Part shown: piece after piece, positions 1-38,277 of the stretch | Layout of the letters: each line of letters opens with the position of its first letter | Position numbering within the stretch: position 1 is the first letter of the stretch | Virus genome (UHGV): UHGV-0391791 | DNA length: 38,277 nt | Strand: one strand, 5' to 3' | From: a virus | Made by a program: the position numbers and the translations under genes | The notes under the pieces: generated by a model | Database searches by the model: none | The model's input: the letters and a program-made list of their open reading frames with translations, nothing else | What the model was told of the DNA's origin: nothing

Positions 1-1262
1 ACCTTCGCAGACAGATACATGGTTCCAAGATCAGAGAACGATGACAGCAACGCGGATCCGAGTCTGCTGGCAACCAGCCAGTTGCGGATATTGTCAGACC
101 ATCGCGCGATGTGCGGATTCGCTACAGGCTGTGTCTTTCCGGAAATAAAGTTGTACAGATTCTCTGTGTTGTTCGCCAGCCGCTCGACTTTACCGGTTTT
201 ACTCGGGTTAGCTGTTGCCGTTTCTGCCTTCACCTGATCAAGAAGAGAGCGGAAAACATGATCGGGGTTTGGGCCATATGTTTCCACCAGTGCAATATCT
301 TTACTGATACCTTCCAGGTGACCGACCATGATTTCCCATAGAGAGCGATCGCCATAAAGTTGCTGATATTGAAGATAGGAATCTGCATCTTTGAAATGTA
401 TCTGTCGTGATGCATTACCACGGTTAGCACGTGCGCCGGAAATTCGCATTCCGGTATCAGTAAGCTTATTCAACCCACCAGTAGCGATCGTGTTATAAGC
501 CTCTCCAAGAAATGCAGACAACTCGGCATCGTTCATCAGTTGTCCATCGGCTCGGGTATAATATTTGCGATCCAGCTTACCTATAACATCGCTAACCCAT
601 TTATCTTTTGATACCGCCCCAACCTTTTCCATAGAATGATGTTGAGGGATCCCCCAGTTTTCGAGATAGCCAATGTCCCCACCAGCATCATTAAACCGGC
701 GGCGCAGCAGCTCTGTAACTTCTCTCCACGCCTTAGCACCTTTTCTTGCTTTAGCATTGCCAGTATTTTGCCCCCGCATTTCATATACCAGGTCACGTAC
801 GCCAGCTTCATCTTCAAACAGACCAAAAAAGCGAGGATCAACTGCTTCGAATGCCTCCTGCAATTGACTCAATGCATAATCACGGGTGGCTTTTGTTCTG
901 GATTCAACAGAGAGGAAATTCGATTTACCGTCTGCATTAAAAGCAATAGTACGGTTAAGAGCGCCAAGTTTCCCATCAGCCCCTTGATAGCTATTGATAA
1001 ATTTATCCAATCTCTGACGTGCGGCTATAGTGAGGGCCACACGACGTTTCTTTAATGCCGCTTCTCGCTGTAATTCTTCAGATGCCAATTGTGCTGCACG
1101 ATATAGCCGCTCTGATTCGGAAAGTTGTCTCCACGACATCGGGTCATCACGAGCAATAGAGCGCATATTTCGATAAATGCGGTCTTCAATGTTCTGTATT
1201 TCTCGCGCCGTTAACGTGCGCTGCGCCGCCTGCTGGACCGCTTGTATACATTCCTGTCTCAT
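1..1262 (-). CDS. Internal virion/ejection protein, N-terminal part; ORF starts at ATG 1262..1260 and runs off the left edge with no stop
   Basis: Not in the ORF track because it is edge-truncated. Manual minus-strand translation from 1262 (MRQECIQAVQQAAQRTL...) is open to position 1. In frame with the ORF at the right window end if the sequence is circular. Confidence 0.5.
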   Translation of the reverse strand, partial: MRQECIQAVQQAAQRTLTAREIQNIEDRIYRNMRSIARDDPMSWRQLSESERLYRAAQLASEELQREAALKKRRVALTIAARQRLDKFINSYQGADGKLGALNRTIAFNADGKSNFLSVESRTKATRDYALSQLQEAFEAVDPRFFGLFEDEAGVRDLVYEMRGQNTGNAKARKGAKAWREVTELLRRRFNDAGGDIGYLENWGIPQHHSMEKVGAVSKDKWVSDVIGKLDRKYYTRADGQLMNDAELSAFLGEAYNTIATGGLNKLTDTGMRISGARANRGNASRQIHFKDADSYLQYQQLYGDRSLWEIMVGHLEGISKDIALVETYGPNPDHVFRSLLDQVKAETATANPSKTGKVERLANNTENLYNFISGKTQPVANPHIARWSDNIRNWLVASRLGSALLSSFSDLGTMYLSAK

Positions 1263-1267
1263 TTAAT

Positions 1268-3070
1268 TTAACCTCTCAAGAAACACGCCACAGCGACATC
1301 AAACAGGCTGGAATCCTGTATTGCCTGCTCACTTTCCCTGTTCGCTTCATCCAGTACTTCACGCGCGCTGCGCGATTGTGGATTACCATCATCATCCAGC
1401 ACGGTGATTATCATGTCAGGTGATTCAAGCAGCGAGTCTTCAGCTATGCGCAGATCAATATCTCCTGCCTTATCTGACATCATTTTTTGTTCTGCCTGTT
1501 GCAATATTTTATCAGGCTCAAAAGGAGCTACTTCGTCTGGCGTCCTGACCTCTGCTGTTTTATAGAATGAAACAGCCTGAGCATTAAGTTCACTTTCTGC
1601 CTGCTGTCTCCGAGCCAGTTCTGCTCGAGCTTCAAAAAGCTGACCGCCAGGCTCGTGCGGTGCCAACGCGTTACGGGAAAATTCCAGGCGTTCTTGTGCC
1701 TGCCGGATTCGTTGATCAATATCGCGAAGTCTGGCCTGTTTATCTGATCGAGCACGAGACAAAGCTTTACCGCTACCGGTTGGCTCTTCTGCAAGAATTT
1801 GTGCACGCTGTTCAGTGAGATTTTCAATAATTCGTTGGCTATTAGCGATTTCAGACTGGTAAACCTGTCTATCTCCACGCGGCAAAAGCTGCGCGGCCTG
1901 TTCTTCAAGCAACCGATTTTCTATAGCGCGCGCCGTTACTCCATCATCTACAGATGACAGAGCCTCATTAACTGCCTGAGACAGCAGACTCTTGCGCCCA
2001 GGAATTTCACTGAAAGATGCAGACTCAACAATGCTGGCAACGTCTACAGGTCTCCCCTGGCTAACATCAGACATAGCTTTTCGCAGAGCCTGAATGTGAG
2101 AATTGCGCGAAAGCACGTTGATCGGCACGCCGGGCGCAATATCAATTTCAGCATGATGAGCGGCATTCGCCGCCAGTGCAGCATCGATATCAACTGGTGA
2201 AAAATTTGGTGCGTTTGTAGACTCGCCGCGAGAGTTAATAAATCTGCCGACACCACCAAACGCCACCCCAAGAACAGCATCAATAGCAATTGCCTGTCGA
2301 TCCAACACATCATACTGGTTAGCCATTTCGCTATAGCCACCATCACGAAGCGTTTTTGCAGTAAGCCCACGCTGTGCCATACCGAACGCAATATTTGTAC
2401 CTGCGGCATAGGCAATATCTGGCGTTGCACGTACTGCTGTTGCTGCGGCGCGTCGTACTGAACTTTCACCCGTCCGCGCGAGCTGAGCCGCCACACCTTC
2501 CGCCAGCGCACCACCAGCACGTAACCCGAGGCTCATAGGGATCAATGTCCCGGCCCCAGCAGTAATGCCCTGCACTAATCCCGCTTCCTGCGCTGTCCTG
2601 AAATCAACACCCTGTGCTGTCAGCCGTTCAAACTCAGAAAAACCCTGTAGCGAAGTTACCGCCGCTGCACCTCCGACAGGACCACCGAGCGTTGTACCGA
2701 CAACAGCCTGCCCGCCCATATCGAACAACCCATAAAGAACCTGCCCGGCGGTTCCGGTTGTCGCGGCATCAGGCGTCAGCCGCTTAACCTGCTGCTCTGC
2801 TAGTTTTCTCTGCTCGGCAATGTATGAAACTGAAGTGTCATTGAGCGAGGTGTTTTCGTTAACAAACTGAGCAATCGGGGATACGATTTTATCCATCCCT
2901 GCCCATAGCAACTGATCTGGCTTTGCCACCAGCCCGGAGTACAAACCAGACAATGCCGCTCCTACAGCATTGTCGAAAAAACCAACATCGCTGTTAAAGC
3001 CAGCTGGATTTGATACTGCTTCGTCAAGCTGCTGATTCTGGTTTACTGGATTAAGGCCAAAGTAACTCAT
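1268..3070 (-). CDS. Internal virion/ejection protein (600 aa), Gly/Ala-rich central segment
   Basis: Track ORF; lies in the run of large genes downstream of the tail tube genes; start overlaps upstream gene stop (3067..3070), typical translational coupling. Confidence 0.55.
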   Translation of the reverse strand: MSYFGLNPVNQNQQLDEAVSNPAGFNSDVGFFDNAVGAALSGLYSGLVAKPDQLLWAGMDKIVSPIAQFVNENTSLNDTSVSYIAEQRKLAEQQVKRLTPDAATTGTAGQVLYGLFDMGGQAVVGTTLGGPVGGAAAVTSLQGFSEFERLTAQGVDFRTAQEAGLVQGITAGAGTLIPMSLGLRAGGALAEGVAAQLARTGESSVRRAAATAVRATPDIAYAAGTNIAFGMAQRGLTAKTLRDGGYSEMANQYDVLDRQAIAIDAVLGVAFGGVGRFINSRGESTNAPNFSPVDIDAALAANAAHHAEIDIAPGVPINVLSRNSHIQALRKAMSDVSQGRPVDVASIVESASFSEIPGRKSLLSQAVNEALSSVDDGVTARAIENRLLEEQAAQLLPRGDRQVYQSEIANSQRIIENLTEQRAQILAEEPTGSGKALSRARSDKQARLRDIDQRIRQAQERLEFSRNALAPHEPGGQLFEARAELARRQQAESELNAQAVSFYKTAEVRTPDEVAPFEPDKILQQAEQKMMSDKAGDIDLRIAEDSLLESPDMIITVLDDDGNPQSRSAREVLDEANRESEQAIQDSSLFDVAVACFLRG

Positions 3071-5580
3071 TGCGGAATATCTCCGGAGAATCTCTGACGC
3101 TTCTGTGTCAGATCAAGAACAACAGGAGAACCATCATCCTTCAGCAGATATCCAGTCCCAAGTTTTACCAGGTACTGACTATCGCCGTAACTTTGCAAAC
3201 CATACTGACCAGGCGGTGTTTTTATCCCTGTGCCGACAACTTGTTCATTCCAAGCCTGATTAACCTGCTTATCGAATTGCTCTGCAGACATTCCCCACGG
3301 CAAAAGGACATTCCCCATTCCGTTATAGTCATGCACGCCACCTGTAGCTACGTTAACAGCCTGTTTCCAGATATCATTGTCAATTTCGCCTGATACCACG
3401 CCTTTTTTCGCCATCACACCAGCGTAATAGTCCTTTGCGATCTCGTATGCCATTGATGCCCCCTGAGCATCACCAGCAAATGCATCCTTCACCATGTCAG
3501 AAAACTCAAGGCGAAGATCAGCATCTTTAGGCATCGGAATACCTTTCGCATCATCAGTACCTTTACGAGCCGCCGCGCCAGCAAGAATTGTCTGCGCAGC
3601 GGTTTCAGGTGACACGGAAACATCCGGATTAAACCAGTTTTTTTCTGCCAAAATACCACCAGGTTTATCCATCAGTATCCCGGCAACGGCAGCAGATGGA
3701 GCGTTGGCACTGATCTGCTGTAGTGCTGACATATACACCTGCCCACCACCAGTGCTTTGCCTGATGGTATCGAGATATGCTGCCTGTTGGGAAACGGGCG
3801 CATCACGAAAGAAAACACCGATCTGATTGGCCTCGTCTTTGGAAAAGAACGTCAGTGGAGTGCCATATGACTTGGCAAGGTCACTGACCTGAGCGGCACG
3901 CAAGGCAACGCTCTGTCCAAAGTTATCCTTATTGCTCATGTCGATAGGCTTTGCCTGTCCGGCGGCAAGAGAGAACTGCACAGGATCCGACTGCCGCTGC
4001 TTTATCACCTGATTTGCAGCCGAAACAACGTTGTCATAAAGAGCTGCGCGTGCCGCATACCCCTCCCCTGTCTCACCAGTATCCGGGCGTAATTGCTCAA
4101 CATATGCTGTAATGCTGCTTGTCGGCATGTTGCGGAAAGAGCCTATATACTGTCCGGCGATCTGCGTATTTCTGAACTCGGTATATCGCAGGTTTCCTTC
4201 TCTGACGCCATAAGCTGCAATAAAATCAGCCTCACCAGGTGGATTAGGAAATTCAACGCCACGCATATACGCAGCCGTCGCATCGCGAACCTGGCTGTCA
4301 ATCATCGTTTTATATTCAGCCTGCTGCTGCCGACGCAGTTGATCCGCCTGTCGCATATAACTTGCCTGCGCCTCAGGAGATGCCGCATCGAATGCTGCAT
4401 TACCGGTATAGCGTTTGGTGTTGGTTGGAATTGTTGATAAACCAAGTGCTGCACTGACACCAGCAGTTAACTGCTGATCACTGTATGGCTGGCTACCGTT
4501 CTCATGATGGATAATGGCTGCACAAAGCGCCTTCAGGGTATCAGGATTTGATGCATCGAGAGGCTCATCAGCAGAAACGCCAAGTTGTTCGCACACTGCT
4601 TTGATATACGACATAGTGTCATTTTTATCAGTAGGCGGTGCCCAGCGATTAATTATCTCGCTGACTGTATCAATACCCTGCCGCTGATACGACATCAGGT
4701 TCCGCCCTAATGCACGAATCCCGTGTTCAGGTGTTTCGAATTTAGCAAATCGACCATCATCACCGGTCTGGCCTACCCACGGATTAGTTTTGCTGTATTC
4801 GAGATTTCCTGGGTTATTGTTGCGTATGCCACGGGCACGCTCGGAAGAGTCACTATCTGCTACAGCACGGCGAGCTCCAGCAGCAGTATCACTTAACTCG
4901 CCATTACTTTGGATGAATGCGGTCGCATTGTTTGCCGACCACTGGGACAATGCAGCATCAGCAACCTTCTCTTTAAACTCGATTTTCTTGGCCTGGATTT
5001 GCTCGTCACTCCAGCCATGTGCAATGCCGTAATCCTCAATTTGCTGGAAAGTTTGCTTATTAGCCAATACGTATGCGGCGTTGTCGCCATACAATGCTGC
5101 GGCATTTTTACCATTGTTCAGCAGCGCAGCCTGAAACTGGCCTTCTTCGTAGGCATTTATTTGCCCTATCTCGTGCCGCCCTGCCTGCGTAGTGAACTGA
5201 ATGCGCTGCTGCTGCGCCTGCTGCATGAAAGCATTACGAGCCTGTTCATCCGGCAGCGACATAGCCAGTTGTTCGACCTGAGCATCAAACTGCTGCGTAT
5301 ACTCCTGACCTTTTCCAATAGCATTTTTCCCTTTCAGGTTAAGCAATCCTGTTTCAGGATTATTCAGCAGATCGCTGCTTATCTGGCTTAAGCTAAGAGA
5401 AGCATCCTGAGCCATAGCAACATTCGCACGCTGTTTTGCCTGCGCAATAATACCTGCATATTGCTCTGCAACATCGCCAAGTACATCACCGACATTTAGT
5501 GTCTGAAACGATGAGAATCCCTGCGTCGAAATCCCTCTGCTCTGAACCTGACGGCCCGATGTTGTTGGTACAACTGGCAT
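3067..5580 (-). CDS. Large internal virion protein (837 aa), in the position of T7 gp15-type core proteins; possible peptidoglycan-degrading segment
   Basis: Track ORF; size and position in the structural operon; central segment GIRNNNPGNLEYSKTNPWVGQ recalled as muralytic-like (unverified). Confidence 0.55.
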   Translation of the reverse strand: MPVVPTTSGRQVQSRGISTQGFSSFQTLNVGDVLGDVAEQYAGIIAQAKQRANVAMAQDASLSLSQISSDLLNNPETGLLNLKGKNAIGKGQEYTQQFDAQVEQLAMSLPDEQARNAFMQQAQQQRIQFTTQAGRHEIGQINAYEEGQFQAALLNNGKNAAALYGDNAAYVLANKQTFQQIEDYGIAHGWSDEQIQAKKIEFKEKVADAALSQWSANNATAFIQSNGELSDTAAGARRAVADSDSSERARGIRNNNPGNLEYSKTNPWVGQTGDDGRFAKFETPEHGIRALGRNLMSYQRQGIDTVSEIINRWAPPTDKNDTMSYIKAVCEQLGVSADEPLDASNPDTLKALCAAIIHHENGSQPYSDQQLTAGVSAALGLSTIPTNTKRYTGNAAFDAASPEAQASYMRQADQLRRQQQAEYKTMIDSQVRDATAAYMRGVEFPNPPGEADFIAAYGVREGNLRYTEFRNTQIAGQYIGSFRNMPTSSITAYVEQLRPDTGETGEGYAARAALYDNVVSAANQVIKQRQSDPVQFSLAAGQAKPIDMSNKDNFGQSVALRAAQVSDLAKSYGTPLTFFSKDEANQIGVFFRDAPVSQQAAYLDTIRQSTGGGQVYMSALQQISANAPSAAVAGILMDKPGGILAEKNWFNPDVSVSPETAAQTILAGAAARKGTDDAKGIPMPKDADLRLEFSDMVKDAFAGDAQGASMAYEIAKDYYAGVMAKKGVVSGEIDNDIWKQAVNVATGGVHDYNGMGNVLLPWGMSAEQFDKQVNQAWNEQVVGTGIKTPPGQYGLQSYGDSQYLVKLGTGYLLKDDGSPVVLDLTQKRQRFSGDIPQ

Positions 5581-5592
5581 CTTATTATCCCC

Positions 5593-6132
5593 TTATCGAC
5601 CGGTTGGAGTGCCAACAGCAGCAGAAATCGGCGCAGCCTTCTGAGAGAACGGGCTCCACGTTCCTCCGCCCATCTGGTATGCACCGTATGCTTTTAGTGG
5701 TGCCGTTAACAAAGTGCTGGTCATCGATGATTTAGCAGCCGACTGAGCAGCAGCCCCCTGTGCCCGAGCATTCATTCCCTGAACCTGATACCCATATGCC
5801 TCACGCTGAGCGTTATTCACTGTCGTTAACGCATCAAGAGTGCCGAACTGAGCATTATCCGCAAAAACGTCAAGAGCTGTTCCGCTACTTAATTCCGCAC
5901 CGGTAGCCCCCATAGTGGCCGCCGCAGTGCCTGAGCGTTGACGCATTTCACGACGACGCTGATCCGCTTCAATATTCCCACGATTGATTGAATCCTGTGC
6001 CTGAGCTTCAGCAATTTCAGCATTCCGATCAGCTATGGCTGACTGGTATTTTGCCTGCTTGCTCTGGCTGTACATTGACGCGGCTGTGGATGCCACTGTG
6101 ACGGCAACCAAAGCGATGGCTGGGTTACACAT
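5593..6132 (-). CDS. Small internal virion protein (179 aa) with N-terminal hydrophobic helix and Ala/Gln-rich body
   Basis: Track ORF; N-terminus AIALVAVTVASTAAS is hydrophobic; position equivalent to T7 gp14. Confidence 0.45.
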   Translation of the reverse strand: MCNPAIALVAVTVASTAASMYSQSKQAKYQSAIADRNAEIAEAQAQDSINRGNIEADQRRREMRQRSGTAAATMGATGAELSSGTALDVFADNAQFGTLDALTTVNNAQREAYGYQVQGMNARAQGAAAQSAAKSSMTSTLLTAPLKAYGAYQMGGGTWSPFSQKAAPISAAVGTPTGR

Positions 6133-6596
6133 TATTTTCTCTCCATGTGAAATCTGTGGAAATTAAGACCAAGAGCACCATAAGGCGCGGCTTCTTCAAG
6201 CCTGAATCCAAGCCAGTGCAGCCATGCTTTGGCAACGTGGTTTCGCTCGTCGACGTAGTTTTCCAGGCGCGGATAAACTGCCAGCATCTGCTGCAATACA
6301 GGGCGGCAGTGGCGAAGAAATGTCTTCTGATATTTTTCGATACGGCTGGTTCCGACCAGCCAGGGCGTACCATTGCCACCGATCATTGACGCCGGAGATA
6401 CGCCAAACATGGTTACCAGTTCTCCGTTCGCAAATCCTGACCAGGCCATAGTCGCAGTACGCAGACCAACACGCAGCGCATCTTCGGTAGTCATCAGCGA
6501 TACCGCATACAGTTCGTCAATATCAGCCTGACGAACATCCGGCAAAATCATCTGAAGATGCTCTTCGGTTGCGGGAATAATTTGAACATCGATCAT
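6132..6596 (-). CDS. Virion/tail-associated protein (154 aa)
   Basis: Track ORF; start abuts stop of the upstream tail tube B-like gene; structural operon context. Confidence 0.45.
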   Translation of the reverse strand: MIDVQIIPATEEHLQMILPDVRQADIDELYAVSLMTTEDALRVGLRTATMAWSGFANGELVTMFGVSPASMIGGNGTPWLVGTSRIEKYQKTFLRHCRPVLQQMLAVYPRLENYVDERNHVAKAWLHWLGFRLEEAAPYGALGLNFHRFHMERK

Positions 6597-9067
6597 CAGA
6601 ACCCCCCAACAGTAAGGCGAGGAATAACGGCAAGAACAGACAGCGGCAACGGGTCAAGCTGACGGATTTTTACACGTCCGTTTTTGCCCCAGTTACTGTC
6701 CAGTTTCACTTCTACTTTTCCGGTAGCATCATCAACAGGATCATCGTAGAACTCGAATTCACGCTGTGGATATTCGTACCATTTACCGCCAGGCGTAGTC
6801 GCCCAGATGCCGCGGCTGGCATTCACAACCAGAGTAACGGAGGGGATCACCTGTTTTTTGTCCAGCAGCGTTTCCTGTCCGTTAATGTTGATATCCAGTG
6901 TTTCGAATTCAGCAGTTATTGGCAGGCCGATGTGCACTACAGCCCCCGGAGATTCCAGTGTGACGGCACCTCCGGAAACAACTTTCTGTGGCTCAACATT
7001 CGCATCAGAAAGAATGTTTACGGTCTGGCCTTCAAGATGAGACAGGCCTCCAAATGTCCGGCGCGCCATCTGCCAGTTCGTGGTGGCCACATTCCTGAGG
7101 GATGGCGGGACGTTCCTGTTAGCACGAACCACTACAGCGGTATTGCTGGTTACAGAAATAATGTCGCAACGTAATTCTTTTGACACTTCATCGCCAGTAT
7201 CAGGATCAGTTCCGGTATAAGGGAACTGTAGTTGCGCGCCGACATCACTACTGGTGAAGTACGCACCACCAGAAACACTGATTGTATATTCCGCATGGTA
7301 ATCCCATTCACCAGAACCACCAGTGATGGTCATCGTTCTGTCAGACGTATTTCTTCCATCATAGCTAAGGCCAGAATCAACAAAGAAAGCATCTTCATCG
7401 CTGGTAAATAAACGGCTGGACAGTCGCTCGATGTATCTCACTGTTTGCCCGTTAACGGTTCGGTTAACGACGAAATACACCGCATCTTCATTGCCTTCGC
7501 TGATACTGCATGTGCTTTCATATTTTCCGGTACTGGATTGTGGTGCCCATGCAAAAACCTGCTGATCACGCAAATAGGTCATCACCAGTAATTTACCGTC
7601 ATCACGAATGCAGAAGGCACTGGAGTAAGGGACAATCGAGAAGCACCAGTCAACAATGCTGTGCTTCTGAAAAAGATGATTGGCAAGGATGGTCAGGTCG
7701 TTCCCCTGATAGCCGTCAACATCGAATGAGTAGGCCAGATCACGGACAACGCTGCCTTTCTCCTGGACGAACAGAGCAATATTCGCCACGGCAATTGGCG
7801 GGACGTTGCTTGAGCCATTTGATCCCTGAGAGCTGAATGCAAATGATGATGGGGTTAACACTTTGTTCTGGTCGCCGGTGATGACGTACTCACCTCCGGA
7901 AGTCAGCGCCACCAGAGAACCAACATCAATCAGGTGGCGGATCTCATTAACCTGACGTCCGGCATAGGTGTAGATAATTCTGTCGTCATCCTGCGTAGGA
8001 TTGCTTTTGCCAAAATCCTTATAATCCCCGGTACGGCTGGCCCAGATAGTCTGAGGAAACGCAGTCGATGCGGCGAAGTAAAGACGTTGTTGATAATAAA
8101 CAACAGTGCCAGGATAACCATTAACACTGTTCCAGGCATATTTAGCCCATTTATAGCTGGCATTATCCTCGCCAACGACCTGCGAAGGGATATAGGAAAT
8201 CACCTCAGCAGTTGCAGTAGTGCCATTTGCAGCAGTGATACGGGCAATGCCAAAACCACTGTGCAGATACTCCCACTCAATGCCAGTATCATCATCACCG
8301 GATCCGCCCCAGCCATCCCATGATGTGCCTTCTGTATGCGAAGGGCGCAAAGTACCTGTTTTGCCTGCTGTAACGGCGCGATAGTAGTTACTGTCTGCAC
8401 GGCGAATATCGCCAATCGACGTACTCTTACTGGTTTCCCATACCGGCACAGAATCCACTGCAGGCTGTTCCAGATAGAACAATTTGCCTACCTGCTCCGC
8501 GCCAAAAATAGAGGCGCTTGCCGTTAACGTAATTGTCCCGGTGCTGGCGCTGGCATAAACCGTCACTGACTCGTCAATATTGATATCTTCAAATGGCCCG
8601 TTCTTCGTTACCACATCAACCAGTTGCCAGTTGTCATGCGCATAGCGGCGCAACTCTTTCGGCGGGTATGCCGGATGAACCAGCGTAAGCACGTCTGCGC
8701 TTTGCGTGAATTTAATTCGGAACAGATCGGCTTCAGTATATGGCGTGGAAATTTCATAAATAACATTGCTGCTGTTCAGCACCAACGCACCATCTTTGAT
8801 AACGCGCATGTACTGGTGTCCGAACTCCAGAGCATAGGTCTGAACCGTCGAGAACTGGAACGGGATCAGGCGGCATTTCCGATTTGGGTATTTGGCGGCA
8901 CCGACAAAACGCGTACCAGGTCGATTCTCAACGCCGCCATACTGCCGCACGATAAAGTTATCGCACTTGCGCAATGCCACCTGGTACTTCGCCATGTCGA
9001 TACGACCGTACAACGACGGTCCAATCTCACCACCGGCAAAGCTGGGCTGTATCCAACTGATAGCCAT
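6596..9067 (-). CDS. Tail tubular protein B-like (823 aa)
   Basis: Track ORF; N-terminus MAISWIQPSFAGGEIGP follows the pattern recalled for T7 gp12 (MALISQSIKNLKGGISQQP); size close to gp12; directly follows the gp11-like gene. Confidence 0.6.
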   Translation of the reverse strand: MAISWIQPSFAGGEIGPSLYGRIDMAKYQVALRKCDNFIVRQYGGVENRPGTRFVGAAKYPNRKCRLIPFQFSTVQTYALEFGHQYMRVIKDGALVLNSSNVIYEISTPYTEADLFRIKFTQSADVLTLVHPAYPPKELRRYAHDNWQLVDVVTKNGPFEDINIDESVTVYASASTGTITLTASASIFGAEQVGKLFYLEQPAVDSVPVWETSKSTSIGDIRRADSNYYRAVTAGKTGTLRPSHTEGTSWDGWGGSGDDDTGIEWEYLHSGFGIARITAANGTTATAEVISYIPSQVVGEDNASYKWAKYAWNSVNGYPGTVVYYQQRLYFAASTAFPQTIWASRTGDYKDFGKSNPTQDDDRIIYTYAGRQVNEIRHLIDVGSLVALTSGGEYVITGDQNKVLTPSSFAFSSQGSNGSSNVPPIAVANIALFVQEKGSVVRDLAYSFDVDGYQGNDLTILANHLFQKHSIVDWCFSIVPYSSAFCIRDDGKLLVMTYLRDQQVFAWAPQSSTGKYESTCSISEGNEDAVYFVVNRTVNGQTVRYIERLSSRLFTSDEDAFFVDSGLSYDGRNTSDRTMTITGGSGEWDYHAEYTISVSGGAYFTSSDVGAQLQFPYTGTDPDTGDEVSKELRCDIISVTSNTAVVVRANRNVPPSLRNVATTNWQMARRTFGGLSHLEGQTVNILSDANVEPQKVVSGGAVTLESPGAVVHIGLPITAEFETLDININGQETLLDKKQVIPSVTLVVNASRGIWATTPGGKWYEYPQREFEFYDDPVDDATGKVEVKLDSNWGKNGRVKIRQLDPLPLSVLAVIPRLTVGGF

Positions 9068-9672
9068 CAGGACAACCTCGCAATGGTAAACTCGTCAACC
9101 GGTGGCTGTGGTTCCTGTGATTCATTCTGGCTATGCGAGCCAGCACTAAGAATCACGCGATTGTACATATTGAGGGCAAACGTACCGAGGTCTGCATTCC
9201 CAGTCAGCGCCATGTTAATAGCTGCCGCAAGACGCCAGGCCAACGCCTCCATAAAAATGGCATCAAACATGTTCACATCTGTAACGCGAGAGACATACTT
9301 GAGCCATGCCTGAGGCTGGTCTGTGTAGATCAACTTTCCTGTTCCGTTGGTGTCTACACCTACTTCGTACTGAACGCGCATTGCTGCTGTTGGATTGCGT
9401 ACACCAGGAAGCATAATTTCAGTAATGCGCAGACAATCGGACGGGTACTGATACGCATATTCCCAGTCAGGCGGTGGATTGCTCGTATCTGCCAGCGCCA
9501 CGCGTTTGGTAGCAAAGTTCCAGTCAAAATCAGAAAGCACAGCATCACGGCAGGCCTCAAAGTGCAGCGAACATTCCCCCGCTTCCTTGCTGGCTTCCGT
9601 CAGGCTGTTAATGCTGCGGCTATTGCCAATATTGGACAGCGCACGATTGCAGATCTCTACTACAGAGGCCAT
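9067..9672 (-). CDS. Tail tubular protein A / gatekeeper-like (201 aa)
   Basis: Track ORF; N-terminal pattern ...NRALSNIG...SINSL...DFDWNF resembles recalled T7 gp11 (...NDILASIGEPPVSTL...RGWTF); size about 200 aa. Confidence 0.55.
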   Translation of the reverse strand: MASVVEICNRALSNIGNSRSINSLTEASKEAGECSLHFEACRDAVLSDFDWNFATKRVALADTSNPPPDWEYAYQYPSDCLRITEIMLPGVRNPTAAMRVQYEVGVDTNGTGKLIYTDQPQAWLKYVSRVTDVNMFDAIFMEALAWRLAAAINMALTGNADLGTFALNMYNRVILSAGSHSQNESQEPQPPVDEFTIARLS

Positions 9673-10001
9673 TACTCACCCCCATTGCCGTACAGGGTTT
9701 CAGCCGCTGATTTTTCTACATCCCCGGAAACAGGAGCGATCGCCATATCAGTGATCTGCAGATCGGCGCTGCGATTAACACCATCGTCAGTTTCTCTGGC
9801 AGACAGGCCTCGAATAACAGCCTTTGCAGTTATCATCACTTCTGTTCCGACGCCCTGAGGTTGCGCCTTCAGCTTATTCAATGTGTCGTTATTAAGAGTG
9901 ATGCACAGCCCCCACGGGTATTCATCGCGAGTTCTGGTTTCTCCGCTCTCATCCTGGTAGCTGTCAGTGCCGGTTTTGAGGTTTACGAGTTCCATATACA
10001 C
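9672..10001 (-). CDS. Hypothetical head/neck protein (109 aa)
   Basis: Track ORF in structural operon; a GC hairpin (10012..10029) lies just upstream. Confidence 0.4.
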   Translation of the reverse strand: MYMELVNLKTGTDSYQDESGETRTRDEYPWGLCITLNNDTLNKLKAQPQGVGTEVMITAKAVIRGLSARETDDGVNRSADLQITDMAIAPVSGDVEKSAAETLYGNGGE

Positions 10002-10045
10002 TCCTGCAATAAAGGGGCCGAAGCCCCTTGTCTGATCCGCGAGGC

Positions 10046-10390
10046 TTACACGCCCAGTTCTTTACGCTTATCTGCGATCTTCTCGCGGAGCGTTTCGGCT
10101 TTGGCGTTATGGTGTGGCTTCTCGTTAAAGAGCAATTCGTACTCTTCACGGAGCTTATCCAGTTCACCATCATCTGACACATCGTTGATGATTTTGGTGC
10201 TGGTTGCTGCCATTGACTCTTTTCCTGCAACTTTTGCTTTTGCCTGTCTGGCTGCATCGTTAACAGGTTCCAGTGCGCTACCAGGCTCACCTTCGTATTC
10301 GATTTCTGCCCCCTCCGGCCACAGAGTGTTATGGATATGAGAGAGGCGCAGAACGCGGTATCTTGGTTTCTCACCTGACATCAATATCAC
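10046..10390 (-). CDS. Hypothetical charged structural-module protein (114 aa)
   Basis: Track ORF; starts 2 nt after the stop of the upstream gene; overlapping alternative-frame ORF 9964..10374 judged less likely. Confidence 0.4.
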   Translation of the reverse strand: MILMSGEKPRYRVLRLSHIHNTLWPEGAEIEYEGEPGSALEPVNDAARQAKAKVAGKESMAATSTKIINDVSDDGELDKLREEYELLFNEKPHHNAKAETLREKIADKRKELGV

Positions 10391-10391
10391 C

Positions 10392-10829
10392 TTAACCAGT
10401 TACTTTTGAGCGGATCGGATACGGCGTATTGGCATCAACATCAAGATTGATACCCGCAGTGAATTTGCCAGCCGTTAGTGGGCCAGTTGCGACGGAGTAG
10501 TTAACACGCAGATATCGCTGAACACCGGCTGGCACCTTTGCAGAAACAACTCGCTTACCTGCTGTCAGGGTGGCCTTTGCCAGTGCGCCACTATCATAAA
10601 TAGTGGACCATGAGCTGTTATCCTCACTCGTCTGCAACTGGATGTTTACAGTTGCATCACCGCTTGCTGCGGCGGCTGTGTTAACCAGCGCCCAAAACTC
10701 AAGCGGGTAACCCACGCCGATATCACGACGTTTTCCGTCAATTGGACCGAGATCGATTACGTCAGTAGAAGCCGCGGTATCAGTTACCGCCTGTGCTTCG
10801 GAGAACATCAACAGTTTGTCGGTGATCAT
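10392..10829 (-). CDS. Hypothetical head protein, possibly capsid decoration (145 aa)
   Basis: Track ORF immediately downstream of the major capsid gene; Ser/Thr/Ala-rich. Confidence 0.4.
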   Translation of the reverse strand: MITDKLLMFSEAQAVTDTAASTDVIDLGPIDGKRRDIGVGYPLEFWALVNTAAAASGDATVNIQLQTSEDNSSWSTIYDSGALAKATLTAGKRVVSAKVPAGVQRYLRVNYSVATGPLTAGKFTAGINLDVDANTPYPIRSKVTG

Positions 10830-10880
10830 CTTCTTTCTCCATTAGTGGGTCTGTTACGACCCACAGGTTAATAACAGGCG

Positions 10881-11873
10881 TTACACCACGCGGGCTTCTG
10901 TTTCCAGAAGCGCATCAGTTTCACGGATTGGTACACCACGGAATGAAGTCCACCACTCGCCTTCTGTCTCTTTTACGCTGATCGCCAGAGATGTTTTCTC
11001 CAGAGATTGCAGATCAAGAGCCTGGCCTACAGTGCGGTTCATGTAGAACACCGGGCGACCCATGCCACGATTTGGAATGCGATGCAGTGCTTTAACCATC
11101 AACTTCGCAATATTTGCGGCAGAGGAAGGTTCTGAAAGATTGCTGACATCGATGTTTGCAATGCGAACAACATAACGCCAGTCACGCAGAGCAAGTCCGT
11201 TATCCCATTTGTAATGGGTGCGATAGCCTTCGTACTTGCCGCCATTAGCATCTTCCAGTGTCACCTGGCCTTTATCTTCCATCTGGATGCCAGCCTTCTG
11301 CCCTTTCGGGAAGATGCCATGCACGGTGTTTTCGCCCCACACCACTAACCAGATTGAGGTGTTATCTGTACCCGTGCCACCAGCATCAATGATGTTCTGA
11401 GCATTACCCGCAGACAGGCTGGAATAGCGGGAGGACAGTCCCATAAACTGCTGAGGGTTAACGCTGGAATCACCATAAAACAGCGTCTGCGCCATCTGCT
11501 GATTCATCGCTTCAATAAATGCGCGGTCTTCAGACAGGCGGAATTCGGCGGTATTGCCGTTCAGATCAGCCAGTGACTTATCGACTTCCGCATAGGTTTC
11601 CAGCATGCCAACGGAATCGGTTACCTGTACTGTGGTTGATTTGCTTGGCTGTACGCCATAGTTCAGCAAACGCCAGGTAGCTGAAGGTAAACCAGAACGA
11701 ATGGTGGTTCGGTGTCCGGTAGGAAGGTTCCCTTCGACAAAAGGCATATCCTGAAGGATCGGGTTAGTTTGACCGAGAAGCTCGATAATCTTATCGACTT
11801 TCCCGTTTGGATCGACGCGCTTACCCCAGTCAGCCAGCGTTAGCGCAGTTAAGCCTTTAACAGCCATTGTCAT
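10881..11873 (-). CDS. Major capsid protein (330 aa)
   Basis: Track ORF; follows the scaffold-like gene and precedes the tail genes; size typical of HK97-fold capsid proteins. Confidence 0.6.
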   Translation of the reverse strand: MTMAVKGLTALTLADWGKRVDPNGKVDKIIELLGQTNPILQDMPFVEGNLPTGHRTTIRSGLPSATWRLLNYGVQPSKSTTVQVTDSVGMLETYAEVDKSLADLNGNTAEFRLSEDRAFIEAMNQQMAQTLFYGDSSVNPQQFMGLSSRYSSLSAGNAQNIIDAGGTGTDNTSIWLVVWGENTVHGIFPKGQKAGIQMEDKGQVTLEDANGGKYEGYRTHYKWDNGLALRDWRYVVRIANIDVSNLSEPSSAANIAKLMVKALHRIPNRGMGRPVFYMNRTVGQALDLQSLEKTSLAISVKETEGEWWTSFRGVPIRETDALLETEARVV

Positions 11874-11881
11874 TTCCTCTC

Positions 11882-12583
11882 TTATTTGCCATAGAGCACT
11901 TCGGCCGCACTACGCTGGCCTTCATTACCACCGGTGACCATGCCATCTTCAGACATCGCCTTTCCGATTTTCACGAACGTTTTAACCAGATCAGGGTGAT
12001 TACCCAGCCCGGTGGTGTTCAGATATTCTTTGAGTTCAGGTGTCCCGAACTGGTCAAGCGCACGCTGTGCGGCGCTAAGGTTAGAAATCAACTTGTCGCC
12101 ACCGATTTCTTTGTCAGCTTTTACATCCGCAGCCCACTGCTCGGTTGTTTTCTGCCAGGCTTCTGCCTGGCGCTGCTGAACACCTGCCAGAATCTTCGGA
12201 TAAGCATCAACCAGCTTTTGCGCTTGCTCGTTGGTCAGGTTAAGTTCTCGCGCCACCGGCTCGAATTCCTTCAACGCTTCTGTATCCAGCTCTACGCCTT
12301 CGGCAGCCTGAAACTCGTACTTTTCAGGCGCACCCTCAGGTTTATCGCCGTCCTTTTTTTCATCCTGCTTATCGTTTTCAGGCTTTTTGTCATCAGCAGG
12401 TTTATCGCCATCAGCAACAGGTTGTGGCTTATCACCTTCCTGTTGTGATGGATCACCAACTGGAGCAGGGGTATCACCTGCAGGCGCTGACGGTTCTGAC
12501 GCAGCCGGAGCTGCTCCACCATCGACTGGTTGCTCATTGCAAAGACGGCGATACAGCAAACGCTCAAATAAATTCATGATCAC
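11882..12583 (-). CDS. Scaffolding protein (233 aa)
   Basis: Track ORF; low-complexity acidic Pro/Ala/Asp/Lys-rich N-terminal half and helical C-terminus; sits between portal and capsid. Confidence 0.55.
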   Translation of the reverse strand: MIMNLFERLLYRRLCNEQPVDGGAAPAASEPSAPAGDTPAPVGDPSQQEGDKPQPVADGDKPADDKKPENDKQDEKKDGDKPEGAPEKYEFQAAEGVELDTEALKEFEPVARELNLTNEQAQKLVDAYPKILAGVQQRQAEAWQKTTEQWAADVKADKEIGGDKLISNLSAAQRALDQFGTPELKEYLNTTGLGNHPDLVKTFVKIGKAMSEDGMVTGGNEGQRSAAEVLYGK

Positions 12584-12876
12584 TCCTGTTCACTGGCCTC
12601 TTTGGCCATCTTCAAATACTGTTCAGGGCAATGCGCCATAACGCGCTGAAACAGTTCCAGCGCCAGATTGCGTTGCCCCTCATTAAATGCCATTGCCATA
12701 GCGTCCATCGGCGAGATAGCGGAAAACACACGACCTTTCTCCAGCACCGACCAGACAACGCGACGCCCCTGTTCACTGCTCATGACAAAGCGAATGTCAT
12801 CAATTTCACGCTGTGCCATGTCACGTTGCTTACGGGCGTTTTCTTCTTTCAGTTGATCATCTTCGTAATCTGTCAT
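12580..12876 (-). CDS. Hypothetical protein (98 aa) between portal and scaffold
   Basis: Track ORF, overlapping-stop coupling on both sides. Confidence 0.4.
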   Translation of the reverse strand: MTDYEDDQLKEENARKQRDMAQREIDDIRFVMSSEQGRRVVWSVLEKGRVFSAISPMDAMAMAFNEGQRNLALELFQRVMAHCPEQYLKMAKEASEQE

Positions 12877-14552
12877 TGTGATTGCCCACCCTGACCACTA
12901 ACTGCATTCGCCATAGCTGACAAAACACTCGGATCAGAAGTTTTAGCTTCGCTTAGCGTCTTGGCACCCTGTGCCGCCGCCATCCCCATCGCCATCATTT
13001 GTTGCTGCTGTTGCTGCTGTGCCCGTTGCTGGCGAGTCTGCTCAACCTGTTCCTGCGGAACAATGACGGTTGGAGACACTCCGGACATATCAGCGAATGC
13101 ATCGATCGCCTGATCAACGTTGAGTTTGTCGAGAGCTTCTGGTTTCGCTTGCGCAAGTTGACCAATGAAGTTGACCGTGGATGCCAGACTGGACAGGCCG
13201 ATAGACTTCTGCGCCTGAGCCATGACGGAAATGTATTCGACCTTCAGGGGCATACCTTCCATCGCGTCAGGCGGTGGCGGCAGCATGTTTTTACGCACCA
13301 TCATCGAGAAAGCGCGGTCAATGAGAGGATTAAGACATTCGTCGTTCAGACGCTCCAGAACCGGCCCCAACATCAGAAGTTTTTCTTCTTTCATTTCGAT
13401 CACCGCTTCAACAGGCATCGAGCGGGTATTGATGTTATGCAACATCATGAACAGATCGACAAAGTAGGCGCTGTTAATGATTTGCCGAGTGTCCTGAATG
13501 TCTGCTACCAGATCTGCTGTACTGGGGTTAACCAGATAAGCAGGCCTGAAACCATCCTGACCAGTAATCTGATCGATATACGTGATGTCGCCAGGAAGAA
13601 GGGAGGCACGCTGATTCTTGAGGGAAGTCGGAGCAACCATCGGCGGATTGGTGGCTTTATCAATCAACTGCGACTTGCGCTTCTGAAGAAGCTGCAATGC
13701 CTTAACAGGTCCAAGCGCCAGCATACCCGGGCATGATGATCCATAAACATCTTCGCCGTTAACTTCCCAGCGCGGAGCCATAATTGGAAACTCATCGAAT
13801 CCGGACTCACGCAACAACTTGTCGTTATCGCCACCAACCTCGTAATAAACCGATTTGAATGGCTTGTTCTTGCTATCCAGCTTCGATGTATCGCGGTCAA
13901 TGTTCGGGTAAACCGAATGCATCACTTCAATCCACTTCTCGTAGGTGCCGCTTTCCCACATGCTTTTTACGGATTCGCTGACGTTATTTAGCCCGAACTC
14001 CTGAACAAGCTGACGAACAGTCATAGCGAACTTGCGAAAACAGGTGTCCACACTGCCACGAGGTGAGTTAGCCAGGTAGTAACTGCCTATCGGGAATGGC
14101 ATTGTGCGAATGATGCCCTCGTCATCTTCCAGCACTGCCATTGCACCAGTGCTGTATGTGCCGAGGCTTCCGTATAACTGCGGCAGCGACTGATAGAGAT
14201 TCGACTTATTGAACATATCGTTCATGCGGTTCTGCACCGCCTCAAGCCACAACTTAACAGGGCCATAATCCATCATTTCAGGATCTGGCGTAGCCAGGCG
14301 AAACCACGGACGCGCGGGGCTTGTGATGCCTGACATCATGCCGCTGGCGAGAGTGCGCGCCGCCATAGTCCCGGTCGAATCAATAATGCGTGTATTGCGT
14401 CGATCGTTACGGTTGACCTCAGAAGTCAGAAAGCGGGAACCACGCGGGTTGATGTAATCACTCAACTCGCGCCAGTGCGGCTCGAACGACTGACGCTCGC
14501 TTTCAAGTTGTGCGAACTGTTTGTTCAATCGCTCTTTAGTTGTTTCCGCCAT
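12873..14552 (-). CDS. Portal (head-to-tail connector) protein (559 aa)
   Basis: Track ORF; size; Gln-rich/Ala-Met-rich C-terminus (QQQQQQQMMAMGMAAAQGA) like recalled T7 gp8 C-terminus; follows large terminase. Confidence 0.75.
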   Translation of the reverse strand: MAETTKERLNKQFAQLESERQSFEPHWRELSDYINPRGSRFLTSEVNRNDRRNTRIIDSTGTMAARTLASGMMSGITSPARPWFRLATPDPEMMDYGPVKLWLEAVQNRMNDMFNKSNLYQSLPQLYGSLGTYSTGAMAVLEDDEGIIRTMPFPIGSYYLANSPRGSVDTCFRKFAMTVRQLVQEFGLNNVSESVKSMWESGTYEKWIEVMHSVYPNIDRDTSKLDSKNKPFKSVYYEVGGDNDKLLRESGFDEFPIMAPRWEVNGEDVYGSSCPGMLALGPVKALQLLQKRKSQLIDKATNPPMVAPTSLKNQRASLLPGDITYIDQITGQDGFRPAYLVNPSTADLVADIQDTRQIINSAYFVDLFMMLHNINTRSMPVEAVIEMKEEKLLMLGPVLERLNDECLNPLIDRAFSMMVRKNMLPPPPDAMEGMPLKVEYISVMAQAQKSIGLSSLASTVNFIGQLAQAKPEALDKLNVDQAIDAFADMSGVSPTVIVPQEQVEQTRQQRAQQQQQQQMMAMGMAAAQGAKTLSEAKTSDPSVLSAMANAVSGQGGQSQ

Positions 14553-14566
14553 TTCAATGACTCCGG

Positions 14567-14773
14567 TTACTGACCAAGCAGCGTTTTACCGCTGGTATTA
14601 GCGGTTGATGTGTCGCCCTGAGAACCGGTAAGCAGCGTAGAACTACGACCAGCAGCAGCGCGACGGCGACGAGTTTCTTCGTCGCGGGCATCAACAACGG
14701 CGGCATCCTGCTCCTGTGGTGCTGCCTGAACTTCTGGTGTTGCAGGCACTGATGGTGAGCTACCCATGCACAT
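14567..14773 (-). CDS. Small Ser/Pro/Ala-rich ORF (68 aa) upstream of portal; uncertain
   Basis: Track ORF; GGAG Shine-Dalgarno upstream; alternative overlapping frame 14554..14793 cannot be excluded. Confidence 0.25.
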   Translation of the reverse strand: MCMGSSPSVPATPEVQAAPQEQDAAVVDARDEETRRRRAAAGRSSTLLTGSQGDTSTANTSGKTLLGQ

Positions 14774-14863
14774 ATCAATGACTCCGTACGCAATTAAATT
14801 ATTACCAATTTAACCACATATGATTTATTTATCGTAGATAGTTGACATTTAACGCACGAATTA

Positions 14864-14878
14864 TTACCTTTCAGGTAA
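14864..14878. promoter_or_regulatory. Operator-like palindrome TTACCTTTCAGGTAA, with a perfect TTGACA -35 hexamer at 14842..14847
   Basis: Perfect TTACC-N5-GGTAA dyad; identical 15-mer recurs at 34071..34085; intergenic. Confidence 0.55.
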
Positions 14879-15200
14879 CCAAAGAGTTCATTCCGGTTAC
14901 TAACCTGACTGGCTTGTCGTTAAATTGAACAGGTGGAGTGAGCTTTTATTTTGAGCAGTACGGCGTATGGCACATGCGCCGATAGCGGTCTGGATACGTT
15001 TAAGGGGCACCCTCCCTTGCTCGGGCAAACGAACCAGGTAGCCGGAATGTGCAAGTCAAGCGGTTTTATTCCGCGCACGGGGATTCACCATCCCGGCGAT
15101 TCGGTGTGACACCTCGGAAGAGACGAGGGTGCAACGATGAGAGCATTTATGGAGCCGCGACAAAGTGTGGTGCCTTAACAGGCTAAGTGCTATCAGCGTT

Positions 15201-15277
15201 GTGGCATTAGCTCAGTTGGACAGAGCAACCGCCTTCTAAGCGGTTGGTCGCAGGTTCGAATCCTGCATGCCACGCCA
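15201..15277 (+). tRNA. tRNA-Arg, anticodon UCU (reads AGA), phage-encoded, argU-like
   Basis: Manual cloverleaf: 7-bp acceptor stem GTGGCAT/ATGCCAC, D-arm GCTC/GAGC, anticodon stem ACCGC/GCGGT with loop CTTCTAA, T-arm GCAGG-TTCGAAT-CCTGC, discriminator G plus encoded CCA; 77 nt. Confidence 0.85.
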
Positions 15278-15320
15278 GAATCACGCCTAAGGACCGTGAT
15301 GCCAGAAGTTCCAGGTGCTT

Positions 15321-15364
15321 GGCGGTGATGGTTTCCCTTGAAGGACTATCACCGCCCTTTTTAC
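15321..15364 (+). terminator. Rho-independent terminator downstream of the tRNA
   Basis: 9-bp stem GGCGGTGAT/ATCACCGCC followed by CTTTTTTA. Confidence 0.5.
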
Positions 15365-15440
15365 AGCAGGACGCCATTGCGATGACTTCATGCTGTAAAC
15401 CAGTACAGCCACGGAAGGCATAACTCATTGCTTCCAGTTC

Positions 15441-15464
15441 GCCCGGTTCGCCGGGCATTTTTTT
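15441..15464 (+). terminator. Hairpin plus T-tract immediately upstream of the RBS of the 15476 gene
   Basis: GCCCGG-ttcg-CCGGGC followed by ATTTTTTT, then AAGGTGAG and ATG. Confidence 0.45.
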
Positions 15465-15475
15465 AAGGTGAGATT

Positions 15476-15853
15476 ATGAACGACCAGCAAATCGAAAAAG
15501 AAATCGTTGAGAAAGGCAAAACGGCACCGCGAATCACCCCGCAGCACATCGAAGACGTGATTATTAGTGAGCACTATTTCACGGCTGCAGAAGGGGTTCA
15601 TGGCGCTAATGAGCTTTTAAAACCGCATGAAAGCCCAATTGACTATTACCAGGAAGCGCACCCTGCTGAGTCACTTCTGACCTTCTGCGTCCTGGTGCTG
15701 CGCAACGGCTTCACCGTCACCGGAGAAAGCGCCTGTGCAAGCCCGGAAAACTTTGATGCAGAAATTGGTCGGAAGATTGCCCGGCAGAATGCTGTAAACA
15801 AAATCTGGATGCTCGAAGGTTACTTGCTGAAGCAGAAGCTAAGCGAGCAATAA
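15476..15853 (+). CDS. Hypothetical phage protein (125 aa), moron-like, opposite strand to the late operon; resembles Gp49-like phage proteins (recalled, unverified)
   Basis: Track ORF with SD AAGGTGAG; bracketed by terminators; C-terminal segment ...SPENFDAEIGRKIARQNAVNKIWMLEGYLLKQ. Confidence 0.5.
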   Translation: MNDQQIEKEIVEKGKTAPRITPQHIEDVIISEHYFTAAEGVHGANELLKPHESPIDYYQEAHPAESLLTFCVLVLRNGFTVTGESACASPENFDAEIGRKIARQNAVNKIWMLEGYLLKQKLSEQ

Positions 15854-15856
15854 CAC

Positions 15857-15870
15857 CGTGACATGTCACA
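15857..15870. repeat. 14-bp palindrome CGTGACATGTCACA (copy 1 of 3)
   Basis: Exact 14-mer also at 18122..18135 and, inverted, at 36466..36479. Confidence 0.8.
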
Positions 15871-15873
15871 AAC

Positions 15874-15900
15874 AGCCAGCCTATGAGCTGGCTTTGTTTT
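15874..15900 (+). terminator. Rho-independent terminator
   Basis: AGCCAGC-ctatga-GCTGGCT followed by TTGTTTT. Confidence 0.6.
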
Positions 15901-15943
15901 ATCCTCACCAGAGGATATCAACGACATGATCCCCACCAGCGGA

Positions 15944-17419
15944 TTAAGCATAGGGATCGTAATCTGTGATGGCCTTGCCTTGCTGGTTCTGCTGACCGGG
16001 AATTCGCAGACGCTTCGACACAGGGAACGCAAACGTCAGCAGTAGCGCATCGCCTTTACCAGGAGAACGCCCAAGTCGCTCTTTGATATCTTCCTTCGGT
16101 TCGATAACGATTTTACCGTCCACTCGAACTTTGTACTCTGCTGCCGACAGGTCGTCCGCTGTTTCCTGGTCATCAAGCATGCCGCCCAGCCTCAGCCATG
16201 TCTTGCATGAGTTGAACATCTCCCCACGCTTGTTGAGCATCTGCGGGTCAGTAGACGCGCCACCGAACTGAACAAGTTGCCATGTACGACCCCAGCCGTC
16301 ACCGATTGACTTCAGACCAGTTCCGTAACCGAAGTCGATGAACACTGCGTCAGCCTGGTACTGGTCTTCAAAGTCAGCGATACGCTTCGCCATAATCAGA
16401 TCGTCAGTGGTCTTGTTGCCAGTCCACAGCATCTTACTGTGTAGCCCCTGCCGCAGGTATATCACCGCGTCATCAACGCCTGAATATGCCGGGTCAACAC
16501 CGATTATCACCGGAGCATGCGCCACCTGCGCAGCGGTTACCACCCGTTTCATTGCCTCATCAGTAAGACCGGTAGGGATAAACTGCAATTCAGATGCATC
16601 AGGGAATATGCCGCGCACACGGATTTTAACGAAGTCGCTGTCTTCCCCGTAGTCATCAACCCATTTCTGCAACTGCTGTTTGTTAGTGCCTTCCACCGTC
16701 CGGCTGTCAATCTGCGCAGTTTTCCAGCGGTGTTTATATTTGCGGAAACATTCGCGGAAACGCCCGGTGTTACGTGTAGGGTTTCCGAACGCCACCCAGA
16801 TAATCTCAGTGTCTTCGTCCGTAAGCGCACCCTCAGCAACTTCCCACACCAGATCCGCAATGTTCGACGCTTCATCGAATACCACGATGATGCGTTTGCG
16901 CTCGTTGTGTAGTCCGGCGAATGCCTCAGTGTTGTGCTCAGACCAGGGGATTGCGTCAGCTCGCCACCGCTTGTCGTGCCCAGGATCATTGCTGTACATC
17001 GCGGTAGCGGTACAGGTAAACCAGTCTTTCGTGATAGCAAGGTTCGACCACTTGATAATTTCCGGCCAGGTCTTCGTTCGTAGCTGGTTGTCGGTGTTGG
17101 CGGTCACCACGACCTTACAATCCTCGCAAGTGGACATGCCCCAGTTGATCAGCATTGAGATGAATGCGGATTTACCAATACCGTGACCAGAAGCGCGTGC
17201 CAGCATAAGCGGCTGATAGCGCGTCTCTGGATTCTGCAGGTGATCACGTATCTCTCGGAACGCATCGGCCTGCCACTGACGTGGGCCGGTAGCATGTGCC
17301 AGTTCAGTCCCCTCTTCCCCCCAAGGGAACGCATAGAGGGCATAACCAAGCGGATCGTGAGTGAACCCTGCAATATCCTCGATTAACTGCTCTTCAGGAG
17401 ATAACACGGTATCTGTCAC
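15944..17419 (-). CDS. Terminase large subunit (491 aa)
   Basis: Track ORF; Walker A-like GHGIGKS; size; between small terminase and portal. Confidence 0.85.
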   Translation of the reverse strand: MTDTVLSPEEQLIEDIAGFTHDPLGYALYAFPWGEEGTELAHATGPRQWQADAFREIRDHLQNPETRYQPLMLARASGHGIGKSAFISMLINWGMSTCEDCKVVVTANTDNQLRTKTWPEIIKWSNLAITKDWFTCTATAMYSNDPGHDKRWRADAIPWSEHNTEAFAGLHNERKRIIVVFDEASNIADLVWEVAEGALTDEDTEIIWVAFGNPTRNTGRFRECFRKYKHRWKTAQIDSRTVEGTNKQQLQKWVDDYGEDSDFVKIRVRGIFPDASELQFIPTGLTDEAMKRVVTAAQVAHAPVIIGVDPAYSGVDDAVIYLRQGLHSKMLWTGNKTTDDLIMAKRIADFEDQYQADAVFIDFGYGTGLKSIGDGWGRTWQLVQFGGASTDPQMLNKRGEMFNSCKTWLRLGGMLDDQETADDLSAAEYKVRVDGKIVIEPKEDIKERLGRSPGKGDALLLTFAFPVSKRLRIPGQQNQQGKAITDYDPYA

Positions 17420-18012
17420 TGATTACCATCCTGACGTTCTTTGAGTCGCTTCCTGGCTGCTGCTATGCGATCAGCAATTGTCACATTCACATTAACATCC
17501 AGACGTTCTTTGAACGCGTTGACATCAACATGCTTACCAATCAGCTCAAGGTTCTTCACCTTGTCAGGCCATTTAATTTTTTTGAGGATTGTCTCTATCG
17601 AATCCTCGTTCATGTTCATGATGGTCGATGACAGATCAAAGCCACTAAGCGTAGTGCGCCAGATTTTCGGCCACTCACGGATTGGTTTAAGGCTCCCATC
17701 GTCGTTGAGGATATCGATCACGTCCATCTGGTCGATCTCCACCAGGCGCATGAGAACGTAATCAGCACTGACGCGCATTCGTTTGTTGCGCTCCTCCATC
17801 AACTCGGCAATCCGTTTTTGAATGCGTTCATCGCGCATCATGACACTGGCTTTAACTGCCGCTGTATTTGGGGAGAATCCTGCGTTAATCGCTGCCTGAG
17901 TCTGGTTTTCAGGCGTTTTGATGTATGACTGGCAATAAGCCTCCTGCATTGCTGTTAGTGGCTTAAATTGCGTTGATTTGCGTTTATAGGTTTTAGGTTC
18001 AGCAGGCATCAT
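17416..18012 (-). CDS. Terminase small subunit (start placed at MMPAEP..., about 198 aa; track start 18090 judged too far upstream)
   Basis: Track ORF 17416..18090; its first 26 codons span tandem DNA repeats and a terminator hairpin, so the internal Met-Met at 18012 is preferred; overlaps terL start. Confidence 0.6.
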   Translation of the reverse strand: MMPAEPKTYKRKSTQFKPLTAMQEAYCQSYIKTPENQTQAAINAGFSPNTAAVKASVMMRDERIQKRIAELMEERNKRMRVSADYVLMRLVEIDQMDVIDILNDDGSLKPIREWPKIWRTTLSGFDLSSTIMNMNEDSIETILKKIKWPDKVKNLELIGKHVDVNAFKERLDVNVNVTIADRIAAARKRLKERQDGNQ

Positions 18013-18018
18013 AACCAC

Positions 18019-18051
18019 CGTGGTAATAGTTACCGTTGTGGTAATAGTACC
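18019..18051. repeat. Tandem repeat GTGGTAATAGT(T)ACC x2 in the small-terminase leader; contains everted half-sites GGTAA-tag-TTACC
   Basis: Read directly: ccgtGGTAATAGTTACCgttgtGGTAATAGTACCatg. Confidence 0.6.
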
Positions 18052-18081
18052 ATGCAAAATAAAGCCGCCATAGTTGGCGGC
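18052..18081 (-). terminator. Rho-independent terminator on the minus strand just upstream of the small-terminase gene
   Basis: Minus strand GCCGCCA-acta-TGGCGGC followed by CTTTATTTTG. Confidence 0.55.
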
Positions 18082-18121
18082 AGTATTCAAAACCCATCAA
18101 ATTCATCATGCATAATCTACT

Positions 18122-18135
18122 CGTGACATGTCACA
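18122..18135. repeat. 14-bp palindrome CGTGACATGTCACA (copy 2 of 3), overlapping the stop codon of the 18131..18472 gene
   Basis: Exact match to copies at 15857 and 36466. Confidence 0.8.
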
Positions 18136-18472
18136 CTATTAATTTCGTTTCATGCCAGCCTTTAGTCACCCAGCATTGCGAGTCACCATTGCACGGGCAT
18201 GAATTCACAGGAACTCTCTCGCCGCACTTACCGCAACGTTTTCTGCTGATCGATTTTATACGCCCGCGCACGCGTGCATCATCCTGGCGGATCAGTAACG
18301 CTATATACTCACCAAATTCGTAAGGCGCACGCCCGGGGCGACGCGTGGCACAGTTACGCTCCAGCATTTCAATTTCCTGAGCATCAAGCACAATCTCCAG
18401 CTTACGCACACCAGATGCAGCTTGTCTGGCTCTCTGAGCGGCTTTGCGCTCTGCTGCTGATTTAGCCATCAA
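18131..18472 (-). CDS. Hypothetical protein (113 aa) with basic N-terminus and C-terminal Cys cluster (zinc-ribbon-like); last gene before the late operon
   Basis: Track ORF; C-terminus RKRCGKCGERVPVNSCPCNGDSQCW. Confidence 0.45.
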   Translation of the reverse strand: MMAKSAAERKAAQRARQAASGVRKLEIVLDAQEIEMLERNCATRRPGRAPYEFGEYIALLIRQDDARVRGRIKSISRKRCGKCGERVPVNSCPCNGDSQCWVTKGWHETKLIV

Positions 18473-18496
18473 TATTTACCTTTATCGCGAACATAC

Positions 18497-18718
18497 TTAG
18501 CTGTGTGTTGCCGATGTGCGGAGATTCTCTTCTATCAATTCCACGCATTCTGACCGACGAACAAATAATTCGTCTCCGTTATGAATTACGACATAGCCGT
18601 AAGCGGTTTTACGCATCACATCGAACTCATCCCATACGGAAATACCGCACTCTGCTAACGAGCAATCCAAATAATCTTCCGGATGCTTGTCGGTGTTATT
18701 AATGATGCGAATCCTCAA
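18497..18718 (-). CDS. Hypothetical protein (73 aa)
   Basis: Track ORF in the nin-like early cluster. Confidence 0.4.
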   Translation of the reverse strand: MRIRIINNTDKHPEDYLDCSLAECGISVWDEFDVMRKTAYGYVVIHNGDELFVRRSECVELIEENLRTSATHS

Positions 18719-18748
18719 ATCTTTTCACCTTTAAGGATAAGTTGCATG

Positions 18749-19345
18749 TTAGCCACGGTTAACCTCCTTCGGCGGTTCTGGTAGCGGCATCCAGTGGGTT
18801 ACCTCTTTGAGATACAGGTCTTCGCCATCACCGTCATCCCAAGTGGGATTGCCATCATTAAACCAGTCGCCATATACGCCGACCTGAGTGTTGGGGATGT
18901 TTGGCGGGTAGTTGTTTTTAAAGTCAGCTGCTAACACATAGCATTGTCGCTCTCCCATTTCTGGCATTCGCTCACTACAGCTTATCCAACCATCCGGAGT
19001 TACCGGAGAGTTGCCAGCGGCCTCGGGCATATCCGGACCTTTGCGAATAGCCTTTGCAAGCTCAACAGGGTCATCGTAAAGCCAGTCGCCAGTTTGTGGG
19101 TGATTTGCTTCTGCAAGCTGCGCAGCCCATTCAAGACCATCTTTTTGACCTTGGAGATAATCAAGCGGCAACTCTTCATGATTACTTGCAGGTTCGGCAC
19201 TATCAGCTTCGCGCCGCTTCTGTAGCTCTGCTGCCATTGCTCTCACGACTTCAACTGGTGCCCTTGCAGCAAACTCTATGTTGGTGATCAGCTCATTAAG
19301 ATATTGCTCGCCTGGATACTGTTTCTTATCGGTTATAGTGGTCAT
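18749..19345 (-). CDS. Hypothetical prophage protein (198 aa), DUF551-like C-terminus (recalled)
   Basis: Track ORF; Trp/Asp-rich C-terminal segment typical of small lambdoid accessory proteins. Confidence 0.5.
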   Translation of the reverse strand: MTTITDKKQYPGEQYLNELITNIEFAARAPVEVVRAMAAELQKRREADSAEPASNHEELPLDYLQGQKDGLEWAAQLAEANHPQTGDWLYDDPVELAKAIRKGPDMPEAAGNSPVTPDGWISCSERMPEMGERQCYVLAADFKNNYPPNIPNTQVGVYGDWFNDGNPTWDDGDGEDLYLKEVTHWMPLPEPPKEVNRG

Positions 19346-19355
19346 GTGTTACTCC

Positions 19356-19622
19356 TTAACCCGCAGTGCTTTCAACTGATGAGGGGAATAAAATCTTTTC
19401 ATCAAATCCGGCATTCATATCATGGACAGCAACACACCAATCCATCGACGAACGATTATCAAGAGCCTCCATGATTTCATCCATGCGGCGCAGGTCATAC
19501 AGGTAAATGCTTTTATCGCCAATGGTGTAAAAACCAATTTTTTTCGGTGATGGGCAGCGATCAAGAACGTCCTGTAATTCGCTCAACCATGCTTGTTCTT
19601 TTTTTGTCAAAGTTGCCATATC
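19356..19622 (-). CDS. Hypothetical protein (about 88 aa; start placed at MATLTKKEQ)
   Basis: Track ORF 19356..19661; internal Met gives start abutting the upstream gene stop. Confidence 0.35.
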   Translation of the reverse strand, partial: DMATLTKKEQAWLSELQDVLDRCPSPKKIGFYTIGDKSIYLYDLRRMDEIMEALDNRSSMDWCVAVHDMNAGFDEKILFPSSVESTAG

Positions 19623-20172
19623 ACTCTCCTTTGATGCCAATGCCAGCGGCGCGGGAATCATCCCATCGCTTTACTTCTTCACGAATTACGTCAATGCATT
19701 CTTTCGAATCCATTAGGTAATCTTCATCAAAAAGACGTTCCTGTTCGTTTTCTATCGCAACAATGATTGCTTCAACTAACTTTTGTGCCTGAGAACCACT
19801 TTCTAACTCTGCTATGCGCTTACTCCCATCAGAGATAACACCTTCGTAATACTCACGCTGCTCGTTGAGTTTTGATTTTGCTGCTTCCAGCTCAACGCGC
19901 AACTTCCCTACCGTTAGCGCAATATCCTCGTTCTCCTGGTCGCGGGATTTGATGTATTGCTGGTTCCTTTCCCGTTCATCCAGTAGTGCCAGCACGGTTT
20001 CTGGTCCGGCCAGAAATTTGAAGGCGTTGAGCGCATCAATATCCACACCGTAATCTTTAAGTTCCTGTTCACTTAACAAATCATCATCAGCTGGCAACAT
20101 TAACAGGCGTTCCATTGCTGGAATTGCACGTTCCGCCGCCTCACGCAGTGCCTGGTAATTAATTTCGCTCAC
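19621..20172 (-). CDS. Hypothetical acidic coiled-coil protein (183 aa)
   Basis: Track ORF; overlapping-stop coupling with neighbours. Confidence 0.45.
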   Translation of the reverse strand: MSEINYQALREAAERAIPAMERLLMLPADDDLLSEQELKDYGVDIDALNAFKFLAGPETVLALLDERERNQQYIKSRDQENEDIALTVGKLRVELEAAKSKLNEQREYYEGVISDGSKRIAELESGSQAQKLVEAIIVAIENEQERLFDEDYLMDSKECIDVIREEVKRWDDSRAAGIGIKGE

Positions 20173-20705
20173 TGGTTGCCTCCTTTGCGAAGCTGGGCAG
20201 CAAAGTCAACTAACCACTCAGTCATTTCAACCTTCCCTACCAGGTCTGAACCAGGGTGCATACAGCAATCACTCTGCGCCGCTTTGAAATCCTTATACTC
20301 ATATTCTTGGGCCACCAGATTTTTTGCAGCTTCTATAGCAGCATCCACGCCCTGCGCCCGTACTTCAGCCAGGAAAGCGTCGGTGGCTGGGGTGTCAACA
20401 CGGATGCTGTCGCGCAAGATGAAAAATGCATTGAGCATTCCAGTCTCTGGCACTTCATCCTGATGCTTCTCATACGCATCAAGAGCCTTCATCATCTCAT
20501 GTCCGAATGGTTGAGGGTGCGCAGACTTCAGCCCCGCACTCTCCGCTGCCAGCGCATTAGCACGCACCAGTTGCACTTCCAGTTGCGTTGCCAAATCGCT
20601 GAGCAGCTTTGCCACACTACGCATATCAACGGCACCACATTCAGCTTTCAGTTCCGAAGCCATCTCATGCCCGGCGGAAACTAACCCTTTGATATTACTT
20701 TCCAT
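20169..20705 (-). CDS. Hypothetical protein (178 aa)
   Basis: Track ORF in the early leftward operon. Confidence 0.45.
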   Translation of the reverse strand: MESNIKGLVSAGHEMASELKAECGAVDMRSVAKLLSDLATQLEVQLVRANALAAESAGLKSAHPQPFGHEMMKALDAYEKHQDEVPETGMLNAFFILRDSIRVDTPATDAFLAEVRAQGVDAAIEAAKNLVAQEYEYKDFKAAQSDCCMHPGSDLVGKVEMTEWLVDFAAQLRKGGNQ

Positions 20706-20766
20706 CTTTACCCTCGCTTATCCACATAACTTATTGATTACATTGATAACTAAAAAGATCGTCGAT

Positions 20767-21114
20767 TCAGAACTCTTCGATGTTCCAGCCGCCACCTGCT
20801 TTCTTTGGTTTAACCGTTACCCCGATGATTCGGAACGGATACTGATCTGCGGCTACTTTGGTTTTCACCCTGGCGTCGTCGGTCCAGAATCCCCCTTTCA
20901 CTTCGTGCAGTTCCATCTCTCCGGTGGCGAGCATCACAGCGAAATCGGGCGTATAGAACGTGTTGTCAGCTAACCGCAGCTTAATACCCTCGAATCGATA
21001 CCAGGCGATTTCCCCTGCACGTTTACGCTGCTCAAGGTGCTGGCAATACGCAGATTCTGTTTTGTTCATCTGGCCTGTTTTGAGTCGACCAAGAGCCTGT
21101 ATCTGTTTTCTCAT
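20767..21114 (-). CDS. Small putative PD-(D/E)xK-type nuclease (115 aa)
   Basis: Track ORF; motif ...YTPDFAV...ELHEVKG consistent with a D...E-x-K active site; SD GAGGT. Confidence 0.45.
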   Translation of the reverse strand: MRKQIQALGRLKTGQMNKTESAYCQHLEQRKRAGEIAWYRFEGIKLRLADNTFYTPDFAVMLATGEMELHEVKGGFWTDDARVKTKVAADQYPFRIIGVTVKPKKAGGGWNIEEF

Positions 21115-21117
21115 GAT

Positions 21118-21132
21118 TTACCTCTAAGGTAA
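21118..21132. promoter_or_regulatory. Operator-like palindrome TTACCTCTAAGGTAA overlapping the RBS of the 20767..21114 gene
   Basis: Perfect TTACC-N5-GGTAA dyad 4 nt upstream of the start codon. Confidence 0.55.
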
Positions 21133-21179
21133 TTAAAAACCACATAAGACACGAAATCAATAGATTTTAGAATATTTTA

Positions 21180-21194
21180 TTACCCAACAGGTAA
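21180..21194. promoter_or_regulatory. Operator-like palindrome TTACCCAACAGGTAA
   Basis: Perfect dyad; an AT-rich promoter-like stretch lies between it and site 21118..21132. Confidence 0.55.
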
Positions 21195-21204
21195 TTATCA
21201 AGAC

Positions 21205-21228
21205 GTAAAAAAATGCGCTATCGCGCTG
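21205..21228 (-). terminator. Weak terminator after the P-like gene (short GCGC stem plus T7 run on the minus strand)
   Basis: Minus strand GCGC-gata-GCGC followed by ATTTTTTT; stem only 4 bp. Confidence 0.3.
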
Positions 21229-21231
21229 GTA

Positions 21232-22032
21232 TTACTTGATAAATCCTGCCGCCTTTCCCCGCCTGTATTCCTCCATCAGCCACTGCGCCGGTGTTATTCC
21301 CCCAAGGGTGGCGGCGTTAGGCATGCACCCGAAACTTCGCCCTGGTGGATGGTAAACGTCTCTCCCTGTGTCCGGAGGCGTACTCATGGGTTCTGGCTTT
21401 GCCTGTATGCTGATCACCGGATCGGGTATCTGCTGTCCGGAAGCCACCTTTTTCGCCCAATCATCGAGCAGCCTGCGTGCGTGTTTCTCAACCTCAATCT
21501 CGCTAAGCTGGCGCTGATACATTGCGCGGCGGGTATCACATACGACCCAGTACATAACCGGATGTCGCCACGGGAATCTTTCGGGACCACCAGGATATAA
21601 ACTTTTTTCCTTGCTGTACCGGTGAAACTCCGCCATCACATCGTCAATGGTGACGCCAAGAACCATCTTGCTGTCTTTGCACCACTTGATAAATTGCCCT
21701 GGAGACGGCCAGAACGGAGATTCACTGGCGCGGGCGTGGCGCATACCAGCAGAAACCTGTTCACGGGTTCGGATCCCCCCTTCGGCAAACGCAGCAATCC
21801 ACTGCTGTTTTGCAGCAACTTCCTGCTCTGGCGTCTTCAGGTTGGTTACCACTGCCGCCGGAAACAGTTGTTTCAGCTGTTTAAAAAGGGCATCAACAAG
21901 CCTCTCTGCTGACATGTTCACCACATTGTCATTGTTGACGTACTGATGCTCATAACCTGACATGCGAGAAAGGGCTTCTCCGTCACGGTTTTGTATCGCG
22001 GTAAAAACGTTGTTCACAAGAAATCCTCCCAT
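21232..22032 (-). CDS. Replication protein P-like (helicase loader)
   Basis: Track ORF; segment ...QWIAAFAEGGIRTREQVSAGMRHARASESPFWPSPGQFIKWCKD matches recalled lambda P (...QWVLAFRENGITTMEQVNAGMRVARRQNRPFLPSPGQFVAWCRE). Confidence 0.75.
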   Translation of the reverse strand: MGGFLVNNVFTAIQNRDGEALSRMSGYEHQYVNNDNVVNMSAERLVDALFKQLKQLFPAAVVTNLKTPEQEVAAKQQWIAAFAEGGIRTREQVSAGMRHARASESPFWPSPGQFIKWCKDSKMVLGVTIDDVMAEFHRYSKEKSLYPGGPERFPWRHPVMYWVVCDTRRAMYQRQLSEIEVEKHARRLLDDWAKKVASGQQIPDPVISIQAKPEPMSTPPDTGRDVYHPPGRSFGCMPNAATLGGITPAQWLMEEYRRGKAAGFIK

Positions 22033-22829
22033 GCTTCAGGGCTGTTCCAGTGCGGAACGTTGTTATCAGGTAATGTTGATTGCTTCTGTCTGCTAATCTG
22101 CAGCCGCCTTGCCAGCTTCTGCTCCCACTGTGCCTGATGGTATGCCTTACCCTCAGCCATCCAGTAAATTCTGAACTCTGCAAGTTCCTGTGCCGTTGGC
22201 AGACTGTCCAGGTAGATCCCCTGCAATGAGCTTTTCCGAAGAAAGTCATCTGATGGCTGCCATTGTTCATGCATGACAAATTTGCCTAATTGCCCTGGCC
22301 CACCAGGAGGAACAAAGTTATTCATCACGGCGTTGTTTGCGTCGGGGTCATGAGGCACAGAATCCCCGTTTTTTGTCCTGCTCTCCCTCTCTTGGTTAAA
22401 TGACTGGTTATATGACTGGTTCTGGATCCCGTTTTTGGGATCATTCAACATCCCGTTTTTGGGATCATTCAACATCCCGTTTTTGGGTATATTCCCGTTT
22501 TCGGTAACATTACCGTTTTCGGGTTCATTGCCCCCCTCCCGGTTGCCTTTAATGTTCCCGTTTTTGGTTATATTAAGAGAGAAAACCCGCACTCTTTTTG
22601 TCGCTCCCTTTCTCTCTCCGGTATCTGAAATAAGCCCCATTTTCATGAGCGATATAAGCCCGGCCTGCACGGTTTTTTTATTCAGGCAAGTGTCTTTAAC
22701 GAGGCGTTCTATGCTGGGGTAGCAGAGGTTATATTCATCGGCTCTGTCAGCCATCGAGAGCAGTATGAGCTTTAATGATGAGCTACCTGGATCTGTCTCC
22801 CAGGCCCAATCTGTTGCATGTCTGCTCAT
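22014..22829 (-). CDS. Replication initiator O-like protein with origin iterons inside the gene
   Basis: Track ORF; N-terminal HTH-like region, central Asn/Gly-rich peptide repeats encoded by DNA iterons; directly upstream of the P-like gene. Confidence 0.6.
   Translation of the reverse strand: MSRHATDWAWETDPGSSSLKLILLSMADRADEYNLCYPSIERLVKDTCLNKKTVQAGLISLMKMGLISDTGERKGATKRVRVFSLNITKNGNIKGNREGGNEPENGNVTENGNIPKNGMLNDPKNGMLNDPKNGIQNQSYNQSFNQERESRTKNGDSVPHDPDANNAVMNNFVPPGGPGQLGKFVMHEQWQPSDDFLRKSSLQGIYLDSLPTAQELAEFRIYWMAEGKAYHQAQWEQKLARRLQISRQKQSTLPDNNVPHWNSPEAWEDFL
22418..22570. repeat. Putative replication origin: about six iterons with core CCCGTTTT(T/C)GG, flanked by tandem TATGACTGGT repeats
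   Basis: Read directly: atcattcaacatcccgtttttggg repeated twice exactly, with further CCCGTTTTCGG / ACCGTTTTCGGG / CCCGTTTTTGG copies. Confidence 0.55.
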
Positions 22830-22844
22830 GATTAATCTCCGCTA

Positions 22845-23045
22845 TCAGCTTGAATGTTGTGGGGAGGAATTAATCATGATCTGCTTAATCTCAGCCCTGA
22901 TGCGACGGTTTGATTCCATGGTGCACTCAACACAGTGTCCGTTGTAAACCCAACGTTCACTGTCATGTCCGTGCTTACATGGTTTTCCGGTGTAGTAGCG
23001 TTTAAGTCCGCGCTTTGCGGCATCAATACGTGTAATGATTTCCAT
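22845..23045 (-). CDS. Small zinc-ribbon protein (about 66 aa from MEIITRID...), in the cII-equivalent position
   Basis: Track ORF 22845..23108; Cys/His cluster KPCKHGH...GHCVEC; internal start chosen because the upstream residues are hydrophobic and lack an SD. Confidence 0.4.
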   Translation of the reverse strand: MEIITRIDAAKRGLKRYYTGKPCKHGHDSERWVYNGHCVECTMESNRRIRAEIKQIMINSSPQHSS

Positions 23046-23124
23046 GGTAAGCCCTGTTATTAGTATTGGGATTACGGTCATTTTGTGCTGACACAAAAAA
23101 AAGATCAACCAGATTTGGTTTTTT

Positions 23125-23139
23125 ATTACCTTTGAGGTG
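23125..23139. promoter_or_regulatory. Variant operator-like site TTACCTTTGAGGTGC
   Basis: Left half-site perfect, right half GGTGC; same variant right half as site 23494..23508. Confidence 0.3.
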
Positions 23140-23152
23140 CGAATAGATATGA

Positions 23153-23172
23153 AAAGACCGCCGGGTGGCGGT
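23153..23172 (-). terminator. Hairpin between the Cro-like gene and the next leftward gene (tR1-like position), weak T-tract
   Basis: AGACCGCC-gggt-GGCGGTCT; downstream run on the minus strand is only TTT. Confidence 0.3.
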
Positions 23173-23195
23173 CTACAGAGGGTTGTGGCTGGATA

Positions 23196-23426
23196 TCATG
23201 AGTAGAAGAAGTATGCCAGTTCTGCTTTTGAGCGCAGCCATTGTCTTGTTTTACAGGCTTTAAAAAGCCCATTCATCAATACTTTACCTGGCATTTTGCG
23301 CTTACCTGTTAAGTGAGTCTGGATATAGTGACTCGTCGTTCCGGCTTCCTGTGCGAAGGCTTCACGCTCATCCGGAGTAAGTGCAAGCCAGTGCTTTTTG
23401 AAATCGAAATGTCCGTTATCGCTCAT
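23196..23426 (-). CDS. Cro-like small HTH regulator (76 aa)
   Basis: Track ORF; divergent from the repressor gene, pointing toward the O and P genes. Confidence 0.5.
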   Translation of the reverse strand: MSDNGHFDFKKHWLALTPDEREAFAQEAGTTSHYIQTHLTGKRKMPGKVLMNGLFKACKTRQWLRSKAELAYFFYS

Positions 23427-23462
23427 AGCTATTGCCTGATATTTATTTCAGATAATAAATAT

Positions 23463-23477
23463 TCACCCATAAGGTAA
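23463..23477. promoter_or_regulatory. Operator site (variant TCACCCATAAGGTAA) in the spacer of a leftward PR-like promoter
   Basis: Minus strand TTGTTA-17 nt-TATTAT with the dyad inside the spacer. Confidence 0.45.
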
Positions 23478-23493
23478 CAAAAATCAAGGATAG

Positions 23494-23508
23494 TTACCTA
23501 TGGGGTGC
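23494..23508. promoter_or_regulatory. Operator site (variant TTACCTATGGGGTGC)
   Basis: Perfect left half, degenerate right half; lies between the two other sites of the divergent region. Confidence 0.3.
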
Positions 23509-23510
23509 AT

Positions 23511-23525
23511 TTACCTGTTGGGTAA
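23511..23525. promoter_or_regulatory. Operator site TTACCTGTTGGGTAA (perfect) in the repressor/Cro divergent region
   Basis: Perfect TTACC-N5-GGTAA dyad. Confidence 0.6.
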
Positions 23526-23580
23526 TATTGCTTTAAATTGAATCATCTACTGATTCATATACGAGGCGATTTTCCAGAAA

Positions 23581-24165
23581 ATGAAAAGTATCCAGGACGT
23601 CCGCAGGCAAAATCTCAACGACTTGATCGACCGTGAATTCAATGGTGTTCAGACGCGGATGGCAGAAAAACTTGGAACTCAGGCAAATCTGGTAAACCGC
23701 TGGGCTCTTGGCAAGAAGGTTATCGGCGACCAGGTTGCGCGAAAAATTGAAGCTGCCGCCAATAAACCCCGTAACTGGCTTGATATCGATCGCTCGCTTT
23801 CTCAGGAAGGTTTTCAGCCTGTCGGCCCAAGCGACATTGGTCAGCTGGCGGCTCACAACCTGGAACGCTGGATGAGCGAAAGCCGCGACCTTTCAACACA
23901 GGGAAAACTTCACCGCGCATCCGGCGTCGCCCAGGTGACAATCAGCCGCCTGTTAAACAATGAGGTCAGCGTTTCCATTTCCACCCTGGAGAATGTTGCA
24001 TCCGCATTCGGGCGTCACGGCTATGAATTACTGATTCACCCGCACGACCCTGCGACCATCAACTATGACCGCTCGCGCTACGCATTGTTACCCGAAACCG
24101 AGAAAGCAAAGATCGAAAGTTACATTGAATTTGTCATCAACCAGAACGAAAAAAACAAACAATAA
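23581..24165 (+). CDS. Phage repressor (194 aa) with two HTH-like segments and no recognisable LexA/S24-type autocleavage domain
   Basis: Track ORF; HTH-like segments MAEKLGTQANLVNRWALGKK and GVAQVTISRLLNNEVSVSISTLENVASAFG; no Ala-Gly/Ser...Lys peptidase module by eye. Confidence 0.6.
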   Translation: MKSIQDVRRQNLNDLIDREFNGVQTRMAEKLGTQANLVNRWALGKKVIGDQVARKIEAAANKPRNWLDIDRSLSQEGFQPVGPSDIGQLAAHNLERWMSESRDLSTQGKLHRASGVAQVTISRLLNNEVSVSISTLENVASAFGRHGYELLIHPHDPATINYDRSRYALLPETEKAKIESYIEFVINQNEKNKQ

Positions 24166-24186
24166 AATCATATTTTTCAGTAAGTA

Positions 24187-24210
24187 AGCCGCCTTCTGGC
24201 GGCTTTTTTA
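24187..24210 (+). terminator. Rho-independent terminator after the repressor gene
   Basis: AGCCGCC-ttct-GGCGGCT followed by TTTTTTA. Confidence 0.7.
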
Positions 24211-24222
24211 TTGTCTACACAA

Positions 24223-24237
24223 TTACCTTAAGGGTAA
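24223..24237. promoter_or_regulatory. Operator site TTACCTTAAGGGTAA upstream of a rightward PL-like promoter
   Basis: Perfect dyad; promoter TTGACA at 24257..24262. Confidence 0.6.
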
Positions 24238-24256
24238 TTTTTTTAACTCATATCTA

Positions 24257-24285
24257 TTGACACCAAACCAAATACGCATAATCAT
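24257..24285 (+). promoter_or_regulatory. Sigma70-like promoter (TTGACA with weak -10 TAATCA/CATAAT) for the rightward early operon, flanked by two operator dyads
   Basis: Perfect -35 hexamer; -10 candidates at acceptable spacing. Confidence 0.4.
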
Positions 24286-24299
24286 TACCTCAACGGTAA
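24285..24299. promoter_or_regulatory. Operator site TTACCTCAACGGTAA overlapping the -10/+1 of the PL-like promoter
   Basis: Perfect TTACC-N5-GGTAA dyad. Confidence 0.6.
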
Positions 24300-24318
24300 C
24301 AGACCGAGGTAACAAGTT

Positions 24319-24471
24319 ATGCAGTGGAAAATCATCAACGGTTGGTACTGCGTTACTGCATGCGGATTCATGAGCTGGAAGTTCCGCACCTTACAGGAAG
24401 GCATTAAGTGGGCTTTCGTCAGCAAAGAAGCTCGCGATGTGGCCAACGATAACGAGATATGGGAGGGCTGA
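24319..24471 (+). CDS. Small ORF (50 aa), first gene of the rightward early operon
   Basis: Below the track size cutoff; found manually; SD GAGGT upstream; Trp/Cys-containing peptide MQWKIINGWYCVTACGF... Confidence 0.3.
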   Translation: MQWKIINGWYCVTACGFMSWKFRTLQEGIKWAFVSKEARDVANDNEIWEG

Positions 24472-24473
24472 TA

Positions 24474-24773
24474 ATGAACGTTAATCAGCAGAAAAATCTT
24501 CAAAAAATCATGCTGGCATTCGACAAGGACTACCGCCTGTCAGAACAGCTATATGACCGACAAGTCGAACTGATTGAGAGTATCCGGCTTCATCAACTGG
24601 CCTCAACTTTTGACGTTGTAACAGGCAAAGGCGTTCGTCAGGAAGTGCTGGAGGCCGCTAAAGACAGCCCTGAGTTCGAAGAACTAATGGATGCCTACCG
24701 GCGAGAGGCAATGGCAATTATCGCCCGCTGGGATCTGGCGGATCAGCTTGATGGACAGAAGGACGCGGCATGA
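24474..24773 (+). CDS. Hypothetical protein (about 100 aa; start MNVNQQ with SD GGGAGGG)
   Basis: Track ORF 24459..24773; in-frame ATG at 24474 has the better RBS. Confidence 0.5.
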   Translation: MNVNQQKNLQKIMLAFDKDYRLSEQLYDRQVELIESIRLHQLASTFDVVTGKGVRQEVLEAAKDSPEFEELMDAYRREAMAIIARWDLADQLDGQKDAA

Positions 24774-25591
24774 AACCGGGAATTTATTTCGGCATCAGCA
24801 ACGAAGACTACCACGCCGGTGACGGCGTGAGTAAGTCGCAACTTGACATGGTTGCCAAGAATCCGGCGCTTCTTAAATGGGTTCAGGCAGCACCAGAAGA
24901 CGAAGAGAAAAAGTCTGCACTGGATATGGGAACCGCATTGCACTGTCTGCTTCTGGAACCTGGAGAATTCGACAAACGCTTCATCGTTTCACCGAAATTC
25001 GATCGTCGGACAAAACAAGGTAAAGCTGACGAAGAAGCATTTCTTCGTGATGTGGCGGATATGGGTATTACGGTACTTGATGTCGAGCAGTGGCGAAAAC
25101 TGGAGCTGATGCGTGATAGCACAATGGCTCACCCGGCTGCACGCTGGATGTTGGAAGCACCTGGTTACTGCGAAGCGTCAATGTACTGGAACGATGAAGA
25201 GACGGGTGAGTTGTGCCGAATTCGTCCAGACAAATGGCTGAACGAGCACAACGTGATCGTCGACGTGAAAAAGGTTGCAGATATGGACCGTTTTGCACGC
25301 CACATCGAGGAATTCCGCTACCACGTGCAGGACGCAATGTACCGCGAAGGCGCAATGAGGGTTACTGGTCAGCCGCATGGTTTTTTCTTTCTTGCCGTGA
25401 GCGAAAGCATTGATTGTGGTCGGTATCCGGTACGCGTGTTCGAGCTGGATGCGCAGGATGTCGATGCCGGGCACGCTCTGTTCCGCCGGGATCTGAATAC
25501 CTATCACGAATGCCGCATCAATGATGAATGGGGCGGTGTGGAAATCATTAAACGCCCTGAGTGGGCACGCAAACAGGATATGTACATATGA
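24770..25591 (+). CDS. RecE/YqaJ-type PD-(D/E)xK exonuclease (273 aa)
   Basis: Track ORF; motif IRPDKW...VIVDVKKVAD fits D...D-x-K; immediately followed by a RecT-like gene. Confidence 0.65.
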   Translation: MKPGIYFGISNEDYHAGDGVSKSQLDMVAKNPALLKWVQAAPEDEEKKSALDMGTALHCLLLEPGEFDKRFIVSPKFDRRTKQGKADEEAFLRDVADMGITVLDVEQWRKLELMRDSTMAHPAARWMLEAPGYCEASMYWNDEETGELCRIRPDKWLNEHNVIVDVKKVADMDRFARHIEEFRYHVQDAMYREGAMRVTGQPHGFFFLAVSESIDCGRYPVRVFELDAQDVDAGHALFRRDLNTYHECRINDEWGGVEIIKRPEWARKQDMYI

Positions 25592-26529
25592 GCAACGACA
25601 TCGCAAACATCAACGCACCAGTAGACACAGCAATCGCTGGAACTGCTGCAACTATTTTCAGCCCAGACGGCTTGAACCAACTGATGAAATTCGCCGAGGT
25701 AATGGCGCAAAGCCGCGTAACGGTACCGGCGCACCTCGCCGGGAAACCAGCTGATTGCATGGCCGTGGCAATGCAGGCTGCGCAGTGGGGAATGAACCCG
25801 TTTGCCGTGGCTCAGAAAACCCATGTTGTGAACGGCACGCTAGGTTATGAAGCCCAATTAGTAAACGCAGTTATCTCAACGATGTCGCCAACAAAAGATC
25901 GCATCAACTACGAGTGGTTCGGGCCGTGGGAACGCGTGATCGGTAAGTTTGTTGAGAAAACATCCAAAAACGGCAATCCATATATTGCACCAGGCTGGAC
26001 TCTAAAAGACGAAGAAGGCTGCGGTGTTCGCGTATGGGCAACCATGAAGGGCGAGGATCAACCTCGAGTGCTTGAGTTAATGCTATCTCAAGCACAGGTA
26101 AGAAACTCCACACTTTGGGCCAGTGATCCGAAACAACAACTCGCATACCTTGCGACAAAACGCTGGTCTCGCTTGCACTGTCCTGACGTAATCATGGGCG
26201 TCTACACACCAGACGAATTACAGGAAACGGCACCGCGCGTTGAGCGAGACATTACTCCGCAAACGACCACTGCTGCGGGAATGAACAGTCTGATCAACGC
26301 TAAACAAGTGAAAAAGCCTGATGAGCAAACGCGTAAAGCGGATAGCCGTGATCCAGAAGAAATGCTGATGGCCTTTACCAGCGCAGCGATGAATTACAGC
26401 ACTGTCTCCGAACTGGATAAAGCTTACAAATACATTGCACAAAAACTTTCAGATGATGACGAACTGCTGGCAAAAGCCACCGACGTTTACAGCGTTCGTC
26501 GGGAAGAATTAAACGAAACATCTATGTAA
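25588..26529 (+). CDS. RecT-like single-strand annealing protein (start at ATG 25588, MSNDIANI...)
   Basis: Track ORF 25561..26529; start overlaps the exonuclease stop (ATATGA); paired genomic context. Confidence 0.6.
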   Translation: MSNDIANINAPVDTAIAGTAATIFSPDGLNQLMKFAEVMAQSRVTVPAHLAGKPADCMAVAMQAAQWGMNPFAVAQKTHVVNGTLGYEAQLVNAVISTMSPTKDRINYEWFGPWERVIGKFVEKTSKNGNPYIAPGWTLKDEEGCGVRVWATMKGEDQPRVLELMLSQAQVRNSTLWASDPKQQLAYLATKRWSRLHCPDVIMGVYTPDELQETAPRVERDITPQTTTAAGMNSLINAKQVKKPDEQTRKADSRDPEEMLMAFTSAAMNYSTVSELDKAYKYIAQKLSDDDELLAKATDVYSVRREELNETSM

Positions 26530-26578
26530 CCACCACCGCGGCGCCACGCGCGCCGCACTGCAACCAAGAGAGGTATTT

Positions 26579-26827
26579 ATGAAAGGTGCATTAGGTAAGA
26601 AGGAACTCCTGGCGGTGGTGCCACTGTCATGGAGCACTATCGACCGCATGGAGCGCGCAGGGGAATTTCCTAAACGCTGGTATATCACTGACAAACGCTG
26701 CGCATGGAACCGTGATGAAGTTGAGCGTTGGCTTGATGAACGTCAGGCAGCAAGCCCGGCAGAGTTCCAGGGTAAAAAGCCTCCTGTTCAGCAACGTGTA
26801 TATCGTCCTGTGAGCAACGCTGCATGA
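26579..26827 (+). CDS. AlpA-family HTH regulator / excisionase-like protein (82 aa)
   Basis: Track ORF; small winged-HTH-like segment (ELLAVVPLSWSTIDRMERAGEFPKRWYITDKRCAWNRDEVERWL); near the integrase. Confidence 0.55.
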   Translation: MKGALGKKELLAVVPLSWSTIDRMERAGEFPKRWYITDKRCAWNRDEVERWLDERQAASPAEFQGKKPPVQQRVYRPVSNAA

Positions 26828-26936
26828 GTGTGCTGCTAAGGCACTGGAGCAAATGGTCAGGATGGTACTTATTCCTGGCCTCTGTTTCAGCATGGCTTTA
26901 TCTGCTGGCATTAATTTTCAGAGAGGGTTGGATTAA

Positions 26937-27236
26937 GTGAGAAAGTTAAGCCGACTTGAAAAATATCACATGAACAAGGTTTCAATGCGCAGTCCGTCAA
27001 AGATTGTCGCCGTTACTCCTGCGGCGATAGAGTTCGAAAAACGCGCAATTGAAAGAGAGAAAAAAGGACAGTTCCGCATTGCCGCTCACCTTTGGCTTAA
27101 GTGTATGGATGTTGCTTCTGGTGATGTTGAGCGTGCAAGGATCGCGGTTCGCAGGGACCAATGTATCACAAAAGGTAACGGCCTTCGCCGTGGCGACTAT
27201 AGCGGCATAGGATGTTGCGGGGTGGTTTATGACTAA
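26937..27236 (+). CDS. Hypothetical protein (99 aa), GTG start
   Basis: Track ORF; SD GAGAGGG upstream of GTG; overlaps the methyltransferase start. Confidence 0.4.
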   Translation: MRKLSRLEKYHMNKVSMRSPSKIVAVTPAAIEFEKRAIEREKKGQFRIAAHLWLKCMDVASGDVERARIAVRRDQCITKGNGLRRGDYSGIGCCGVVYD

Positions 27237-27879
27237 GAAATACACGCTAATCTATGCAGATCCACCCTGGGTATACCGGGACAAAGCCGCAGATGGTAAT
27301 CGCGGTGCCGGTTTTAAATATCCGGTTATGAGTGTGCTGGATATCTGCCGCCTTCCTGTGTGGGATTTGGCCGATGAAAACTGTCTGTTGGCCATGTGGT
27401 GGGTGCCAACACAACCACTCGAAGCACTAAAAGTTGTTGAAGCCTGGGGATTCCGTCTGATGACCATGAAGGGTTTCACGTGGATAAAATGTGGTAGTCG
27501 ACAACCAGATAAACTGGTTATGGGTATGGGACACATGACTCGCGCCAATAGTGAAGATTGCCTGTTTGCGGTAAAGGGAAAATTACCTACGCGCATTAAT
27601 GCAGGGATCGTTCAGTCATTTACCGCACCGCGGCTTGAGCATTCAAGAAAACCAGATGTCGTTCGTGAAAAACTTGTGCAATTGTTAGGCGATGTTTCTC
27701 GCATTGAACTGTTCGCCCGCCAGTCGTCTCATGGCTTCGATGTTTGGGGTAATCAGTGCGAAGACCCGGCAGTGCAACTACATCCTGGATACGCGTTGGA
27801 TATTGGCGGATTAACAAATGCATTCAGCAATGCTCCGCTGTCACCAACAGACAACCAGGGGCGGGAGCGTGCAGCATGA
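27229..27879 (+). CDS. MT-A70-family N6-adenine DNA methyltransferase (216 aa)
   Basis: Track ORF; catalytic motif DPPW (LIYADPPWVY) near the N-terminus. Confidence 0.8.
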   Translation: MTKKYTLIYADPPWVYRDKAADGNRGAGFKYPVMSVLDICRLPVWDLADENCLLAMWWVPTQPLEALKVVEAWGFRLMTMKGFTWIKCGSRQPDKLVMGMGHMTRANSEDCLFAVKGKLPTRINAGIVQSFTAPRLEHSRKPDVVREKLVQLLGDVSRIELFARQSSHGFDVWGNQCEDPAVQLHPGYALDIGGLTNAFSNAPLSPTDNQGRERAA

Positions 27880-28070
27880 ACAGGGCATCACCAGCAGATT
27901 TAAGGAAATGCCTTGAAACTGCAAACATGCTTGCACACAGCGGGATCAGGTTTGTTCCAGTTCCAGCTGTCACTGATGCTGAATTTGCAACACTGTCAGC
28001 AATATTCGCAGATAAAATTGAATCACTGGCAGCAGAAGCCGAGATGGAAGAAAATCAGCAGAATAATTAA
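27876..28070 (+). CDS. Hypothetical small protein (64 aa, MNRASPADLRK...)
   Basis: In-frame part of track ORF 27756..28070; ATG overlaps the methyltransferase stop. Confidence 0.4.
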   Translation: MNRASPADLRKCLETANMLAHSGIRFVPVPAVTDAEFATLSAIFADKIESLAAEAEMEENQQNN

Positions 28071-28073
28071 ACG

Positions 28074-29324
28074 TTATTCCCCCGCCATCCACTTCTCAAA
28101 CTTCGACGGGGAGAACGGAATCAGATCCGTATGCTCCCCGTTAATCCAGGAATCAATCATATCGGCCCACTGCTGCAACATGTAGGCGCGCTGTCTGGCG
28201 TATTCCGCTTTGTTATATACGGCGCGCACACCTTTCTGCTCATGTGCCAGAGCCTTTTCAATCCAGTCTGAAGGATAACCAGCCTCATGCAACAACGTAC
28301 TGGCTGTACGGCGCATATCGTGTACGGTGAAGCCCTGAATATGCTCACCATCTTCATTTATTATTTTCACCGTTCTGTCGATCAGAGAGTTCAGCGCGGC
28401 ATTAGATAATGGCTTCCGGAAATTGTAACGACCAGGAACCAGATATTCACTTCCACCAGCGCACATCTGCAACCCAACCAATATATCCTGTGCCTGTTTA
28501 GGCAGGTAAATAACGTGCGCCCGGCTTCCCTTCATGCGGTCTGAAGGAATTGTCCATGTCCATTTTTTAAAATCTATTTCATCCCACGTTGCATTGGTGA
28601 ATTCGCCTTTACGAACCATAGTGATAAGCACCAGCTTTAAAGCCATTTTCATAGTGCCCATAGCACCAATGGCATCCAGCGTGCGGAAGAACAGGCCAAT
28701 TTCTTCTGGTGTCAGTGTTCGCTCTCGTGGTTTAAATATGGCGATAGACGAAGGTTTAATGTCAGCCGCAGGATTAAACAAACCATGACCACGGTCATTG
28801 GCGTGACGGTATACGCTGCTGATGATCTCCCTGGCCTGTACTGCTGTTGCACGGCCACCGCGTTCGACAATCCGGTCACACAAATCACGAACCATCGATG
28901 TGGTAATTTCAGCCATCATTTTGTTGCCAAGAACCGGAAGTATGTCACGGTCGATCACCGCCTGCTTCATTGCGCGGGTACTGTCAGCCAGGATGACGTG
29001 TTTCATATAACTGTCGGTATGTACCGCAAACGTCTCGGCACCACGAATCTTTTTGATACCGTCACGTTTAGCCGCAGCCGGCGACTGGCCTGCTTTAAGC
29101 AGCTTCTTTGCAGCAATCAGTTCTTCTCGCGCTTCTGCCAGGCTGATACCGTCACGCCCATACTGCCCGATTACCAGTGTTTCGCGGCGACCGTTGATAC
29201 GGTAGTCATAGCGAAACGAGACCGTGCCTGACGTAAGCACAGCTACATACAGCCCGTCACGATCGGAGACCTTGTACAGTTTGTCCTGCGGCTTGAGGTT
29301 TTTTAATTTTGTATCGGTAAGCAC
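28074..29324 (-). CDS. int: Tyrosine integrase, P4-type (416 aa)
   Basis: Track ORF; N-terminus MLTDTKLKNLKP...LYVAVLTSGTVSFRYDYR typical of P4-like integrases; C-terminal catalytic region HDMRRT...VRAVYNKAEY. Confidence 0.9.
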   Translation of the reverse strand: MLTDTKLKNLKPQDKLYKVSDRDGLYVAVLTSGTVSFRYDYRINGRRETLVIGQYGRDGISLAEAREELIAAKKLLKAGQSPAAAKRDGIKKIRGAETFAVHTDSYMKHVILADSTRAMKQAVIDRDILPVLGNKMMAEITTSMVRDLCDRIVERGGRATAVQAREIISSVYRHANDRGHGLFNPAADIKPSSIAIFKPRERTLTPEEIGLFFRTLDAIGAMGTMKMALKLVLITMVRKGEFTNATWDEIDFKKWTWTIPSDRMKGSRAHVIYLPKQAQDILVGLQMCAGGSEYLVPGRYNFRKPLSNAALNSLIDRTVKIINEDGEHIQGFTVHDMRRTASTLLHEAGYPSDWIEKALAHEQKGVRAVYNKAEYARQRAYMLQQWADMIDSWINGEHTDLIPFSPSKFEKWMAGE

Positions 29325-29339
29325 AATTCACCCGTATAG

Positions 29340-29620
29340 AAACCATTTTCATGACGGTATGAGAGTATACCTTTAAGGTAATACCGTCACCTGTACCGCC
29401 GAAAAATATGGTGTAGAGTGAATAGAAATGAATACATAAAAACAAAAACCCTCTGCAAAAACAGAGGGTTGAGTTGGCATCTGAATAGGAATGATTTGCT
29501 ATGAGTTAGCTGTTAATCATTCCCACTCAATTATTTACGATACACATAAACAATTGACTGATAACAACTTTCTTCCAAATGATTTTCACCGTACCGTTTT
29601 ATATACCGTCACCGGAAATC
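29340..29620. other. Candidate attP: arm-type repeats TACCGTCACC (29382, 29604; inverted copy 29352; partial 29587) flanking a 9-bp inverted repeat GGAATGATT/AATCATTCC (29488..29523)
   Basis: Repeats read directly from the sequence; location adjacent to the integrase start. Confidence 0.35.
29438..29468 (-). terminator. Rho-independent terminator ending the leftward tailspike-lysis operon before the integrase
   Basis: Minus strand CCCTCTG-loop-CAGAGGG followed by TTTTTGTTTTT. Confidence 0.6.
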
Positions 29621-30116
29621 AGTGCCACGATTTTTGCTTCTTCAGTGAATCGTATTGCTGTTCGCAGGATTCTCCTGCAATCCGATACTTTTCAGCCTCA
29701 GCTGCTGTTGCGTTGTAAACTCGGTTGCTTTCTTCAAGCATGTCGGCGAGCACACCGATGACCTTGCTGGCTGGCGTGCCAGTGGGGAAAGATCCGGTAT
29801 AGTGTTCGGCGAGTCGCTTGGTTTTGTCAAGCTCGGCGCGCAGGCTGTCAGCAGCGGCATTAGCATGCTCAGCATCAACACGCGCCACATCGATACGGGA
29901 CTGTGCTTCACGTTCAATTTGTGTTTTCTCCTGATCACGTTGTGACCTGGCCTTATCATCAGCCTGTTTCTGATCTTCCTGTGCCTGCGCATACCCGGCG
30001 TCGTACTGACGACTGCCGTGTGCATTCCAGGCTACAACTCCTGATATGACCAGAACAGCAAGCATCGCCATGATAACCAACTGTTTCCAGTATGCTTTTG
30101 CGAATGCCCAGATCAT
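29619..30116 (-). CDS. i-spanin (Rz-like; 165 aa) with N-terminal TM helix and coiled coil
   Basis: Track ORF; N-terminal WKQLVIMAMLAVLVISGVVAW, charged helical body; follows the endolysin. Confidence 0.55.
   Translation of the reverse strand: MIWAFAKAYWKQLVIMAMLAVLVISGVVAWNAHGSRQYDAGYAQAQEDQKQADDKARSQRDQEKTQIEREAQSRIDVARVDAEHANAAADSLRAELDKTKRLAEHYTGSFPTGTPASKVIGVLADMLEESNRVYNATAAEAEKYRIAGESCEQQYDSLKKQKSWH
29642..29890 (-). CDS. o-spanin (Rz1-like lipoprotein) embedded in the +1 frame of the i-spanin gene
   Basis: Internal start of track ORF 29642..30025; lipobox LLTAC; Pro-rich mature region. Confidence 0.45.
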   Translation of the reverse strand: MWRVLMLSMLMPLLTACAPSLTKPSDSPNTIPDLSPLARQPARSSVCSPTCLKKATEFTTQQQLRLKSIGLQENPANSNTIH

Positions 30117-30742
30117 ACCGCCAGCACCTTACTGGCAGTGATGTACCGCGCGCGCCGGTCGTCGATGCCGTTCCGGCCACCATTGATAATCAGAGTTACA
30201 CGTGCAATATCGCCGGTATACTTCATGCATCCTTTGCTGGCAAAGAACCACGCCGCGCTACGAGCCGCGTATTCGTCCTGCGCCAGCAGTTCAGGACTCT
30301 CCAGCAGGTCAACCTTAAGACCGTTTCCACAGTCACGATAGTTATTCAAACCGGTAATCTGGATAAGTCCGCGACCACGGTAATTCCAGCCATCACCAGA
30401 GGCATTGTTACCCATGCGTTTGCTGTACACCAGATTTGCGATCGCGCGCTGGCGCTCAAGTGGCAATGGTGGCTCACCAGCACGGCGGCCCAGTGCGTTA
30501 GCCTGTCCCTGGGTGAGACGCCCAGCCCGAACGAAGTTAGCCAGTCCGGTGACGCTGTAGTTGAAATTTTCCTGCAACCGGTTGAAGCCACCAGACTCAT
30601 GCCCGACCTGAGCAATAAACATTGCCTGATCTTCGGGTTTGCTGATACCAAACTCTTTCATCGCAGAAGTTATATGCGAGAACCAGCGAGCGGCCAGCGC
30701 CTCGCTAATACCAGCAGCTCGCTGGAATTGTTTAATCTCCAT
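30113..30742 (-). CDS. Endolysin, glycoside hydrolase family 19-type (about 209 aa from MEIKQFQ)
   Basis: Track ORF 30113..30973; motifs VGHESGGF and NYRGRGLIQITGLNNY; internal ATG at 30742 has SD GAGGT, and the N-terminal extension overlaps the upstream membrane-protein gene. Confidence 0.8.
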   Translation of the reverse strand: MEIKQFQRAAGISEALAARWFSHITSAMKEFGISKPEDQAMFIAQVGHESGGFNRLQENFNYSVTGLANFVRAGRLTQGQANALGRRAGEPPLPLERQRAIANLVYSKRMGNNASGDGWNYRGRGLIQITGLNNYRDCGNGLKVDLLESPELLAQDEYAARSAAWFFASKGCMKYTGDIARVTLIINGGRNGIDDRRARYITASKVLAV

Positions 30743-31040
30743 GTTTAGACCTCGATATTTTGAAAATATGAACAACGTTACCGCGTGTTTTAATAACCGC
30801 GGCAAGCATGACAGCGTTGATAATGACCTCAGATAAATCCACAGCCATTGGCGTGCGTAACCAGATTGCATAGACGACACGAACAGGAATACTTGCCGCA
30901 GCAACAATAAGGAAATAAGCAAGCCACCCTCCCCATCTTCGATGTTGAGAGCCGTTACGCCGGAATGTGACAACGCGAATTGCTATGCCAGTACAAATAA
31001 CTGCATTGGTGATAAGCAAAAAAAACTCATGCGTTACCAT
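30732..31040 (-). CDS. Small membrane protein of the lysis cassette (102 aa; holin/antiholin candidate)
   Basis: Track ORF; about three hydrophobic segments; sits between the other membrane protein and the endolysin. Confidence 0.4.
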   Translation of the reverse strand: MVTHEFFLLITNAVICTGIAIRVVTFRRNGSQHRRWGGWLAYFLIVAAASIPVRVVYAIWLRTPMAVDLSEVIINAVMLAAVIKTRGNVVHIFKISRSKHGD

Positions 31041-31431
31041 CGTCTTTTCTCCCCGGAATTAACTCGCGTGGATTATCGGAACGGTGATAGAGCCAGATGC
31101 CAATACGCACGGCGACAATTGCTGACACGAATGCGCCTGCAGAGAAAACAATCCCTTTTTCAAAAGAGTCCTGCGTGATGGTAGGGATCAGGCTGGCTAT
31201 GCCGATAAGAATTGATGCTGCTGGTTTGTAAAAGAGAAGGCCGCAAAGAAAGCTGAGCATCGACAGGAGCACCCGGCGACGGATGGGGTACTCTACTGCA
31301 GAGGTAACAAAAATTACCGCCCCAGCCAAAGCCCCTAAAGCAACCTCCGGAGGGACACCTGCAATAACCGCAGCAAGAGAACTAACACTAAGCCACTGAT
31401 TTGAAGTTTCATTGGTTAGTTGGAATGACAT
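31027..31431 (-). CDS. Membrane protein (134 aa), holin candidate
   Basis: Track ORF; multiple hydrophobic helices; first gene after the tailspike. Confidence 0.45.
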   Translation of the reverse strand: MSFQLTNETSNQWLSVSSLAAVIAGVPPEVALGALAGAVIFVTSAVEYPIRRRVLLSMLSFLCGLLFYKPAASILIGIASLIPTITQDSFEKGIVFSAGAFVSAIVAVRIGIWLYHRSDNPRELIPGRKDDGNA

Positions 31432-31503
31432 AACGAAACCCGTTTATTTGCAAACACCCTGCTTCAGGAAAAGTATACCGCGCAACAACACACCATTTAC
31501 GGT

Positions 31504-33966
31504 TCAATTCCCTGTTAATTGCAAAACTTGCTCTTCCAGCTTTTTAACCCTGCGTCTCATCATCGCAGATTCCAGAATCAGAGCCTCTTCATAACGGATA
31601 CCGTAACATTCACCAGCCTCGACGGCTTCGCGTACCAGAACCTTTGTCTGTATAAGTGGGTAAACTCCTGCAGAATGCTCTTCTTCCGTCACATCCCTGT
31701 ATTCTGCCGGGGTCTCATTCCACTTGTCATAACAGATAAATGCCAGTCGTGACACATCTATGCCTTCATTCTGAAATACACTGATAACATGCTGCGCAAC
31801 TGCACCAAAGTGCCATCTTGCTCCGTCTTTACCTTTCACTTCGATCCTGTCAAGGTACTGGTATGAAACCCATTCCACTCTTTCCCATGCGTCCAGTATT
31901 TTCTCATCAATAACCTCTGGAGCAGTCTTGAAACGCGCATCGGACAGCACCGTAAACGCTGACTGGGTAAATCCCCCCGACCATGCACGACCAGCCAACC
32001 CAAGAGAATAAGTATTCGTTGTCGATGGTGTCATGGCTGAATCAGAAAACTGTATATATTCTGAATTTCCAGTAGATATTCGAATATTTCCATTTATTAG
32101 CGACATAGTGCCTTTAGTATTATCACTATTGAATAATTTCAATTGCGAACTTATACCGCCTCCCACAGCCAGAGATACATCGCCTTCAGCAAGCATTCTG
32201 AATTTATCTGCAGAAACAAGCGTCTGGTTAGCAAGGTTAAAATATTTAACCCACCATTCAAAACGCCCTGACATAGTCCCAACGTACTGACCAAGCGCAG
32301 GGACGTGAACAACATTGCTATTTGTAGTGCCGTCTATACTGGAAATACCAGTCACCGCTGATGCAGAACTCAGAATATTATTTCTGTCACCCGGATGTTT
32401 AATTTCAACAAAGTTCCTGATACACCCTTCCTCGAAGGTAACCACGCCGGAAGAACTATACATGGGGAATATTGACGCATAATTACTGCGTGCAGCATCT
32501 AAGAAACGAATGGTTGTAGATGTCTGCAGATCTCCTGATTCATTTTTCCCATCACACCCAGTCATTAGAATATTACTGGCAATATTATTATTTCCCTGAA
32601 CGGTGACTCCGTGCGCCTGCTTTGCGTCCGATTCAGAGTAATCAACCAGCACATTCGAAATCAGGTTACCAGTCCCCTTGCCAACAACTACTGCGGCGTA
32701 TTTTGGGTTGTTAGCCATTACACTGCTAATGATATTATTCGTTGGGGCAGTTTCCGTCTCAGTTCCATTGTAAACAACGTGCTGACACTCTTCACCAATA
32801 ACATTGCTGACAATGTTATATTTTGCTGCTGTTTTAAGTTCCACTGCACCAAACTGAGGATAATTTCTGGCTATCACACCATCAATTAGCGTATTTTGCG
32901 ATGAATCAAAAAGCACACAACCTGCTTTTTTATTATTTGCGAACCCTAAATACTCTCCTCTTATATCTCTAACAATGTAACCTGACGGAATACCATTATT
33001 CGGATAAGCGATCAAGCTAAATCCTGTTCCTCGCGTATTTGTAAATCTGATATTTTTAACCGATACATCATGGCCACCTGAAAATGACACCTGGTGTCCC
33101 TGCACACTATCATCTGATTTATTTCCCATAATTGTTAGCGTACTAAGCATGCCACCATCGGGCATGTTAAAAACCAGATGATTACCATCTCTGTCATACT
33201 GTTTTATCGTTCCCCCACCTGTTCCGTACAAGCCACAACGTGAAAGAGAAACTAAAGATGTATTGAATACCCCTTCCGGAACAAAAACACTGCTAAACGA
33301 ATGTAATGATTTTGTAAAAGCATCCTTGTTATCATTTAAGATTCCATTTTGAGCTCCAAAATCCTTAATGCTGACACCATCACGCATCTTATCCTGGAAC
33401 GTTCTGTATACCGCTCCAGAACCATACTGAATAAACCAACCAAAACCACCAATAACTCCGGCGATTGCAGCATCGACATAATTACGCATTGAGCGATTAT
33501 TTACAGCGTCCTGCTCAAGTGATGGATCGGCAAGGTTAGATATTCTGTTTTGCTTTGCATCGTAATATTTTGCAAGCAAAGATGGTTTCATCAATGCACG
33601 TCTGAACCACCCAAAACATCGCTGGATCAGCATCGTCAGGTAGTCAAATGCATCCTCATGAACTTCGGGGAAAAATTTTCCCTGATTGCGAAGATCAGTC
33701 TCCTGCACCACATCAAGCACACGCTCTATCGTGATTCGCCAGCCAGCAGCAAGCGGCGACGGAAGAACCACTGCACCGCCACTATAAGTTCCCGCCCCTG
33801 TTACCGTATAACCAGCATCCAGCACTAGTTTTGTAACGTTACCGTTAAGGTCAGACACCTGAACAACCAGGTCGGATTTTTTGAAAATACGGAAGGTATA
33901 CGGAAATGATGTCGTAACGCCGTTACCTGTGTATTCGTTGTGGTCAACTTCGGTTGAGACCGTCAT
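31504..33966 (-). CDS. Tailspike / tail fibre (820 aa) with C-terminal intramolecular chaperone (peptidase S74-like) domain
   Basis: Track ORF; Asn/Gly/Ser-rich central region; C-terminal block ...SDARFKTAPEVIDEKILDAWERVEWVSYQYLD...GARWHFGAVAQHV typical of self-cleaving chaperone domains. Confidence 0.8.
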   Translation of the reverse strand: MTVSTEVDHNEYTGNGVTTSFPYTFRIFKKSDLVVQVSDLNGNVTKLVLDAGYTVTGAGTYSGGAVVLPSPLAAGWRITIERVLDVVQETDLRNQGKFFPEVHEDAFDYLTMLIQRCFGWFRRALMKPSLLAKYYDAKQNRISNLADPSLEQDAVNNRSMRNYVDAAIAGVIGGFGWFIQYGSGAVYRTFQDKMRDGVSIKDFGAQNGILNDNKDAFTKSLHSFSSVFVPEGVFNTSLVSLSRCGLYGTGGGTIKQYDRDGNHLVFNMPDGGMLSTLTIMGNKSDDSVQGHQVSFSGGHDVSVKNIRFTNTRGTGFSLIAYPNNGIPSGYIVRDIRGEYLGFANNKKAGCVLFDSSQNTLIDGVIARNYPQFGAVELKTAAKYNIVSNVIGEECQHVVYNGTETETAPTNNIISSVMANNPKYAAVVVGKGTGNLISNVLVDYSESDAKQAHGVTVQGNNNIASNILMTGCDGKNESGDLQTSTTIRFLDAARSNYASIFPMYSSSGVVTFEEGCIRNFVEIKHPGDRNNILSSASAVTGISSIDGTTNSNVVHVPALGQYVGTMSGRFEWWVKYFNLANQTLVSADKFRMLAEGDVSLAVGGGISSQLKLFNSDNTKGTMSLINGNIRISTGNSEYIQFSDSAMTPSTTNTYSLGLAGRAWSGGFTQSAFTVLSDARFKTAPEVIDEKILDAWERVEWVSYQYLDRIEVKGKDGARWHFGAVAQHVISVFQNEGIDVSRLAFICYDKWNETPAEYRDVTEEEHSAGVYPLIQTKVLVREAVEAGECYGIRYEEALILESAMMRRRVKKLEEQVLQLTGN

Positions 33967-34070
33967 GTTAAATCTCCAGATAGTCGCAGCACCCGTTGCG
34001 CCGCATATCTGGTTATTCTATTACCCAAAAAACCATATATGGATAGAAAGACTGTGAATATGAATAGATA

Positions 34071-34085
34071 TTACCTTTCAGGTAA
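34071..34085. promoter_or_regulatory. Operator site TTACCTTTCAGGTAA (identical to 14864..14878) in the tailspike / antirepressor divergent region
   Basis: Perfect dyad. Confidence 0.55.
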
Positions 34086-34122
34086 TTTGCAAAACGTGCT
34101 GGATAGCAAACAAATTATTTGC

Positions 34123-34142
34123 TACTGTATAAATATACAGTT
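34123..34142. promoter_or_regulatory. LexA (SOS) box TACTGTATAAATATACAGTT
   Basis: CTGT-N8-ACAG with AT-rich spacer, close match to the E. coli consensus TACTGTATATATATACAGTA; about 20 bp upstream of the first antirepressor-module ORF. Confidence 0.65.
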
Positions 34143-34162
34143 ATTGCATGGAGAAGATTAAG

Positions 34163-34420
34163 ATGCAGCAGTATCACTATCCACTGGAAGAGGGATTTAC
34201 CGAAAGGATTCACACGCCGGGAGGCGTCAGGTCACTGGTGGAGGGATCGCACTTGATGAAATTACTCCGGGATCTCGATAAGGATGGATTTAATGTCGAT
34301 GGCCCACTTGCCGAACTGACTGCACTGATTAACTACGTCACCAGCTCACAGATGTCTATGCAGGATCTGCAAACACATCTCGACTATTGTGCCGAACAAT
34401 TACGAAAACAAACCAGATAA
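34163..34420 (+). CDS. Small protein homologous to the C-terminal domain of the downstream antirepressor (about 85 aa from MQQYHYP); candidate SOS-induced antirepressor
   Basis: In-frame part of track ORF 34148..34420; SD GGAGAAG; IHTPGGVRSLVEGSHLMKLLRDLDKDGFNVDGPLAELTALINY aligns with [43 protein letters not shown] of 34738..35394. Confidence 0.5.
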   Translation: MQQYHYPLEEGFTERIHTPGGVRSLVEGSHLMKLLRDLDKDGFNVDGPLAELTALINYVTSSQMSMQDLQTHLDYCAEQLRKQTR

Positions 34421-34451
34421 GGTTTGAAATTACCAAATGGAGTGCTTATAT

Positions 34452-34466
34452 TTACCTTTGCGGTAA
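34452..34466. promoter_or_regulatory. Operator site TTACCTTTGCGGTAA in the loop of an inverted repeat GGAGTGC/GCACTCC (34439..34482)
   Basis: Perfect dyad; flanking 7-bp inverted repeat read directly. Confidence 0.5.
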
Positions 34467-34557
34467 ATTTACATCGCACTCCTCTTGTGCCATAGTAATC
34501 GGGCACTGGCAAAATCCAGTGCCGGGATTGGTCTCCCGGATTACTAAGTGGCGCATA

Positions 34558-34579
34558 CCACGCCAGACGTGGTTTTTTT
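34558..34579 (+). terminator. Terminator-like hairpin plus T7 run inside the leader between the two antirepressor-module genes
   Basis: CCACG-ccaga-CGTGG followed by TTTTTTT; preceded by overlapping alternative hairpins at 34501..34538. Confidence 0.45.
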
Positions 34580-34737
34580 ATGCGTATAGCACAGTCATGC
34601 CAGAATTATGGTGGGCTGAATGGGGGTCCGAAAGGACGCCGGTACCACTTAGGCCGGTAAGACCAACTCCGTTCAGTTCACCACCATCTGATTGGTCTCA
34701 GCGGTGGTGATGTAATTCGCTAAGTGGAGACGCCATC

Positions 34738-35394
34738 ATGAACGCTCAACTCATCCCCGTATTCAACGGCACTATATCTAACGAAACAGCCCTACTTTGT
34801 AATGCCCGCGATCTGCACGCTTTTTTAGGTGTTAAAAAGGTGTTTGCAGCATGGATTACAAATCGCATATCAGAATACGAATTCATTGAAAATCAAGACT
34901 ATATTTTGCTTTCCAATTTGGGAAAGCAAACATCTGGTAGAGGCGGCCACAACCGCAAAGAGTACCACCTCACCCTTGATACAGCCAAAGAGCTGGCGAT
35001 GGTCGAGCGTAACGAAAAAGGTCGCCAGGTGCGACGCTACTTCATTGAATGCGAGAAACGTTTAAGACAACAAGAAACAAAAGTGGAGAAGGTCTTGTCA
35101 GGCTTCATGCCCGCCATTATGGAGGCGATCAAGCTGGAAGACAAAAAAGAATACAGTGCCCCACTGAAGCCCGGCTACCGCAGCCTGATTCACTCGCCGT
35201 CTGGTGTTCTCGGCCTGACGGAGAACTCACTGCTGATGAATCTGCTGAACCAGTTACAGGACGACGGGCACGACGTATCGGGCGCGGCGGCGGAGCTGAC
35301 CACCATGTTCTGCTACATCGTTGGTGTGAGCAAATGCCTGCGTGATATCCAGACGCACGCGGAGTACATCAACGACAAGGCAGGGTTCTTCTGA
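34738..35394 (+). CDS. Antirepressor (218 aa), AntA/AntB-type N-terminal domain plus C-terminal domain shared with 34163..34420
   Basis: Track ORF; N-terminal segment ...[30 protein letters not shown]...[42 protein letters not shown] recalled as antirepressor-type; SD GGAGA. Confidence 0.65.
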
Positions 35395-35466
35395 CGGGCG
35401 GCGGCACAGGGATGTGCCTTTAAATAATTCTGTACAGATTGCAGACTGGGGGTGAATAGCGTACTA

Positions 35467-35481
35467 TTACCTCAAGGGTAA
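35467..35481. promoter_or_regulatory. Operator site TTACCTCAAGGGTAA upstream of the 35541 gene
   Basis: Perfect dyad about 60 bp upstream of the start codon. Confidence 0.55.
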
Positions 35482-35540
35482 GAAAGCATTTTTAATCTTC
35501 CCTTCAAAACGCGTCCTGTAGCCAAACATGGGAGGACGAA

Positions 35541-36173
35541 ATGAGAACAAATACAACAAGAAAAGCGATGCCATACATTATCCCAGAAGCAGATTTCGAT
35601 AGAAAACTGAACATGTCTGAGAAGAACACTAGTCACACCGAAAGCTACTTAGCGAAAGGTGTGGTTGATTTCGTTCTTCCGGGATTCACAACACCTTATG
35701 GTTATCGCCTTGTAAAATCTTGTAATGGCGATCATTACAGAATGATTACTACCAGCGATACTCCAGAAACGGTGTATGCGGTTAAGTTAATCTTTCGGGA
35801 AGATATCGTCGAAGCCAAAAGAACATGTACGCAGATCATGGTATGGCGTACGCCTAATGTTATTCATGACCGTGCTGTTCATGGTTTGCCTCAGATTTTT
35901 TTTCAGTTCTTCCTAGAGCAATATGCGATCGTTGTATCTGATGAGCAACAAACAATCGATGGGAGAAGATTCTGGGAAAGAATGATTTCTTGGGCTATAA
36001 ACACCCCAGGATATAATGTATACGTTTCAGATGGCTCTGAAGAAGATAGACCTCTTAGCTTCATGACATCATGGGATGATTTCTATAGCCAGTGGGCTGA
36101 TTTCTGTTGGGGCAGTGATAAAGATGTGCATACCCACAGACTACTGGTTATAAGCAAAGATAAACTGCATTAA
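35541..36173 (+). CDS. Orphan hypothetical protein (210 aa), moron with its own operator and terminator
   Basis: Track ORF; strong SD GGAGGA 5 nt upstream; no motif recognised; surrounding DNA is AT-rich by eye. Confidence 0.5.
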   Translation: MRTNTTRKAMPYIIPEADFDRKLNMSEKNTSHTESYLAKGVVDFVLPGFTTPYGYRLVKSCNGDHYRMITTSDTPETVYAVKLIFREDIVEAKRTCTQIMVWRTPNVIHDRAVHGLPQIFFQFFLEQYAIVVSDEQQTIDGRRFWERMISWAINTPGYNVYVSDGSEEDRPLSFMTSWDDFYSQWADFCWGSDKDVHTHRLLVISKDKLH

Positions 36174-36176
36174 TAG

Positions 36177-36199
36177 AAGCCCGCAGCGCGGGCTTTTTT
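36177..36199 (+). terminator. Rho-independent terminator after the 210-aa gene
   Basis: AAGCCCGC-agc-GCGGGCTT followed by TTTTTTG. Confidence 0.7.
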
Positions 36200-36271
36200 G
36201 TGGACGAAACAAAAGTCAGTGCTACACTCATTGACGCCACATTGAGGTGGCTTATAGATGGAAATTTCACA

Positions 36272-36433
36272 ATGAAAAAAGCATTTGCTGCACTGTTCGT
36301 TTTGTTGTCTCTGGTAGCTTCAACTCAGGCCTTTGCCGGTCGTTGTCAGCACGACAGCGACACTGCTGCTGACGGCTCCCGCTGCGGTGGGCGTTCTGCG
36401 GATTCCCGCCCGGGTGGCGGTGGCATTCGTTAA
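36272..36433 (+). CDS. Small ORF for a putative secreted peptide (53 aa, signal peptide MKKAFAALFVLLSLVASTQAFA)
   Basis: In-frame part of track ORF 36200..36433; typical Sec signal with AFA-G cleavage motif; weak SD, so uncertain. Confidence 0.3.
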   Translation: MKKAFAALFVLLSLVASTQAFAGRCQHDSDTAADGSRCGGRSADSRPGGGGIR

Positions 36434-36464
36434 AAACAAGGCCGCGAAAGCGGCCTGTGACATG

Positions 36465-36845
36465 TCACGCAACGCAATTATTACCGCGCCATGTAACATT
36501 TTTAATAATCTTATCAGCACCAAACTCAACGTAAACAGAGCAACTGAAATGGAGTGTATAACCGCCATCAGTTGTTGCGTATGTGTTTGAATATATAGTA
36601 TTACCAATTAGATTAGACGTAGTATTATACGTTGTGGTTTGTGGTACGTTATAACTACCAGAGCTTGAGTAAACATACACTCTGTTTCCATCTGGAGATG
36701 TAATCTCTCCCTGAGGATACCCCCACTGCTGAACCATTGCGTCTATACTCTGCCCGCGCCACGTAAGCATATTTCTTTCAAACTGTGCAGCTGACTGGCA
36801 TCCAACGAGAAGCATAAATCCAAAAATCAAAAATACTTTTCTCAT
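36465..36845 (-). CDS. Lipoprotein (about 126 aa; signal peptide MRKVFLIFGFMLLVGC)
   Basis: Track ORF 36465..36881; internal ATG at 36845 preceded by SD AGGGG; lipobox LVGC; Tyr/Thr/Asn/Ser-rich mature part. Confidence 0.5.
   Translation of the reverse strand: MRKVFLIFGFMLLVGCQSAAQFERNMLTWRGQSIDAMVQQWGYPQGEITSPDGNRVYVYSSSGSYNVPQTTTYNTTSNLIGNTIYSNTYATTDGGYTLHFSCSVYVEFGADKIIKNVTWRGNNCVA
36466..36479. repeat. 14-bp palindrome, inverted copy TGTGACATGTCACG (copy 3 of 3), overlapping the lipoprotein stop codon and next to hairpin GGCCGC-gaaa-GCGGCC
   Basis: Reverse complement is CGTGACATGTCACA, identical to copies 1 and 2. Confidence 0.8.
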
Positions 36846-36892
36846 AATTACCCCTATCATGGAAAAACAGCACCAATCCACAAATTAACTAG

Positions 36893-37081
36893 TTATTTTA
36901 TTATTCTTCCGAACAATACAATTCCGAATACTACAAAGCCGAACCATGCCGCTGCACGCAACAGAGATTCCAATTGAAACCCATTTTTATCAAAATGTAT
37001 GAATAGCATAAAAACGCTGCACATATTAGTACAATAAAAGTTATTTGAACCATCATATCTCCTTTTATTGCGGAGTGACAT
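36893..37081 (-). CDS. Small ORF (62 aa) with hydrophobic C-terminus; uncertain
   Basis: Track ORF; start overlaps the stop of the upstream large gene; AT-rich. Confidence 0.25.
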   Translation of the reverse strand: MSLRNKRRYDGSNNFYCTNMCSVFMLFIHFDKNGFQLESLLRAAAWFGFVVFGIVLFGRIIK

Positions 37082-38277
37082 CCTGTGGTCGCCACCAGTA
37101 TGTCTGGTTAAACTCTTTCTTCGAACGTTGCTCCATTTTACGCAAATAGCCTGGTGAAAAATACTCCTGCATCTGGTTAAAGATCATGTGATCGAGAGCC
37201 GCCTTCAAGTACCAGAGATTCGCACCAGGCATCAAACCTTTCCCCAGCTTCACCAGATCACCACCAGTCTGCTCACTCTTCCCTTCCACAGCATTTAACG
37301 GTATGCCCTGAGCAATCTTCACTACGTCATCAACCAGACCAGCTACCGGGCCAAGCATCGACGCCAGCGCGCCGCTTCCGTACCTAGTGTGATCTGACAA
37401 TAAAAAGTCACCGTAAAGGCCAAGACCACCACCTTTCAGTAGAGCACCAAGCCAAAATTTAGCAGCATCTTCTCCTGTCATCTCGCGAGGATTACGACCA
37501 GACGCAAGGTCGTTAAGTTGCTGCGACAAAGCGCCAAGAATGGTCGTACTGGCAATAAACGTCGCAATATATGCCGCACGCCCACCAGCAGACGGCATAC
37601 CCATAGCGCGTGACCAGTGACGCATAACCACCGAGATAGGGAACGATTTAAACAGGAAAACACTTCTCGTTAATTCACCTTTCCATGTTCCACGCTGAAT
37701 ACCAGAACCGGTTATCAGTTGCTCACGTGCTCCCGGTGTAATAACAGCCATATCAACTTCTTCAGTTACGGCACCGAGCAGTTTACGCATTGCCTCAAAT
37801 TTCACGCGTTCAGGCTCACCAAGATGTTTAACTGCTGAATCAGGGATACGCATAATGCTTTCCGGTGTCAGCATCGTATTATTGCCGTTCCCCCAGTCCT
37901 CCTGTTGCGCCAGCTTCCATACGCTCCAGTCTGTGTCAGTAATCCCTTTGCTTTTCAGGATACGAAAATCAGAATCATCGAGGCTACGAAGGTCTGGTGT
38001 CCGTGACACTACTTCTCCCAAGCTTCCCATCATGGTTACGCCATAGGCGCGCTTGTGCGCATCTGACCATGCTGTAAGCCCACTGGCACGCATTACCGCC
38101 GTTGCAGCCCAACGAGACACAGACGGCCCCATATTATCCATCGCCCAGCGGTTAACGCTGCCAAGTAGAGATTCCATCGCCAGACCAGCGCGGCGCGCCC
38201 GCGCAAGTTCTGTACGGTTCGTTGGGTCCATAGCTTCAAGCTGGTTGCGGAATAACTGGTTCATTGGAAGGTTGGTA
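37065..38277 (-). CDS. Internal virion/ejection protein, C-terminal part; ORF is open upstream to the right window edge and is in frame with the left-edge ORF 1..1262
   Basis: Track ORF 37065..38264 starts at the first Met, but the four codons upstream (T-N-L-P) are open to the window end. Confidence 0.5.
   Translation of the reverse strand, partial: TNLPMNQLFRNQLEAMDPTNRTELARARRAGLAMESLLGSVNRWAMDNMGPSVSRWAATAVMRASGLTAWSDAHKRAYGVTMMGSLGEVVSRTPDLRSLDDSDFRILKSKGITDTDWSVWKLAQQEDWGNGNNTMLTPESIMRIPDSAVKHLGEPERVKFEAMRKLLGAVTEEVDMAVITPGAREQLITGSGIQRGTWKGELTRSVFLFKSFPISVVMRHWSRAMGMPSAGGRAAYIATFIASTTILGALSQQLNDLASGRNPREMTGEDAAKFWLGALLKGGGLGLYGDFLLSDHTRYGSGALASMLGPVAGLVDDVVKIAQGIPLNAVEGKSEQTGGDLVKLGKGLMPGANLWYLKAALDHMIFNQMQEYFSPGYLRKMEQRSKKEFNQTYWWRPQDVTPQ

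What the first reader, a model, noticed from the sequence alone, without database searches (positions are those of the whole stretch)
1..1262. Window is probably a complete circular or circularly permuted phage genome: the two edge ORFs join in frame
The minus-strand ORF starting at 1262 runs off the left edge, and the minus-strand ORF ending at 37065 is open to the right edge. If position 38277 is joined to position 1, the reading frames are continuous (...SAK-V-TNLP-MNQLFRNQ...) with no stop, giving one protein of about 824 aa. Together with the internal integrase and attP, this indicates the window is a whole phage genome linearised inside a virion-protein gene, not a prophage with host junctions. 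Such a record is easily mis-annotated as two truncated genes.
Basis: inference. Interest (0 to 1): 0.45.

Follow-up and report, generated by a model that had tools for sequence, protein, structure and literature searches.

The report
Complete phiV10-like phage genome, cut mid-gene

Summary
Joining base 38277 to base 1 gives an uninterrupted 824-aa minus-strand ORF. That product aligns end to end in one piece with phiV10 p20 and its relatives at 99.3-99.8% identity. Window bases 1 and 38277 map to adjacent bases in phiV10, ZX5 and HEMP4. The 40-mer across the join is exact in at least 80 IMG/VR contigs, and the 499-mer is contiguous in 319 complete E. coli genomes.

The whole window is collinear, as a rotated reverse complement, with phiV10 (80% intergenomic similarity, genus Uetakevirus). 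It is 99.6% similar to a prophage integrated at guaA in E. coli AR_0086. The window reads straight through the published 17-bp attP core (29515-29531), 190 bp upstream of the integrase gene. It holds no host DNA, and its length equals exactly one attL-to-attR unit.

The cut gene encodes the epsilon15 gp17-type internal virion (ejection) protein, which is remotely linked to the C-terminal half of T7 gp16. Two sister records, 65FD and pHL15EC-2, show the same kind of cut, and 65FD shows the predicted mis-annotation. Whether the virion DNA is circularly permuted (headful packaging) is inferred from relatives and was not shown here. Interest is low and this is already known.

The parts
1..1262 (-). 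5' part of the 824-aa internal virion protein gene (epsilon15 gp17 / phiV10 p20 orthologue): codons 1-420 plus the first two bases of codon 421. It runs off the left edge.
   Evidence: phrog_684 matches residues 1-824.
37065..38277 (-). 3' part of the same gene: the third base of codon 421 (38277), codons 422-824 and the stop (37065-37067). The 399-aa 'ORF' listed from ATG 38264 starts at internal Met426.
   Evidence: Hydrophobic segments lie at residues about 653-673 and 722-743.
29515..29531 (-). attP core (ATTGAGTGGGAATGATT on the minus strand), intact and flanked by phage DNA on both sides.
   Evidence: It matches both ends of the AR_0086 prophage, and attP equals the left arm of attR plus the right arm of attL. 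It is identical to the published attP of ZX5, phiV10 and epsilon15, 190 bp upstream of int (PMC9782041).
28074..29324 (-). Tyrosine integrase (416 aa).
   Evidence: Pfam Arm-DNA-bind_3, Phage_int_M and Phage_integrase. Orthologue of phiV10 p31.
17416..18090 (-). Terminase small subunit.
   Evidence: PF03592 Terminase_2, E 1.4e-29; phrog_51.
15944..17419 (-). Terminase large subunit.
   Evidence: phrog_2. The orthologue phiV10 p02 is annotated as similar to P1 PacB.
18130..18131 (.). The point that corresponds to the two ends of the phiV10 reference record (phiV10 base 1 and base 39104). The window is continuous here. This is the conventional place to open the record, upstream of terS.
5593..6132 (-). 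Internal virion protein of the T7 gp14 family (179 aa), the first gene of the ejection-protein block.
   Evidence: PF24072 T7_gp14, E 4.6e-08; phrog_418.
3067..5580 (-). 837-aa internal virion protein with a transglycosylase-type region.
   Evidence: phrog_992, phrog_1044 and phrog_7182 'tail injection transglycosylase'.
1268..3070 (-). 600-aa virion protein (epsilon15 gp16 / phiV10 p19 orthologue), immediately upstream of the cut gene.
   Evidence: phrog_1145.
31504..33966 (-). Tailspike (820 aa). [quoted passage not shown]
   Evidence: Pfam Peptidase_S74 and Beta_helix. Window 31420-33546 has no match in phiV10. It is 100% identical in AR_0086.

Best explanation
The window is exactly one complete genome unit of a temperate podophage of the genus Uetakevirus (phiV10/epsilon15 group). 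It is in the non-integrated (attP) configuration. The sequence closes on itself, and the record was opened at an arbitrary point that falls inside the gene for the 824-aa epsilon15-gp17-type internal virion (ejection) protein. It is also written as the reverse complement of the usual orientation.

Shown here: the two edge fragments are halves of one gene, the join is base-exact, attP is intact, there is no host DNA, and the length equals one prophage unit.

Inferred: the circle arises because the DNA that was sequenced has no fixed ends. It was either headful-packaged, circularly permuted and terminally redundant virion DNA, or the excised or replicating circle. An assembler therefore closes it and cuts it anywhere.

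Also inferred: the cut gene's product is packed in the capsid and expelled at infection. It acts with the gp14-family protein and the 837-aa transglycosylase-bearing protein to build the trans-envelope DNA conduit. It is remotely related to the C-terminal, membrane-associated half of T7 gp16.
For: - The fused product is 824 aa with no stop.
- It aligns over residues 1-824 in one piece at 99.3-99.8% identity to phiV10 p20, ZX5 and HEMP4, and 117 phage records cover at least 80% of it in one place.
- The junction 499-mer is 100% identical and contiguous in ZX5, HEMP4 and many E. coli chromosomes, and 319 of 5426 genomes carry it.
- The junction 40-mer is exact in at least 80 IMG/VR contigs.
- Window 1 and 38277 map to adjacent bases in three reference genomes, and the window is collinear around the full circle.
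- The attL/attP/attR alignment and the guaA-yfgI context in AR_0086 show the window is the attP form. The same 17-bp core is published.
- The unit length matches.
- Intergenomic similarity is 80.1% to phiV10 and 99.6% to the AR_0086 prophage.
- All modules are present: terS and terL, structural genes collinear with phiV10's portal and capsid genes, tailspike, lysis, int, repressor and replication.
- For the relative Tyrion, terminal redundancy was seen in the assembly and circular permutation was confirmed by PCR (PMC5754475).
- TerS belongs to PF03592, and the phiV10 TerL is annotated as PacB-like.
- Protein function: phrog_684 'virion structural protein'; distant homologues are annotated 'internal virion protein'; synteny after the gp14-family gene.
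- The family profile matches, at hhalign probability 96.7% and E 3.8e-10, the 1129-aa protein in the same slot of the DETEC-S566 prophage. That protein and T7 gp16 both belong to phrog_342.
Against: - The source record's topology and the reads were not available, so closure rests on comparison with relatives and not on direct evidence for this molecule.
- No identical record was found in the phage, plasmid or E. coli collections. The best match is 99.6%.
- The packaging mode was not determined for this phage. TerL gave no Pfam, NCBIfam or PDB hit that would classify it.
- The direct profile match to T7 gp16 is weak: probability 7%, only a shared QFKSF-type motif.
- There is no Pfam family and no solved structure for the 824-aa protein.
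Confidence: 0.93

Rival explanations
1. The same complete genome, but the sequenced molecule was an extrachromosomal circle (an excised or replicating phage genome) picked up in a bacterial whole-genome assembly, and not virion DNA. This concerns only the origin of the record and is compatible with the main conclusion.
For: A full Uetakevirus genome is deposited as the circular 41,027-bp 'plasmid' pHL15EC-2 of E. coli HL15, opened inside the portal gene. One search found 3 junction matches on plasmid records of complete E. coli assemblies. ZX5 lysogens release about 10^7 PFU/mL spontaneously.
Against: Nothing in the sequence distinguishes this from a virion-DNA assembly. No plasmid record identical to the window exists in PLSDB.
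Confidence: 0.35
2. The window was cut out of a tandem (double) prophage array in a chromosome, where the junction between two copies also has an attP-like sequence.
For: A tandem array would also give an internal attP-type junction and no host DNA. In one search at least one genome has two copies of the junction sequence.
Against: The window would have to begin and end at precisely the same phase of two successive copies, with zero overlap and zero gap. That is not expected of an arbitrary chromosomal window. Its length equals exactly one unit.
Confidence: 0.02
3. The two edge ORFs are separate genes. The ATG at 38264 is a genuine start of a 399-aa protein, and the in-frame join is coincidence.
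For: An in-frame join has about a 1-in-3 chance. The ORF listing reports a 399-aa ORF from ATG 38264. PHROGs holds half-length families that match residues 1-466 and 504-823.
Against: All close and distant homologues are single CDSs. The alignment is conserved straight through residues 415-430. There is no Shine-Dalgarno-like motif in the 13 nt before 38264. The half-length PHROG families are best explained by truncated annotations such as that of 65FD.
Confidence: 0.01
4. The window is a prophage excerpt with host junctions, or a linear genome whose physical ends coincide with the window edges.
For: The phage is temperate, and near-identical copies are integrated in many E. coli chromosomes.
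Against: In the integrated form the ends are at the att core next to guaA and yfgI, about 8.7 kb and 29.5 kb from the window edges. The window contains neither flank. Physical ends inside an essential virion gene with no terminal repeat would leave the gene split on the packaged DNA.
Confidence: 0.01

Closest known systems
Escherichia phage phiV10 (NC_007804, genus Uetakevirus) and relatives ZX5, HEMP4, PAS61 and phiv142-3
   Same: The gene order is collinear around the whole circle. Shared regions are 95-98% identical at the nucleotide level. The 824-aa protein is 99.3-99.8% identical. The attP core and guaA integration are the same, as are the integrase, terminase and structural modules.
   Different: Overall intergenomic similarity is only 77-80%, below the 95% species line. 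The differences are mosaic replacements at 18523-20525 (early genes), 31420-33546 (tailspike receptor-binding part) and 34712-37051 (accessory genes). phiV10's O-acetyltransferase gene lies in the tract with no match in the window, 21416-24823. The record is rotated and reverse-complemented relative to phiV10.
Prophage at guaA in E. coli AR_0086 (NZ_CP032201.1, 2297286-2335558)
   Same: 99.6% intergenomic similarity. Window 29515-38277 is 100% identical. The tailspike and accessory genes are the same.
   Different: It is integrated (attL/attR with host flanks), whereas the window is the attP form. There are 96 mismatches over window 1-29531, and a 21-nt in-frame indel plus sequence change in the Gp49-family gene (window 15554-15676).
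Salmonella phage 65FD (MT580116.1) and plasmid pHL15EC-2 (NZ_CP079771.1)
   Same: Both are Uetakevirus genomes whose records were opened inside a structural gene. 65FD is cut in the same gp17-type gene and pHL15EC-2 in the portal gene.
   Different: The cut points differ. 65FD is labelled linear and its N-terminal gene fragment is unannotated. pHL15EC-2 is labelled a plasmid.
T7 gp16 (internal virion protein D, phrog_342) and the T7 gp14-gp15-gp16 ejectosome
   Same: The position is the same: the last large gene of the internal-protein block, after a gp14-family gene and before the tail fibre region. There are C-terminal hydrophobic segments. Transitive homology runs through the DETEC-S566 slot-mate.
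   Different: There is no direct significant match. There is no N-terminal transglycosylase domain, which lies on the upstream 837-aa protein instead. The protein is 824 aa versus 1318 aa. An extra 600-aa protein lies between them.

Membership tests
Genus Uetakevirus (epsilon15/phiV10-like temperate podophages) | At least 70% nucleotide intergenomic similarity to genus members. The ICTV genus criterion is taken from my own knowledge. | tested here: met
   80.1% to phiV10, 78.3% to ZX5 and 77.1% to HEMP4, by a VIRIDIC-like calculation.
Genus Uetakevirus (epsilon15/phiV10-like temperate podophages) | Collinear genome organisation with the reference over the full length. | tested here: met
   Blastn blocks are in one order around the circle, and gaps occur only at known mosaic spots.
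Genus Uetakevirus (epsilon15/phiV10-like temperate podophages) | Integrase with the attP core attgagtgggaatgatt, which targets the 3' end of guaA. | tested here: met
   published core (PMC9782041).
Species Uetakevirus phiV10 | At least 95% intergenomic similarity. The ICTV species criterion is taken from my own knowledge. | tested here: not met
   80.1%. It is the same species as the AR_0086 prophage (99.6%).
Complete, circularly closed genome unit | The two record ends abut adjacent bases in independent relatives. | tested here: met
   phiV10 18122/18123, ZX5 37620/37621 and HEMP4 31090/31091.
Complete, circularly closed genome unit | The length equals one attL-to-attR unit of the integrated form, and there is no host DNA. 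| tested here: met
   38,256 + 21 = 38,277. The attP arms are phage DNA on both sides.
Complete, circularly closed genome unit | Record topology, or reads spanning the join, for this very molecule. | not testable with these tools
   The source record and reads are not available, and no identical record is in the searched collections.
Headful (pac) packaging with circularly permuted, terminally redundant virion DNA | Terminase of a pac/headful type. | tested here: inconclusive
   TerS is PF03592 Terminase_2. The phiV10 TerL is annotated as similar to P1 PacB. TerL itself has no Pfam, NCBIfam or PDB hit.
Headful (pac) packaging with circularly permuted, terminally redundant virion DNA | Experimental evidence of permuted ends. 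| not testable with these tools
   Shown by PCR only for the relative Tyrion (PMC5754475). Not available for this phage.
T7 gp16-type internal virion protein D (phrog_342) | A significant direct sequence or profile match to gp16. | tested here: not met
   No phrog_342 hit for the 824-aa protein. hhalign against T7 gp16 gives probability 7%.
T7 gp16-type internal virion protein D (phrog_342) | Homology to a bona fide family member over the C-terminal half. | tested here: met
   Profile A1 against the DETEC-S566 1129-aa phrog_342 protein gives probability 96.7% and E 3.8e-10, over query 286-717 and target 635-1042.
T7 gp16-type internal virion protein D (phrog_342) | An N-terminal lytic transglycosylase domain. 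| tested here: not met
   None was detected. Transglycosylase-type matches are on the upstream 837-aa protein.

The most novel reading that the evidence does not exclude
The epsilon15 gp17 family (phrog_684) is a diverged homologue of the C-terminal, membrane-associated half of T7 gp16. The family is found in Uetakevirus, BcepC6B-like, Pseudomonas MPK9-type and VP5-like phages, in pelagiphages and in the Liberibacter SC phages. In these phages the transglycosylase function has been relocated to a separate upstream protein. On this reading they all use a T7-type ejectosome split over more genes, and whole ejection modules are swapped between otherwise near-identical Uetakevirus prophages, as in the window versus DETEC-S566.
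Probability: 0.5. Interest if true: 0.25.

Novelty: already known. Interest (0 to 1): 0.08.

Why it matters
The practical value is in annotation. If the record is left as it is, a gene caller will report a 5'-partial fragment at the left edge and a false 399-aa protein starting at internal Met426 at the right edge. It may also drop one half altogether, as happened with phage 65FD. The record should be treated as circular, or rotated to start upstream of terS (window 18130/18131, reverse complement). It also confirms that the sequence is a whole phage, suitable for taxonomy and host-range comparison. No new biological principle follows from the finding.

Tried and rejected
- I looked for an identical source record in INPHARED phages, PLSDB plasmids and complete E. 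coli genomes. None was found. The best match is the AR_0086 prophage at 99.6%.
- E. coli DETEC-S566 matched window 15400-15900 at 100%, but its prophage differs in many modules and is not the source.
- I tried to classify TerL with Pfam, NCBIfam and PDB sequences, with no hits.
- I searched the 824-aa protein and an 8-member family profile against PDB sequences and found only chance-level hits.
- Direct hhalign against T7 gp15 and gp16 was not significant, and BLASTP of the DETEC-S566 protein against T7 gp16 was not significant either. The link holds only through PHROG profiles.
- The primary epsilon15 papers (Guichard 2013, Jiang 2006, Chang 2010) are not held in the library. gp17's place in the epsilon15 injection apparatus therefore rests on a secondary citation.

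Full report
**Observation.** On the minus strand, an ATG at 1262-1260 opens a frame that is still open at base 1, after 420 codons plus two bases. This ATG is preceded by GAGAGG and by the TAA stop of the upstream 600-aa gene. A minus-strand frame that ends at stop 37065-37067 is open up to base 38277. Joining 38277 to 1 completes codon 421 (GTT) and yields ...SAK-V-TNLP-MNQLFRNQ..., a product of exactly 824 aa with no stop. The two window ends share no direct repeat of 8 nt or more. An in-frame join on its own has about a one-in-three prior, so it needed an independent test.

**Test of the join.** tblastn of the fused product against 50,697 phage records aligns residues 1-824 in one piece at 99.3-99.8% identity. 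The hits include phiV10 (p20, 16861-19335), ZX5, HEMP4, PAS61 and phiv142-3, and 117 records cover at least 80% of the query in one place. A 499-nt DNA query centred on the artificial join is 100% identical and contiguous in ZX5, in HEMP4 and in many E. coli chromosomes. In total 319 of 5,426 complete E. coli genomes carry it. The 40-mer across the join is found exactly in at least 80 IMG/VR contigs, which is the listing cap. Local blastn gives the base-exact result. Window 1 pairs with phiV10 18122 and window 38277 with phiV10 18123. The same adjacency holds in ZX5 (37620/37621) and HEMP4 (31090/31091). Nothing is missing or duplicated at the join.

**Whole-genome context.** The window is collinear with phiV10 around the whole circle, as a rotated reverse complement. 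It is continuous across phiV10's own record ends at window 18130/18131. A VIRIDIC-like calculation gives intergenomic similarity of 80.1% to phiV10, 78.3% to ZX5 and 77.1% to HEMP4. That places the window in the genus Uetakevirus but not in the species phiV10. The differences are the usual mosaic spots:
- early genes at 18523-20525;
- the tailspike receptor-binding part at 31420-33546;
- accessory genes at 34712-37051.

All modules of a functional phage are present.

**Not a prophage with host junctions.** The closest relative is a prophage in E. coli AR_0086, at 99.6% similarity, and it is 100% identical over window 29515-38277. There it lies between guaA and yfgI. Window 29515-29531 matches both prophage ends. 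Aligning attL, attP and attR shows the classic pattern: attP in the window equals the left arm of attR plus the right arm of attL, around the 17-bp core ATTGAGTGGGAATGATT, which overlaps the guaA stop codon. The same core, 190 bp upstream of the integrase gene, is published as attP of ZX5, phiV10 and epsilon15 (PMC9782041). In the window it also lies exactly 190 bp from the integrase start (29324). One attL-to-attR unit in AR_0086 is 38,256 bp. A 21-nt in-frame indel in the Gp49-family gene (window 15554-15676) brings this to 38,277 bp, the window length. The window is therefore exactly one genome unit in the non-integrated configuration, and it holds no host DNA.

**Why the sequence closes on itself.** This step is inferred. 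[quoted passage not shown] The small terminase belongs to PF03592, and the phiV10 large terminase is annotated as similar to P1 PacB. Both fit headful packaging from concatemers, which gives DNA without fixed ends that assembles as a circle. TerL itself could not be classified with Pfam, NCBIfam or PDB sequences. An equally possible source is an excised or replicating circle caught in a bacterial assembly. A full Uetakevirus genome is deposited as the circular 'plasmid' pHL15EC-2, opened inside its portal gene, and ZX5 lysogens release phage spontaneously. The sequence cannot distinguish these two origins, and both lead to the same record. A tandem-prophage origin would require a window of exactly one unit with zero overlap, so I reject it as improbable.

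**The gene that was cut.** The 824-aa protein matches phrog_684 'virion structural protein' over residues 1-824. It has no Pfam family and no solved relative. By gene order it is the epsilon15 gp17 orthologue. A recent paper, citing Guichard et al. 2013, lists gp17 among the components of the epsilon15 packaging/injection device. The primary papers were not available.

Distant homologues at 20-46% identity are all single CDSs of 769-918 aa. They typically lie between a transglycosylase-bearing virion protein and the tail fibre gene. They are:
- Pseudomonas phage MPK9;
- Escherichia phage vB_EcoM_APEC;
- Burkholderia BcepC6B gp17;
- Enterobacter phage BUCT554;
- Vibrio phage J2;
- Pelagibacter phage Skadi-3;
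- Liberibacter phage SC2.

Their alignment is conserved straight through the junction residues. The block in the window starts with a T7 gp14-family protein (PF24072, 5593-6132). Next comes an 837-aa protein with transglycosylase-type PHROG matches, then a 600-aa protein, then the cut gene. The fused protein has two hydrophobic segments near residues 653-673 and 722-743.

The family profile matches the 1129-aa protein that occupies the same slot in the DETEC-S566 prophage, with hhalign probability 96.7% and E 3.8e-10 over positions 286-717, which spans the junction. That protein and T7 gp16 both fall in phrog_342. The direct match to T7 gp16 is not significant. I therefore read the protein as an ejection protein that works like the C-terminal half of gp16. 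I do not file it as a member of the gp16 family.

**Mis-annotation.** The 'complete genome' record of Salmonella phage 65FD is cut in the same gene. The C-terminal part is annotated as a 523-aa 'structural protein', and the N-terminal part (record 1-1013) carries no CDS. PHROGs also holds half-length families that match residues 1-466 and 504-823. In the window, the ORF listing already offers a spurious 399-aa ORF from internal Met426.

**Verdict.** The biology is ordinary: a member of a well-described phage genus, with near-identical prophages in public genomes, in a record opened at an arbitrary point. The only mildly new element is the remote link between the epsilon15 gp17 family and T7 gp16-type proteins, together with the ejection-module swap seen in DETEC-S566. 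Interest is low.

Noticed in passing
L005 27066-34055 (E. coli DETEC-S566 prophage), versus window 1-5580 plus 37065-38277: An otherwise closely related guaA prophage carries a different ejection module after the gp14-family gene: proteins of 915, 1129 and 283 aa. The 1129-aa protein is phrog_342, the T7 gp16 type. The window has the 837/600/824-aa trio in this position. This looks like a whole-module swap within one phage genus.
   Followed up: partly
L094 1-1500 and L095 (MT580116.1, Salmonella phage 65FD): This 'complete genome' record is cut inside the same gp17-type gene. The C-terminal part is annotated as a 523-aa structural protein from an internal start, and the N-terminal 1 kb has no CDS.
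   Followed up: yes
L096 (NZ_CP079771.1, pHL15EC-2, 41,027 bp): A record labelled as a non-mobilizable E. coli plasmid is a full Uetakevirus genome with integrase, terminase, capsid and lysis genes. It is opened inside the portal gene, so it is a phage genome deposited as a plasmid.
   Followed up: partly
window 15201-15277 (+): A phage-borne tRNA-Arg (anticodon TCT) lies between the terminase and portal genes. The same tRNA is annotated at the same place in the AR_0086 and DETEC-S566 prophages.
   Followed up: partly
window 15476-15853 (+), especially 15554-15676: The Gp49/Sf6-gene-66 family gene (PF13876) is the one stretch where the window departs from the AR_0086 prophage: 123 nt versus 102 nt, which is 7 codons. 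It matches DETEC-S566 at 100%, suggesting a small recombination patch.
   Followed up: partly
window 34712-37051: This accessory region replaces most of phiV10's accessory region between the gp17-type gene and the tailspike gene; phiV10's O-acetyltransferase gene also has no counterpart in the window. It holds an AntA-type antirepressor (34738-35394), a 210-aa ORF (35541-36173) and a 138-aa ORF (36465-36881) with no Pfam match, plus small hydrophobic ORFs next to the gp17-type gene.
   Followed up: no
window 31504-33966 (-): The tailspike has the conserved Uetakevirus N-terminal anchor but a different receptor-binding part, with a beta-helix and a C-terminal Peptidase_S74 intramolecular chaperone domain. 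It is 100% identical in only two complete E. coli genomes (AR_0086 and OZ547152), which points to a different O-antigen specificity from phiV10.
   Followed up: no
PHROGs 23925 and 26678, versus window 1-1262 and 37065-38277: Two PHROG families of 471 and 324 positions match only the N-terminal (1-466) and C-terminal (504-823) parts of the protein. They are probably built from split or truncated annotations of this gene in other records.
   Followed up: no
PMC8954989, Table 1 (literature): The ejection-protein review lists epsilon15 gp11, gp12 and gp13 (229, 499 and 708 aa) as the gp14, gp15 and gp16 equivalents. The phiV10 orthologues of epsilon15 gp11-gp13 are 201, 823 and 154 aa. In the window, Pfam T7_gp14 hits the 179-aa counterpart of phiV10 p17 (the epsilon15 gp14 equivalent). 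The table entry may therefore refer to a different phage.
   Followed up: no

What the first reader, a model, noticed from the sequence alone, without database searches (positions are those of the whole stretch)
14842..15900. tRNA-Arg(UCU) with a long structured leader and a moron gene inserted between large terminase and portal
A 1.4-kb insert interrupts the late operon on the opposite strand. It contains a perfect TTGACA hexamer and operator dyad (14842..14878), a roughly 320-bp GC-rich, dyad-rich non-coding stretch, a well-formed tRNA-Arg with anticodon UCU distinct from host argU in its acceptor and anticodon stems, two terminators, and a 125-aa gene whose RBS directly abuts a terminator hairpin. 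A phage-borne rare-codon tRNA under apparent repressor control would be expressed only on induction. The leader could be a processed precursor or an independent structured RNA, and the terminator immediately upstream of the 15476 gene suggests read-through regulation.
Basis: partly seen in the sequence, partly recalled or inferred. Interest (0 to 1): 0.55.

Follow-up and report, generated by a model that had tools for sequence, protein, structure and literature searches.

The report
Conserved phage leader RNA before tRNA-Arg
The "leader" in front of this phage's arginine tRNA is a separate, highly conserved folded RNA, absent from Rfam, that sits at the start of early operons in many E. coli and Salmonella phages and probably helps RNA polymerase read through terminators.

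Summary
This includes a TTGACA promoter overlapped by an operator dyad, a ~320-nt non-coding stretch, a sound tRNA-Arg(UCU), two intrinsic terminators, and a 125-aa gene (Pfam PF13876) whose RBS abuts the second terminator. The window is a phiV10/epsilon15-like phage.

The non-coding stretch is not a tRNA leader. It is an autonomous structured RNA made of hairpin P0, a core (H1, P2, P3, P4 with pseudoknot, P5) and a long helix P6 that ends at tRNA base +1.

- **Structure:** 97.7% of cells pair, 12 pairs show compensatory changes, and 0 of 500 shuffles match this.
- **Known families:** there is no Rfam 15 hit.
- **Distribution:** homologues occur in 1838 of 5426 complete E. coli genomes, unannotated. 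They also occur in P1 (between trnI and ban), in N-less lambdoid and Stx2 phages just after cI and PL, and in more than 200 viral or metagenomic contigs. Over half have no tRNA nearby.

Nearly all copies lie in repressor-controlled early units, upstream of same-strand genes and usually of terminators. No partner protein is conserved nearby.

My best reading, inferred only, is a put-like cis-acting antiterminator RNA. The main rival is a processed, trans-acting ncRNA.

The parts
14842..14847 (+). -35 hexamer TTGACA of the unit's promoter. The -10 is a weak TACCTT at 14865-14870, after a 17-nt spacer.
   Evidence: Read from the sequence. The same promoter and dyad arrangement is conserved in other Uetakevirus loci. 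The consensus scan did not call it because the -10 is weak.
14864..14878 (.). Operator dyad TTACCTTTCAGGTAA, overlapping the -10.
   Evidence: There are 14 copies of TTACC-N5-GGTAA in the window against 0.5 expected. The equivalent site is annotated as a repressor binding site in the epsilon15 record.
14882..14947 (+). P0, a long 5' hairpin. Its 3' strand is GGAGUGAGCUUUU.
   Evidence: MFE fold. Homologous hairpins (CACAAC..AAAGCGCA / UGCGCUU..GUUGUG) precede H1 in other members. The equivalent region is annotated as an RNase III site in epsilon15.
14961..15128 (+). Core of the conserved RNA.
- H1: 14961-14981
- P2: 14985-14993 pairs with 15034-15042, enclosing a variable arm
- P3: 15060-15074
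- P4: 15080-15094
- P5: 15112-15128
   Evidence: CM R1 scores 155 bits, E = 2e-44. Pair counts give 97.7% paired, 12 pairs with compensatory changes, and 0 of 500 shuffles reaching this.
15037..15055 (+). The most conserved single-stranded segment, GGUAGCCGGAAUGUGCAAG. CCGGAAUGUGCAAG is kept, apart from rare substitutions or small insertions, in the divergent subgroup too. GUGC (15049-15052) can pair with the H1 loop GCAC (14970-14973).
   Evidence: The loop pairing is almost invariant, so it has no covariation support and is untested.
15086..15106 (+). Pseudoknot. The P4 loop CACC (15086-15089) pairs with GGUG (15103-15106).
   Evidence: One pair covaries: C-G in 66 sequences becomes A-U in 8, with none broken.
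15132..15201 (+). P6, a roughly 17-bp helix. CAACGAUGAGAGCAUUU (15132-15148) pairs with AAGUGCUAUCAGCGUUG (15185-15201), enclosing a variable tip. Its last base is tRNA G1.
   Evidence: Mean duplex energy of each 5' strand with its own 3' strand is -18.98 kcal/mol, against -15.73 +/- 0.32 for permuted partners, with 0 of 2000 permutations reaching it. There are many compensatory variants.
15201..15277 (+). tRNA-Arg(UCU), with CCA encoded.
   Evidence: ARAGORN. Rfam RF00005 scores 73.3 bits.
15321..15364 (+). Intrinsic terminator T1: a 14-bp stem followed by CUUUUU.
   Evidence: A homologous T1 (GGCGGU...ACCGCYCUUUUUACA) is present in lambdoid members.
15441..15464 (+). Intrinsic terminator T2 (GCCCGGUUCGCCGGGC followed by AUUUUUUU), directly abutting the RBS of the next gene.
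15476..15853 (+). 125-aa cargo gene of the N4 Gp49 / Sf6 gene 66 family. Function unknown.
   Evidence: Pfam PF13876, 123 bits. PHROG 322. 92-94% DNA identity to Sf6 gene 66.
15874..15900 (+). Terminator that closes the unit, just before the convergent TerL gene.
   Evidence: The phiV10 record annotates it as a terminator on the other strand.

Best explanation
**Shown.** Window 14882-15201 encodes a self-contained, pseudoknotted RNA made of P0, a core (H1 to P5) and P6. It belongs to a large phage RNA family that Rfam does not hold. It is transcribed from a promoter overlapped by the phage operator. Downstream of it lie a tRNA-Arg, two intrinsic terminators and one protein gene. In relatives the RNA is the constant part. 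The tRNA and the gene are replaceable cargo.

**Inferred.** The RNA acts in cis on the RNA polymerase that has just made it, in the manner of the HK022 put RNA. It would make elongation resistant to termination, so that transcription started on derepression crosses the long untranslated stretch and T1/T2 and reaches the downstream genes.
- In lambdoid and Stx2 relatives, those genes are the whole early-left operon as far as xis and int, and there is no N protein.
- In P1, the downstream genes are ban and dbn.
- The long helices P0 and P6 probably also act as processing sites that separate the RNA from the tRNA and the mRNA.
For: 1. **Real, strand-specific RNA structure.** 97.7% of cells pair and 173 cells carry double changes, with 0 of 500 shuffles reaching this. 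Sliding the 3' partners drops pairing to 24-47%. G-U pairs are frequent, which fits only the + strand. P6 is supported by a permutation test.
2. **Position.** The RNA lies directly downstream of repressor-controlled early promoters in three unrelated phage groups.
   - Uetakeviruses: operator-overlapped promoter.
   - Lambdoid and Stx2 phages: about 25-150 nt after a PL-like promoter that follows cI.
   - P1: inside the C1-controlled ban operon.
3. **Terminators.** 94 of 106 distinct loci have a terminator within about 500 nt downstream and before the genes. T1 and T2 are homologous between Uetakevirus and lambdoid members.
4. **No N-like protein.** None is found at the head of these early-left operons. 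No plus-strand promoter was predicted between the RNA and the genes in Stx2a_WGPS2.
5. **No conserved neighbour gene.** The largest downstream protein cluster covers 38 of 127 loci, so any partner must be host-encoded.
6. **Resemblance of H1 to put stem I.** H1 (A-CGGCG...CAUGCGUCG) repeats the lower stem I and CAUG bulge of HK022 putL and the HK639 putL-like RNA. In 2.55 Mb of session sequence this pattern occurred only in those put RNAs and in this family. That part of put carries U28 and the stem I/II fork that contact the beta' zinc-binding domain (PMC9378689).
7. **Natural deletion.** Epsilon15 carries one deletion that removes the core, the tRNA and half of T1 together.
Against: - There is no functional data of any kind.
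- The covariance model finds nothing at HK022 putL/putR or at the HK639 putL-like RNA. The resemblance to put is therefore a post-hoc match of about 15 nt, and HK022 putR lacks the CAUGCG part.
- ST64B has the same P6, T1, T2 and downstream genes but lacks the core. T1/T2 read-through therefore does not universally need this core.
- In P1 the RNA lies 2.3 kb into the operon with no strong terminator after it. In SopranoGao it follows the lysis genes.
- About 10% of loci have no detected terminator.
- The closed architecture, flanked by long helices and by tRNAs, would suit an excised stable RNA equally well.
Confidence: 0.45

Rival explanations
1. The RNA is a stable, processed, trans-acting non-coding RNA. 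The early transcript would be cut at the long helices P0 and P6 (RNase III) and at the tRNA 5' end (RNase P). This would release a core RNA of about 170-240 nt that binds a conserved host factor or acts as a decoy. That would make it comparable to the phage-borne, tRNA-adjacent GOLLD and ROOL RNAs, whose function is unknown.
For: - The architecture is closed, and P6 ends exactly at tRNA +1.
- 45% of loci have an adjacent tRNA. In P1 the tRNA lies immediately 5' of the RNA.
- P0 corresponds to the site annotated as RNase III in epsilon15.
- Several single-stranded segments are invariant, as expected for a binding surface.
- The leader is a tandem array of RNA modules. One of them gives a sub-threshold match to the known Hfq sRNA family STnc100, which a preprint relates to PasD.
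Against: - In P1-type loci the core has no terminator of its own and runs straight into the ban 5' UTR.
- It is almost always upstream of same-strand genes.
- There is no evidence of a stable species.
- The covariance models of the known large phage ncRNAs do not match.
Confidence: 0.3
2. The RNA is a cis-regulatory sensor, either riboswitch-like or binding a protein or tRNA. It would set expression of the downstream genes through termination, translation or mRNA stability in response to a cellular signal.
For: - It has the size, pseudoknot and invariant unpaired nucleotides typical of aptamers.
- It occupies a 5'-UTR position in P1, about 90 nt before the ban start.
- Terminators lie downstream.
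Against: - T1 lies 150-250 nt away, with a tRNA or another RNA module in between, so there is no adjacent expression platform.
- The downstream genes are functionally unrelated.
- No known riboswitch model matches.
Confidence: 0.1
3. The stretch is simply the 5' leader of the tRNA-Arg precursor.
For: It is co-transcribed with the tRNA and directly abuts it in the window.
Against: - More than half of the related loci have no tRNA within 1.5 kb.
- P1-type loci have a different tRNA (CAU anticodon; tRNA-Ile2 in the P1 record) on the 5' side instead.
- Conservation and covariation are far beyond what any tRNA leader needs.
Confidence: 0.02
4. It is a DNA-level signal (pac site, origin or protein-binding array) or a small protein gene.
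For: - It lies next to the terminase genes.
- ORFs of 42-52 aa overlap it.
Against: - Compensatory changes preserve pairing, and abundant G-U pairs work on one strand only.
- It also occurs in PL leaders and in the P1 ban operon, far from any packaging genes.
- The variable arms differ by lengths that are not multiples of three, which breaks every reading frame.
Confidence: 0.02

Closest known systems
HK022 put RNAs (putL, putR) and the HK639 putL-like antiterminator RNA
   Same: - All are nascent, protein-independent leader RNAs placed just downstream of an early promoter in lambdoid phages that lack N, with terminators downstream.
- The first hairpin shares A-CGGCG...CAUGCGUCG with putL and with the HK639 putL-like RNA, and is followed by AGC opening the second stem (AGCG in HK022 putL).
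   Different: - put is about 70 nt with two stems. This RNA has a core of about 170 nt plus P0 and P6, five or more helices and a pseudoknot.
- The covariance model gives no hit on put regions.
- No locus held a PR-side copy; one locus (L024) has a second, tandem copy.
- Activity and RNAP binding are untested.
Lambda-type nut sites with N protein (boxA/boxB)
   Same: It occupies the same genomic slot, between PL and the early-left genes and upstream of terminators.
   Different: - No N-like protein is present.
- The boxA-like motif I first suspected is the 3' strand of helix P6.
Phage-borne, tRNA-adjacent large structured RNAs (GOLLD, ROOL)
   Same: These are prophage-encoded, are often next to tRNA genes, have elaborate conserved structure, and have no known function (from my own knowledge and the preprint listed).
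   Different: - Those RNAs are much larger and occur in other bacterial groups.
- Their Rfam models do not match here.
- This RNA has a strict position at the head of an operon.
STnc100 / PasD prophage sRNAs (Rfam RF02076; bioRxiv 10.64898/2026.05.13.724894)
   Same: The RNA module that follows P6 in the ST64B PL leader gives a sub-threshold STnc100 match of 35 bits against a gathering score of 47. T1 is that module's terminator.
   Different: - In the window that module is replaced by tRNA-Arg.
- The core RNA has no similarity to STnc100.
T7-type RNase III processing hairpins and the lambda N-leader RNase III site
   Same: P0 and P6 are long, nearly perfect helices that lie between functional RNA units of an early transcript. 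P0 is annotated as an RNase III site in the epsilon15 record.
   Different: Cleavage has not been tested. These helices flank a conserved non-coding RNA rather than separating mRNAs.

Membership tests
tRNA (Rfam RF00005) | Cloverleaf structure scoring above the gathering threshold, with an intact anticodon loop. | tested here: met
   73.3 bits against a gathering score of 29. ARAGORN calls tRNA-Arg(tct) at 15201-15277. CCA is encoded.
put antiterminator RNA (HK022 / HK639) | Detectable sequence and structure homology to putL or putR. | tested here: not met
   CM R1 run with filters off gives no hit at HK022 putL/putR or at the HK639 putL-like RNA at E <= 10. Only a stem motif of about 15 nt is shared.
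put antiterminator RNA (HK022 / HK639) | An architecture of about 70 nt with two stem-loops. | tested here: not met
   The core is about 170 nt, with H1, P2, P3, P4/pseudoknot and P5, plus P0 and P6.
put antiterminator RNA (HK022 / HK639) | Location downstream of an early, repressor-controlled promoter, with terminators downstream and no N protein. | tested here: met
put antiterminator RNA (HK022 / HK639) | Binds the RNAP beta' zinc-binding domain and suppresses termination without protein factors. | not testable with these tools
   This needs in vitro transcription or rpoC ZBD mutants.
Lambda-type nut site | A boxA element, a boxB hairpin and a cognate N protein. | tested here: not met
   The candidate boxA-like motif is the 3' strand of P6. 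No N-like protein is found downstream.
Any Rfam 15 family (4227 models, including riboswitches, GOLLD, ROOL, STnc100, AgvB and Esr41) | A covariance-model match over 14880-15200. | tested here: not met
   Nothing reaches gathering threshold. There is no meaningful match at E <= 10, and the same holds for the mEp460 copy.
Pfam PF13876 Phage_gp49_66 (the 125-aa gene) | An HMM score above the gathering threshold. | tested here: met
   123.2 bits against 27, with full-length coverage of the profile.
RNase III processing site (P0, P6) | A long, near-perfect dsRNA helix that is cleaved by RNase III. | tested here: inconclusive
   Helices of about 17 bp with one mismatch are present and conserved. 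Epsilon15 annotates P0 as an RNase III site. Cleavage is untested.

The most novel reading that the evidence does not exclude
This would be a new class of RNA-polymerase-modifying antiterminator RNA. It is larger than put, pseudoknotted, and not detectably homologous to it. It would stand in for the N protein in a large group of N-less lambdoid phages, including Stx2a and Stx2c converting phages, and is also used by P1 and epsilon15/phiV10-like phages. It is present, unannotated, in about one third of complete E. coli genomes.
Probability: 0.4. Interest if true: 0.85.

Novelty: new variant of a known kind. Interest (0 to 1): 0.72.

Why it matters
**Why it matters.** Only a handful of RNAs are known to reprogram RNA polymerase on their own, chiefly put and EAR. 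An abundant third family with rich covariation would give a new model for RNA-based control of elongation.

**What it would explain.** It would account for how N-less lambdoid phages express their early-left operons, which include the excision genes. These phages include Shiga-toxin phages of E. coli O157:H7. It would also explain how P1 expresses ban.

**If the mechanism is wrong.** This would still be a widespread, well-supported structured RNA that is missing from Rfam and from genome annotation. It lies in well-studied phages (P1, phiV10, Stx2 phages) where it can be tested directly.

**Cargo.** The slot behind the RNA is a cargo site that carries either a tRNA or an sRNA-like module.

Tried and rejected
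1. **boxA/boxC reading of the conserved 3' motif RGUGCUCUYNNCGUUGUGG.** Rejected. It is the 3' strand of helix P6, shown by compensatory changes and a permutation test. The exact rrn boxA 13-mer in locus L086 lies beside a minus-strand terminator in a rearranged locus and was not pursued.
2. **The RNAalifold long-range alternative to H1** (GGCACAU pairing with AUGUGCC, and so on). It has no covariation. The local hairpin H1 has clean G-C to A-U and flipped pairs. Only the 4-bp loop contact is kept, as an untested possibility.
3. **Homology to put by covariance model.** Negative.
4. **N-like proteins downstream.** None found by PHROGs.
5. **Functional replacement using ST64B.** It shares the flanks but lacks the core, carrying a different upstream RNA instead. 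This cuts against a simple one-to-one role.
6. **Literature.**
   - No paper text contains the core sequence strings.
   - King 2011 on new put-like RNAs (PMC3187212) is not held. I could not check whether this family was noticed there.
   - A 2026 preprint on coevolutionary ncRNA mining could not be read.
7. **MFE folding of the whole leader alone.** Uninformative, z = -1.5.
8. **Formal pair counting on P6 mini-hairpins.** Abandoned, because the two bulge registers cannot share one structure line.
Full report
**What the window is.** The target region is about 97-98% identical to Escherichia phage phiV10 and related Uetakevirus (epsilon15-like) phages. On the minus strand lie TerS (17416-18090, PF03592), TerL (15944-17419), gp3 (14567-14773) and the portal (12873-14552, PF12236).

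**Checking the observation.** Each element is present.
- **Promoter:** TTGACA lies at 14842-14847, followed by a 17-nt spacer and a weak -10, TACCTT.
- **Operator:** the dyad TTACCTTTCAGGTAA (14864-14878) overlaps the -10. TTACC-N5-GGTAA occurs 14 times in the window against 0.5 expected, often in pairs near regulatory genes. It is therefore the phage's dispersed operator, and the promoter should be repressed in the lysogen. The equivalent epsilon15 site is annotated as a repressor site.
- **tRNA:** tRNA-Arg(UCU) is sound, at 73 bits with CCA encoded.
- **tRNA versus host:** the remaining E. coli records match best at 80-90%; in the listed rows that is 85.9% over bases 7-77.
- **Terminators:** T1 (15321-15364) and T2 (15441-15464) are intrinsic terminators.
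- **Gene:** the RBS of the 125-aa gene (15476-15853) abuts T2. The gene belongs to PF13876, the N4 Gp49 / Sf6 gene 66 family of unknown function.
- **Codon usage:** AGA and AGG run at 6.5 and 3.0 per 1000 codons, roughly three times the E. coli averages as I recall them. The excess sits in a few genes (31504-33966, 35541-36173, 22014-22829, 1268-3070). Portal, capsid and terminase have almost none.

**The leader is an RNA family of its own.**
- **Homologues in unrelated phages:** BLAST with only 14860-15205 found matches at 72-83% identity in several groups.
  - P1, P7, D6, SJ46 and RCS47: the match lies in P1 between trnI and ban.
  - Lambdoid phages mEp460, cdtI, Ayreon, Stx2c and Stx2a phages: the match lies just downstream of the cI repressor.
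  - Also Tyrion, PAT1, Klebsiella phage SopranoGao and a Stenotrophomonas phage.
- **E. coli genomes:** 1838 of 5426 complete genomes hold a match. PGAP annotates nothing there.
- **Public collections:**
  - The exact 19-mer GGTAGCCGGAATGTGCAAG occurs in more than 120 IMG/VR contigs.
  - A pattern from a different part of the RNA recovered 23 true copies among GTDB species genomes. All were Enterobacterales, apart from one 1.7-kb contig binned as Bacillota.
  - A third pattern gave 90 true copies in 100 metagenome loci.
- **Known families:** Rfam 15 has no match, even at E <= 10.

**Structure.**
- **Pair counts:** on 43 non-redundant sequences, and again on 80 CM-aligned ones, the helices H1, P2, P4 and P5 and a pseudoknot (P4 loop CACC with GGUG) are 97.7% paired.
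  - 12 pairs show compensatory changes, involving 173 cells.
  - No shuffle in 500 reaches the observed covariation.
  - Sliding the partners by 1-3 columns drops pairing to 24-47%.
- **Strand:** frequent G-U pairs mean the structure exists only in the plus-strand transcript.
- **Divergent metagenomic subgroup:** it adds flipped pairs in H1 (G-C to C-G, C-G to U-A) and a GCGC version of P4. It keeps UAUGGCACAUG, CACCA, GGCGA, GGUGUGAC and GGAAGAG, and keeps CCGGAAUGUGCAAG apart from rare substitutions or small insertions.
- **P6:** downstream of P5, the conserved CAACGAUGAGAGCAUU pairs with the motif AGUGCUCUCAGCGUUG to form a helix of about 17 bp. Mean duplex energy with the true partner is -18.98 kcal/mol, against -15.73 +/- 0.32 for permuted partners (0 of 2000). 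Variants such as GAUGACUUUCU with AGAGAGUCAUC are compensatory. This overturned my earlier idea that the motif was a boxA.
- **P0:** a similar long hairpin precedes H1 (window 14882-14947). It corresponds to the site annotated as RNase III in the epsilon15 record.
- **Extent:** in the window the RNA runs from about 14882 to 15201, and the last P6 base is tRNA base G1.

**Contexts.** The RNA occurs in three main settings.
- **Uetakeviruses:** an operator-overlapped promoter, then the RNA, then in most cases tRNA-Arg, then T1 and T2, then one or two variable cargo genes.
- **Lambdoid and Stx2 phages:** cI, a terminator, a PL-like promoter with operators, then the RNA (H1 begins 7-150 nt after the -10). 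Another RNA module, T1 and T2 follow, and then the whole early-left operon. In Stx2a_WGPS2 that operon runs from gp09 and YfdQ to excisionase and integrase, with no N gene. No plus-strand promoter-like site was found until about 2.8 kb further downstream.
- **P1-like phages:** the RNA follows tRNA-Ile2 and runs into ban, inside the C1-controlled ban operon.

Other features of the contexts:
- **tRNA neighbours:** about 45% of loci have an adjacent tRNA, and more than half have none.
- **Terminators:** 94 of 106 distinct loci have a terminator within about 500 nt downstream. T1 and T2 are homologous between the Uetakevirus and lambdoid versions.
- **Neighbouring proteins:** no protein gene is a constant neighbour, and no N-like protein was found.
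- **Copy number:** only one locus (L024) holds two copies.
- **Epsilon15:** one deletion removes the core, the tRNA and half of T1 together.

**Mechanism (inferred).** The evidence consists of position, terminators, absence of N and absence of a phage-encoded partner.
- The RNA heads repressor-controlled early units.
- Terminators lie ahead of the genes.

Together these point to a cis-acting RNA that modifies the transcribing polymerase, as HK022 put does.
- **Supporting lead:** H1 (A-CGGCG...CAUGCGUCG, then AGCG opening the next stem) repeats the lower stem I and CAUG bulge of HK022 putL and the HK639 putL-like RNA. In 2.55 Mb of session sequence the pattern occurred only in those RNAs and in this family. 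That part of put holds U28 and the stem fork that contact the beta' zinc-binding domain (PMC9378689).
- **Limits of that lead:** it is a post-hoc resemblance, not a test. My covariance model does not detect put, and putR lacks half of the motif.

**Evidence against, and rivals.**
- **ST64B:** it shares P6, the next module, T1, T2 and the downstream genes with mEp460. It lacks the core and carries a different upstream RNA.
- **P1 and SopranoGao:** their contexts are not at the head of an operon.
- **Closed design:** the long flanking helices, P6 ending at tRNA +1, and a tRNA directly 5' in P1 would suit an excised, stable, trans-acting RNA equally well.
- **Next module:** in lambdoid members the module after P6 is closed by a tRNA-acceptor-like helix (GUGGUG...CACCAC). 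In ST64B it gives a sub-threshold hit to the Hfq sRNA family STnc100, which a 2026 preprint relates to PasD. In the window the tRNA-Arg sits exactly in that slot.

I put the put-like antiterminator reading at about 0.45, a processed trans-acting RNA at 0.3, and a sensor-type cis-regulator at 0.1. The tRNA-leader, DNA-signal and coding readings are effectively excluded.

**Verdict.** The real finding is a widespread, covariation-supported RNA family that Rfam 15 does not hold and PGAP leaves unannotated. It heads early operons in Uetakeviruses, N-less lambdoid and Stx phages, and sits inside the ban operon of P1. I could not read King et al. 2011, so prior notice of this family cannot be ruled out. 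Function is untested, and the experiments that would decide it are straightforward.

Noticed in passing
window 34503-35394: Rfam hits to isrK (67.7 bits) and C4 antisense RNA (61.2 bits) lie directly upstream of an AntA/AntB antirepressor gene (34738-35394). This is a P1-type immI immunity module in an epsilon15-like phage.
   Followed up: partly
window 18012-35481 (14 sites): The operator dyad TTACC-N5-GGTAA is scattered across the genome, often in pairs about 45-60 nt apart (21118/21180, 23463/23511, 24223/24285). This resembles the dispersed C1 operators of P1.
   Followed up: partly
L006 (epsilon15) 2543-2653: Epsilon15 keeps only P0, H1 and the start of P2. A single deletion removed the rest of the core, the tRNA and the 5' half of T1, leaving T2 and the PF13876 gene.
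   Followed up: yes
L192 (Salmonella phage ST64B) 2238-3054, minus strand: This PL leader of about 800 nt lacks the core but shares P6, the following module, T1 and T2 with mEp460. The module between P6 and T1 gives a sub-threshold Rfam STnc100 hit of 35 bits against a gathering score of 47.
   Followed up: partly
L005 2740-2880; L247 about 3660-3860: The RNA module after P6 is closed by a tRNA-acceptor-like helix (GUGGUG...CACCAC). In L247 the slot holds what looks, by eye, like a degenerate tRNA with a long insertion; I did not run a tRNA scan on it. In the window the genuine tRNA-Arg occupies the same helical frame.
   Followed up: partly
window 15192: The window's P6 has A where the family consensus has C (GCUAUC against GCUCUC). 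This creates a G·A mismatch and weakens the helix from about -22.6 to -16.2 kcal/mol.
   Followed up: no
L024 3993-4160 and 4800-4965: This is the only locus with two tandem copies of the RNA, about 800 nt apart on the same strand.
   Followed up: no
L086 3361-3373: An exact 13-nt rrn-type boxA (TGCTCTTTAACAA) lies just after P5. The locus is rearranged, with a convergent gene and its terminator inserted there.
   Followed up: partly
window 35541-36173 and 31504-33966: These two ORFs are unusually rich in AGA codons, with 10 in 210 codons and 13 in 820. They are the likeliest beneficiaries of the phage tRNA-Arg(UCU).
   Followed up: no
L190 (Klebsiella phage SopranoGao) 2931-3103: A full-length copy of the RNA (119 bits) sits after the lysis genes, near a genome end, in a 61.6-kb Lastavirus. 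This context differs from the early-operon rule.
   Followed up: no

What the first reader, a model, noticed from the sequence alone, without database searches (positions are those of the whole stretch)
18013..18472. Late-operon control region without a Q-type antiterminator: terminator abutting the small-terminase gene, everted half-site repeats, and a zinc-ribbon candidate regulator
No N-like or Q-like protein is recognisable although the early region is lambdoid. The small-terminase gene is preceded within 80 bp by a minus-strand terminator (18052..18081) and a tandem repeat containing GGTAA-tag-TTACC, the operator half-sites in everted orientation. The palindrome CGTGACATGTCACA and a 113-aa protein with a basic N-terminus and a CxxC...CxC cluster (18131..18472) lie just upstream. 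Late transcription therefore likely requires either read-through of this terminator or an activator acting at these repeats; the zinc-ribbon protein is a candidate late regulator.
Basis: inference. Interest (0 to 1): 0.5.

Follow-up and report, generated by a model that had tools for sequence, protein, structure and literature searches.

The report
Early-to-late gene junction of epsilon15-like phage
This is the boundary between early and late genes of an epsilon15-type E. coli phage, where a terminator, repressor-binding sites and a conserved 12-base palindrome linked to a small uncharacterised DNA-binding protein probably decide when the virus starts making particles.

Summary
The window is a complete epsilon15/phiV10-type (Uetakevirus) phage genome whose late genes lie on the minus strand.

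The "everted half-site repeats" are canonical prophage-repressor operators, TTACC-N5-GGTAA: 18030-18044 exact, 18012-18026 with one mismatch. The same motif sits at OR, OL and other operon starts, and the epsilon15 RefSeq record already annotates the equivalent site as a repressor site. They are unlikely to be activator sites.

The 112-aa gene belongs to PHROG 536 (epsilon15 gp49, N15 gp46). Its model has a ribbon-helix-helix front half and a four-cysteine zinc finger with weak TraR/DksA likeness.

The new result concerns the palindrome GTGACATGTCAC over the gene's stop codon:
- It occurs three times each in the window, epsilon15 and Tyrion (about 0.04 expected), at the same three junctions. 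In the window and epsilon15, all six copies lie 0-41 bp before a predicted terminator.
- GTGAC-N2-GTCAC also accompanies homologues only 28-45% identical in N15, P2-like, Mu-like and Vibrio-type phages.
- In several of those it is followed by a strong promoter, a leader, a terminator and late genes.

Best reading (confidence about 0.35): the protein binds the palindrome and promotes terminator read-through into the late genes. No Q or N homologue was found. Nothing has been tested experimentally.

The parts
18131..18469 (-). Last early gene: 112-aa protein of PHROG 536 (epsilon15 gp49 / N15 gp46 family), with a ribbon-helix-helix N-terminal half and a four-cysteine zinc finger; stop codon 18133..18131
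18123..18134 (.). Site A: palindrome GTGACATGTCAC over the stop codon; inferred cognate DNA site of the 112-aa protein
   Evidence: Invariant in 6 Uetakevirus relatives while the flanking codons vary. GTGAC-N2-GTCAC recurs at or near the stop codon of homologues 28-45% identical. Only spacer 2 is enriched.
18084..18122 (-). Spacer between site A and the terminator; it contains the 3' tail of a 70-aa gene that is present in related phages and deleted here
   Evidence: In L013-type relatives the palindrome is followed by a ribosome-binding site and a 70-aa ORF ending ...GATGAATTTGATGGACTTTGA before the same terminator.
18055..18083 (-). Intrinsic terminator tA (hairpin 18081..18064 plus U-tract)
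   Evidence: Conserved in relatives. Annotated as a rho-independent terminator in epsilon15 RefSeq.
18030..18044 (.). Prophage-repressor operator TTACC-GTTGT-GGTAA
   Evidence: Exact match to the motif found at OR and OL. Half-sites are conserved and the spacer varies in relatives. The equivalent epsilon15 site 12-27 is annotated 'repressor'.
18012..18026 (.). Second, one-mismatch operator (TAACC-ACCGT-GGTAA) over the terS ribosome-binding site and start codon
17416..18012 (-). Small terminase gene (198 aa from ATG 18012); first late gene
   Evidence: Pfam Terminase_2, E = 1e-29. The epsilon15 and Tyrion records use the equivalent ATG. The PGAP start at TTG 18090 would translate the terminator and the operators.
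15858..15869 (.). Site B: second copy of GTGACATGTCAC, just past the end of terL, 4 bp before the terminator of a plus-strand moron
   Evidence: Equivalent copies lie in epsilon15 (2142) and Tyrion (2702).
15874..15901 (+). Intrinsic terminator of the plus-strand moron (Gp49-family gene 15476..15853)
36457..36468 (.). Site C: third copy of GTGACATGTCAC, over the stop codon of the 138-aa lipoprotein-like ORF (36881..36465) and abutting terminator tC
   Evidence: Equivalent copies lie in epsilon15 (19517, over the gp18 stop codon) and Tyrion (20377).
36431..36456 (-). Intrinsic terminator tC on the late strand
21174..21201 (-). Promoter-like site TTGATA-16-TAAAAT with an operator (21180-21194) in its spacer; a second operator lies at 21118-21132. 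It reads into the nin-like region that ends with the 112-aa gene
23463..23525 (.). OR operators between the cro-like and repressor genes
24223..24299 (.). OL operators flanking the promoter TTGACA-17-AATCAT
14864..14878 (.). Operator ahead of the portal/head transcription unit
   Evidence: The equivalent epsilon15 site 2931-2947 is annotated 'repressor'.

Best explanation
The region 18012-18134 is the early-to-late junction of an epsilon15-type temperate phage. It carries three stacked controls.

(1) A 12-bp palindrome, GTGACATGTCAC, overlaps the stop codon of the last early gene. It is inferred to be the DNA site of that gene's product, a 112-aa protein with a ribbon-helix-helix fold and a zinc finger.
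(2) An intrinsic terminator follows.
(3) One full and one degenerate prophage-repressor operator (TTACC-N5-GGTAA) cover the terS ribosome-binding site.

In the lysogen, the repressor shuts the early promoters. The terminator and the repressor bound next to terS keep terminase off.

After induction, transcription from the repressor-controlled early promoters runs through the nin-like region. This makes the 112-aa protein, which binds the palindrome beside its own gene and the two other copies at late-strand junctions.

The bound protein then lets RNA polymerase pass the junction terminators into terS-terL and the downstream late units. This would be a Q-like delay switch built from an unrelated protein.

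Shown directly: the elements, their conservation, the motif-family association and the adjacency of motif and terminator.
Inferred: DNA binding by this protein, and most of all the read-through activity.
For: - The operators match OR and OL and lie at operon starts: 14 hits against 0.52 expected. Epsilon15 RefSeq annotates them as repressor sites.
- The terminator is strong and conserved. No promoter-like site lies between it and terS.
- The palindrome occurs exactly three times in the window and in epsilon15, and three times in Tyrion counting the copy that spans the record's ends, against about 0.04 expected. The copies sit at the same three junctions, and only the 2-bp spacing is enriched.
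- In the window and epsilon15, all six copies lie 0-41 bp before a predicted intrinsic terminator.
- Of the three strongest late-strand terminators in the window's late region, the two that must be crossed (tA, tC) carry the palindrome. The one at the end of the late operon (29470..29447) does not.
- GTGAC-N2-GTCAC lies at or next to the stop codon of homologues 28-45% identical: N15, Yersinia 56.17, L098, L101, L106. In Mu-like L108 it is kept inside the coding sequence.
- In L098, L106 and at N15 28550, the site is followed by a near-consensus promoter, a leader and a strong terminator ahead of late or lytic genes. In K253 and L097, a strong terminator follows the site at about 200-230 bp, with a probable TTGAAA-type promoter in between (hand-read; no tool scored these promoters). 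L107 has the same promoter-leader-terminator layout after the gene but no palindrome there.
- The fold is RHH, a DNA-binding fold. The C-terminal half weakly resembles the RNA-polymerase-binding protein TraR.
- No Q or N homologue was found.
Against: - There is no experimental evidence of any kind. Binding of this protein to the palindrome rests on co-occurrence alone.
- The family co-occurs with Q in N15 and in L104. It also co-occurs with a 72-aa regulator at the ogr position in a P2-like phage and is present in Mu-like phages. It is therefore not generally the late switch.
- The distance from site A to the terminator varies: 23 and 41 bp, or a whole inserted gene. This argues against a strictly local mechanism.
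- Site B precedes the terminator of an opposite-strand moron, where read-through would make antisense terL RNA.
- A tR1-like terminator after cro (23174..23155) has no palindrome.
- The TraR likeness is weak and below any Pfam threshold.
- Ribbon-helix-helix proteins are usually repressors.
Confidence: 0.35

Rival explanations
1. Repressor-only control with passive read-through. There is no dedicated late regulator. The terminator is a leaky attenuator, and late genes come on simply because repressor removal opens the early promoters and clears the operator roadblocks. The 112-aa protein does something else at its palindromes, for example autoregulation or shut-off of moron or antirepressor transcription, as Arc and Mnt do in P22.
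For: - Operators sit at the start of the terS and portal units, at the divergent antirepressor/tailspike region and at the nin promoter. That would be enough for one-tier control.
- Ribbon-helix-helix proteins are mostly repressors.
- In Klebsiella phi13.3, N15 and Yersinia 56.17, a LexA box plus a small gene follows the homologue. This arrangement recalls the Arc/Mnt-ant module.
- The family coexists with Q and with a probable Ogr elsewhere.
Against: - tA has a 7-bp G+C-rich stem with a good U-tract (-16 kcal/mol). Passive leakage would give little terminase.
- This model does not explain why the palindromes sit immediately before terminators in all six cases in the window and epsilon15.
- It does not explain the promoter-leader-terminator cassettes that follow the gene in Vibrio-type phages with no other candidate regulator.
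Confidence: 0.27
2. Insulator or roadblock. The protein bound at the palindromes reinforces termination, or blocks polymerases, at the ends of transcription units. This would isolate the moron and antirepressor islands from the late units rather than promote read-through.
For: - The sites lie at the 3' ends of units, directly beside terminators, including the terminator of an opposite-strand moron at site B.
- Ribbon-helix-helix proteins typically block transcription.
Against: - At site A, a roadblock made from the early operon would shut off the only evident route into terS-terL.
- The protein is encoded in a repressed operon, so it is absent in the lysogen, where insulating the morons would matter most.
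- In Vibrio-type phages the site lies upstream of the late promoter, not between that promoter and its genes.
Confidence: 0.13
3. Architectural or host-directed role. The palindrome is a matS-like site and the protein a MatP-like bridging factor. It would loop the phage genome, or bind host matS sites and so disturb the terminus macrodomain or cell division.
For: - The half-sites are identical to matS, GTGAC[AG]N[TC]GTCAC (PMC3603311).
- There are three dispersed sites per genome.
- In a lambda-like phage the gene lies in the exo-xis accessory region.
Against: - The spacing is 12 bp, not 13, in every phage examined.
- Profile comparison shows no homology to MatP (probability 0.7%).
- The model has no four-helix bundle and no coiled coil.
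- This role would not explain the adjacency to terminators.
Confidence: 0.1
4. Classical late activator. The protein would activate a promoter at the junction, using either the half-site repeats or the palindrome, whose GTGACA resembles a -35 element.
For: GTGACA-18-CATGAT in the window (9 of 12) and GTGACA-17-TAAATT in epsilon15 and Tyrion resemble promoters.
Against: - The repeats are repressor operators.
- The -10-like CATGAT in the window is the tail of a deleted gene. Relatives have a whole gene inserted between the palindrome and the terminator.
- Any transcript from such a promoter would start at the terminator hairpin.
- In other phages the palindrome centre lies at about -48, -66 or -93 from the nearest promoter, with no helical phasing (hand-read).
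- Those downstream promoters are near-consensus and should not need an activator.
Confidence: 0.05

Closest known systems
epsilon15 gp49 / N15 gp46 (PHROG 536, annotated 'transcriptional regulator')
   Same: Same family: about 77% identity to epsilon15 gp49 and about 35% to N15 gp46. In epsilon15, Tyrion, SPN1S and 66FD the gene holds the same position as the last gene before terS. The terminator and the repressor site are already annotated in the epsilon15 record.
   Different: No function has been tested for any member, as far as I could find. The records do not annotate the palindrome, and no paper in the held library contains the 12-mer.
Lambda Q with PR'-tR' (late-gene antitermination)
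   Same: The regulator gene is last in the early operon. Its DNA site lies beside the gene. A terminator stands between it and the late genes. In Vibrio-type relatives a near-consensus promoter, a leader and a terminator precede the lysis and terminase genes.
   Different: There are no Pfam hits to any Q family, and the fold is RHH plus a zinc finger. The site is a palindrome lying upstream of or away from the promoter, not between the -35 and -10 elements. Extra copies lie beside internal terminators. The family co-occurs with a Q homologue in N15-like phages.
MatP / matS of enterobacteria and vibrios
   Same: Both are ribbon-helix-helix proteins. The half-sites GTGAC and GTCAC are identical.
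   Different: The phage site is 12 bp, with a 2-bp centre, against 13 bp for matS. hhalign probability is 0.7%. The domain make-up differs.
TraR / DksA-type C4 zinc-finger proteins (RNA polymerase secondary-channel binders; lambda Orf73)
   Same: Residues 48-109 have the order helix, zinc finger, helix, with the signature C-x2-C-G-x2-(L/I)-P. hmmsearch gives E 0.02 to TraR and 0.04 to YbiI. hhalign gives probability 71%.
   Different: The second cysteine pair is not CxxC. The helix that would enter the channel doubles as helix B of the RHH fold. No member hits Pfam zf-dskA_traR. RNA polymerase binding is untested.
P22 Arc / Mnt (ribbon-helix-helix regulators of the antirepressor)
   Different: The window has no antirepressor gene at this junction; its antirepressor module is at 34071-35394. 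The extra zinc finger and the terminator-linked sites have no counterpart in Arc or Mnt.
P2 Ogr / P4 Delta zinc-finger late activators
   Same: Small phage proteins with a cysteine cluster, linked to late-gene control.
   Different: Neither the window protein nor the top-25 family list for the 59 members shows an Ogr_Delta Pfam hit. A P2-like Yersinia phage carries both a family member and a separate 72-aa regulator at the ogr position. The palindrome does not resemble the TGT-N12-ACA late-promoter element (recalled from memory).

Membership tests
PHROG 536 (epsilon15 gp49 / N15 gp46 family) | Full-length match to the family profile | tested here: met
   E = 8.3e-55 over residues 2-112, profile positions 2-114 of 115.
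PHROG 536 (epsilon15 gp49 / N15 gp46 family) | Conserved cysteine cluster and basic N-terminus | tested here: met
   C79 and C82 are invariant; C99, R8 and R13 are at least 90% conserved across 59 diverse members.
PHROG 536 (epsilon15 gp49 / N15 gp46 family) | Acts as a transcriptional regulator, as the family name says | not testable with these tools
   The name is only an annotation. No experimental paper was found.
Prophage-repressor operator of Uetakevirus (TTACC-N5-GGTAA) | Same inverted half-sites and spacing as the sites between the repressor and cro genes | tested here: met
   18030-18044 is an exact match, and 10 exact copies in the window include OR and OL. Half-sites are conserved and spacers vary in relatives.
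Prophage-repressor operator of Uetakevirus (TTACC-N5-GGTAA) | Bound by the repressor protein | not testable with these tools
   Only the epsilon15 record's 'repressor' annotation is available. The SPC32H papers are not held.
Intrinsic (rho-independent) terminator | G+C-rich hairpin directly followed by a U-tract on the transcribed strand | tested here: met
   7-bp stem with 6 G-C pairs, then TTTATTTTG. -16.2 kcal/mol, z = -4.1.
Intrinsic (rho-independent) terminator | Stops transcription in vivo | not testable with these tools
   No transcript data are available.
Q-type late antiterminators (lambda, 21 and 82 families) | Sequence homology to a Q family | tested here: not met
   No Pfam or PHROG Q hit for this protein or for any early-region product.
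Q-type late antiterminators (lambda, 21 and 82 families) | Constitutive promoter with the factor's site and a promoter-proximal pause, followed by a terminator ahead of the late genes | tested here: inconclusive
   The terminator is present. In the window no convincing promoter lies at the junction. In Vibrio-type relatives and at N15 immC a strong promoter, leader and terminator follow the site. Pausing cannot be tested.
MatP / matS | 13-bp site GTGAC[AG]N[TC]GTCAC | tested here: not met
   All copies have a 2-bp centre (12 bp). Counts for the 3-bp centre are 0 in the window, epsilon15, Tyrion and N15. The consensus comes from PMC3603311.
MatP / matS | Homology to MatP | tested here: not met
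DksA / TraR C4 zinc-finger family | Match to the family above the curated threshold, with CxxC...CxxC | tested here: not met
   No member hits zf-dskA_traR. The second cysteine pair is not CxxC.
DksA / TraR C4 zinc-finger family | Remote profile similarity of the helix, zinc finger, helix unit | tested here: inconclusive
   TraR E 0.02 and YbiI E 0.04. hhalign probability 71%.
Ogr / Delta late activators | Homology to Ogr_Delta | tested here: not met
   Not among the Pfam hits at E up to 1 for the window protein. Not among the 25 Pfam families most often matched by the 59 members (44 families matched in all). The family co-occurs with a separate 72-aa regulator at the ogr position.

The most novel reading that the evidence does not exclude
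PHROG 536 proteins are a previously unrecognised class of DNA-site-dependent antiterminators. A ribbon-helix-helix domain reads the 12-bp palindrome GTGAC-N2-GTCAC, which is matS shortened by one base pair. A TraR-like zinc finger touches RNA polymerase. Together they let polymerase cross intrinsic terminators placed next to, or downstream of, each site. Under this reading the family replaces Q as the early-to-late switch in epsilon15-like and many Vibrio-type temperate phages, and controls a separate terminator-gated operon (immC) in N15.
Probability: 0.3. Interest if true: 0.8.

Novelty: new variant of a known kind. Interest (0 to 1): 0.6.

Why it matters
Epsilon15-type phages are model viruses for structural work and for serotype conversion, and phiV10 is used as a reporter phage. 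I found no account of how they switch on late genes, and they have no Q or N homologue.

If the small protein and its palindrome control terminator read-through, this would be a new protein solution to a textbook problem. It would be shared by a family found in podo-, sipho- and myovirus-type temperate phages of enterobacteria and vibrios.

It would also explain why the same 12-mer marks the borders of the islands where these phages pick up extra genes. The protein-site pair could be tested directly with simple binding and reporter assays.

The near-identity of the site to the host matS raises a separate question: do the phage protein and host MatP cross-talk?

Tried and rejected
(1) Primary papers could not be read. 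Kropinski 2007 on epsilon15 and Kim & Ryu 2013 and Kim 2016 on SPC32H are not held. What those authors said about late control is therefore unknown to me.

A viral-contig scan with a distant member gave one locus. Diverse contexts came instead from look-ups of single representatives.

(3) Are the N15 palindromes the dispersed SopB centromeres? Rejected. N15 SopB sites differ from F sopC by one base per half-site, and F sopC is TGGGACC-type from memory (PMC2910045). An F-like GGGACCACGGTCCC lies next to, but apart from, the palindrome in L104.

(4) Are they the N15 Cro/CB operators? Rejected. None of the three N15 copies lies in the annotated operator regions.

(5) Does a promoter use the palindrome's GTGACA as its -35 element? 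Rejected for the window. The -10-like element is the tail of a deleted gene.

(6) Homology to MatP: rejected.

(8) Rfam found no RNA family in 18013-18130.

(9) The VP882 TraR preprint concerns a stand-alone TraR homologue, not this family.
Full report
**What the window is.** The 2-kb stretch around the finding is 100% identical to prophages in several E. coli genomes. It is 84-98% identical, in part, to phiV10, TL-2011b, epsilon15 and Tyrion. Gene order matches epsilon15. The window is a whole Uetakevirus genome in a circular permutation.

On the minus strand the order is:
- cro-like gene;
- O- and P-like replication genes (22829..21232);
- a nin-like region (21114..18131);
- terS (18012..17416) and terL (17419..15944);
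- a small island on the plus strand, holding tRNA-Arg and a Gp49-family gene;
- the portal, head and tail genes, continuing across the window ends to the tailspike (33966..31504);
- the lysis genes, attP and the integrase.

No product of the early regions matches a Q or N family in Pfam or PHROGs. The PGAP and RefSeq annotations name none either.

**Checking the observation.** Each item is present.
- The minus-strand hairpin 18081..18064 with its U-tract is found by the scan. It folds at -16.2 kcal/mol, z = -4.1.
- GTGGTAATAGT occurs twice, 18 bp apart.
- GTGACATGTCAC lies at 18123-18134 and contains the TGA stop of the upstream ORF.
- That ORF is a real gene of 112 aa, starting at the ATG at 18469.

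The PGAP start of terS (TTG at 18090) would translate the terminator and the repeats. Epsilon15 and Tyrion use the ATG equivalent to 18012, and the Terminase_2 domain starts at residue 19 of that shorter form.

**What the repeats are.** The pattern TTACC-N5-GGTAA occurs 10 times exactly in the window, and 14 times with up to one mismatch, against 0.52 expected. The copies lie:
- between the cro-like and repressor genes (23463, 23511);
- around the leftward promoter TTGACA-17-AATCAT (24223, 24285);
- in the spacer of a good promoter-like site at 21201..21174, and again just before the first nin-like gene (21180, 21118);
- ahead of the portal unit (14864);
- in the antirepressor region (34071, 34452, 35467);
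- at terS (18030 exact; 18012 with one mismatch).

The 'everted' GGTAA-tag-TTACC is therefore the junction between two neighbouring operators. In epsilon15, Tyrion and Klebsiella phi13.3 the half-sites of the central operator are kept while its 5-bp spacer varies. That is the signature of a protein-binding site.

The epsilon15 RefSeq record annotates the equivalent sequence (12-27) as a repressor site, and the hairpin before it as a rho-independent terminator. This part of the finding is real but already annotated. Nothing suggests it is an activator site.

**The protein.** It matches PHROG 536 ('transcriptional regulator', E = 8e-55) and no Pfam or NCBIfam family above threshold. The family is small: 154 clusters at 50% identity.

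An alignment of 59 diverse members shows a basic N-terminus (RK..QR.R) and a pattern that fits strand-helix-helix. It also shows C-x2-C-G-x2-LP...GC...C-W, with C79 and C82 invariant.

A profile search of PDB sequences puts TraR (E 0.02) and YbiI (E 0.04) first, aligned to residues 48-109. hhalign against TraR gives probability 71%. No member reaches the Pfam DksA/TraR model. The RHH assignment is sound; the TraR likeness is only a lead.

**The palindrome is the main result.**
- In six Uetakevirus relatives, TGTGACATGTCACGA is invariant while the codons beside it vary.
- The 12-mer occurs three times each in the window (15858, 18123, 36457), in epsilon15 (2142, 19517, 39612) and in Tyrion (2702, 20377, 41755). 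Expectation is 0.035-0.041 per genome.
- Spacings of 0, 1, 3, 4, 5 or 6 bp between the half-sites give no hits in these genomes. The everted arrangement also gives none.

The motif GTGAC-N2-GTCAC also follows distant homologues:

| Phage or contig | Where the motif lies |
|---|---|
| N15 gene 46 | over the stop codon, plus two further copies |
| P2-like Yersinia 56.17 | over the stop codon |
| L101 and L106 | over the stop codon |
| L098 | 15 bp after the stop |
| Vibrio K253 and L097 | about 140-230 bp downstream; three copies each, one just before terS |
| Mu-like L108/L109 | kept inside a C-terminal extension, coding V-T-G-H |

These homologues are only 28-45% identical to the window protein. 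The simplest explanation is that the palindrome is the family's cognate DNA site. Two cases lack it at the gene's end: L104/L105 and L107. No paper in the held library contains the 12-mer, and the phage records do not annotate it.

**Where the sites lie.** In the window and epsilon15, all six copies sit 0-41 bp before a predicted intrinsic terminator.
- Site A precedes tA.
- Site C overlaps the stop codon of the last gene of the portal-to-tail unit and abuts tC. That gene is a lipoprotein-like moron here and gp18 in epsilon15.
- Site B lies just past terL, 4 bp before the terminator of an opposite-strand moron.

Tyrion's sites A and C are likewise followed closely by the same hairpins when the sequence is read by eye, but the terminator finder was not run on that genome. 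The three terminator hairpins differ in sequence; only the palindrome is shared.

Read along the late strand, each site marks the end of one unit and the entry to an island. The island holds terminators, opposite-strand morons or the antirepressor module. A repressor operator marks the start of the next unit.

Three strong late-strand terminators stand out in the window's late region. The two that polymerase must cross (tA, tC) carry the palindrome. The one at the end of the late operon, next to attP (29470..29447), does not.

In L098 and L106, and at the N15 copy at 28550, the site is followed by the same layout. A near-consensus promoter (TTGACG-18-TATAGT, TTGACA-17-TATCTT, TTGACG-18-TAGAGT) comes first. 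A leader of roughly 70-190 nt and a strong terminator follow, ahead of lysis/terminase genes or the N15 antirepressor operon.

In K253 and L097, a strong terminator follows the site at about 200-230 bp, with a probable TTGAAA-type promoter in between. L107 has the same cassette (TTGACA-17-TATTGT) after the gene, but without a palindrome there. I read these promoters by eye from the printed sequences; no tool scored them.

This is the layout of lambda PR'-tR'. In N15, a second annotated promoter-terminator pair upstream of the lysis genes is available for its Q homologue. The two regulators could therefore have separate targets.

**Most likely mechanism.** The junction is locked in the lysogen by repression of the early promoters, by tA, and by repressor bound over the terS ribosome-binding site. 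After induction, early transcription makes the 112-aa protein, which binds the palindrome beside its own gene.

That placement favours action in cis, as for lambda Q (from memory). The protein also binds sites B and C. Polymerase then reads through the junction terminators into the late units.

I put about 0.85 on the operators and the terminator being what they seem. I put about 0.75 on the palindrome being the protein's site, and about 0.35 on read-through being its function.

**What argues against it.**
- Nothing has been tested.
- The family coexists with Q (N15, L104), with a 72-aa regulator at the ogr position (Yersinia 56.17) and with Mu-type regulation.
- Relatives have a 70-aa gene, or a LexA-controlled 85-aa gene, inserted between site A and tA. 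A purely local action is therefore unlikely at site A.
- The 18 extra bases in the window's spacer, including the -10-like CATGAT, are the tail of that deleted 70-aa gene. This removes the idea of a promoter overlapping the palindrome.
- Site B faces the terminator of an opposite-strand gene.
- A tR1-like terminator after cro has no palindrome.
- Ribbon-helix-helix proteins are usually repressors.

The rivals are set out separately: repressor-only control with a leaky terminator, an insulator role, a MatP-like architectural or host-directed role, and a classical activator.

**Comparison with known systems.** The palindrome has the half-sites of matS, the MatP site GTGAC[AG]N[TC]GTCAC (PMC3603311), but is one base pair shorter in every phage examined. 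The family shows no profile similarity to MatP. It fails the Q, MatP, Ogr and DksA/TraR membership tests on sequence. It works most like Q in layout only.

**Verdict.** The terminator-gated junction and the candidate regulator stand, but the repeats are repressor operators and the regulator's site is the palindrome.

The terminator, the operator and the gene's label were already in the epsilon15 record. The conserved pairing of protein and palindrome, and its link to terminators, appear not to have been described in what I could search.

Noticed in passing
window 34071-35394: An antirepressor module on the plus strand. It comprises a repressor operator (34071-34085), a near-perfect LexA box TACTGTATAAATATACAGTT (34123-34142), a 90-aa ORF, Rfam isrK (34503-34579) and C4 antisense RNA (34604-34688), and then a 218-aa antirepressor-like ORF. 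The C-terminus of that ORF resembles the 90-aa protein. This is a P1 immI / N15 immC-type RNA-controlled anti-immunity system set inside the late region.
   Followed up: partly
window 17416-18090: PGAP (and the SPN1S record) start terS at an upstream TTG. That start would translate the terminator and the operators into a TITTTVTITT stretch. The ATG at 18012 (or 18009), with its GGTGG ribosome-binding site, fits epsilon15, Tyrion and the Pfam domain better.
   Followed up: partly
window 18084-18122; L013 4357-4569: The spacer between the palindrome and the terminator holds the last ~20 bases of a 70-aa gene (MPKIRYDLED...) that is intact in about 25 related viral contigs. This is a deletion scar.
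   Followed up: yes
L087 (Klebsiella phi13.3) 4282-4620; L004 (N15) about 6560-6600; L085 (Yersinia 56.17) about 4450-4510: In three unrelated phage types the homologue is followed, within one or two small genes, by a LexA box (CTGT-N8-ACAG) and a small ORF. These are probably SOS-controlled antirepressors of the antC/Tum kind.
   Followed up: partly
window 15201-15853: An island on the plus strand between terL and the portal unit, carrying tRNA-Arg(TCT) and a 125-aa Gp49-family gene. Different morons occupy the same slot in epsilon15 (gp50) and Tyrion (gp53, gp54, a DUF551 gene).
   Followed up: partly
window 36465-36881: A 138-aa ORF with a lipoprotein-type signal (…LLVGCQS) is inserted before site C. 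It uses the palindrome's TGA as its stop codon, just as gp18 does in epsilon15. The palindromes appear to be fixed landmarks beside which cargo genes are swapped.
   Followed up: partly
window 23155-23174: A terminator-like hairpin (AGACCGCC-ACCC-GGCGGTCT, weak U-tract) lies between the cro-like gene and the next early gene. This is the position of lambda tR1, in a phage with no N homologue and no palindrome at this spot.
   Followed up: no
L108/L109 5349-5360: In Mu-like phages the homologue has a C-terminal extension. The palindrome GTGACTGGTCAC is retained inside it (coding V-T-G-H), at the point where other homologues end.
   Followed up: partly
L098 8414-8466; L106 5399-5449; L096 (K253) about 33290-33345: Short direct repeats lie between the palindrome and the downstream late promoter in Vibrio-type phages: TGACCAC(A/G)AAAAG twice, ATGCAAAA twice, ACCACAAAA twice. 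They may be sites for another factor.
   Followed up: no
L110 (phage Chlobot) 6994-7472: In a lambda-like phage the homologous DNA lies in the exo-xis accessory region. It is annotated as two ORFs ('UmuD-like protein' and a 46-aa 'transcriptional regulator'), so it is probably split or mis-called. A separate DksA-like zinc-finger gene lies 1.5 kb away.
   Followed up: no
L096 (Vibrio phage K253): One copy with a 3-bp centre (GTGAC-N3-GTCAC, matS-like spacing) occurs in addition to the three 2-bp copies. I did not locate it or check it against the full matS consensus.
   Followed up: no

What the first reader, a model, noticed from the sequence alone, without database searches (positions are those of the whole stretch)
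18122..18135. Exact 14-bp palindrome CGTGACATGTCACA present three times at module boundaries
The same 14-mer occurs at 15857..15870, 18122..18135 and, inverted, at 36466..36479. Three exact copies of a 14-mer in 38 kb are very unlikely by chance. Each copy sits at the 3' end of a gene next to a hairpin or terminator: after the moron next to tRNA-Arg, at the stop codon of the last early gene before the small-terminase gene, and at the stop codon of the lipoprotein gene. The placement suggests a boundary or linker element used for modular recombination, or a binding site for a regulator acting at operon junctions such as the early-to-late transition. It resembles a CRP half-site arrangement but with the wrong spacing (TGTGA-N4-TCACA rather than N6).
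Basis: seen in the sequence. Interest (0 to 1): 0.6.

Follow-up and report, generated by a model that had tools for sequence, protein, structure and literature searches.

The report
Binding site of phage RHH protein
The repeated 14-base palindrome is most likely the DNA docking site of a small uncharacterised phage protein whose gene ends inside one copy; many unrelated phages of enteric bacteria share this protein-site pair, and the site is one base shorter than the host's matS chromosome-organising site.

Summary
The three exact copies are real, although the third is at 36456-36469, not 36466-36479. They are far beyond chance. The window is a complete, circularly permuted phiV10/epsilon15-like (Uetakevirus) genome.

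The conserved unit is Y-GTGAC-N2-GTCAC-R. The 5-bp arms are invariant, the spacer is strictly 2 bp, and the centre is variable. It co-occurs with one gene family: window gp55 (18131-18469, minus strand) = epsilon15 gp49 = N15 gp46 = ZF40 gp22 (PHROG 536, no Pfam family).

Of 160 diverse homologue loci not selected for the motif, 154 carry the site (212 sites against 2.4 expected). In 68 of them the site's internal TGA is the gene's own stop codon. gp55 is the only window ORF shared with four unrelated site-bearing phages. Its model has a ribbon-helix-helix core plus a Cys-rich domain.

The site is not a conserved promoter element, an RNA hairpin, a CRP site or a general host motif. In this genome each copy follows a gene's stop codon, precedes a terminator and borders variable cargo.

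The binding-site assignment is well supported. The downstream function (transcriptional road-block or insulator versus MatP-like architecture) is inferred. The site equals consensus matS minus one central base. I found no description of it in the searchable literature.

The parts
18122..18135 (.). Site A: CGTGACATGTCACA. The inner 12-mer is a perfect palindrome. Its TGA (18133-18131, minus strand) is the stop codon of gp55.
   Evidence: Syntenic in epsilon15 (39612), BUCT711 (431) and, with one mismatch, phiV10. The same arrangement occurs in 68 of 160 diverse homologue loci.
15857..15870 (.). Site B: between the stop of the + strand moron (15476-15853) and the + strand terminator 15874-15893, convergent with terL (15944-17419, minus strand).
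   Evidence: Syntenic in phiV10 (2262) and epsilon15 (2142). The terL-side flank is constant and the other side variable in relatives.
36456..36469 (.). Site C: its TGA (36467-36465, minus strand) is the stop of the terminal lipoprotein gene of the late operon. It abuts terminator 36456-36439 (minus strand).
   Evidence: Syntenic in phiV10 (19493), epsilon15 (19517) and BUCT711 (18526). At least 8 different upstream genes precede the constant site plus terminator in relatives.
18131..18469 (-). gp55: a 112-aa predicted ribbon-helix-helix protein with a Cys-rich C-terminal domain and the proposed binder of the sites. It is the last gene of the early-right operon.
18064..18081 (-). Intrinsic terminator downstream of site A, separating the early-right operon from terS.
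   Evidence: homologous to the epsilon15 annotated stem-loop 39646-39672.
15874..15893 (+). Intrinsic terminator immediately after site B (terminates the moron transcript).
36439..36456 (-). Intrinsic terminator immediately after site C (end of the late operon).
12812..12825 (.). One-mismatch copy (TGTGCCATGTCACG) inside the Bbp19-like gene. Probably not functional.
   Evidence: absent at the homologous position in epsilon15 and BUCT711. One-mismatch sites occur at chance frequency overall.

Best explanation
The 14-mer is the cognate DNA site (Y-GTGAC-N2-GTCAC-R) of the phage's own small ribbon-helix-helix/Cys-rich protein gp55 (the epsilon15 gp49 / N15 gp46 / ZF40 gp22 family). It can be read as two inverted 7-bp half-sites, YGTGACA|TGTCACR. 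gp55 is made from the last gene of the early-right operon, and I propose that RHH dimers bind the three sites on double-stranded DNA. One site is physically fused to the 3' end of the gp55 gene, so protein and site are inherited as one module. The others are dispersed. The sites lie at the distal ends of transcription units, next to terminators and variable cargo. In other phages they lie inside early regulatory genes (CII-like, Q-like, repA). They do not lie at promoters. The most likely consequence of binding is therefore a road-block or insulator that limits transcription across those points, including read-through out of its own operon (autoregulation). Shown: the motif, its geometry, its conservation, its statistical and physical linkage to the gene family, and the predicted fold. 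Inferred: that gp55 binds the site, the stoichiometry, and the transcriptional consequence. I put the binding assignment at about 0.85 and the road-block/insulator consequence at about 0.35. The figure of 0.5 is for the combined statement.
Confidence: 0.5

Rival explanations
1. Architectural rather than regulatory. gp55 and its dispersed sites form a phage-borne, MatP/matS-like (or ParB/parS-like) system that bridges, compacts or marks phage DNA, for example to organise replicating genomes or to keep host SMC complexes off them. Any effect on transcription is incidental.
Against: Profile comparison with E. coli MatP is not significant (E 0.4). gp55 has neither MatP's four-helix bundle nor its coiled coil. 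True matS spacing is not enriched. There is no evidence of oligomerisation or bridging. The tight fusion of one site to the gene's stop codon and the junction placement are not explained.
Confidence: 0.2
2. Antitermination loading site. gp55 bound at the site modifies RNA polymerase as it passes (Q-like), so that it reads through the terminator just downstream and switches the phage from early to late transcription.
For: In Uetakevirus gp55 occupies the position of Q: it is the last early gene, followed by a terminator and then terS. No Q-family gene is annotated in phiV10 or epsilon15. Sites A and C precede terminators in the direction of late transcription.
Against: ZF40 and N15 carry a gp55 homologue and a separate Q-like gene. 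At site B the site-then-terminator order applies to the moron transcript, not the late one. Most sites elsewhere have no terminator nearby. There is no conserved promoter or pause context and no similarity to Q families. A candidate operator-controlled promoter region lies between the terminator and terS.
Confidence: 0.08
3. Recombination linker. The conserved palindrome, with its adjacent terminator, is a short homology patch at module boundaries that promotes exchange of neighbouring cargo genes between phages.
For: All three sites lie exactly at constant/variable junctions among close relatives. In P2-like phages the gene and the sites bracket the variable defence hotspot, which holds a Ppl-type cargo.
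Against: Twelve to fourteen bp is very short for homologous exchange. Breakpoints are equally frequent at other gene boundaries. The motif is conserved with invariant arms in phages with no other similarity and is tied to one protein family. It is also kept inside coding regions.
Confidence: 0.07
4. Host-factor site. The palindrome is bound by a host protein (MatP, SlmA or CRP), and the linkage to gp55 is indirect.
For: It shares the 5-bp arms with matS, and it shares the 12-bp length and the outer GTGA...TCAC with the SlmA site GTGAGTACTCAC. It superficially resembles CRP half-sites.
Against: The N2 spacing is strict, while matS is N3 and CRP-equivalent spacing would be N4 between these arms; both are at chance. 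Four of the 12 positions differ from the SlmA site, including the positions next to the centre. The near-obligate co-occurrence with gp55 (154 of 160) and the fusion to its stop codon point to a phage-encoded partner. Genome-wide hits outside gp55-bearing loci look like random background.
Confidence: 0.05
5. RNA-level signal. The transcribed palindrome forms a hairpin at the stop codon that acts in processing, translation termination or reinitiation.
For: The site is transcribed at gene ends and contains UGA followed by AUG. A weak hairpin is possible.
Against: The hairpin is only -1.2 to -2.7 kcal/mol. Imperfect sites are at chance level and double changes are compensatory no more often than chance (27 of 627). 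The arm sequence, not merely complementarity, is invariant, and centre variants remove the AUG. Sites also occur in untranslated and antisense contexts.
Confidence: 0.02

Closest known systems
Omega (ParB of pSM19035) and its WATCACW heptads; more generally RHH repressors such as P22 Arc and Mnt, and CopG
   Same: A small RHH protein. Short 7-bp recognition units containing TCAC. High affinity needs two adjacent units in direct or inverted orientation (PMC9499535). The phage 14-mer parses as two inverted heptads, YGTGACA|TGTCACR.
   Different: No sequence-profile match to any Pfam RHH family. gp55 has an extra conserved Cys-rich C-terminal domain. Its sites are single isolated pairs, not arrays of 7-10 repeats, and they lie at gene 3' ends or inside genes rather than over the regulator's own promoter.
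MatP/matS of E. coli (Ter macrodomain organiser)
   Different: The spacer is strictly 2 bp, not 3. There is no significant sequence similarity. gp55 is 112 aa and has neither MatP's four-helix bundle nor its C-terminal coiled coil. Prophages are reported to avoid true matS (PMC3603311).
SlmA and its binding site GTGAGTACTCAC
   Same: A 12-bp palindrome with the same outer GTGA...TCAC.
   Different: The four central positions differ. SlmA is a TetR-family protein unrelated to gp55, and nothing here suggests it binds the phage site.
Lambdoid Q antiterminators and their DNA binding elements
   Same: In Uetakevirus the gene is the last early gene, directly upstream of a terminator and the late genes, with its DNA site next to the gene.
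   Different: No similarity to Q families. No conserved promoter or pause context. Homologues coexist with a Q-like gene in ZF40 and N15. There are several sites per genome.
Short conserved 'boundary' sequences at module junctions of lambdoid phages (recalled from the HK97/HK022/HK620 comparative-genomics literature; not checked here)
   Same: A short conserved sequence exactly where homology between relatives breaks.
   Different: It is conserved across phages with no other similarity, has a strict internal geometry and is linked to one protein family.

Membership tests
Ribbon-helix-helix (CopG/Arc/MetJ) DNA-binding proteins | A strand-helix-helix core fold | tested here: met
Ribbon-helix-helix (CopG/Arc/MetJ) DNA-binding proteins | Sequence-profile match to a curated RHH family | tested here: not met
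   No Pfam or NCBIfam hit at E<=0.01, and none to RHH families even at E<=10.
Ribbon-helix-helix (CopG/Arc/MetJ) DNA-binding proteins | Dimer inserts a two-stranded beta-ribbon into the major groove of short repeated or inverted sites | not testable with these tools
   Only the site geometry is compatible: two inverted 7-bp units with invariant arms.
MatP/matS | 13-bp site GTGAC-RNY-GTCAC | tested here: not met
   The arms match but the spacer is strictly 2 bp: 212 N2 sites against 2 N3 sites, with 2.4 expected. The window, phiV10, epsilon15, ZF40 and N15 have no N3 site.
MatP/matS | Protein homologous to MatP (four-helix bundle, RHH and coiled coil) | tested here: not met
SlmA binding site | GTGAGTACTCAC bound by a TetR-family protein | tested here: not met
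   8 of 12 positions are identical, and the inner four differ in every phage site.
CRP site | TGTGA-N6-TCACA spacing | tested here: not met
   The equivalent spacing (GTGAC-N4-GTCAC) gives 1 site against 2.4 expected, whereas the short spacing gives 212.
Q-type antiterminator with its DNA element | Membership of a Q protein family, with the DNA element embedded in a late promoter followed by a terminator | tested here: not met
   No Q Pfam hit. A -10 at promoter spacing is not enriched. A separate Q-like gene is present in ZF40 and N15. Only the gene position in Uetakevirus fits.
Structured RNA element or intrinsic terminator | Conserved pairing with compensatory changes and a stable hairpin | tested here: not met
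   -1.2 to -2.7 kcal/mol and no excess of compensatory variants. Rfam finds nothing at the three sites. The terminators are separate, adjacent hairpins.
Known anti-phage defence systems | Match to a PADLOC model | tested here: not met
   gp55, N15 gp46 and ZF40 gp22 give no PADLOC hit. Only the neighbouring P2-hotspot gene in the Yersinia phage is Ppl-like.

The most novel reading that the evidence does not exclude
gp55 and its GTGAC-N2-GTCAC sites are a phage-borne system orthogonal to host MatP/matS, with the same arms and a spacer one base shorter so that host and phage proteins do not cross-react. The system would organise or bridge phage DNA, or exclude MukBEF or other SMC-type complexes from it. 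It might also share ancestry with MatP/matS, which would make chromosome-organising sites and phage sites two branches of one invention.
Probability: 0.15. Interest if true: 0.85.

Novelty: new variant of a known kind. Interest (0 to 1): 0.6.

Why it matters
If correct, a gene that is "hypothetical" in about 12% of complete E. coli genomes, and present in podo-, myo- and siphoviruses, P2-like phages and the N15 phage-plasmids, gains a defined DNA target and a testable role. The arrangement is unusual for an RHH protein. The site is fused to the gene's own stop codon rather than to its promoter. The secondary sites are perfect and sit at operon ends, at cargo junctions or inside master-regulator genes (CII-like, Q-like, repA). 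The one-base difference from matS, in phages whose hosts use MatP and in prophages reported to avoid true matS, raises a direct question about orthogonality or mimicry between phage and host chromosome-organising systems. A few gel shifts could answer it. Practically, the motif is a precise marker of cargo (moron or defence-hotspot) boundaries in these phages.

Tried and rejected
1. Physical genome end, cos or pac. The phiV10 record starts inside the motif, but that is only an annotation cut at the p55 stop codon, and the window is a circular permutation. Sites are near terS in Uetakevirus and K233 but not in ZF40 or N15.

2. Site as the -35 of a promoter. GTGACA-N17/18 followed by a -10 exists in epsilon15 and the window, but there is no enrichment at 16-18 nt across 103 non-redundant sites.

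3. RNA hairpin: weak, with no compensatory variation.

4. TraR/DksA-type zinc finger. A weak PDB hit (E 0.3) was not reproduced with the deeper profile or in Pfam.

5. MatP homology: not significant.

6. Defence-system membership: none.

7. Informative domain fusions: none.

8. Protein-site covariation through the centre dinucleotide. The centre differs by clade but is not always uniform within a genome, so it is not usable.

9. Fourth copy at 12812: a coding coincidence.

10. Literature. The motif string, 'matS-like' or 'MatP-like' with phage, and N15 gene 46 gave nothing relevant.

11. The single-sequence AF2 model was too poor to use, and the AFDB fold library was unavailable.

Full report
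**Observation.** The 14-mer CGTGACATGTCACA occurs exactly at 15857-15870 and 18122-18135 on the + strand, and as its reverse complement at 36456-36469. Allowing two mismatches gives 7 strand-matches against 0.34 expected, and none of 100 dinucleotide shuffles reaches that. A one-mismatch copy at 12812-12825 lies in the Bbp19-like gene, encodes RDMA, and is absent at the homologous position of epsilon15 and a Klebsiella relative, so I treat it as a coincidence. The perfect palindrome is the inner 12-mer GTGACATGTCAC.

**What the window is.** It is a complete, circularly permuted genome of a phiV10/epsilon15-like temperate podovirus (Uetakevirus). Position 1 and position 38277 join inside the phiV10 gp20 homologue. 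Late genes run on the minus strand from terS (about 18010) downwards and wrap round to 36465. The early-right operon runs on the minus strand from about 23426 to 18131. The phiV10 record begins inside the motif only because it was cut at the stop codon of its last gene, so this is not a physical end.

**Anatomy in the window.** Each copy follows a stop codon and precedes an intrinsic terminator on the strand being terminated.
- Site A contains the TGA of the last early gene, gp55 (18131-18469). It is followed after 41 nt by terminator 18081-18064, then by tandem TTACC-N5-GGTAA operators and terS.
- Site B lies 4 nt after the stop of a + strand N4-gp49/Sf6-gp66-like moron next to tRNA-Arg, and 3 nt before terminator 15874-15893.
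- Site C contains the TGA of a terminal lipoprotein gene (lipobox LLVG|C) and abuts terminator 36456-36439.

**Conservation.** phiV10, epsilon15 (about 81% identical) and Klebsiella phage BUCT711 keep the 12-mer at the syntenic positions while the flanks diverge. Among 79 close relatives there were 125 copies, 124 of them identical and none with an arm substitution. No record annotates the motif. The 'repressor' operators annotated in epsilon15 are a different sequence, ATTACC-N5-GGTAAT.

**The key association.**
- A scan of viral contigs for the 14-mer returned Uetakevirus relatives. It also returned contigs with no DNA similarity to the window in which the motif sits on the stop codon of a homologue of gp55 at 38-91% identity.
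- gp55 is PHROG 536 ('transcriptional regulator', by similarity only) and has no Pfam or NCBIfam family.
- Homologues occur in Pectobacterium myovirus ZF40 (gp22), P2-like Yersinia phages, the phage-plasmids N15 (gp46) and phiKO2, Vibrio siphoviruses and Aeromonas phages.
- ZF40 has the exact 12-mer three times, one copy 2 nt after the gp22 stop. The Yersinia phage has one exact and one near copy 33 bp apart. N15 has GTGACTGGTCAC three times, one using its TGA as the gene 46 stop. Vibrio K233 has GTGAC(A/G)CGTCAC three times.

**Unbiased test.** I took 160 diverse homologue loci retrieved through a peptide pattern, not through the DNA motif.
- 154 carry GTGAC-N2-GTCAC, with 212 sites against 2.4 expected. 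The best of 59 composition-matched control palindromes gave 27 and the median was 1.
- The spacer is strictly 2 bp. Spacers of 0, 1 and 3-8 give 1-7 sites each.
- In 68 loci the site's TGA is the homologue's stop. In others the site starts 0-7 nt after a TAA or TAG stop, or is read through as VTCH in a short extension.
- The arms are invariant. The centre differs by clade: AT, GC, CT, AC, GG, GT, TT, AG.
- Imperfect sites occur only at chance frequency.
- gp55 is the only window ORF with homologues in ZF40, the Yersinia phage, N15 and K233.

**What the site is not.**
- Not an RNA structure: the hairpin is -1.2 to -2.7 kcal/mol and compensatory changes are no more frequent than chance.
- Not a conserved promoter element: -10-like hexamers are not enriched 16-18 nt from GTGACA, although epsilon15 and the window happen to have one.
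- Not a general host motif: genome-wide hits lie in unrelated phyla at roughly the chance rate, and only Enterobacterales hits have a gp55 homologue nearby.

**Junctions.**
- Downstream of site B the sequence is highly variable among close relatives, while the terL side is constant.
- Directly after site A, 24 of 79 relatives carry a roughly 70-aa ORF, of which the window keeps an 8-codon in-frame remnant.
- At least eight unrelated genes precede the constant site C plus terminator.
- In P2-like phages the gene and the sites bracket the variable defence hotspot, which holds a Ppl-type cargo in the Yersinia phage.

However, breakpoints are as common at other gene boundaries. A passive linker also cannot explain conservation in unrelated phages, the link to one protein family, or retention inside genes. 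Where the site lies in coding sequence it is always read xGT GAC ATG TCA CAx. This occurs in CII-like genes of ZF40 and enterobacterial prophages, in ZF40 gp08, and at codons 2-5 of a Q-type antiterminator gene. The neighbouring residues change (C/R, Q/H) while the site nucleotides are kept.

**Mechanism.** The well-supported step is that the 14-mer is the cognate site of gp55. This rests on co-occurrence, physical fusion, strict geometry and a DNA-binding fold. By analogy with omega, whose RHH dimers each read one 7-bp WATCACW unit and bind tightly to two adjacent units in either orientation (PMC9499535), the site parses as two inverted heptads, YGTGACA|TGTCACR. The consequence of binding is inferred. 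I favour a road-block or insulator acting at the ends of transcription units and within early regulatory genes, including feedback on its own operon, for three reasons:
- sites avoid promoters;
- in this genome they have the order stop codon, site, terminator at three successive units;
- terminators are enriched about 2-fold near sites, with ten abutting.

The counter-evidence is real. Four fifths of sites have no terminator nearby. Some lie inside late structural genes or repA. Adjacency at site A is not conserved.

**Resemblance to host sites.** E. coli matS is GTGAC[AG]N[TC]GTCAC, with consensus GTGACATTGTCAC (PMC3603311, PMC8669397). The phage site is that consensus minus one central base. 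It also has the length and the outer four bases of the SlmA site GTGAGTACTCAC (PMC3020112, PMC3116907). MatP contains an RHH, but a profile comparison with the verified MatP sequence is not significant, and true matS spacing is not enriched in these phages. Prophages are reported to avoid matS (PMC3603311). Membership of the MatP/matS system therefore fails on spacer and protein tests. An architectural, MatP-like mode of action remains the main rival and the most novel reading.

**Novelty.** The motif string, phage matS-like sites, and any function for N15 gene 46 or epsilon15 gp49 were not found in the searchable literature. All database names are 'hypothetical protein' or a similarity-based 'transcriptional regulator'. 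The module is present in 637 of 5,426 complete E. coli genomes. I rate it a new variant of a known kind: an RHH protein with a palindromic site, but with an unusual placement and a striking relation to matS.

Noticed in passing
window 34503-34579 (+) and 34604-34688 (+): Rfam finds an isrK Hfq-binding sRNA and a C4 antisense RNA above gathering score. The + strand block of about 34148-36433 therefore looks like a P1-type c4/ant (immI-like) anti-repressor module. One of its ORFs (34387-34710) is similar to the N15 anti-repressor leader region, next to N15's site at 28550.
   Followed up: partly
window 18012-18044, 14864, 21118/21180, 23463/23511, 24223/24285, 34071, 34452, 35467: About 14 copies of the epsilon15-type 'repressor' operator TTACC-N5-GGTAA. 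They flank the repressor gene and also sit in front of terS, the portal unit and the tailspike/ant region. The late units may therefore be directly under repressor control, or under another factor that uses this site.
   Followed up: partly
window 18087-18113 (-): An 8-codon ORF (MHDEFDGF*) between site A and the terminator is an in-frame deletion remnant of a roughly 70-aa ORF present in 24 of 79 close relatives (for example L137).
   Followed up: yes
window 18009-18090 (-): The phiV10-style terS start (TTG 18090) overlaps the terminator and the remnant ORF. Comparison with epsilon15 suggests the true start is the ATG at 18009 or 18012, just after the tandem operators.
   Followed up: partly
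L240, L244, L229, L263, L276, L313, L272, L291, L279, about 12-20 nt after the site: In non-Uetakevirus prophages the site at the gp55-homologue stop is followed by a small hairpin whose stem shows compensatory variants (CCTGTTGCAGCAGG, CCCGATGCAGCGGG, GCCCGTATGCGGCGGGC). An RBS and an Xis/AlpA-like gene come next. This may be a conserved RNA or DNA element in its own right.
   Followed up: no
L125 (Yersinia phage vB_YenM_42.18) 8073-11728: The gp55 homologue is followed by a Ppl-type defence gene (PHP plus ABC ATPase). Two sites 33 bp apart (11675 with one mismatch, 11708 exact) sit at the far edge of this P2 hotspot. In related P2-like contigs the distance from the gene to the site varies from 0.5 to 4.5 kb with the cargo.
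   Followed up: partly
L022, L041, L051, L056, L070, L108 (viral contigs unrelated to the window): The 12-mer is embedded in dense arrays of GTGAC/GTCAC-like repeats (for example catgtcacgcccctgtcacgccctgtcacgcgtgacgctGTGACATGTCAC). They look like iterons or multi-site operators of other, unidentified phage systems.
   Followed up: no
L001 (phiV10) 39101-39104 joined to 1-8: In phiV10 the copy at the p55 stop codon has one arm mismatch (GTGACATGTTAC), whereas the other two sites are perfect. This is a natural variant for testing the importance of site A.
   Followed up: no
L127 (Vibrio phage K233) 19491-19503, 21342 and 35942: K233 has one true matS-type (N3) site, GTGACACCGTCAC, whose TGA is the stop of another small gene. 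Two of its N2 sites each end 19 nt before a start codon, one of them the terS start.
   Followed up: no

What the first reader, a model, noticed from the sequence alone, without database searches (positions are those of the whole stretch)
23463..23525. Genome-wide operator regulon: ATTACC-N5-GGTAAT dyad at 13 intergenic sites
A 15-17 bp palindrome TTACC-N5-GGTAA occurs as a perfect dyad at 14864, 21118, 21180, 23511, 24223, 24285, 34071, 34452 and 35467, with variant copies at 23125, 23463, 23494 and 29367. All are intergenic and most overlap or flank promoter-like hexamers: three in the Cro/repressor divergent region, two flanking a perfect TTGACA promoter for the rightward early operon, two flanking an AT-rich promoter region upstream of the nuclease-like gene. 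Others sit in front of the tRNA-Arg region, the antirepressor operon, an orphan moron and the integrase. This looks like a single repressor controlling many dispersed promoters (P1 C1 or stoperator style) rather than a lambda-type OL/OR pair. Two exact 15-mers (14864 and 34071) are identical. Two variants share the same degenerate right half GGTGC, suggesting a graded-affinity class.
Basis: seen in the sequence. Interest (0 to 1): 0.75.

Follow-up and report, generated by a model that had tools for sequence, protein, structure and literature searches.

The report
Phage repressor operator sites, genome-wide
The repeated TTACC-N5-GGTAA palindrome is real and marks the binding sites of this epsilon15/phiV10-type phage's lysogeny repressor in front of nearly every operon. 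The same sites are already annotated in phage epsilon15 and the repressor family is already solved structurally, so this is a correct rediscovery.

Summary
TTACC-N5-GGTAA occurs 10 times as a perfect dyad (0.03 expected), and all 10 lie in the 7.8% of the window that is non-coding. Five degenerate copies sit at conserved positions.

The window is a complete, circularly permuted genome of a phiV10-like Uetakevirus. Seven related phages and prophages of Escherichia, Salmonella, Enterobacter and Serratia carry the same dyad at matching positions and spacings. Half-sites never vary; spacers do.

The epsilon15 GenBank and RefSeq records already mark seven of these sites as repressor-binding sites. 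The protein at 23581..24165 is a full-length homologue of the SPC32H repressor Rep (PDB 5D50). The window also encodes the small antirepressor Ant behind a perfect LexA box.

Best explanation: these are Rep operators that occlude the early, replication, packaging, head, tail-fibre and accessory promoters, and an SOS-induced Ant releases them. Direct binding was not tested here.

The P1 and stoperator comparisons are functional analogies only, and a lambda-like OR/OL core is still present.

Novelty: already known. The one open point is whether dyad pairs exactly 62 bp apart anchor small repression loops held by tetrameric Rep.

The parts
14864..14878 (.). Perfect dyad TTACCTTTCAGGTAA, 91 bp upstream of the first gene (14567..14773, minus strand) of the virion structural operon.
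   Evidence: Orthologous to the epsilon15 site 2931-2947, annotated 'repressor'.
18012..18026 (.). One-mismatch dyad TAACCACCGTGGTAA abutting the likely true start codon of the small terminase gene (18012 or 18009, minus strand).
   Evidence: The same 18-bp pair sits before the small terminase gene in phiV10, epsilon15, Tyrion, L007 and L008.
18030..18044 (.). It lies between the terminator at 18064-18081 and the small terminase gene.
   Evidence: Orthologous to the epsilon15 site 12-27, annotated 'repressor'.
21118..21132 (.). Perfect dyad overlapping the ribosome-binding site (GAGG) of the DUF1064 gene 20767..21114 (minus strand). It lies 62 bp from its partner at 21180.
21180..21194 (.). 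Perfect dyad filling the 16-bp spacer of the minus-strand promoter-like site TTGATA-16-TAAAAT (21201..21174).
   Evidence: Orthologous to the epsilon15 site 35906-35922, annotated 'repressor'.
23126..23140 (.). Degenerate dyad TTACCTTTGAGGTGC between the terminator of the cro-like gene (23155-23174) and the replication-gene operon.
   Evidence: A weak site is conserved at this position in all five aligned genomes.
23463..23477 (.). One-mismatch dyad in the spacer and -35 region of the promoter-like site for the cro-like gene (TTGTTA-17-TATTAT, 23480..23452, minus strand).
23494..23508 (.). Two-mismatch dyad (GGTGC half), the middle site of the rep/cro divergent region.
   Evidence: This position holds a perfect dyad in epsilon15 and SPC32H.
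23511..23525 (.). Perfect dyad, the rep-proximal site of the divergent region.
23581..24165 (+). Repressor Rep, 194 aa: N-terminal helix-turn-helix DNA-binding domain, middle dimerisation domain, C-terminal tetramerisation and Ant-binding domain. It has no S24 peptidase domain.
   Evidence: PDB 5D50_A, E = 4e-42, full length.. It is identical to phiV10 gp40, which the ZX5 paper says has the same sequence as ZX5 ORF21; overexpressing ORF21 blocks lytic growth.
23196..23426 (-). Cro-like 76-aa helix-turn-helix protein, divergent from rep. It may share the same sites.
   Evidence: phrog_35, transcriptional repressor, 5.6e-13. (helix-turn-helix invariant across the genus).
24223..24237 (.). Perfect dyad upstream of the -35 hexamer of the early promoter beside rep. 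It lies 62 bp from its partner at 24285.
   Evidence: The 62-bp pair is present in 7 of 8 genomes.
24257..24285 (+). Promoter-like site TTGACA-17-AATCAT driving 24319.. (RecE/RecT operon). The TTGACA hexamer is invariant in all five aligned genomes.
24285..24299 (.). Perfect dyad starting at the last base of the -10 hexamer and covering the start-site region.
29367..29381 (.). One-mismatch dyad ATACCTTTAAGGTAA, 43 bp upstream of the integrase gene (28074..29324, minus strand). The ATACC half is the same in every genome examined.
34071..34085 (.). Perfect dyad in the divergent region between the tail-fibre gene (minus strand) and ant (plus strand).
   Evidence: Orthologous to the epsilon15 site 19895-19911, annotated 'repressor'.
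34125..34140 (.). Perfect LexA box CTGTATAAATATACAG, immediately upstream of ant.
   Evidence: Conserved in all five genomes.
34148..34420 (+). Small antirepressor Ant.
   Evidence: PDB 5D50_E, 'Anti-repressor protein', E = 1.7e-47.
34452..34466 (.). Perfect dyad lying between two promoter-like sites, TTGAAA-17-TATATT (34424-34452) and TTTACA-17-CATAGT (34468-34496). It heads the isrK-like / C4 RNA / AntA module.
34503..35394 (+). Second antirepressor module: isrK-like sRNA (34503-34579), C4 antisense RNA (34604-34688) and an AntA-family gene (34738..35394).
   Evidence: Rfam 67.7 and 61.2 bits, both above the gathering scores. (Pfam AntA, 4.2e-26).
35467..35481 (.). Perfect dyad 74 bp upstream of 35541..36173 (210 aa, function unknown, phrog_1349).

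Best explanation
The dyads are the operators of the phage's lysogeny repressor Rep (23581..24165).

How it works:
1. Rep belongs to the epsilon15/SPC32H family. It has an N-terminal helix-turn-helix DNA-binding domain, a middle dimerisation domain and a C-terminal tetramerisation domain.
2. Two N-terminal domains read the two TTACC half-sites. Their centres are 10 bp apart, one helical turn, so both lie on the same face of the DNA.
3. About 15 sites in 10 intergenic regions lie in promoter spacers, over the -10/+1 region, next to -35 hexamers or over ribosome-binding sites. Bound Rep would therefore block RNA polymerase directly.
4. The operons affected are the cro-like/replication operon, the RecET early operon, the DUF1064 operon, the terminase operon, the virion structural operon, the tail-fibre/ant region, integrase, a second antirepressor module and an accessory gene.
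5. Degenerate copies (GCACC, TCACC and ATACC halves) are probably lower-affinity sites.
6. Induction does not use repressor self-cleavage. DNA damage removes LexA from the box in front of ant. Ant then binds the Rep C-terminal domain and strips Rep from all sites at once.

What is shown here: the sites, their enrichment and conservation, their overlap with promoter-like sites, the Rep and Ant homologies, and the LexA box.

What comes from the literature: Rep is a tetramer that binds palindromic DNA, and Ant disassembles it.

What is inferred: Rep occupies each individual site, affinities are graded, and paired sites bind cooperatively.
For: - Enrichment and exclusive intergenic location.
- Dyads coincide with the best promoter-like sites. 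Both 10-of-12 matches in 14500-24500 abut or enclose a dyad, as does one of the two 10-of-12 matches in 29200-37200.
- Orthologous sites with invariant half-sites, free spacers and conserved spacings occur in phiV10, epsilon15, SPC32H and Tyrion, and in three prophages carrying 54-59%-identical Reps.
- The epsilon15 depositors annotated seven of these sites as repressor-binding.
- The window protein matches SPC32H Rep over its full length. Its recognition helix NLVNRW is invariant between Reps only 43% identical, which matches the invariant half-site.
- The Ant homologue and the perfect LexA box are present.
- The literature describes Rep as a tetramer that binds palindromic sites through pairs of N-terminal domains and is disassembled by Ant (PMC9638917, PMC9986798).
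- Overexpressing ZX5 ORF21, reported there to have the same sequence as phiV10 gp40 (itself identical to the window Rep), abolished free phage and cut endolysin and holin transcripts by more than 99.9% (PMC9782041).
Against: - No binding experiment could be run.
- The primary papers that may show footprints were not held: Kropinski 2007, Kim and Ryu 2013, Kim et al. 2016.
- The epsilon15 features are depositor annotation. The records give no supporting experiment.
- The half-site never varies in any relative found, so covariation between repressor and operator could not be used. The cro-like protein also has an invariant helix-turn-helix, so sequence alone cannot say which protein binds.
- A Rep site beside ant is awkward if Rep represses the very gene needed to inactivate it.
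Confidence: 0.85

Rival explanations
1. The dyads are bound mainly by another phage regulator, not Rep. Candidates are the cro-like 76-aa protein (23196..23426) or the regulator encoded at 18131..18469. Alternatively Rep uses only the sites next to its own gene.
For: The cro-like protein is 76-100% conserved and has an invariant helix-turn-helix. It matches a repressor PHROG family. In lambda-type switches Cro and CI share operators. No covariation could tie the dyad specifically to Rep.
Against: The depositors assign the sites to the repressor. Rep is described as binding palindromic DNA. Sites in front of late, integrase and accessory genes make more sense for a maintenance repressor than for a Cro.
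Confidence: 0.08
2. The dyad is part of a phage-specific promoter or activator-binding element, a positive control site rather than an operator.
For: It lies next to promoter-like hexamers. A second conserved motif, CATATRTGGTT-N5-GGTAAT, which includes one half-site, precedes the head and tail-fibre genes; before the DUF1064 gene CTTATGTGGTT is followed instead by the full dyad at 21118.
Against: The dyad's position relative to the -35 and -10 hexamers differs from site to site: in the spacer, at +1, at about -62, at about +40 over a ribosome-binding site, and upstream of -35. That does not fit a fixed promoter element.
Confidence: 0.04
3. The dyads act as RNA hairpins (processing or termination signals), or are recombination, packaging or host-factor sites.
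For: They can form 5-8 bp hairpins of -4 to -6 kcal/mol. Some lie just after terminators.
Against: - The hairpins are weak.
- The stem sequence is invariant, with no compensatory changes in about 100 copies across eight genomes. That indicates sequence readout, not structure.
- Several copies lie in promoter spacers upstream of any transcript.
- Genuine G+C-rich terminators are separate elements.
Confidence: 0.03

Closest known systems
Repressor-binding sites of Salmonella phage epsilon15 (GenBank AY150271.2 / NC_004775.2) and the Rep-Ant-LexA switch of Salmonella phage SPC32H (PDB 5D50, 5D4Z)
   Same: The 15-17 bp motif (A)TTACC-N5-GGTAA(T) is the same. Sites sit at the same genomic positions: before the small terminase gene, before the head operon, between ant and the tail-fibre gene, on both sides of rep, and after the replication genes. 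Spacings match (62, 18, 17/30 or 48 bp). The repressor fold family, the small Ant and the LexA box in front of ant are all shared.
   Different: Rep here is only 43% identical to the epsilon15 and SPC32H Reps. The middle site of the divergent region is degenerate here but perfect there. The window lacks the site before the lysis cassette and adds sites before an isrK/C4/AntA module and an unknown gene. The epsilon15 record annotates only 7 of its roughly 15 sites and none of the three between rep and the cro-like gene.
Phage P1/P7 C1 repressor with dispersed operators, and the immI module (Op51-c4-icd-ant). The P1 details are from established knowledge, not checked here.
   Same: One repressor controls many unlinked operons. 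An operator heads a C4 antisense RNA plus antirepressor module.
   Different: P1 operators are asymmetric 17-mers read by a monomeric C1 of an unrelated family. Here the sites are symmetric dyads and the repressor is described in the literature as a tetrameric helix-turn-helix protein.
Mycobacteriophage L5/Bxb1 stoperators (from established knowledge; PMC1934351 notes multiple asymmetric operators)
   Same: Many repressor sites are scattered through short intergenic regions of the whole genome.
   Different: Stoperators are asymmetric 13-mers, depend on orientation, and block elongation inside transcription units. The sites here are palindromic and mostly overlap promoters.
Lambda CI with OR/OL
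   Same: The repressor gene is flanked by a three-site region shared with a divergent cro-like gene and a multi-site region over the opposite early promoter.
   Different: Rep has no S24 self-cleavage domain. Induction uses a LexA-controlled antirepressor. About ten further sites lie outside the immunity region.
Rco of Bacillus plasmid pLS20 (TetDloop tetramer that loops DNA between operators 75 bp apart; PMC9986798)
   Same: An N-terminal helix-turn-helix plus a C-terminal p53-like tetramerisation domain was reported for SPC32H Rep. Paired operator clusters lie 62-76 bp apart around a promoter.
   Different: Rco reads direct repeats and needs several tetramers. Looping by Rep has not been shown.

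Membership tests
Uetakevirus (epsilon15/SPC32H-type) Rep-Ant immunity system | Repressor homologous over its full length to SPC32H Rep (DNA-binding, dimerisation and tetramerisation domains) | tested here: met
   PDB 5D50_A, E = 4e-42, residues 1-190 aligned to 2-197; 43% identity, recognition helix NLVNRW invariant.
Uetakevirus (epsilon15/SPC32H-type) Rep-Ant immunity system | Small antirepressor Ant encoded divergently from the tail-fibre gene | tested here: met
   the product of 34148..34420 matches PDB 5D50_E, 'Anti-repressor protein', E = 1.7e-47.
Uetakevirus (epsilon15/SPC32H-type) Rep-Ant immunity system | LexA box at the ant promoter | tested here: met
   CTGTATAAATATACAG at 34125-34140, 7 nt before the ATG. 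Conserved in five genomes.
Uetakevirus (epsilon15/SPC32H-type) Rep-Ant immunity system | ATTACC-N5-GGTAAT sites at positions orthologous to the annotated epsilon15 repressor sites | tested here: met
Uetakevirus (epsilon15/SPC32H-type) Rep-Ant immunity system | Rep physically binds the dyads and Ant releases it | not testable with these tools
   Known only from secondary descriptions (PMC9638917, PMC9986798). The primary papers were not held.
Lambda CI / LexA-like self-cleaving repressors | C-terminal S24 peptidase domain | tested here: not met
   only helix-turn-helix families hit, and no Peptidase_S24.
P1 C1-type dispersed operator system | Asymmetric 17-bp operator read by a C1-family monomer | tested here: not met
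   The sites are perfect palindromes. The repressor's best match is SPC32H Rep. P1 properties are from established knowledge.
P1 C1-type dispersed operator system | Operator-controlled c4 antisense RNA upstream of an ant gene (immI) | tested here: met
   (Rfam C4, 61.2 bits against a gathering score of 45). (AntA). (dyad 34452 at the promoter-like sites).
Mycobacteriophage stoperators | Asymmetric site with a fixed orientation relative to transcription, inside transcription units | tested here: not met
   The sites are symmetric and most overlap or flank promoter-like hexamers. Only 21118, and possibly 18012, lie downstream of a promoter.

The most novel reading that the evidence does not exclude
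The dyad pairs spaced exactly 62 bp apart may be the two anchor points of a single Rep tetramer. Its two pairs of DNA-binding domains would clamp the intervening promoter in a very small repression loop of about six helical turns. The pair sits at the early promoter beside rep in 7 of 8 genomes, and at the promoter after the replication genes in 5 of 8. The remaining dispersed sites may allow longer-range bridging. A related point: every relative found uses the identical half-site even when Rep falls to 43-59% identity. Immunity specificity in this group may therefore reside in the Rep-Ant interaction rather than in operator recognition.
Probability: 0.3. Interest if true: 0.45.

Novelty: already known. 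Interest (0 to 1): 0.2.

Why it matters
The result gives a complete operator map of about 15 sites for the phiV10-type phages. Related immunity regions occur in about 10% of complete E. coli genomes (563 of 5426), and these phages are used as O157 reporter and typing phages. The map shows that repression reaches late, integrase and accessory operons directly, and it corrects the small terminase start codon.

It opens no new biology. The motif, the repressor family and the antirepressor switch are already described for epsilon15 and SPC32H. The only open mechanistic question is whether the conserved 62-bp pairs reflect promoter clamping by the tetramer.

Tried and rejected
- **Primary literature.** Kropinski 2007, Perry 2009, Kim and Ryu 2013 and Kim et al. 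2016 could not be read by PMC id, DOI or PubMed id. Full-text searches for the motif string found nothing useful. Nor did searches on Uetakevirus or SPC32H. From memory only, the epsilon15 paper gives a consensus like ATTACCWDWWNGGTAAT; I could not verify this.
- **Covariation test.** I searched for Rep homologues with altered recognition helices and fetched three of their loci. All still use TTACC-N5-GGTAA, so the test says nothing about which protein binds.
- **RNA hairpin reading.** Rejected: the hairpins are weak, the stem sequence is invariant, and some copies lie upstream of transcription starts.
- **Host regulon.** The 16 kb of host flank has no perfect site and three single-mismatch sites inside coding regions. 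I treated these as chance.
- **Site at 33839.** This single-mismatch match inside the tail-fibre gene is not conserved in phiV10. Rejected as a site.
- **Defence function for the gene behind 35467.** No PADLOC or Pfam hit.

Full report
**Observation**

A search for TTACC-N5-GGTAA finds 10 perfect copies in the 38,277-bp window against 0.03 expected from shuffles. With up to two mismatches there are 39 matches against 11 expected. The site written as 23125 starts at 23126. The claimed identity of 14864 and 34071 is correct, and so is the shared GGTGC half of 23126 and 23494.

With a hand-built gene map, only 2971 nt (7.8%) of the window is non-coding, yet all 10 perfect sites lie there. Shuffling the non-coding DNA alone yields 0.003 perfect sites. 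A census of every possible 5-N5-5 dyad shows TTACC/GGTAA as the only enriched one. The central spacer base is always A or T, and the position after TTACC favours T. Lambda has no perfect site, and 16 kb of E. coli chromosome has none.

**What the window is**

The immunity region is 97.7% identical to Escherichia phage phiV10 (genus Uetakevirus). Related DNA occurs in 563 of 5426 complete E. coli genomes. A gene split across the window ends (37065..38277 joined to 1..1262, minus strand) translates without an internal stop and is 99.3% identical to phiV10 gp20. The window is therefore a complete, circularly permuted phage genome.

**Where the sites sit**

- **14864.** Lies 91 bp upstream of the first gene of the virion structural operon.
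- **18030 and 18012.** Lie between a terminator (18064-18081) and an in-frame ATG at 18012/18009. Starting there gives a small terminase gene of 594-597 nt, as in epsilon15, SPC32H and Tyrion. The longer annotated start is therefore probably wrong, and these sites are intergenic.
- **21180.** Fills the spacer of TTGATA-16-TAAAAT. Its partner 62 bp away, 21118, covers the ribosome-binding site of a DUF1064 gene.
- **23126.** Follows the terminator of the cro-like gene and precedes the replication genes.
- **23463, 23494 and 23511.** Occupy the region between the cro-like gene and rep. The first lies in the spacer and -35 region of the cro-side promoter-like site.
- **24223 and 24285.** Lie 62 bp apart and bracket TTGACA-17-AATCAT. 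The second starts at the last base of the -10 hexamer.
- **29367.** Lies 43 bp upstream of the integrase gene.
- **34071.** Lies between the tail-fibre gene and ant.
- **34452.** Lies between two promoter-like sites in front of an isrK-like sRNA, a C4 antisense RNA and an AntA-family gene.
- **35467.** Precedes a 210-aa gene of unknown function.

The only two 10-of-12 promoter matches in 14500-24500 both touch dyads.

**Conservation**

phiV10, epsilon15, SPC32H and Tyrion each carry 8-12 perfect dyads plus near-perfect copies at the same places. Spacings recur:
- 18 bp before the small terminase gene.
- 62 bp at the early promoter beside rep.
- 62 bp after the replication genes.
- 17 and 30 bp, or 48 bp, in the divergent region.
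- An ATACC half before the integrase gene.
- A TCACC half before the lysis cassette.

Alignments of seven orthologous intergenic regions show invariant half-sites with freely varying spacers. Three prophages with Reps 54-59% identical, including one from Serratia, were found through a protein search. They use the same dyad. Two keep the 62-bp pair beside rep, and the Serratia prophage has 75 bp.

**Prior knowledge**

The epsilon15 records AY150271.2 and NC_004775.2 carry seven features labelled 'protein_bind, repressor, lysogeny'. Each is one of these dyads. They do not annotate the three sites between rep and the cro-like gene, nor several others. The phiV10 record has no such features.

**The proteins**

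- The 194-aa product of 23581..24165 matches the SPC32H repressor over its full length (PDB 5D50_A, E = 4e-42). It is 100% identical to phiV10 gp40.
- The literature describes Rep as a tetramer. Pairs of N-terminal domains from different dimers bind palindromic DNA, and the antirepressor Ant disassembles the tetramer (PMC9638917).
- Its C-terminal domain has been likened to the DNA-looping TetDloop of Rco. The same paper states that its repression mechanism 'has not been extensively characterized' (PMC9986798).
- The Pfam HTH_3 hit at residues 106-147 lies in the middle dimerisation domain. The DNA-binding helix-turn-helix is N-terminal.
- The recognition helix NLVNRW is invariant between Reps only 43% identical. 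Variants NLVSRW and NLISRW still accompany TTACC dyads.
- No S24 peptidase domain is present.
- The product of 34148..34420 matches SPC32H Ant (5D50_E, E = 1.7e-47). A perfect LexA box, CTGTATAAATATACAG, sits at 34125-34140.
- Overexpressing ZX5 ORF21, which the ZX5 paper reports as having the same sequence as phiV10 gp40 (and so, as the window Rep), eliminated free phage and cut lysis-gene transcripts by more than 99.9% (PMC9782041).

**Mechanism**

The most likely account, at confidence 0.85, has three steps.
1. Rep occupies about 15 operators and directly occludes the promoters of nearly every transcription unit.
2. The degenerate copies are weaker sites.
3. SOS induction lifts LexA from the ant promoter, and Ant strips Rep from all the sites together.

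The sites, their conservation, the protein homologies and the LexA box are shown here. Tetramer formation and binding to palindromic DNA come from secondary literature. Occupancy of each individual site, graded affinity and cooperative or looped binding of the 62-bp pairs are inferences.

**Rivals**

- The cro-like protein also has an invariant helix-turn-helix and matches a repressor PHROG family. It may share, or less likely own, the sites.
- A promoter-element reading fails because the dyad's position relative to the -35 and -10 hexamers varies between sites.
- An RNA-hairpin reading fails because the stems are weak, their sequence is invariant without compensatory change, and some copies lie upstream of transcription starts.

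**Comparison and verdict**

The system is a member of the epsilon15/SPC32H Rep-Ant family. Every testable defining feature was met. It resembles P1 C1 control in its dispersal, and it even has a C4 RNA plus ant module behind an operator. It is not a C1 or stoperator system, because the sites are symmetric and promoter-proximal. It keeps a lambda-like OR/OL core but lacks self-cleavage.

The finding is a correct and statistically overwhelming observation. Its interpretation is essentially right, but it rediscovers a feature already annotated in the type phage of the genus. Interest is low (0.2). The conserved 62-bp pairing and the uniform half-site across divergent Reps are the only aspects that may go beyond what is published.

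Noticed in passing
window 34424-35394: A P1 immI-like module. Promoter-like sites and dyad 34452 are followed by an isrK-like sRNA (34503-34579, 67.7 bits), a C4 antisense RNA (34604-34688, 61.2 bits) and an AntA-family antirepressor gene (34738..35394). The phage therefore carries two different antirepressor systems: this one, and the LexA-controlled small Ant.
   Followed up: partly
window 18012-18090: The start codon of the small terminase gene used in RefSeq prophage annotation and in phiV10 (675 nt) is probably wrong. A terminator (18064-18081) and two dyads lie inside the extension. Starting at ATG 18012/18009 gives 594-597 nt, as in epsilon15, SPC32H and Tyrion.
   Followed up: yes
window 37065-38277 joined to 1-1262, minus strand: The window is a complete, circularly permuted genome. 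The junction-spanning ORF (825 codons) is intact and 99.3% identical to phiV10 gp20.
   Followed up: yes
window 14812-14822, 21138-21148, 34031-34041 (minus strand): A second conserved motif, CATATRTGGTT-N5-GGTAAT, lies about 40-70 bp upstream of the head-operon and tail-fibre genes; before the DUF1064 gene a one-mismatch copy (CTTATGTGGTT) is followed instead by the full dyad at 21118. It is conserved in all five aligned genomes. Before the tail-fibre gene it includes the palindrome CCATATATGG and a TAGAAT -10-like hexamer. It may be a site for a phage activator, such as the PerC-like protein or the regulator at 18131..18469. Within the window alone the statistics are marginal: 5 matches against 1.3 expected.
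   Followed up: partly
window 22426-22578: An iteron-like array lies inside the DnaT-like replication-initiation gene: six copies of (A/T)TCCCGTTTT(T/C)GG at 18-24 bp spacing, plus one at 45 bp. It is probably the replication origin, analogous to lambda ori inside gene O.
   Followed up: no
window 23436-23451: A LexA-like palindrome, CTGATATTTATTTCAG, lies in the leader of the cro-like gene. It is conserved in phiV10 and Tyrion but not in epsilon15 or SPC32H. It might link the cro-side promoter to the SOS response.
   Followed up: no
window 34148-34420 versus 23581-24165: Ant aligns very closely with SPC32H Ant (E = 1.7e-47, few substitutions over 83 aligned residues), while its target Rep is only 43% identical, including in the C-terminal region that binds Ant. 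This is an unexplained asymmetry in conservation.
   Followed up: no
L005 (Tyrion) 34059-34271; L002 (epsilon15) 33341-33402: The annotated Tyrion CDS gp39 covers the two dyads and the promoter beside rep, and is probably spurious. The epsilon15 record annotates 7 repressor sites but omits the three between rep and gp39, and also those at 24704, 26882 and 35969.
   Followed up: partly

What the first reader, a model, noticed from the sequence alone, without database searches (positions are those of the whole stretch)
29340..29620. Candidate attP with arm-type repeats next to an internally located P4-type integrase
Immediately upstream of the integrase start lie direct copies of TACCGTCACC (29382, 29604), an inverted copy (29352) and a partial copy (29587). 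They flank a 9-bp inverted repeat GGAATGATT / AATCATTCC separated by 18 bp (29488..29523), a plausible core region. A strong minus-strand terminator and a variant operator dyad sit in the same interval. P4-type integrases usually target tRNA genes, so the core should match the 3' end of a host tRNA or tmRNA gene.
Basis: partly seen in the sequence, partly recalled or inferred. Interest (0 to 1): 0.45.

Follow-up and report, generated by a model that had tools for sequence, protein, structure and literature searches.

The report
Known phage attP targeting guaA
This is the attachment site (attP) of a phiV10/epsilon15-type temperate phage, which inserts at the 3' end of the host guaA gene rather than at a tRNA gene; the site was already determined experimentally for close relatives, so the finding is real but ordinary.

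Summary
The repeats, the inverted repeat, the terminator and the operator-like dyad are all present at the stated coordinates, and all are conserved in nine related phages.

**What it is.** The interval is the attP of a Uetakevirus (phiV10/epsilon15 group).

**Where the core lies.** Prophage junctions in E. coli lysogens place it at 29515-29531 (AATCATTCCCACTCAAT). This is the reverse complement of the last four codons and stop codon of guaA plus 2 nt. It is the same 17-bp core published for epsilon15, phiV10 and vB_EcoP_ZX5.

- Right: this is attP, and it has arm-type repeats.
- Wrong: the target is not a tRNA or tmRNA gene.
- Partly wrong: the 9-bp inverted repeat is not the core. Only its right arm overlaps the core.

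**Arm repeats.** The TACCGTCAC repeats lie at about -171, -141, -129, +69 and +81 from the core centre, a lambda-like layout. The epsilon15 GenBank record already annotates the equivalent sites as integrase-binding sites.

**Not found described in the papers and records examined.**
- A conserved minus-strand RNA hairpin pairs the guaA end with phage sequence.
- The phage terminator is a look-alike of the host guaA terminator.
- A repressor-operator-like dyad sits between two arm sites upstream of int.

Novelty: already known. Interest: low.

The parts
28074..29324 (-). Integrase gene (416 aa, GTG start): tyrosine recombinase with separate arm-binding, core-binding and catalytic domains
   Evidence: ORF. 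Pfam Arm-DNA-bind_3, Phage_int_M and Phage_integrase. Matches to CP4-like integrase N-terminal domains and to lambda Int structures. About 97% nucleotide identity to phiV10 int.
29057..29065 (+). TACCGTCAC copy inside the int coding sequence (codons R87-I90): possible distal arm-type site
   Evidence: Exact match. Annotated as an integrase-binding site in epsilon15. Kept in 8 of 9 phages; the synonymous-site test is only suggestive.
29147..29155 (+). TACCGTCAC copy inside the int coding sequence (codons R57-I60): possible distal arm-type site
   Evidence: Exact match. Annotated as an integrase-binding site in epsilon15. Invariant in 9 of 9 phages, including third codon positions.
29351..29359 (-). 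Inverted arm-type copy (TACCGTCAT on the minus strand), about -171 from the core centre
   Evidence: (I6). Largely conserved; 3 of 9 phages carry one or two substitutions.
29367..29381 (.). Operator-like dyad ATACCTTTAAGGTAA, a variant of the dispersed TTACC-N5-GGTAA family, lying between the two inverted arm-type copies
   Evidence: 14 hits against 0.52 expected. TACC-N5-GGTA is invariant in nine phages. The epsilon15 record annotates 8 repressor-binding sites elsewhere in the genome but none here; their sequences were not read, so their equivalence to this dyad family rests on recollection of the epsilon15 operator motif.
29382..29391 (+). Arm-type site TACCGTCACC on the int-proximal arm, about -141
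   Evidence: Invariant GGTAATACCGTCA in nine phages. epsilon15 annotation 'integrase'.
29394..29401 (+). Second, partial arm-type copy TACCGCCG, 12 bp after the first, about -129
   Evidence: Sequence. TACCG is invariant in nine phages. Offset.
29419..29431 (+). Core-like motif TGAATAGAAATGA, one of three copies of TGARTRGNNNTGA
   Evidence: (D6). GTGAATAG..TGA is conserved in nine phages.
29447..29470 (-). Intrinsic terminator. It ends the late lysis transcript in the phage and the guaA transcript in the lysogen, upstream of int. It is 24 of 27 identical to the host's own guaA terminator.
   Evidence: Annotated as a terminator in phiV10 and epsilon15.
29482..29496 (+). Left arm of the inverted repeat: a degenerate inverted copy of the core that forms the 3' half of a minus-strand RNA hairpin
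   Evidence: (I1).
29515..29531 (-). attP core AATCATTCCCACTCAAT, the 17 bp identical to attB. On the minus strand it reads ATT GAG TGG GAA TGA TT, which is the guaA codons I-E-W-E, the stop codon and 2 nt.
   Evidence: attP, attL, attR and attB aligned. Lysogen annotation. The published core 'attgagtgggaatgatt' for ZX5, phiV10 and epsilon15 (PMC9782041).
29521..29528 (.). Inferred strand-exchange (overlap) region TCCCACTC, flanked by the imperfect inverted half-sites AATCATT and AATTATT
   Evidence: Inference from the sequence. The guaA-targeting island GIsul2 recombines at GAGTGGGA, which is the reverse complement of this segment (PMC9376610). ATCATTCCCACTCAATTATTTAC is invariant in nine phages.
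29525..29563 (.). Cluster of IHF-consensus matches: 29525-29537 (+), 29547-29559 (-), 29551-29563 (-)
   Evidence: 3 matches with one mismatch or fewer against 0.31 expected per 296 bp. IHF sites are annotated at the homologous positions in epsilon15.
29592..29601 (+). Arm-type copy TACCGTTTTA on the Rz-proximal arm, about +69
   Evidence: Sequence. ATACCGTTTTATATACCGTCAC is invariant in nine phages. Offset.
29604..29613 (+). Arm-type site TACCGTCACC on the Rz-proximal arm, about +81, 5 bp downstream of the Rz stop codon
   Evidence: epsilon15 annotation 'integrase'.
29619..30116 (-). Rz-like spanin gene (DUF2514), the last gene of the lysis cassette, bounding attP
26579..26827 (+). AlpA-family protein (82 aa), the candidate excisionase (recombination directionality factor)
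   Evidence: Pfam PF05930. Its epsilon15 homologue gp33 is annotated 'excisionase and transcriptional regulator'.

Best explanation
The 294-bp gap between int and the Rz spanin gene is the attP of a phiV10/epsilon15-type (Uetakevirus) temperate phage.

Shown:
- Strand exchange with the host takes place inside a 17-bp segment, 29515-29531, that is identical to the last four codons, the stop codon and 2 nt of guaA.
- Integration leaves the guaA reading frame intact.
- After integration, int with its arm lies directly downstream of guaA. The lysis genes with the other arm lie about 39 kb away, next to yfgI.

Inferred:
- The integrase binds two kinds of site with two different domains. Its N-terminal arm-binding domain binds the TACCG(TCAC) repeats at about -171, -141 and -129 on the int side and +69 and +81 on the Rz side. 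Two further copies may lie inside its own coding sequence.
- Its core-binding and catalytic domains bind the imperfect inverted half-sites around TCCCACTC.
- IHF bends the Rz-side arm.
- The AlpA-family protein directs excision.
- The terminator at 29447-29470 stops late-operon transcription in the phage, and guaA transcription in the lysogen, from reading into int.
For: Junctions and host site:
- Window 29325-29531 is found at 100% identity next to guaA in hundreds of E. coli chromosomes, and the match stops exactly at 29531.
- In strain E2865 the order is int, this arm, then the guaA stop codon at the position equal to window 29517.
- The other junction in E2865 lies 38.7 kb away between yfgI and Rz. 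It carries the same 17 bp followed by a close variant of the window's sequence from 29532 onward.
- The four att sites line up on the 17-bp core.
- 4570 of 5426 E. coli genomes have the uninterrupted attB.

Literature:
- The same 17-bp core was shown experimentally for ZX5 and is reported for phiV10 and epsilon15 (PMC9782041).

Integrase and accessory sites:
- The integrase has an arm-binding domain, a central domain and a catalytic domain.
- The arm repeats are over-represented, invariant across nine phages and annotated as integrase-binding sites in epsilon15.
- IHF-like matches are enriched.
- An AlpA-family ORF is present.
Against: - No binding or mutational data exist here for the arm repeats. 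Their assignment to Int rather than to Xis or another factor rests on position, conservation and analogy.
- The two copies inside int encode the peptide R-D-G-I. Their synonymous-site conservation is only suggestive: 28% of comparable codons are also invariant.
- The copy at 28803 is not conserved.
- The exact cleavage positions within the 17 bp are inferred, not mapped.
- The simple scan found no sigma-70-type int promoter on the minus strand.
Confidence: 0.93

Rival explanations
1. The core is the 9-bp inverted repeat region 29488-29523, with crossover in its 18-bp spacer, and it matches the 3' end of a host tRNA or tmRNA gene, as in classical P4-type targeting.
For: - The inverted repeat exists.
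- The integrase belongs to the broad P4/SXT-like group with a PF13356 arm-binding domain.
- Many members of that group target tRNA genes (PMC8138268).
Against: - In lysogens, 29482-29514 stays phage-side next to int and is absent from attB. attP-attB identity is confined to 29515-29531.
- The host feature under the junction is guaA.
- No tRNA-like sequence lies in the interval.
- An 18-bp spacer is too long for paired tyrosine-recombinase half-sites, which are 6-8 bp apart (established knowledge).
Confidence: 0.02
2. The inverted repeat overlapping the core acts mainly as an RNA element. On minus-strand transcripts (guaA mRNA in the lysogen, late lysis mRNA in the phage) it forms a 21-pair stem-loop that buries the guaA stop codon, just upstream of the terminator. 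It would serve as a processing site (RNase III) or a stabilising or insulating 3' structure. This adds to the attP function rather than replacing it.
For: - Hairpin energy is -21.2 kcal/mol, z = -5.3.
- 19-20 of 21 pairs are kept in eight phages on the minus strand against 16-17 on the plus strand, because the mismatches are G.U only on the minus strand.
- The one-sided changes are G.U to G-C.
- The native host guaA 3' end has no such hairpin.
- An RNase III site was predicted in an overlapping stretch of the epsilon15 record.
Against: - One arm is fixed by guaA, so no compensatory double changes are possible and covariation is nil.
- A third copy of the same 13-nt motif lies beyond the terminator at 29419-29431. 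That points to a DNA-binding motif rather than RNA.
- phiV10 and two other phages each break a pair.
Confidence: 0.3
3. The three TGARTRGNNNTGA copies (29419, 29482, and inverted inside the core at 29517) are DNA-binding sites for a recombination protein. Candidates are extra core-type sites for Int or sites for the AlpA-type excisionase. They would help assemble or orient the intasome.
For: - The motif occurs only three times in 38 kb, all within 111 bp of attP (the pattern was derived after seeing the copies).
- All three copies are conserved in nine phages.
- One copy coincides with the core.
Against: - The statistic is post hoc.
- No protein-binding data exist.
- The spacings of 63 and 35 bp do not match any known excisionase array.
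Confidence: 0.3
4. The dyad at 29367-29381 is a working operator. The prophage repressor binds there and shuts off the int promoter, and possibly blocks Int access to the flanking arm sites, in the lysogen.
For: - It is a one-mismatch member of a strongly over-represented dyad family.
- TACC-N5-GGTA is invariant in nine phages although the central bases vary.
- It lies about 45-55 bp upstream of the int start, next to a TATACT hexamer on the minus strand (read).
Against: - The epsilon15 record does not list it among its repressor sites.
- One half-site deviates from the family consensus.
- No promoter passed the scan on that strand.
- Conservation could be due to the overlapping arm-site context.
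Confidence: 0.35

Closest known systems
attP of Salmonella phage epsilon15, E. coli phage phiV10 and vB_EcoP_ZX5 (genus Uetakevirus)
   Same: - The 17-bp core (attgagtgggaatgatt) is identical.
- The position is the same, about 190 bp upstream of int.
- The target is the same, the guaA 3' end.
- The terminator is the same, and the 10-bp integrase-site repeats are the same ones annotated in the epsilon15 record.
- int is about 97% identical at nucleotide level to phiV10.
   Different: - There are only sequence-level differences in the arms; this attP region is 91.6% identical to phiV10 and 83.5% to epsilon15.
- The window has a different Rz allele starting right after the last arm site.
- The hairpin stem has two extra G-C pairs in the E. 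coli phages.
Bacteriophage lambda attP (Int, IHF, Xis intasome)
   Same: - The integrase has separate arm-binding and core-binding/catalytic domains.
- Arm-type repeats unrelated to the core sequence lie on both sides at similar distances: about -140/-130 and +70/+80 here, comparable to lambda's P1/P2 and P'1-3 sites (from memory).
- IHF-like sites lie between core and arm.
- A small excisionase gene is present.
   Different: - int is transcribed away from attP, so attP lies upstream of int rather than downstream. A sib-type retroregulation of int is therefore not possible.
- The excisionase candidate is AlpA-type and is not adjacent to int.
- The target is the end of a protein-coding gene.
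- Membership as a lambda-type site is by analogy; no binding was tested.
guaA-targeting genomic islands (GIsul2, CMGI-3), the epsilon15 cluster of IntSXT-type integrases
   Same: They insert at the 3' end of guaA. The GIsul2 recombination sequence GAGTGGGA lies inside this core at 29521-29528 (PMC9376610; PMC8138268).
   Different: They are islands, not phages. Their identity segment is shorter (8-19 bp). Their arms were not compared here.
Satellite phage P4 attP and related tRNA-targeting integrases
   Same: The integrase domain family is the same (phiV10 int is annotated INT_P4; PF13356). attP lies adjacent to and upstream of int, with flanking repeats.
   Different: The defining tRNA 3'-end target is absent.

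Membership tests
Uetakevirus (epsilon15/phiV10) attP at guaA | 17-bp core attgagtgggaatgatt present once, upstream of int | tested here: met
   There is a single exact copy at 29515-29531 on the minus strand, 191 bp from the int start at 29324. The published sequence is quoted.
Uetakevirus (epsilon15/phiV10) attP at guaA | Prophage junctions (attL, attR) fall at this core, at the 3' end of guaA | tested here: met
   563 of 5426 E. coli genomes hold a match to this attP interval; every listed partial hit is 29325-29531 under guaA.
Uetakevirus (epsilon15/phiV10) attP at guaA | An unoccupied attB exists with the same 17 bp | tested here: met
   The reconstructed attB is found uninterrupted in 4570 of 5426 genomes, between guaA and yfgI.
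Uetakevirus (epsilon15/phiV10) attP at guaA | Flanking genes and integrase are orthologous to phiV10 and epsilon15 | tested here: met
Lambda-type attP (core, arm-type sites and accessory factors, with an integrase that binds both site types) | Integrase with a separate N-terminal arm-binding domain | tested here: met
   PF13356, E = 4e-20, residues 2-87. PDB matches to CP4-like integrase N-terminal domains.
Lambda-type attP (core, arm-type sites and accessory factors, with an integrase that binds both site types) | Repeated motifs, distinct from the core sequence, on both arms | tested here: met
Lambda-type attP (core, arm-type sites and accessory factors, with an integrase that binds both site types) | Int protein actually binds the arm motifs | not testable with these tools
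   This needs gel-shift or footprinting experiments. Only the annotation in the epsilon15 record is available.
Lambda-type attP (core, arm-type sites and accessory factors, with an integrase that binds both site types) | IHF sites between core and arms | tested here: inconclusive
   Three consensus matches with one mismatch, against 0.31 expected. This is a pattern match only.
Lambda-type attP (core, arm-type sites and accessory factors, with an integrase that binds both site types) | Cognate excisionase | tested here: inconclusive
   An AlpA-family ORF lies at 26579-26827. Its function was not tested.
P4-type tRNA-targeting attP | Core identical to the 3' end of a tRNA or tmRNA gene | tested here: not met
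   The core equals the guaA 3' end. There is no tRNA in or near the interval.
Lambda sib-type RNase III retroregulation of int | Hairpin lies downstream of int on the int transcript and is separated from int by integration | tested here: not met
   The hairpin at 29482-29529 lies upstream of int and stays linked to int in the lysogen.

The most novel reading that the evidence does not exclude
Besides being a standard attP, the int-proximal arm may be a conserved regulatory cassette that rewrites the 3' end of the host guaA transcript and gates int. It has three parts. A phage-encoded antisense segment pairs with the guaA stop-codon region to give a 21-pair RNA hairpin. A near-copy of the host's own guaA terminator follows. 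A repressor-operator-like dyad is wedged between two inverted arm-type sites just upstream of int. I found none of these three features described in the papers and records I could read.
Probability: 0.3. Interest if true: 0.35.

Novelty: already known. Interest (0 to 1): 0.1.

Why it matters
It matters little beyond annotation. The result fixes the attP core of this phage at 29515-29531 and corrects the expected target from a tRNA gene to guaA.

There is a practical use: the 17-bp core, together with the conserved arms, is a reliable marker for delimiting phiV10-type prophages next to guaA. About 10% of complete E. coli genomes carry one.

The side observations (hairpin, terminator look-alike, operator dyad) could be of modest interest for understanding how a prophage avoids disturbing an essential-pathway gene it docks onto.

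Tried and rejected
- **tRNA or tmRNA target.** Rejected: ARAGORN finds only tRNA-Arg at 15201, and the junctions lie in guaA.
- **Inverted repeat as the core.** Rejected by the attP/attB/attL/attR alignment.
- **TACCGTCAC copy at 28803-28811 as an arm site.** Rejected: it is not conserved in epsilon15 or PAT1.
- **Synonymous-site test for the two int-internal copies.** Only suggestive. 27 of 98 comparable codons are also fully invariant, and one phage has lost the second copy.
- **Promoter scan.** It found no sigma-70-type int promoter on the minus strand between terminator and int. A TATACT hexamer with a poor -35 was seen by eye only.
- **The epsilon15 genome paper** (Kropinski 2007, PMC2698709) could not be read because it is not held. 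Its content is known here only through citations and through the GenBank features.
- **Literature search for arm-type sites in this phage group.** It returned nothing specific.
- **Sib-like retroregulation of int.** Rejected on geometry: the hairpin is upstream of int.

Full report
**Observation**

- TACCGTCACC is exact at 29382-29391 and 29604-29613.
- An inverted copy, TGACGGTA, lies at 29352-29359.
- Partial copies lie at 29394-29401 (TACCGCCG) and 29592-29601 (TACCGTTTTA).
- GGAATGATT (29488-29496) and AATCATTCC (29515-29523) are exact inverted repeats 18 bp apart. They extend to 15-nt arms at 87% complementarity.
- A minus-strand intrinsic terminator lies at 29447-29470.
- The 'variant operator dyad' is ATACCTTTAAGGTAA at 29367-29381. 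It belongs to a TTACC-N5-GGTAA family with 14 hits at one mismatch or fewer, against 0.52 expected.
- TACCGTCAC with one mismatch or fewer gives 17 hits against 5.3 expected. Four of the five exact copies, plus the one-mismatch inverted copy, fall within 29057-29612.

**Context**

The interval is the gap between the integrase gene (28074-29324, minus strand, 416 aa) and the Rz-like spanin gene (29619-30116, minus strand), which ends the lysis cassette. The integrase has an arm-DNA-binding domain (PF13356), a central domain and a tyrosine-recombinase catalytic domain. It matches CP4-like integrase N-terminal domains and lambda Int in the PDB.

The window is a phiV10/epsilon15-type podovirus (genus Uetakevirus). 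The stretch 28000-30200 is 96-98% identical to phiV10, ZX5, the O157 typing phages 9 and 10, and several others, and about 81-82% identical to epsilon15, Tyrion and PAT1.

**Where recombination happens**

A megablast of 29325-29620 against 5,426 complete E. coli genomes hits 563 genomes.
- In all but seven genomes no match covers 80% of the query; in every listed partial hit it runs from 29325 and stops exactly at 29531, with guaA annotated under its end.
- In strain E2865 the order is int, this arm, then the guaA stop codon at the position equal to window 29517.
- The other prophage end in E2865 lies 38.7 kb away between yfgI and the Rz gene. It carries host sequence, the same 17 bp, then a close variant of the window's sequence from 29532 onward.
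- Aligning attP, attL, attR and the reconstructed attB shows that identity is confined to AATCATTCCCACTCAAT, 29515-29531.
- On the minus strand this reads ATT GAG TGG GAA TGA TT, the last four codons and stop codon of guaA plus two bases. The guaA reading frame therefore survives integration.
- The reconstructed attB is uninterrupted in 4,570 of 5,426 genomes.

**Already known**

- The ZX5 paper determined attB, attL and attR by PCR and Sanger sequencing. It gives the core as attgagtgggaatgatt, 190 bp from the int start and at the 3' end of guaA, and states that the same sequence is the attP of phiV10 and epsilon15 (PMC9782041).
[quoted passage not shown] This cluster is separate from the tRNA-targeting P4 cluster (PMC8138268).
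- The genomic island GIsul2 recombines at GAGTGGGA in the same guaA end (PMC9376610). That sequence is the reverse complement of window 29521-29528.

**Arm repeats**

The epsilon15 RefSeq record annotates four 10-bp 'integrase' binding sites, three IHF sites, a terminator and RNase III sites in the homologous region. By alignment, the four integrase sites correspond to window 29057, 29147, 29382 and 29604.

In a nine-phage alignment spanning hosts in Escherichia, Salmonella, Enterobacter and Klebsiella (79-97% identity in this region), three blocks are invariant:
- GGTAATACCGTCA;
- the TACCG that follows it 12 bp later;
- ATACCGTTTTATATACCGTCAC.

The inverted copy at 29351-29359 is nearly invariant.

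Relative to the core centre, the copies lie at about -171 (inverted), -141, -129, +69 and +81. This layout is very like lambda's P and P' arms (established knowledge, from memory). Three IHF-consensus matches cluster at 29525-29563, against 0.31 expected.

The two copies inside int encode R-D-G-I.
- The first (codons 57-60) is invariant in all nine phages, including third positions.
- The second is lost in one phage.
- Because 28% of comparable codons are also invariant, this is suggestive only.
- A further exact copy at 28803 is not conserved.

**How it most likely works**

- Shown: the crossover lies within 29515-29531 at guaA.
- Inferred: Int's arm-binding domain occupies the TACCG(TCAC) repeats.
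- Inferred: its core-binding and catalytic domains occupy the imperfect inverted half-sites AATCATT (29515-29521) and AATTATT (29529-29535), around a 7-8-bp overlap (TCCCACTC).
- Inferred: IHF bends the Rz-side arm.
- Inferred: the AlpA-family protein at 26579-26827 directs excision.
- Supporting the second half-site: the block ATCATTCCCACTCAATTATTTAC is invariant in all nine phages and extends 8 bp beyond the host-identical segment on the phage side. That fits a conserved phage-specific half-site.

**What the inverted repeat really is**

Its right arm is the guaA-derived core. Its left arm (29482-29496) is a degenerate inverted copy of the core.
- On the minus-strand RNA (guaA mRNA in the lysogen, late lysis mRNA in the phage) it folds into a 21-pair stem-loop of -21.2 kcal/mol, z = -5.3.
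- In eight phages, 19-20 of 21 pairs hold on the minus strand against 16-17 on the plus strand. The mismatches are G.U on the minus strand only.
- The host's native guaA 3' end has no such hairpin.
- Against a purely RNA role, a third copy of the same 13-nt motif (TGARTRGNNNTGA) lies beyond the terminator at 29419-29431. The motif occurs nowhere else in the window (the pattern was derived post hoc).

Its role is unresolved. It is not the core.

**Other details**

- The phage terminator (AAAAACCCTCTG-6 nt-CAGAGGGTT) is 24 of 27 identical to the host's own guaA terminator, which integration displaces. The prophage therefore supplies guaA with a near-identical terminator ahead of int.
- The operator-like dyad sits between the inverted and direct arm copies, about 45-55 bp upstream of the int start. 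TACC-N5-GGTA is invariant in nine phages. The epsilon15 record does not list it among its repressor sites. It may make int expression or arm occupancy repressor-sensitive; this is untested.

**Verdict**

The site is an already characterised attP type, so interest is low.

Noticed in passing
window 29482-29529 (minus-strand RNA): A conserved 21-pair hairpin pairs the guaA stop-codon region (the attP core) with a phage-encoded inverted copy. Energy is -21.2 kcal/mol, z = -5.3. Pairing is better on the minus strand because of G.U pairs in all eight phages compared. The native host guaA 3' end lacks it.
   Followed up: partly
window 29419-29431, 29482-29494, 29517-29529: The motif TGARTRGNNNTGA occurs only three times in the 38-kb window, and all three copies are in attP. 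Two are direct copies flanking the terminator and one is inverted inside the core. The pattern was derived post hoc and its function is unknown.
   Followed up: partly
window 29444-29470 versus L003 10787-10813 (E. coli E2865, downstream of guaA/yfgI): The phage terminator is 24 of 27 identical to the host's own guaA terminator; the differences are in the loop only. After integration it replaces the host terminator downstream of guaA.
   Followed up: partly
window 14864, 18012, 18030, 21118, 21180, 23463, 23511, 24223, 24285, 29367, 33839, 34071, 34452, 35467: A dispersed family of TTACC-N5-GGTAA dyads gives 14 hits at one mismatch or fewer, against 0.52 expected. It probably corresponds to the repressor-binding sites annotated in epsilon15, though those annotated sites were not read or aligned here. 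One variant copy lies inside attP between two arm-type sites, and the epsilon15 record does not annotate it as a repressor site.
   Followed up: partly
L011 (E. coli Z1323CEC0007 chromosome, 3594682-3599977) and six other genomes (hits H26-H32): Seven E. coli chromosomes match at three places, one of them a full-length intact attP. In Z1323CEC0007, the one inspected, int-attP-Rz are contiguous there; if the other two places are attL and attR, these are tandem double lysogens at guaA.
   Followed up: partly
window 15201-15277: A tRNA-Arg (anticodon TCT) gene on the plus strand is shared with phiV10 relatives. It is annotated in phiv142-3 and the O157 typing phages but not in the phiV10 record.
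   Followed up: partly
window 29614-30000: There is a mosaic boundary. Identity to phiV10 breaks off a few bases after the last arm-type site, near the Rz stop codon. This window's Rz allele resembles that of Phi05_2388 B, Tyrion and PAT1 rather than phiV10.
   Followed up: no
E. coli genome collection: About 856 of 5,426 genomes lack an uninterrupted guaA-yfgI attB, but only 563 carry this phage's int-proximal arm. Roughly 290 genomes may therefore hold other elements at the same guaA site.
   Followed up: no
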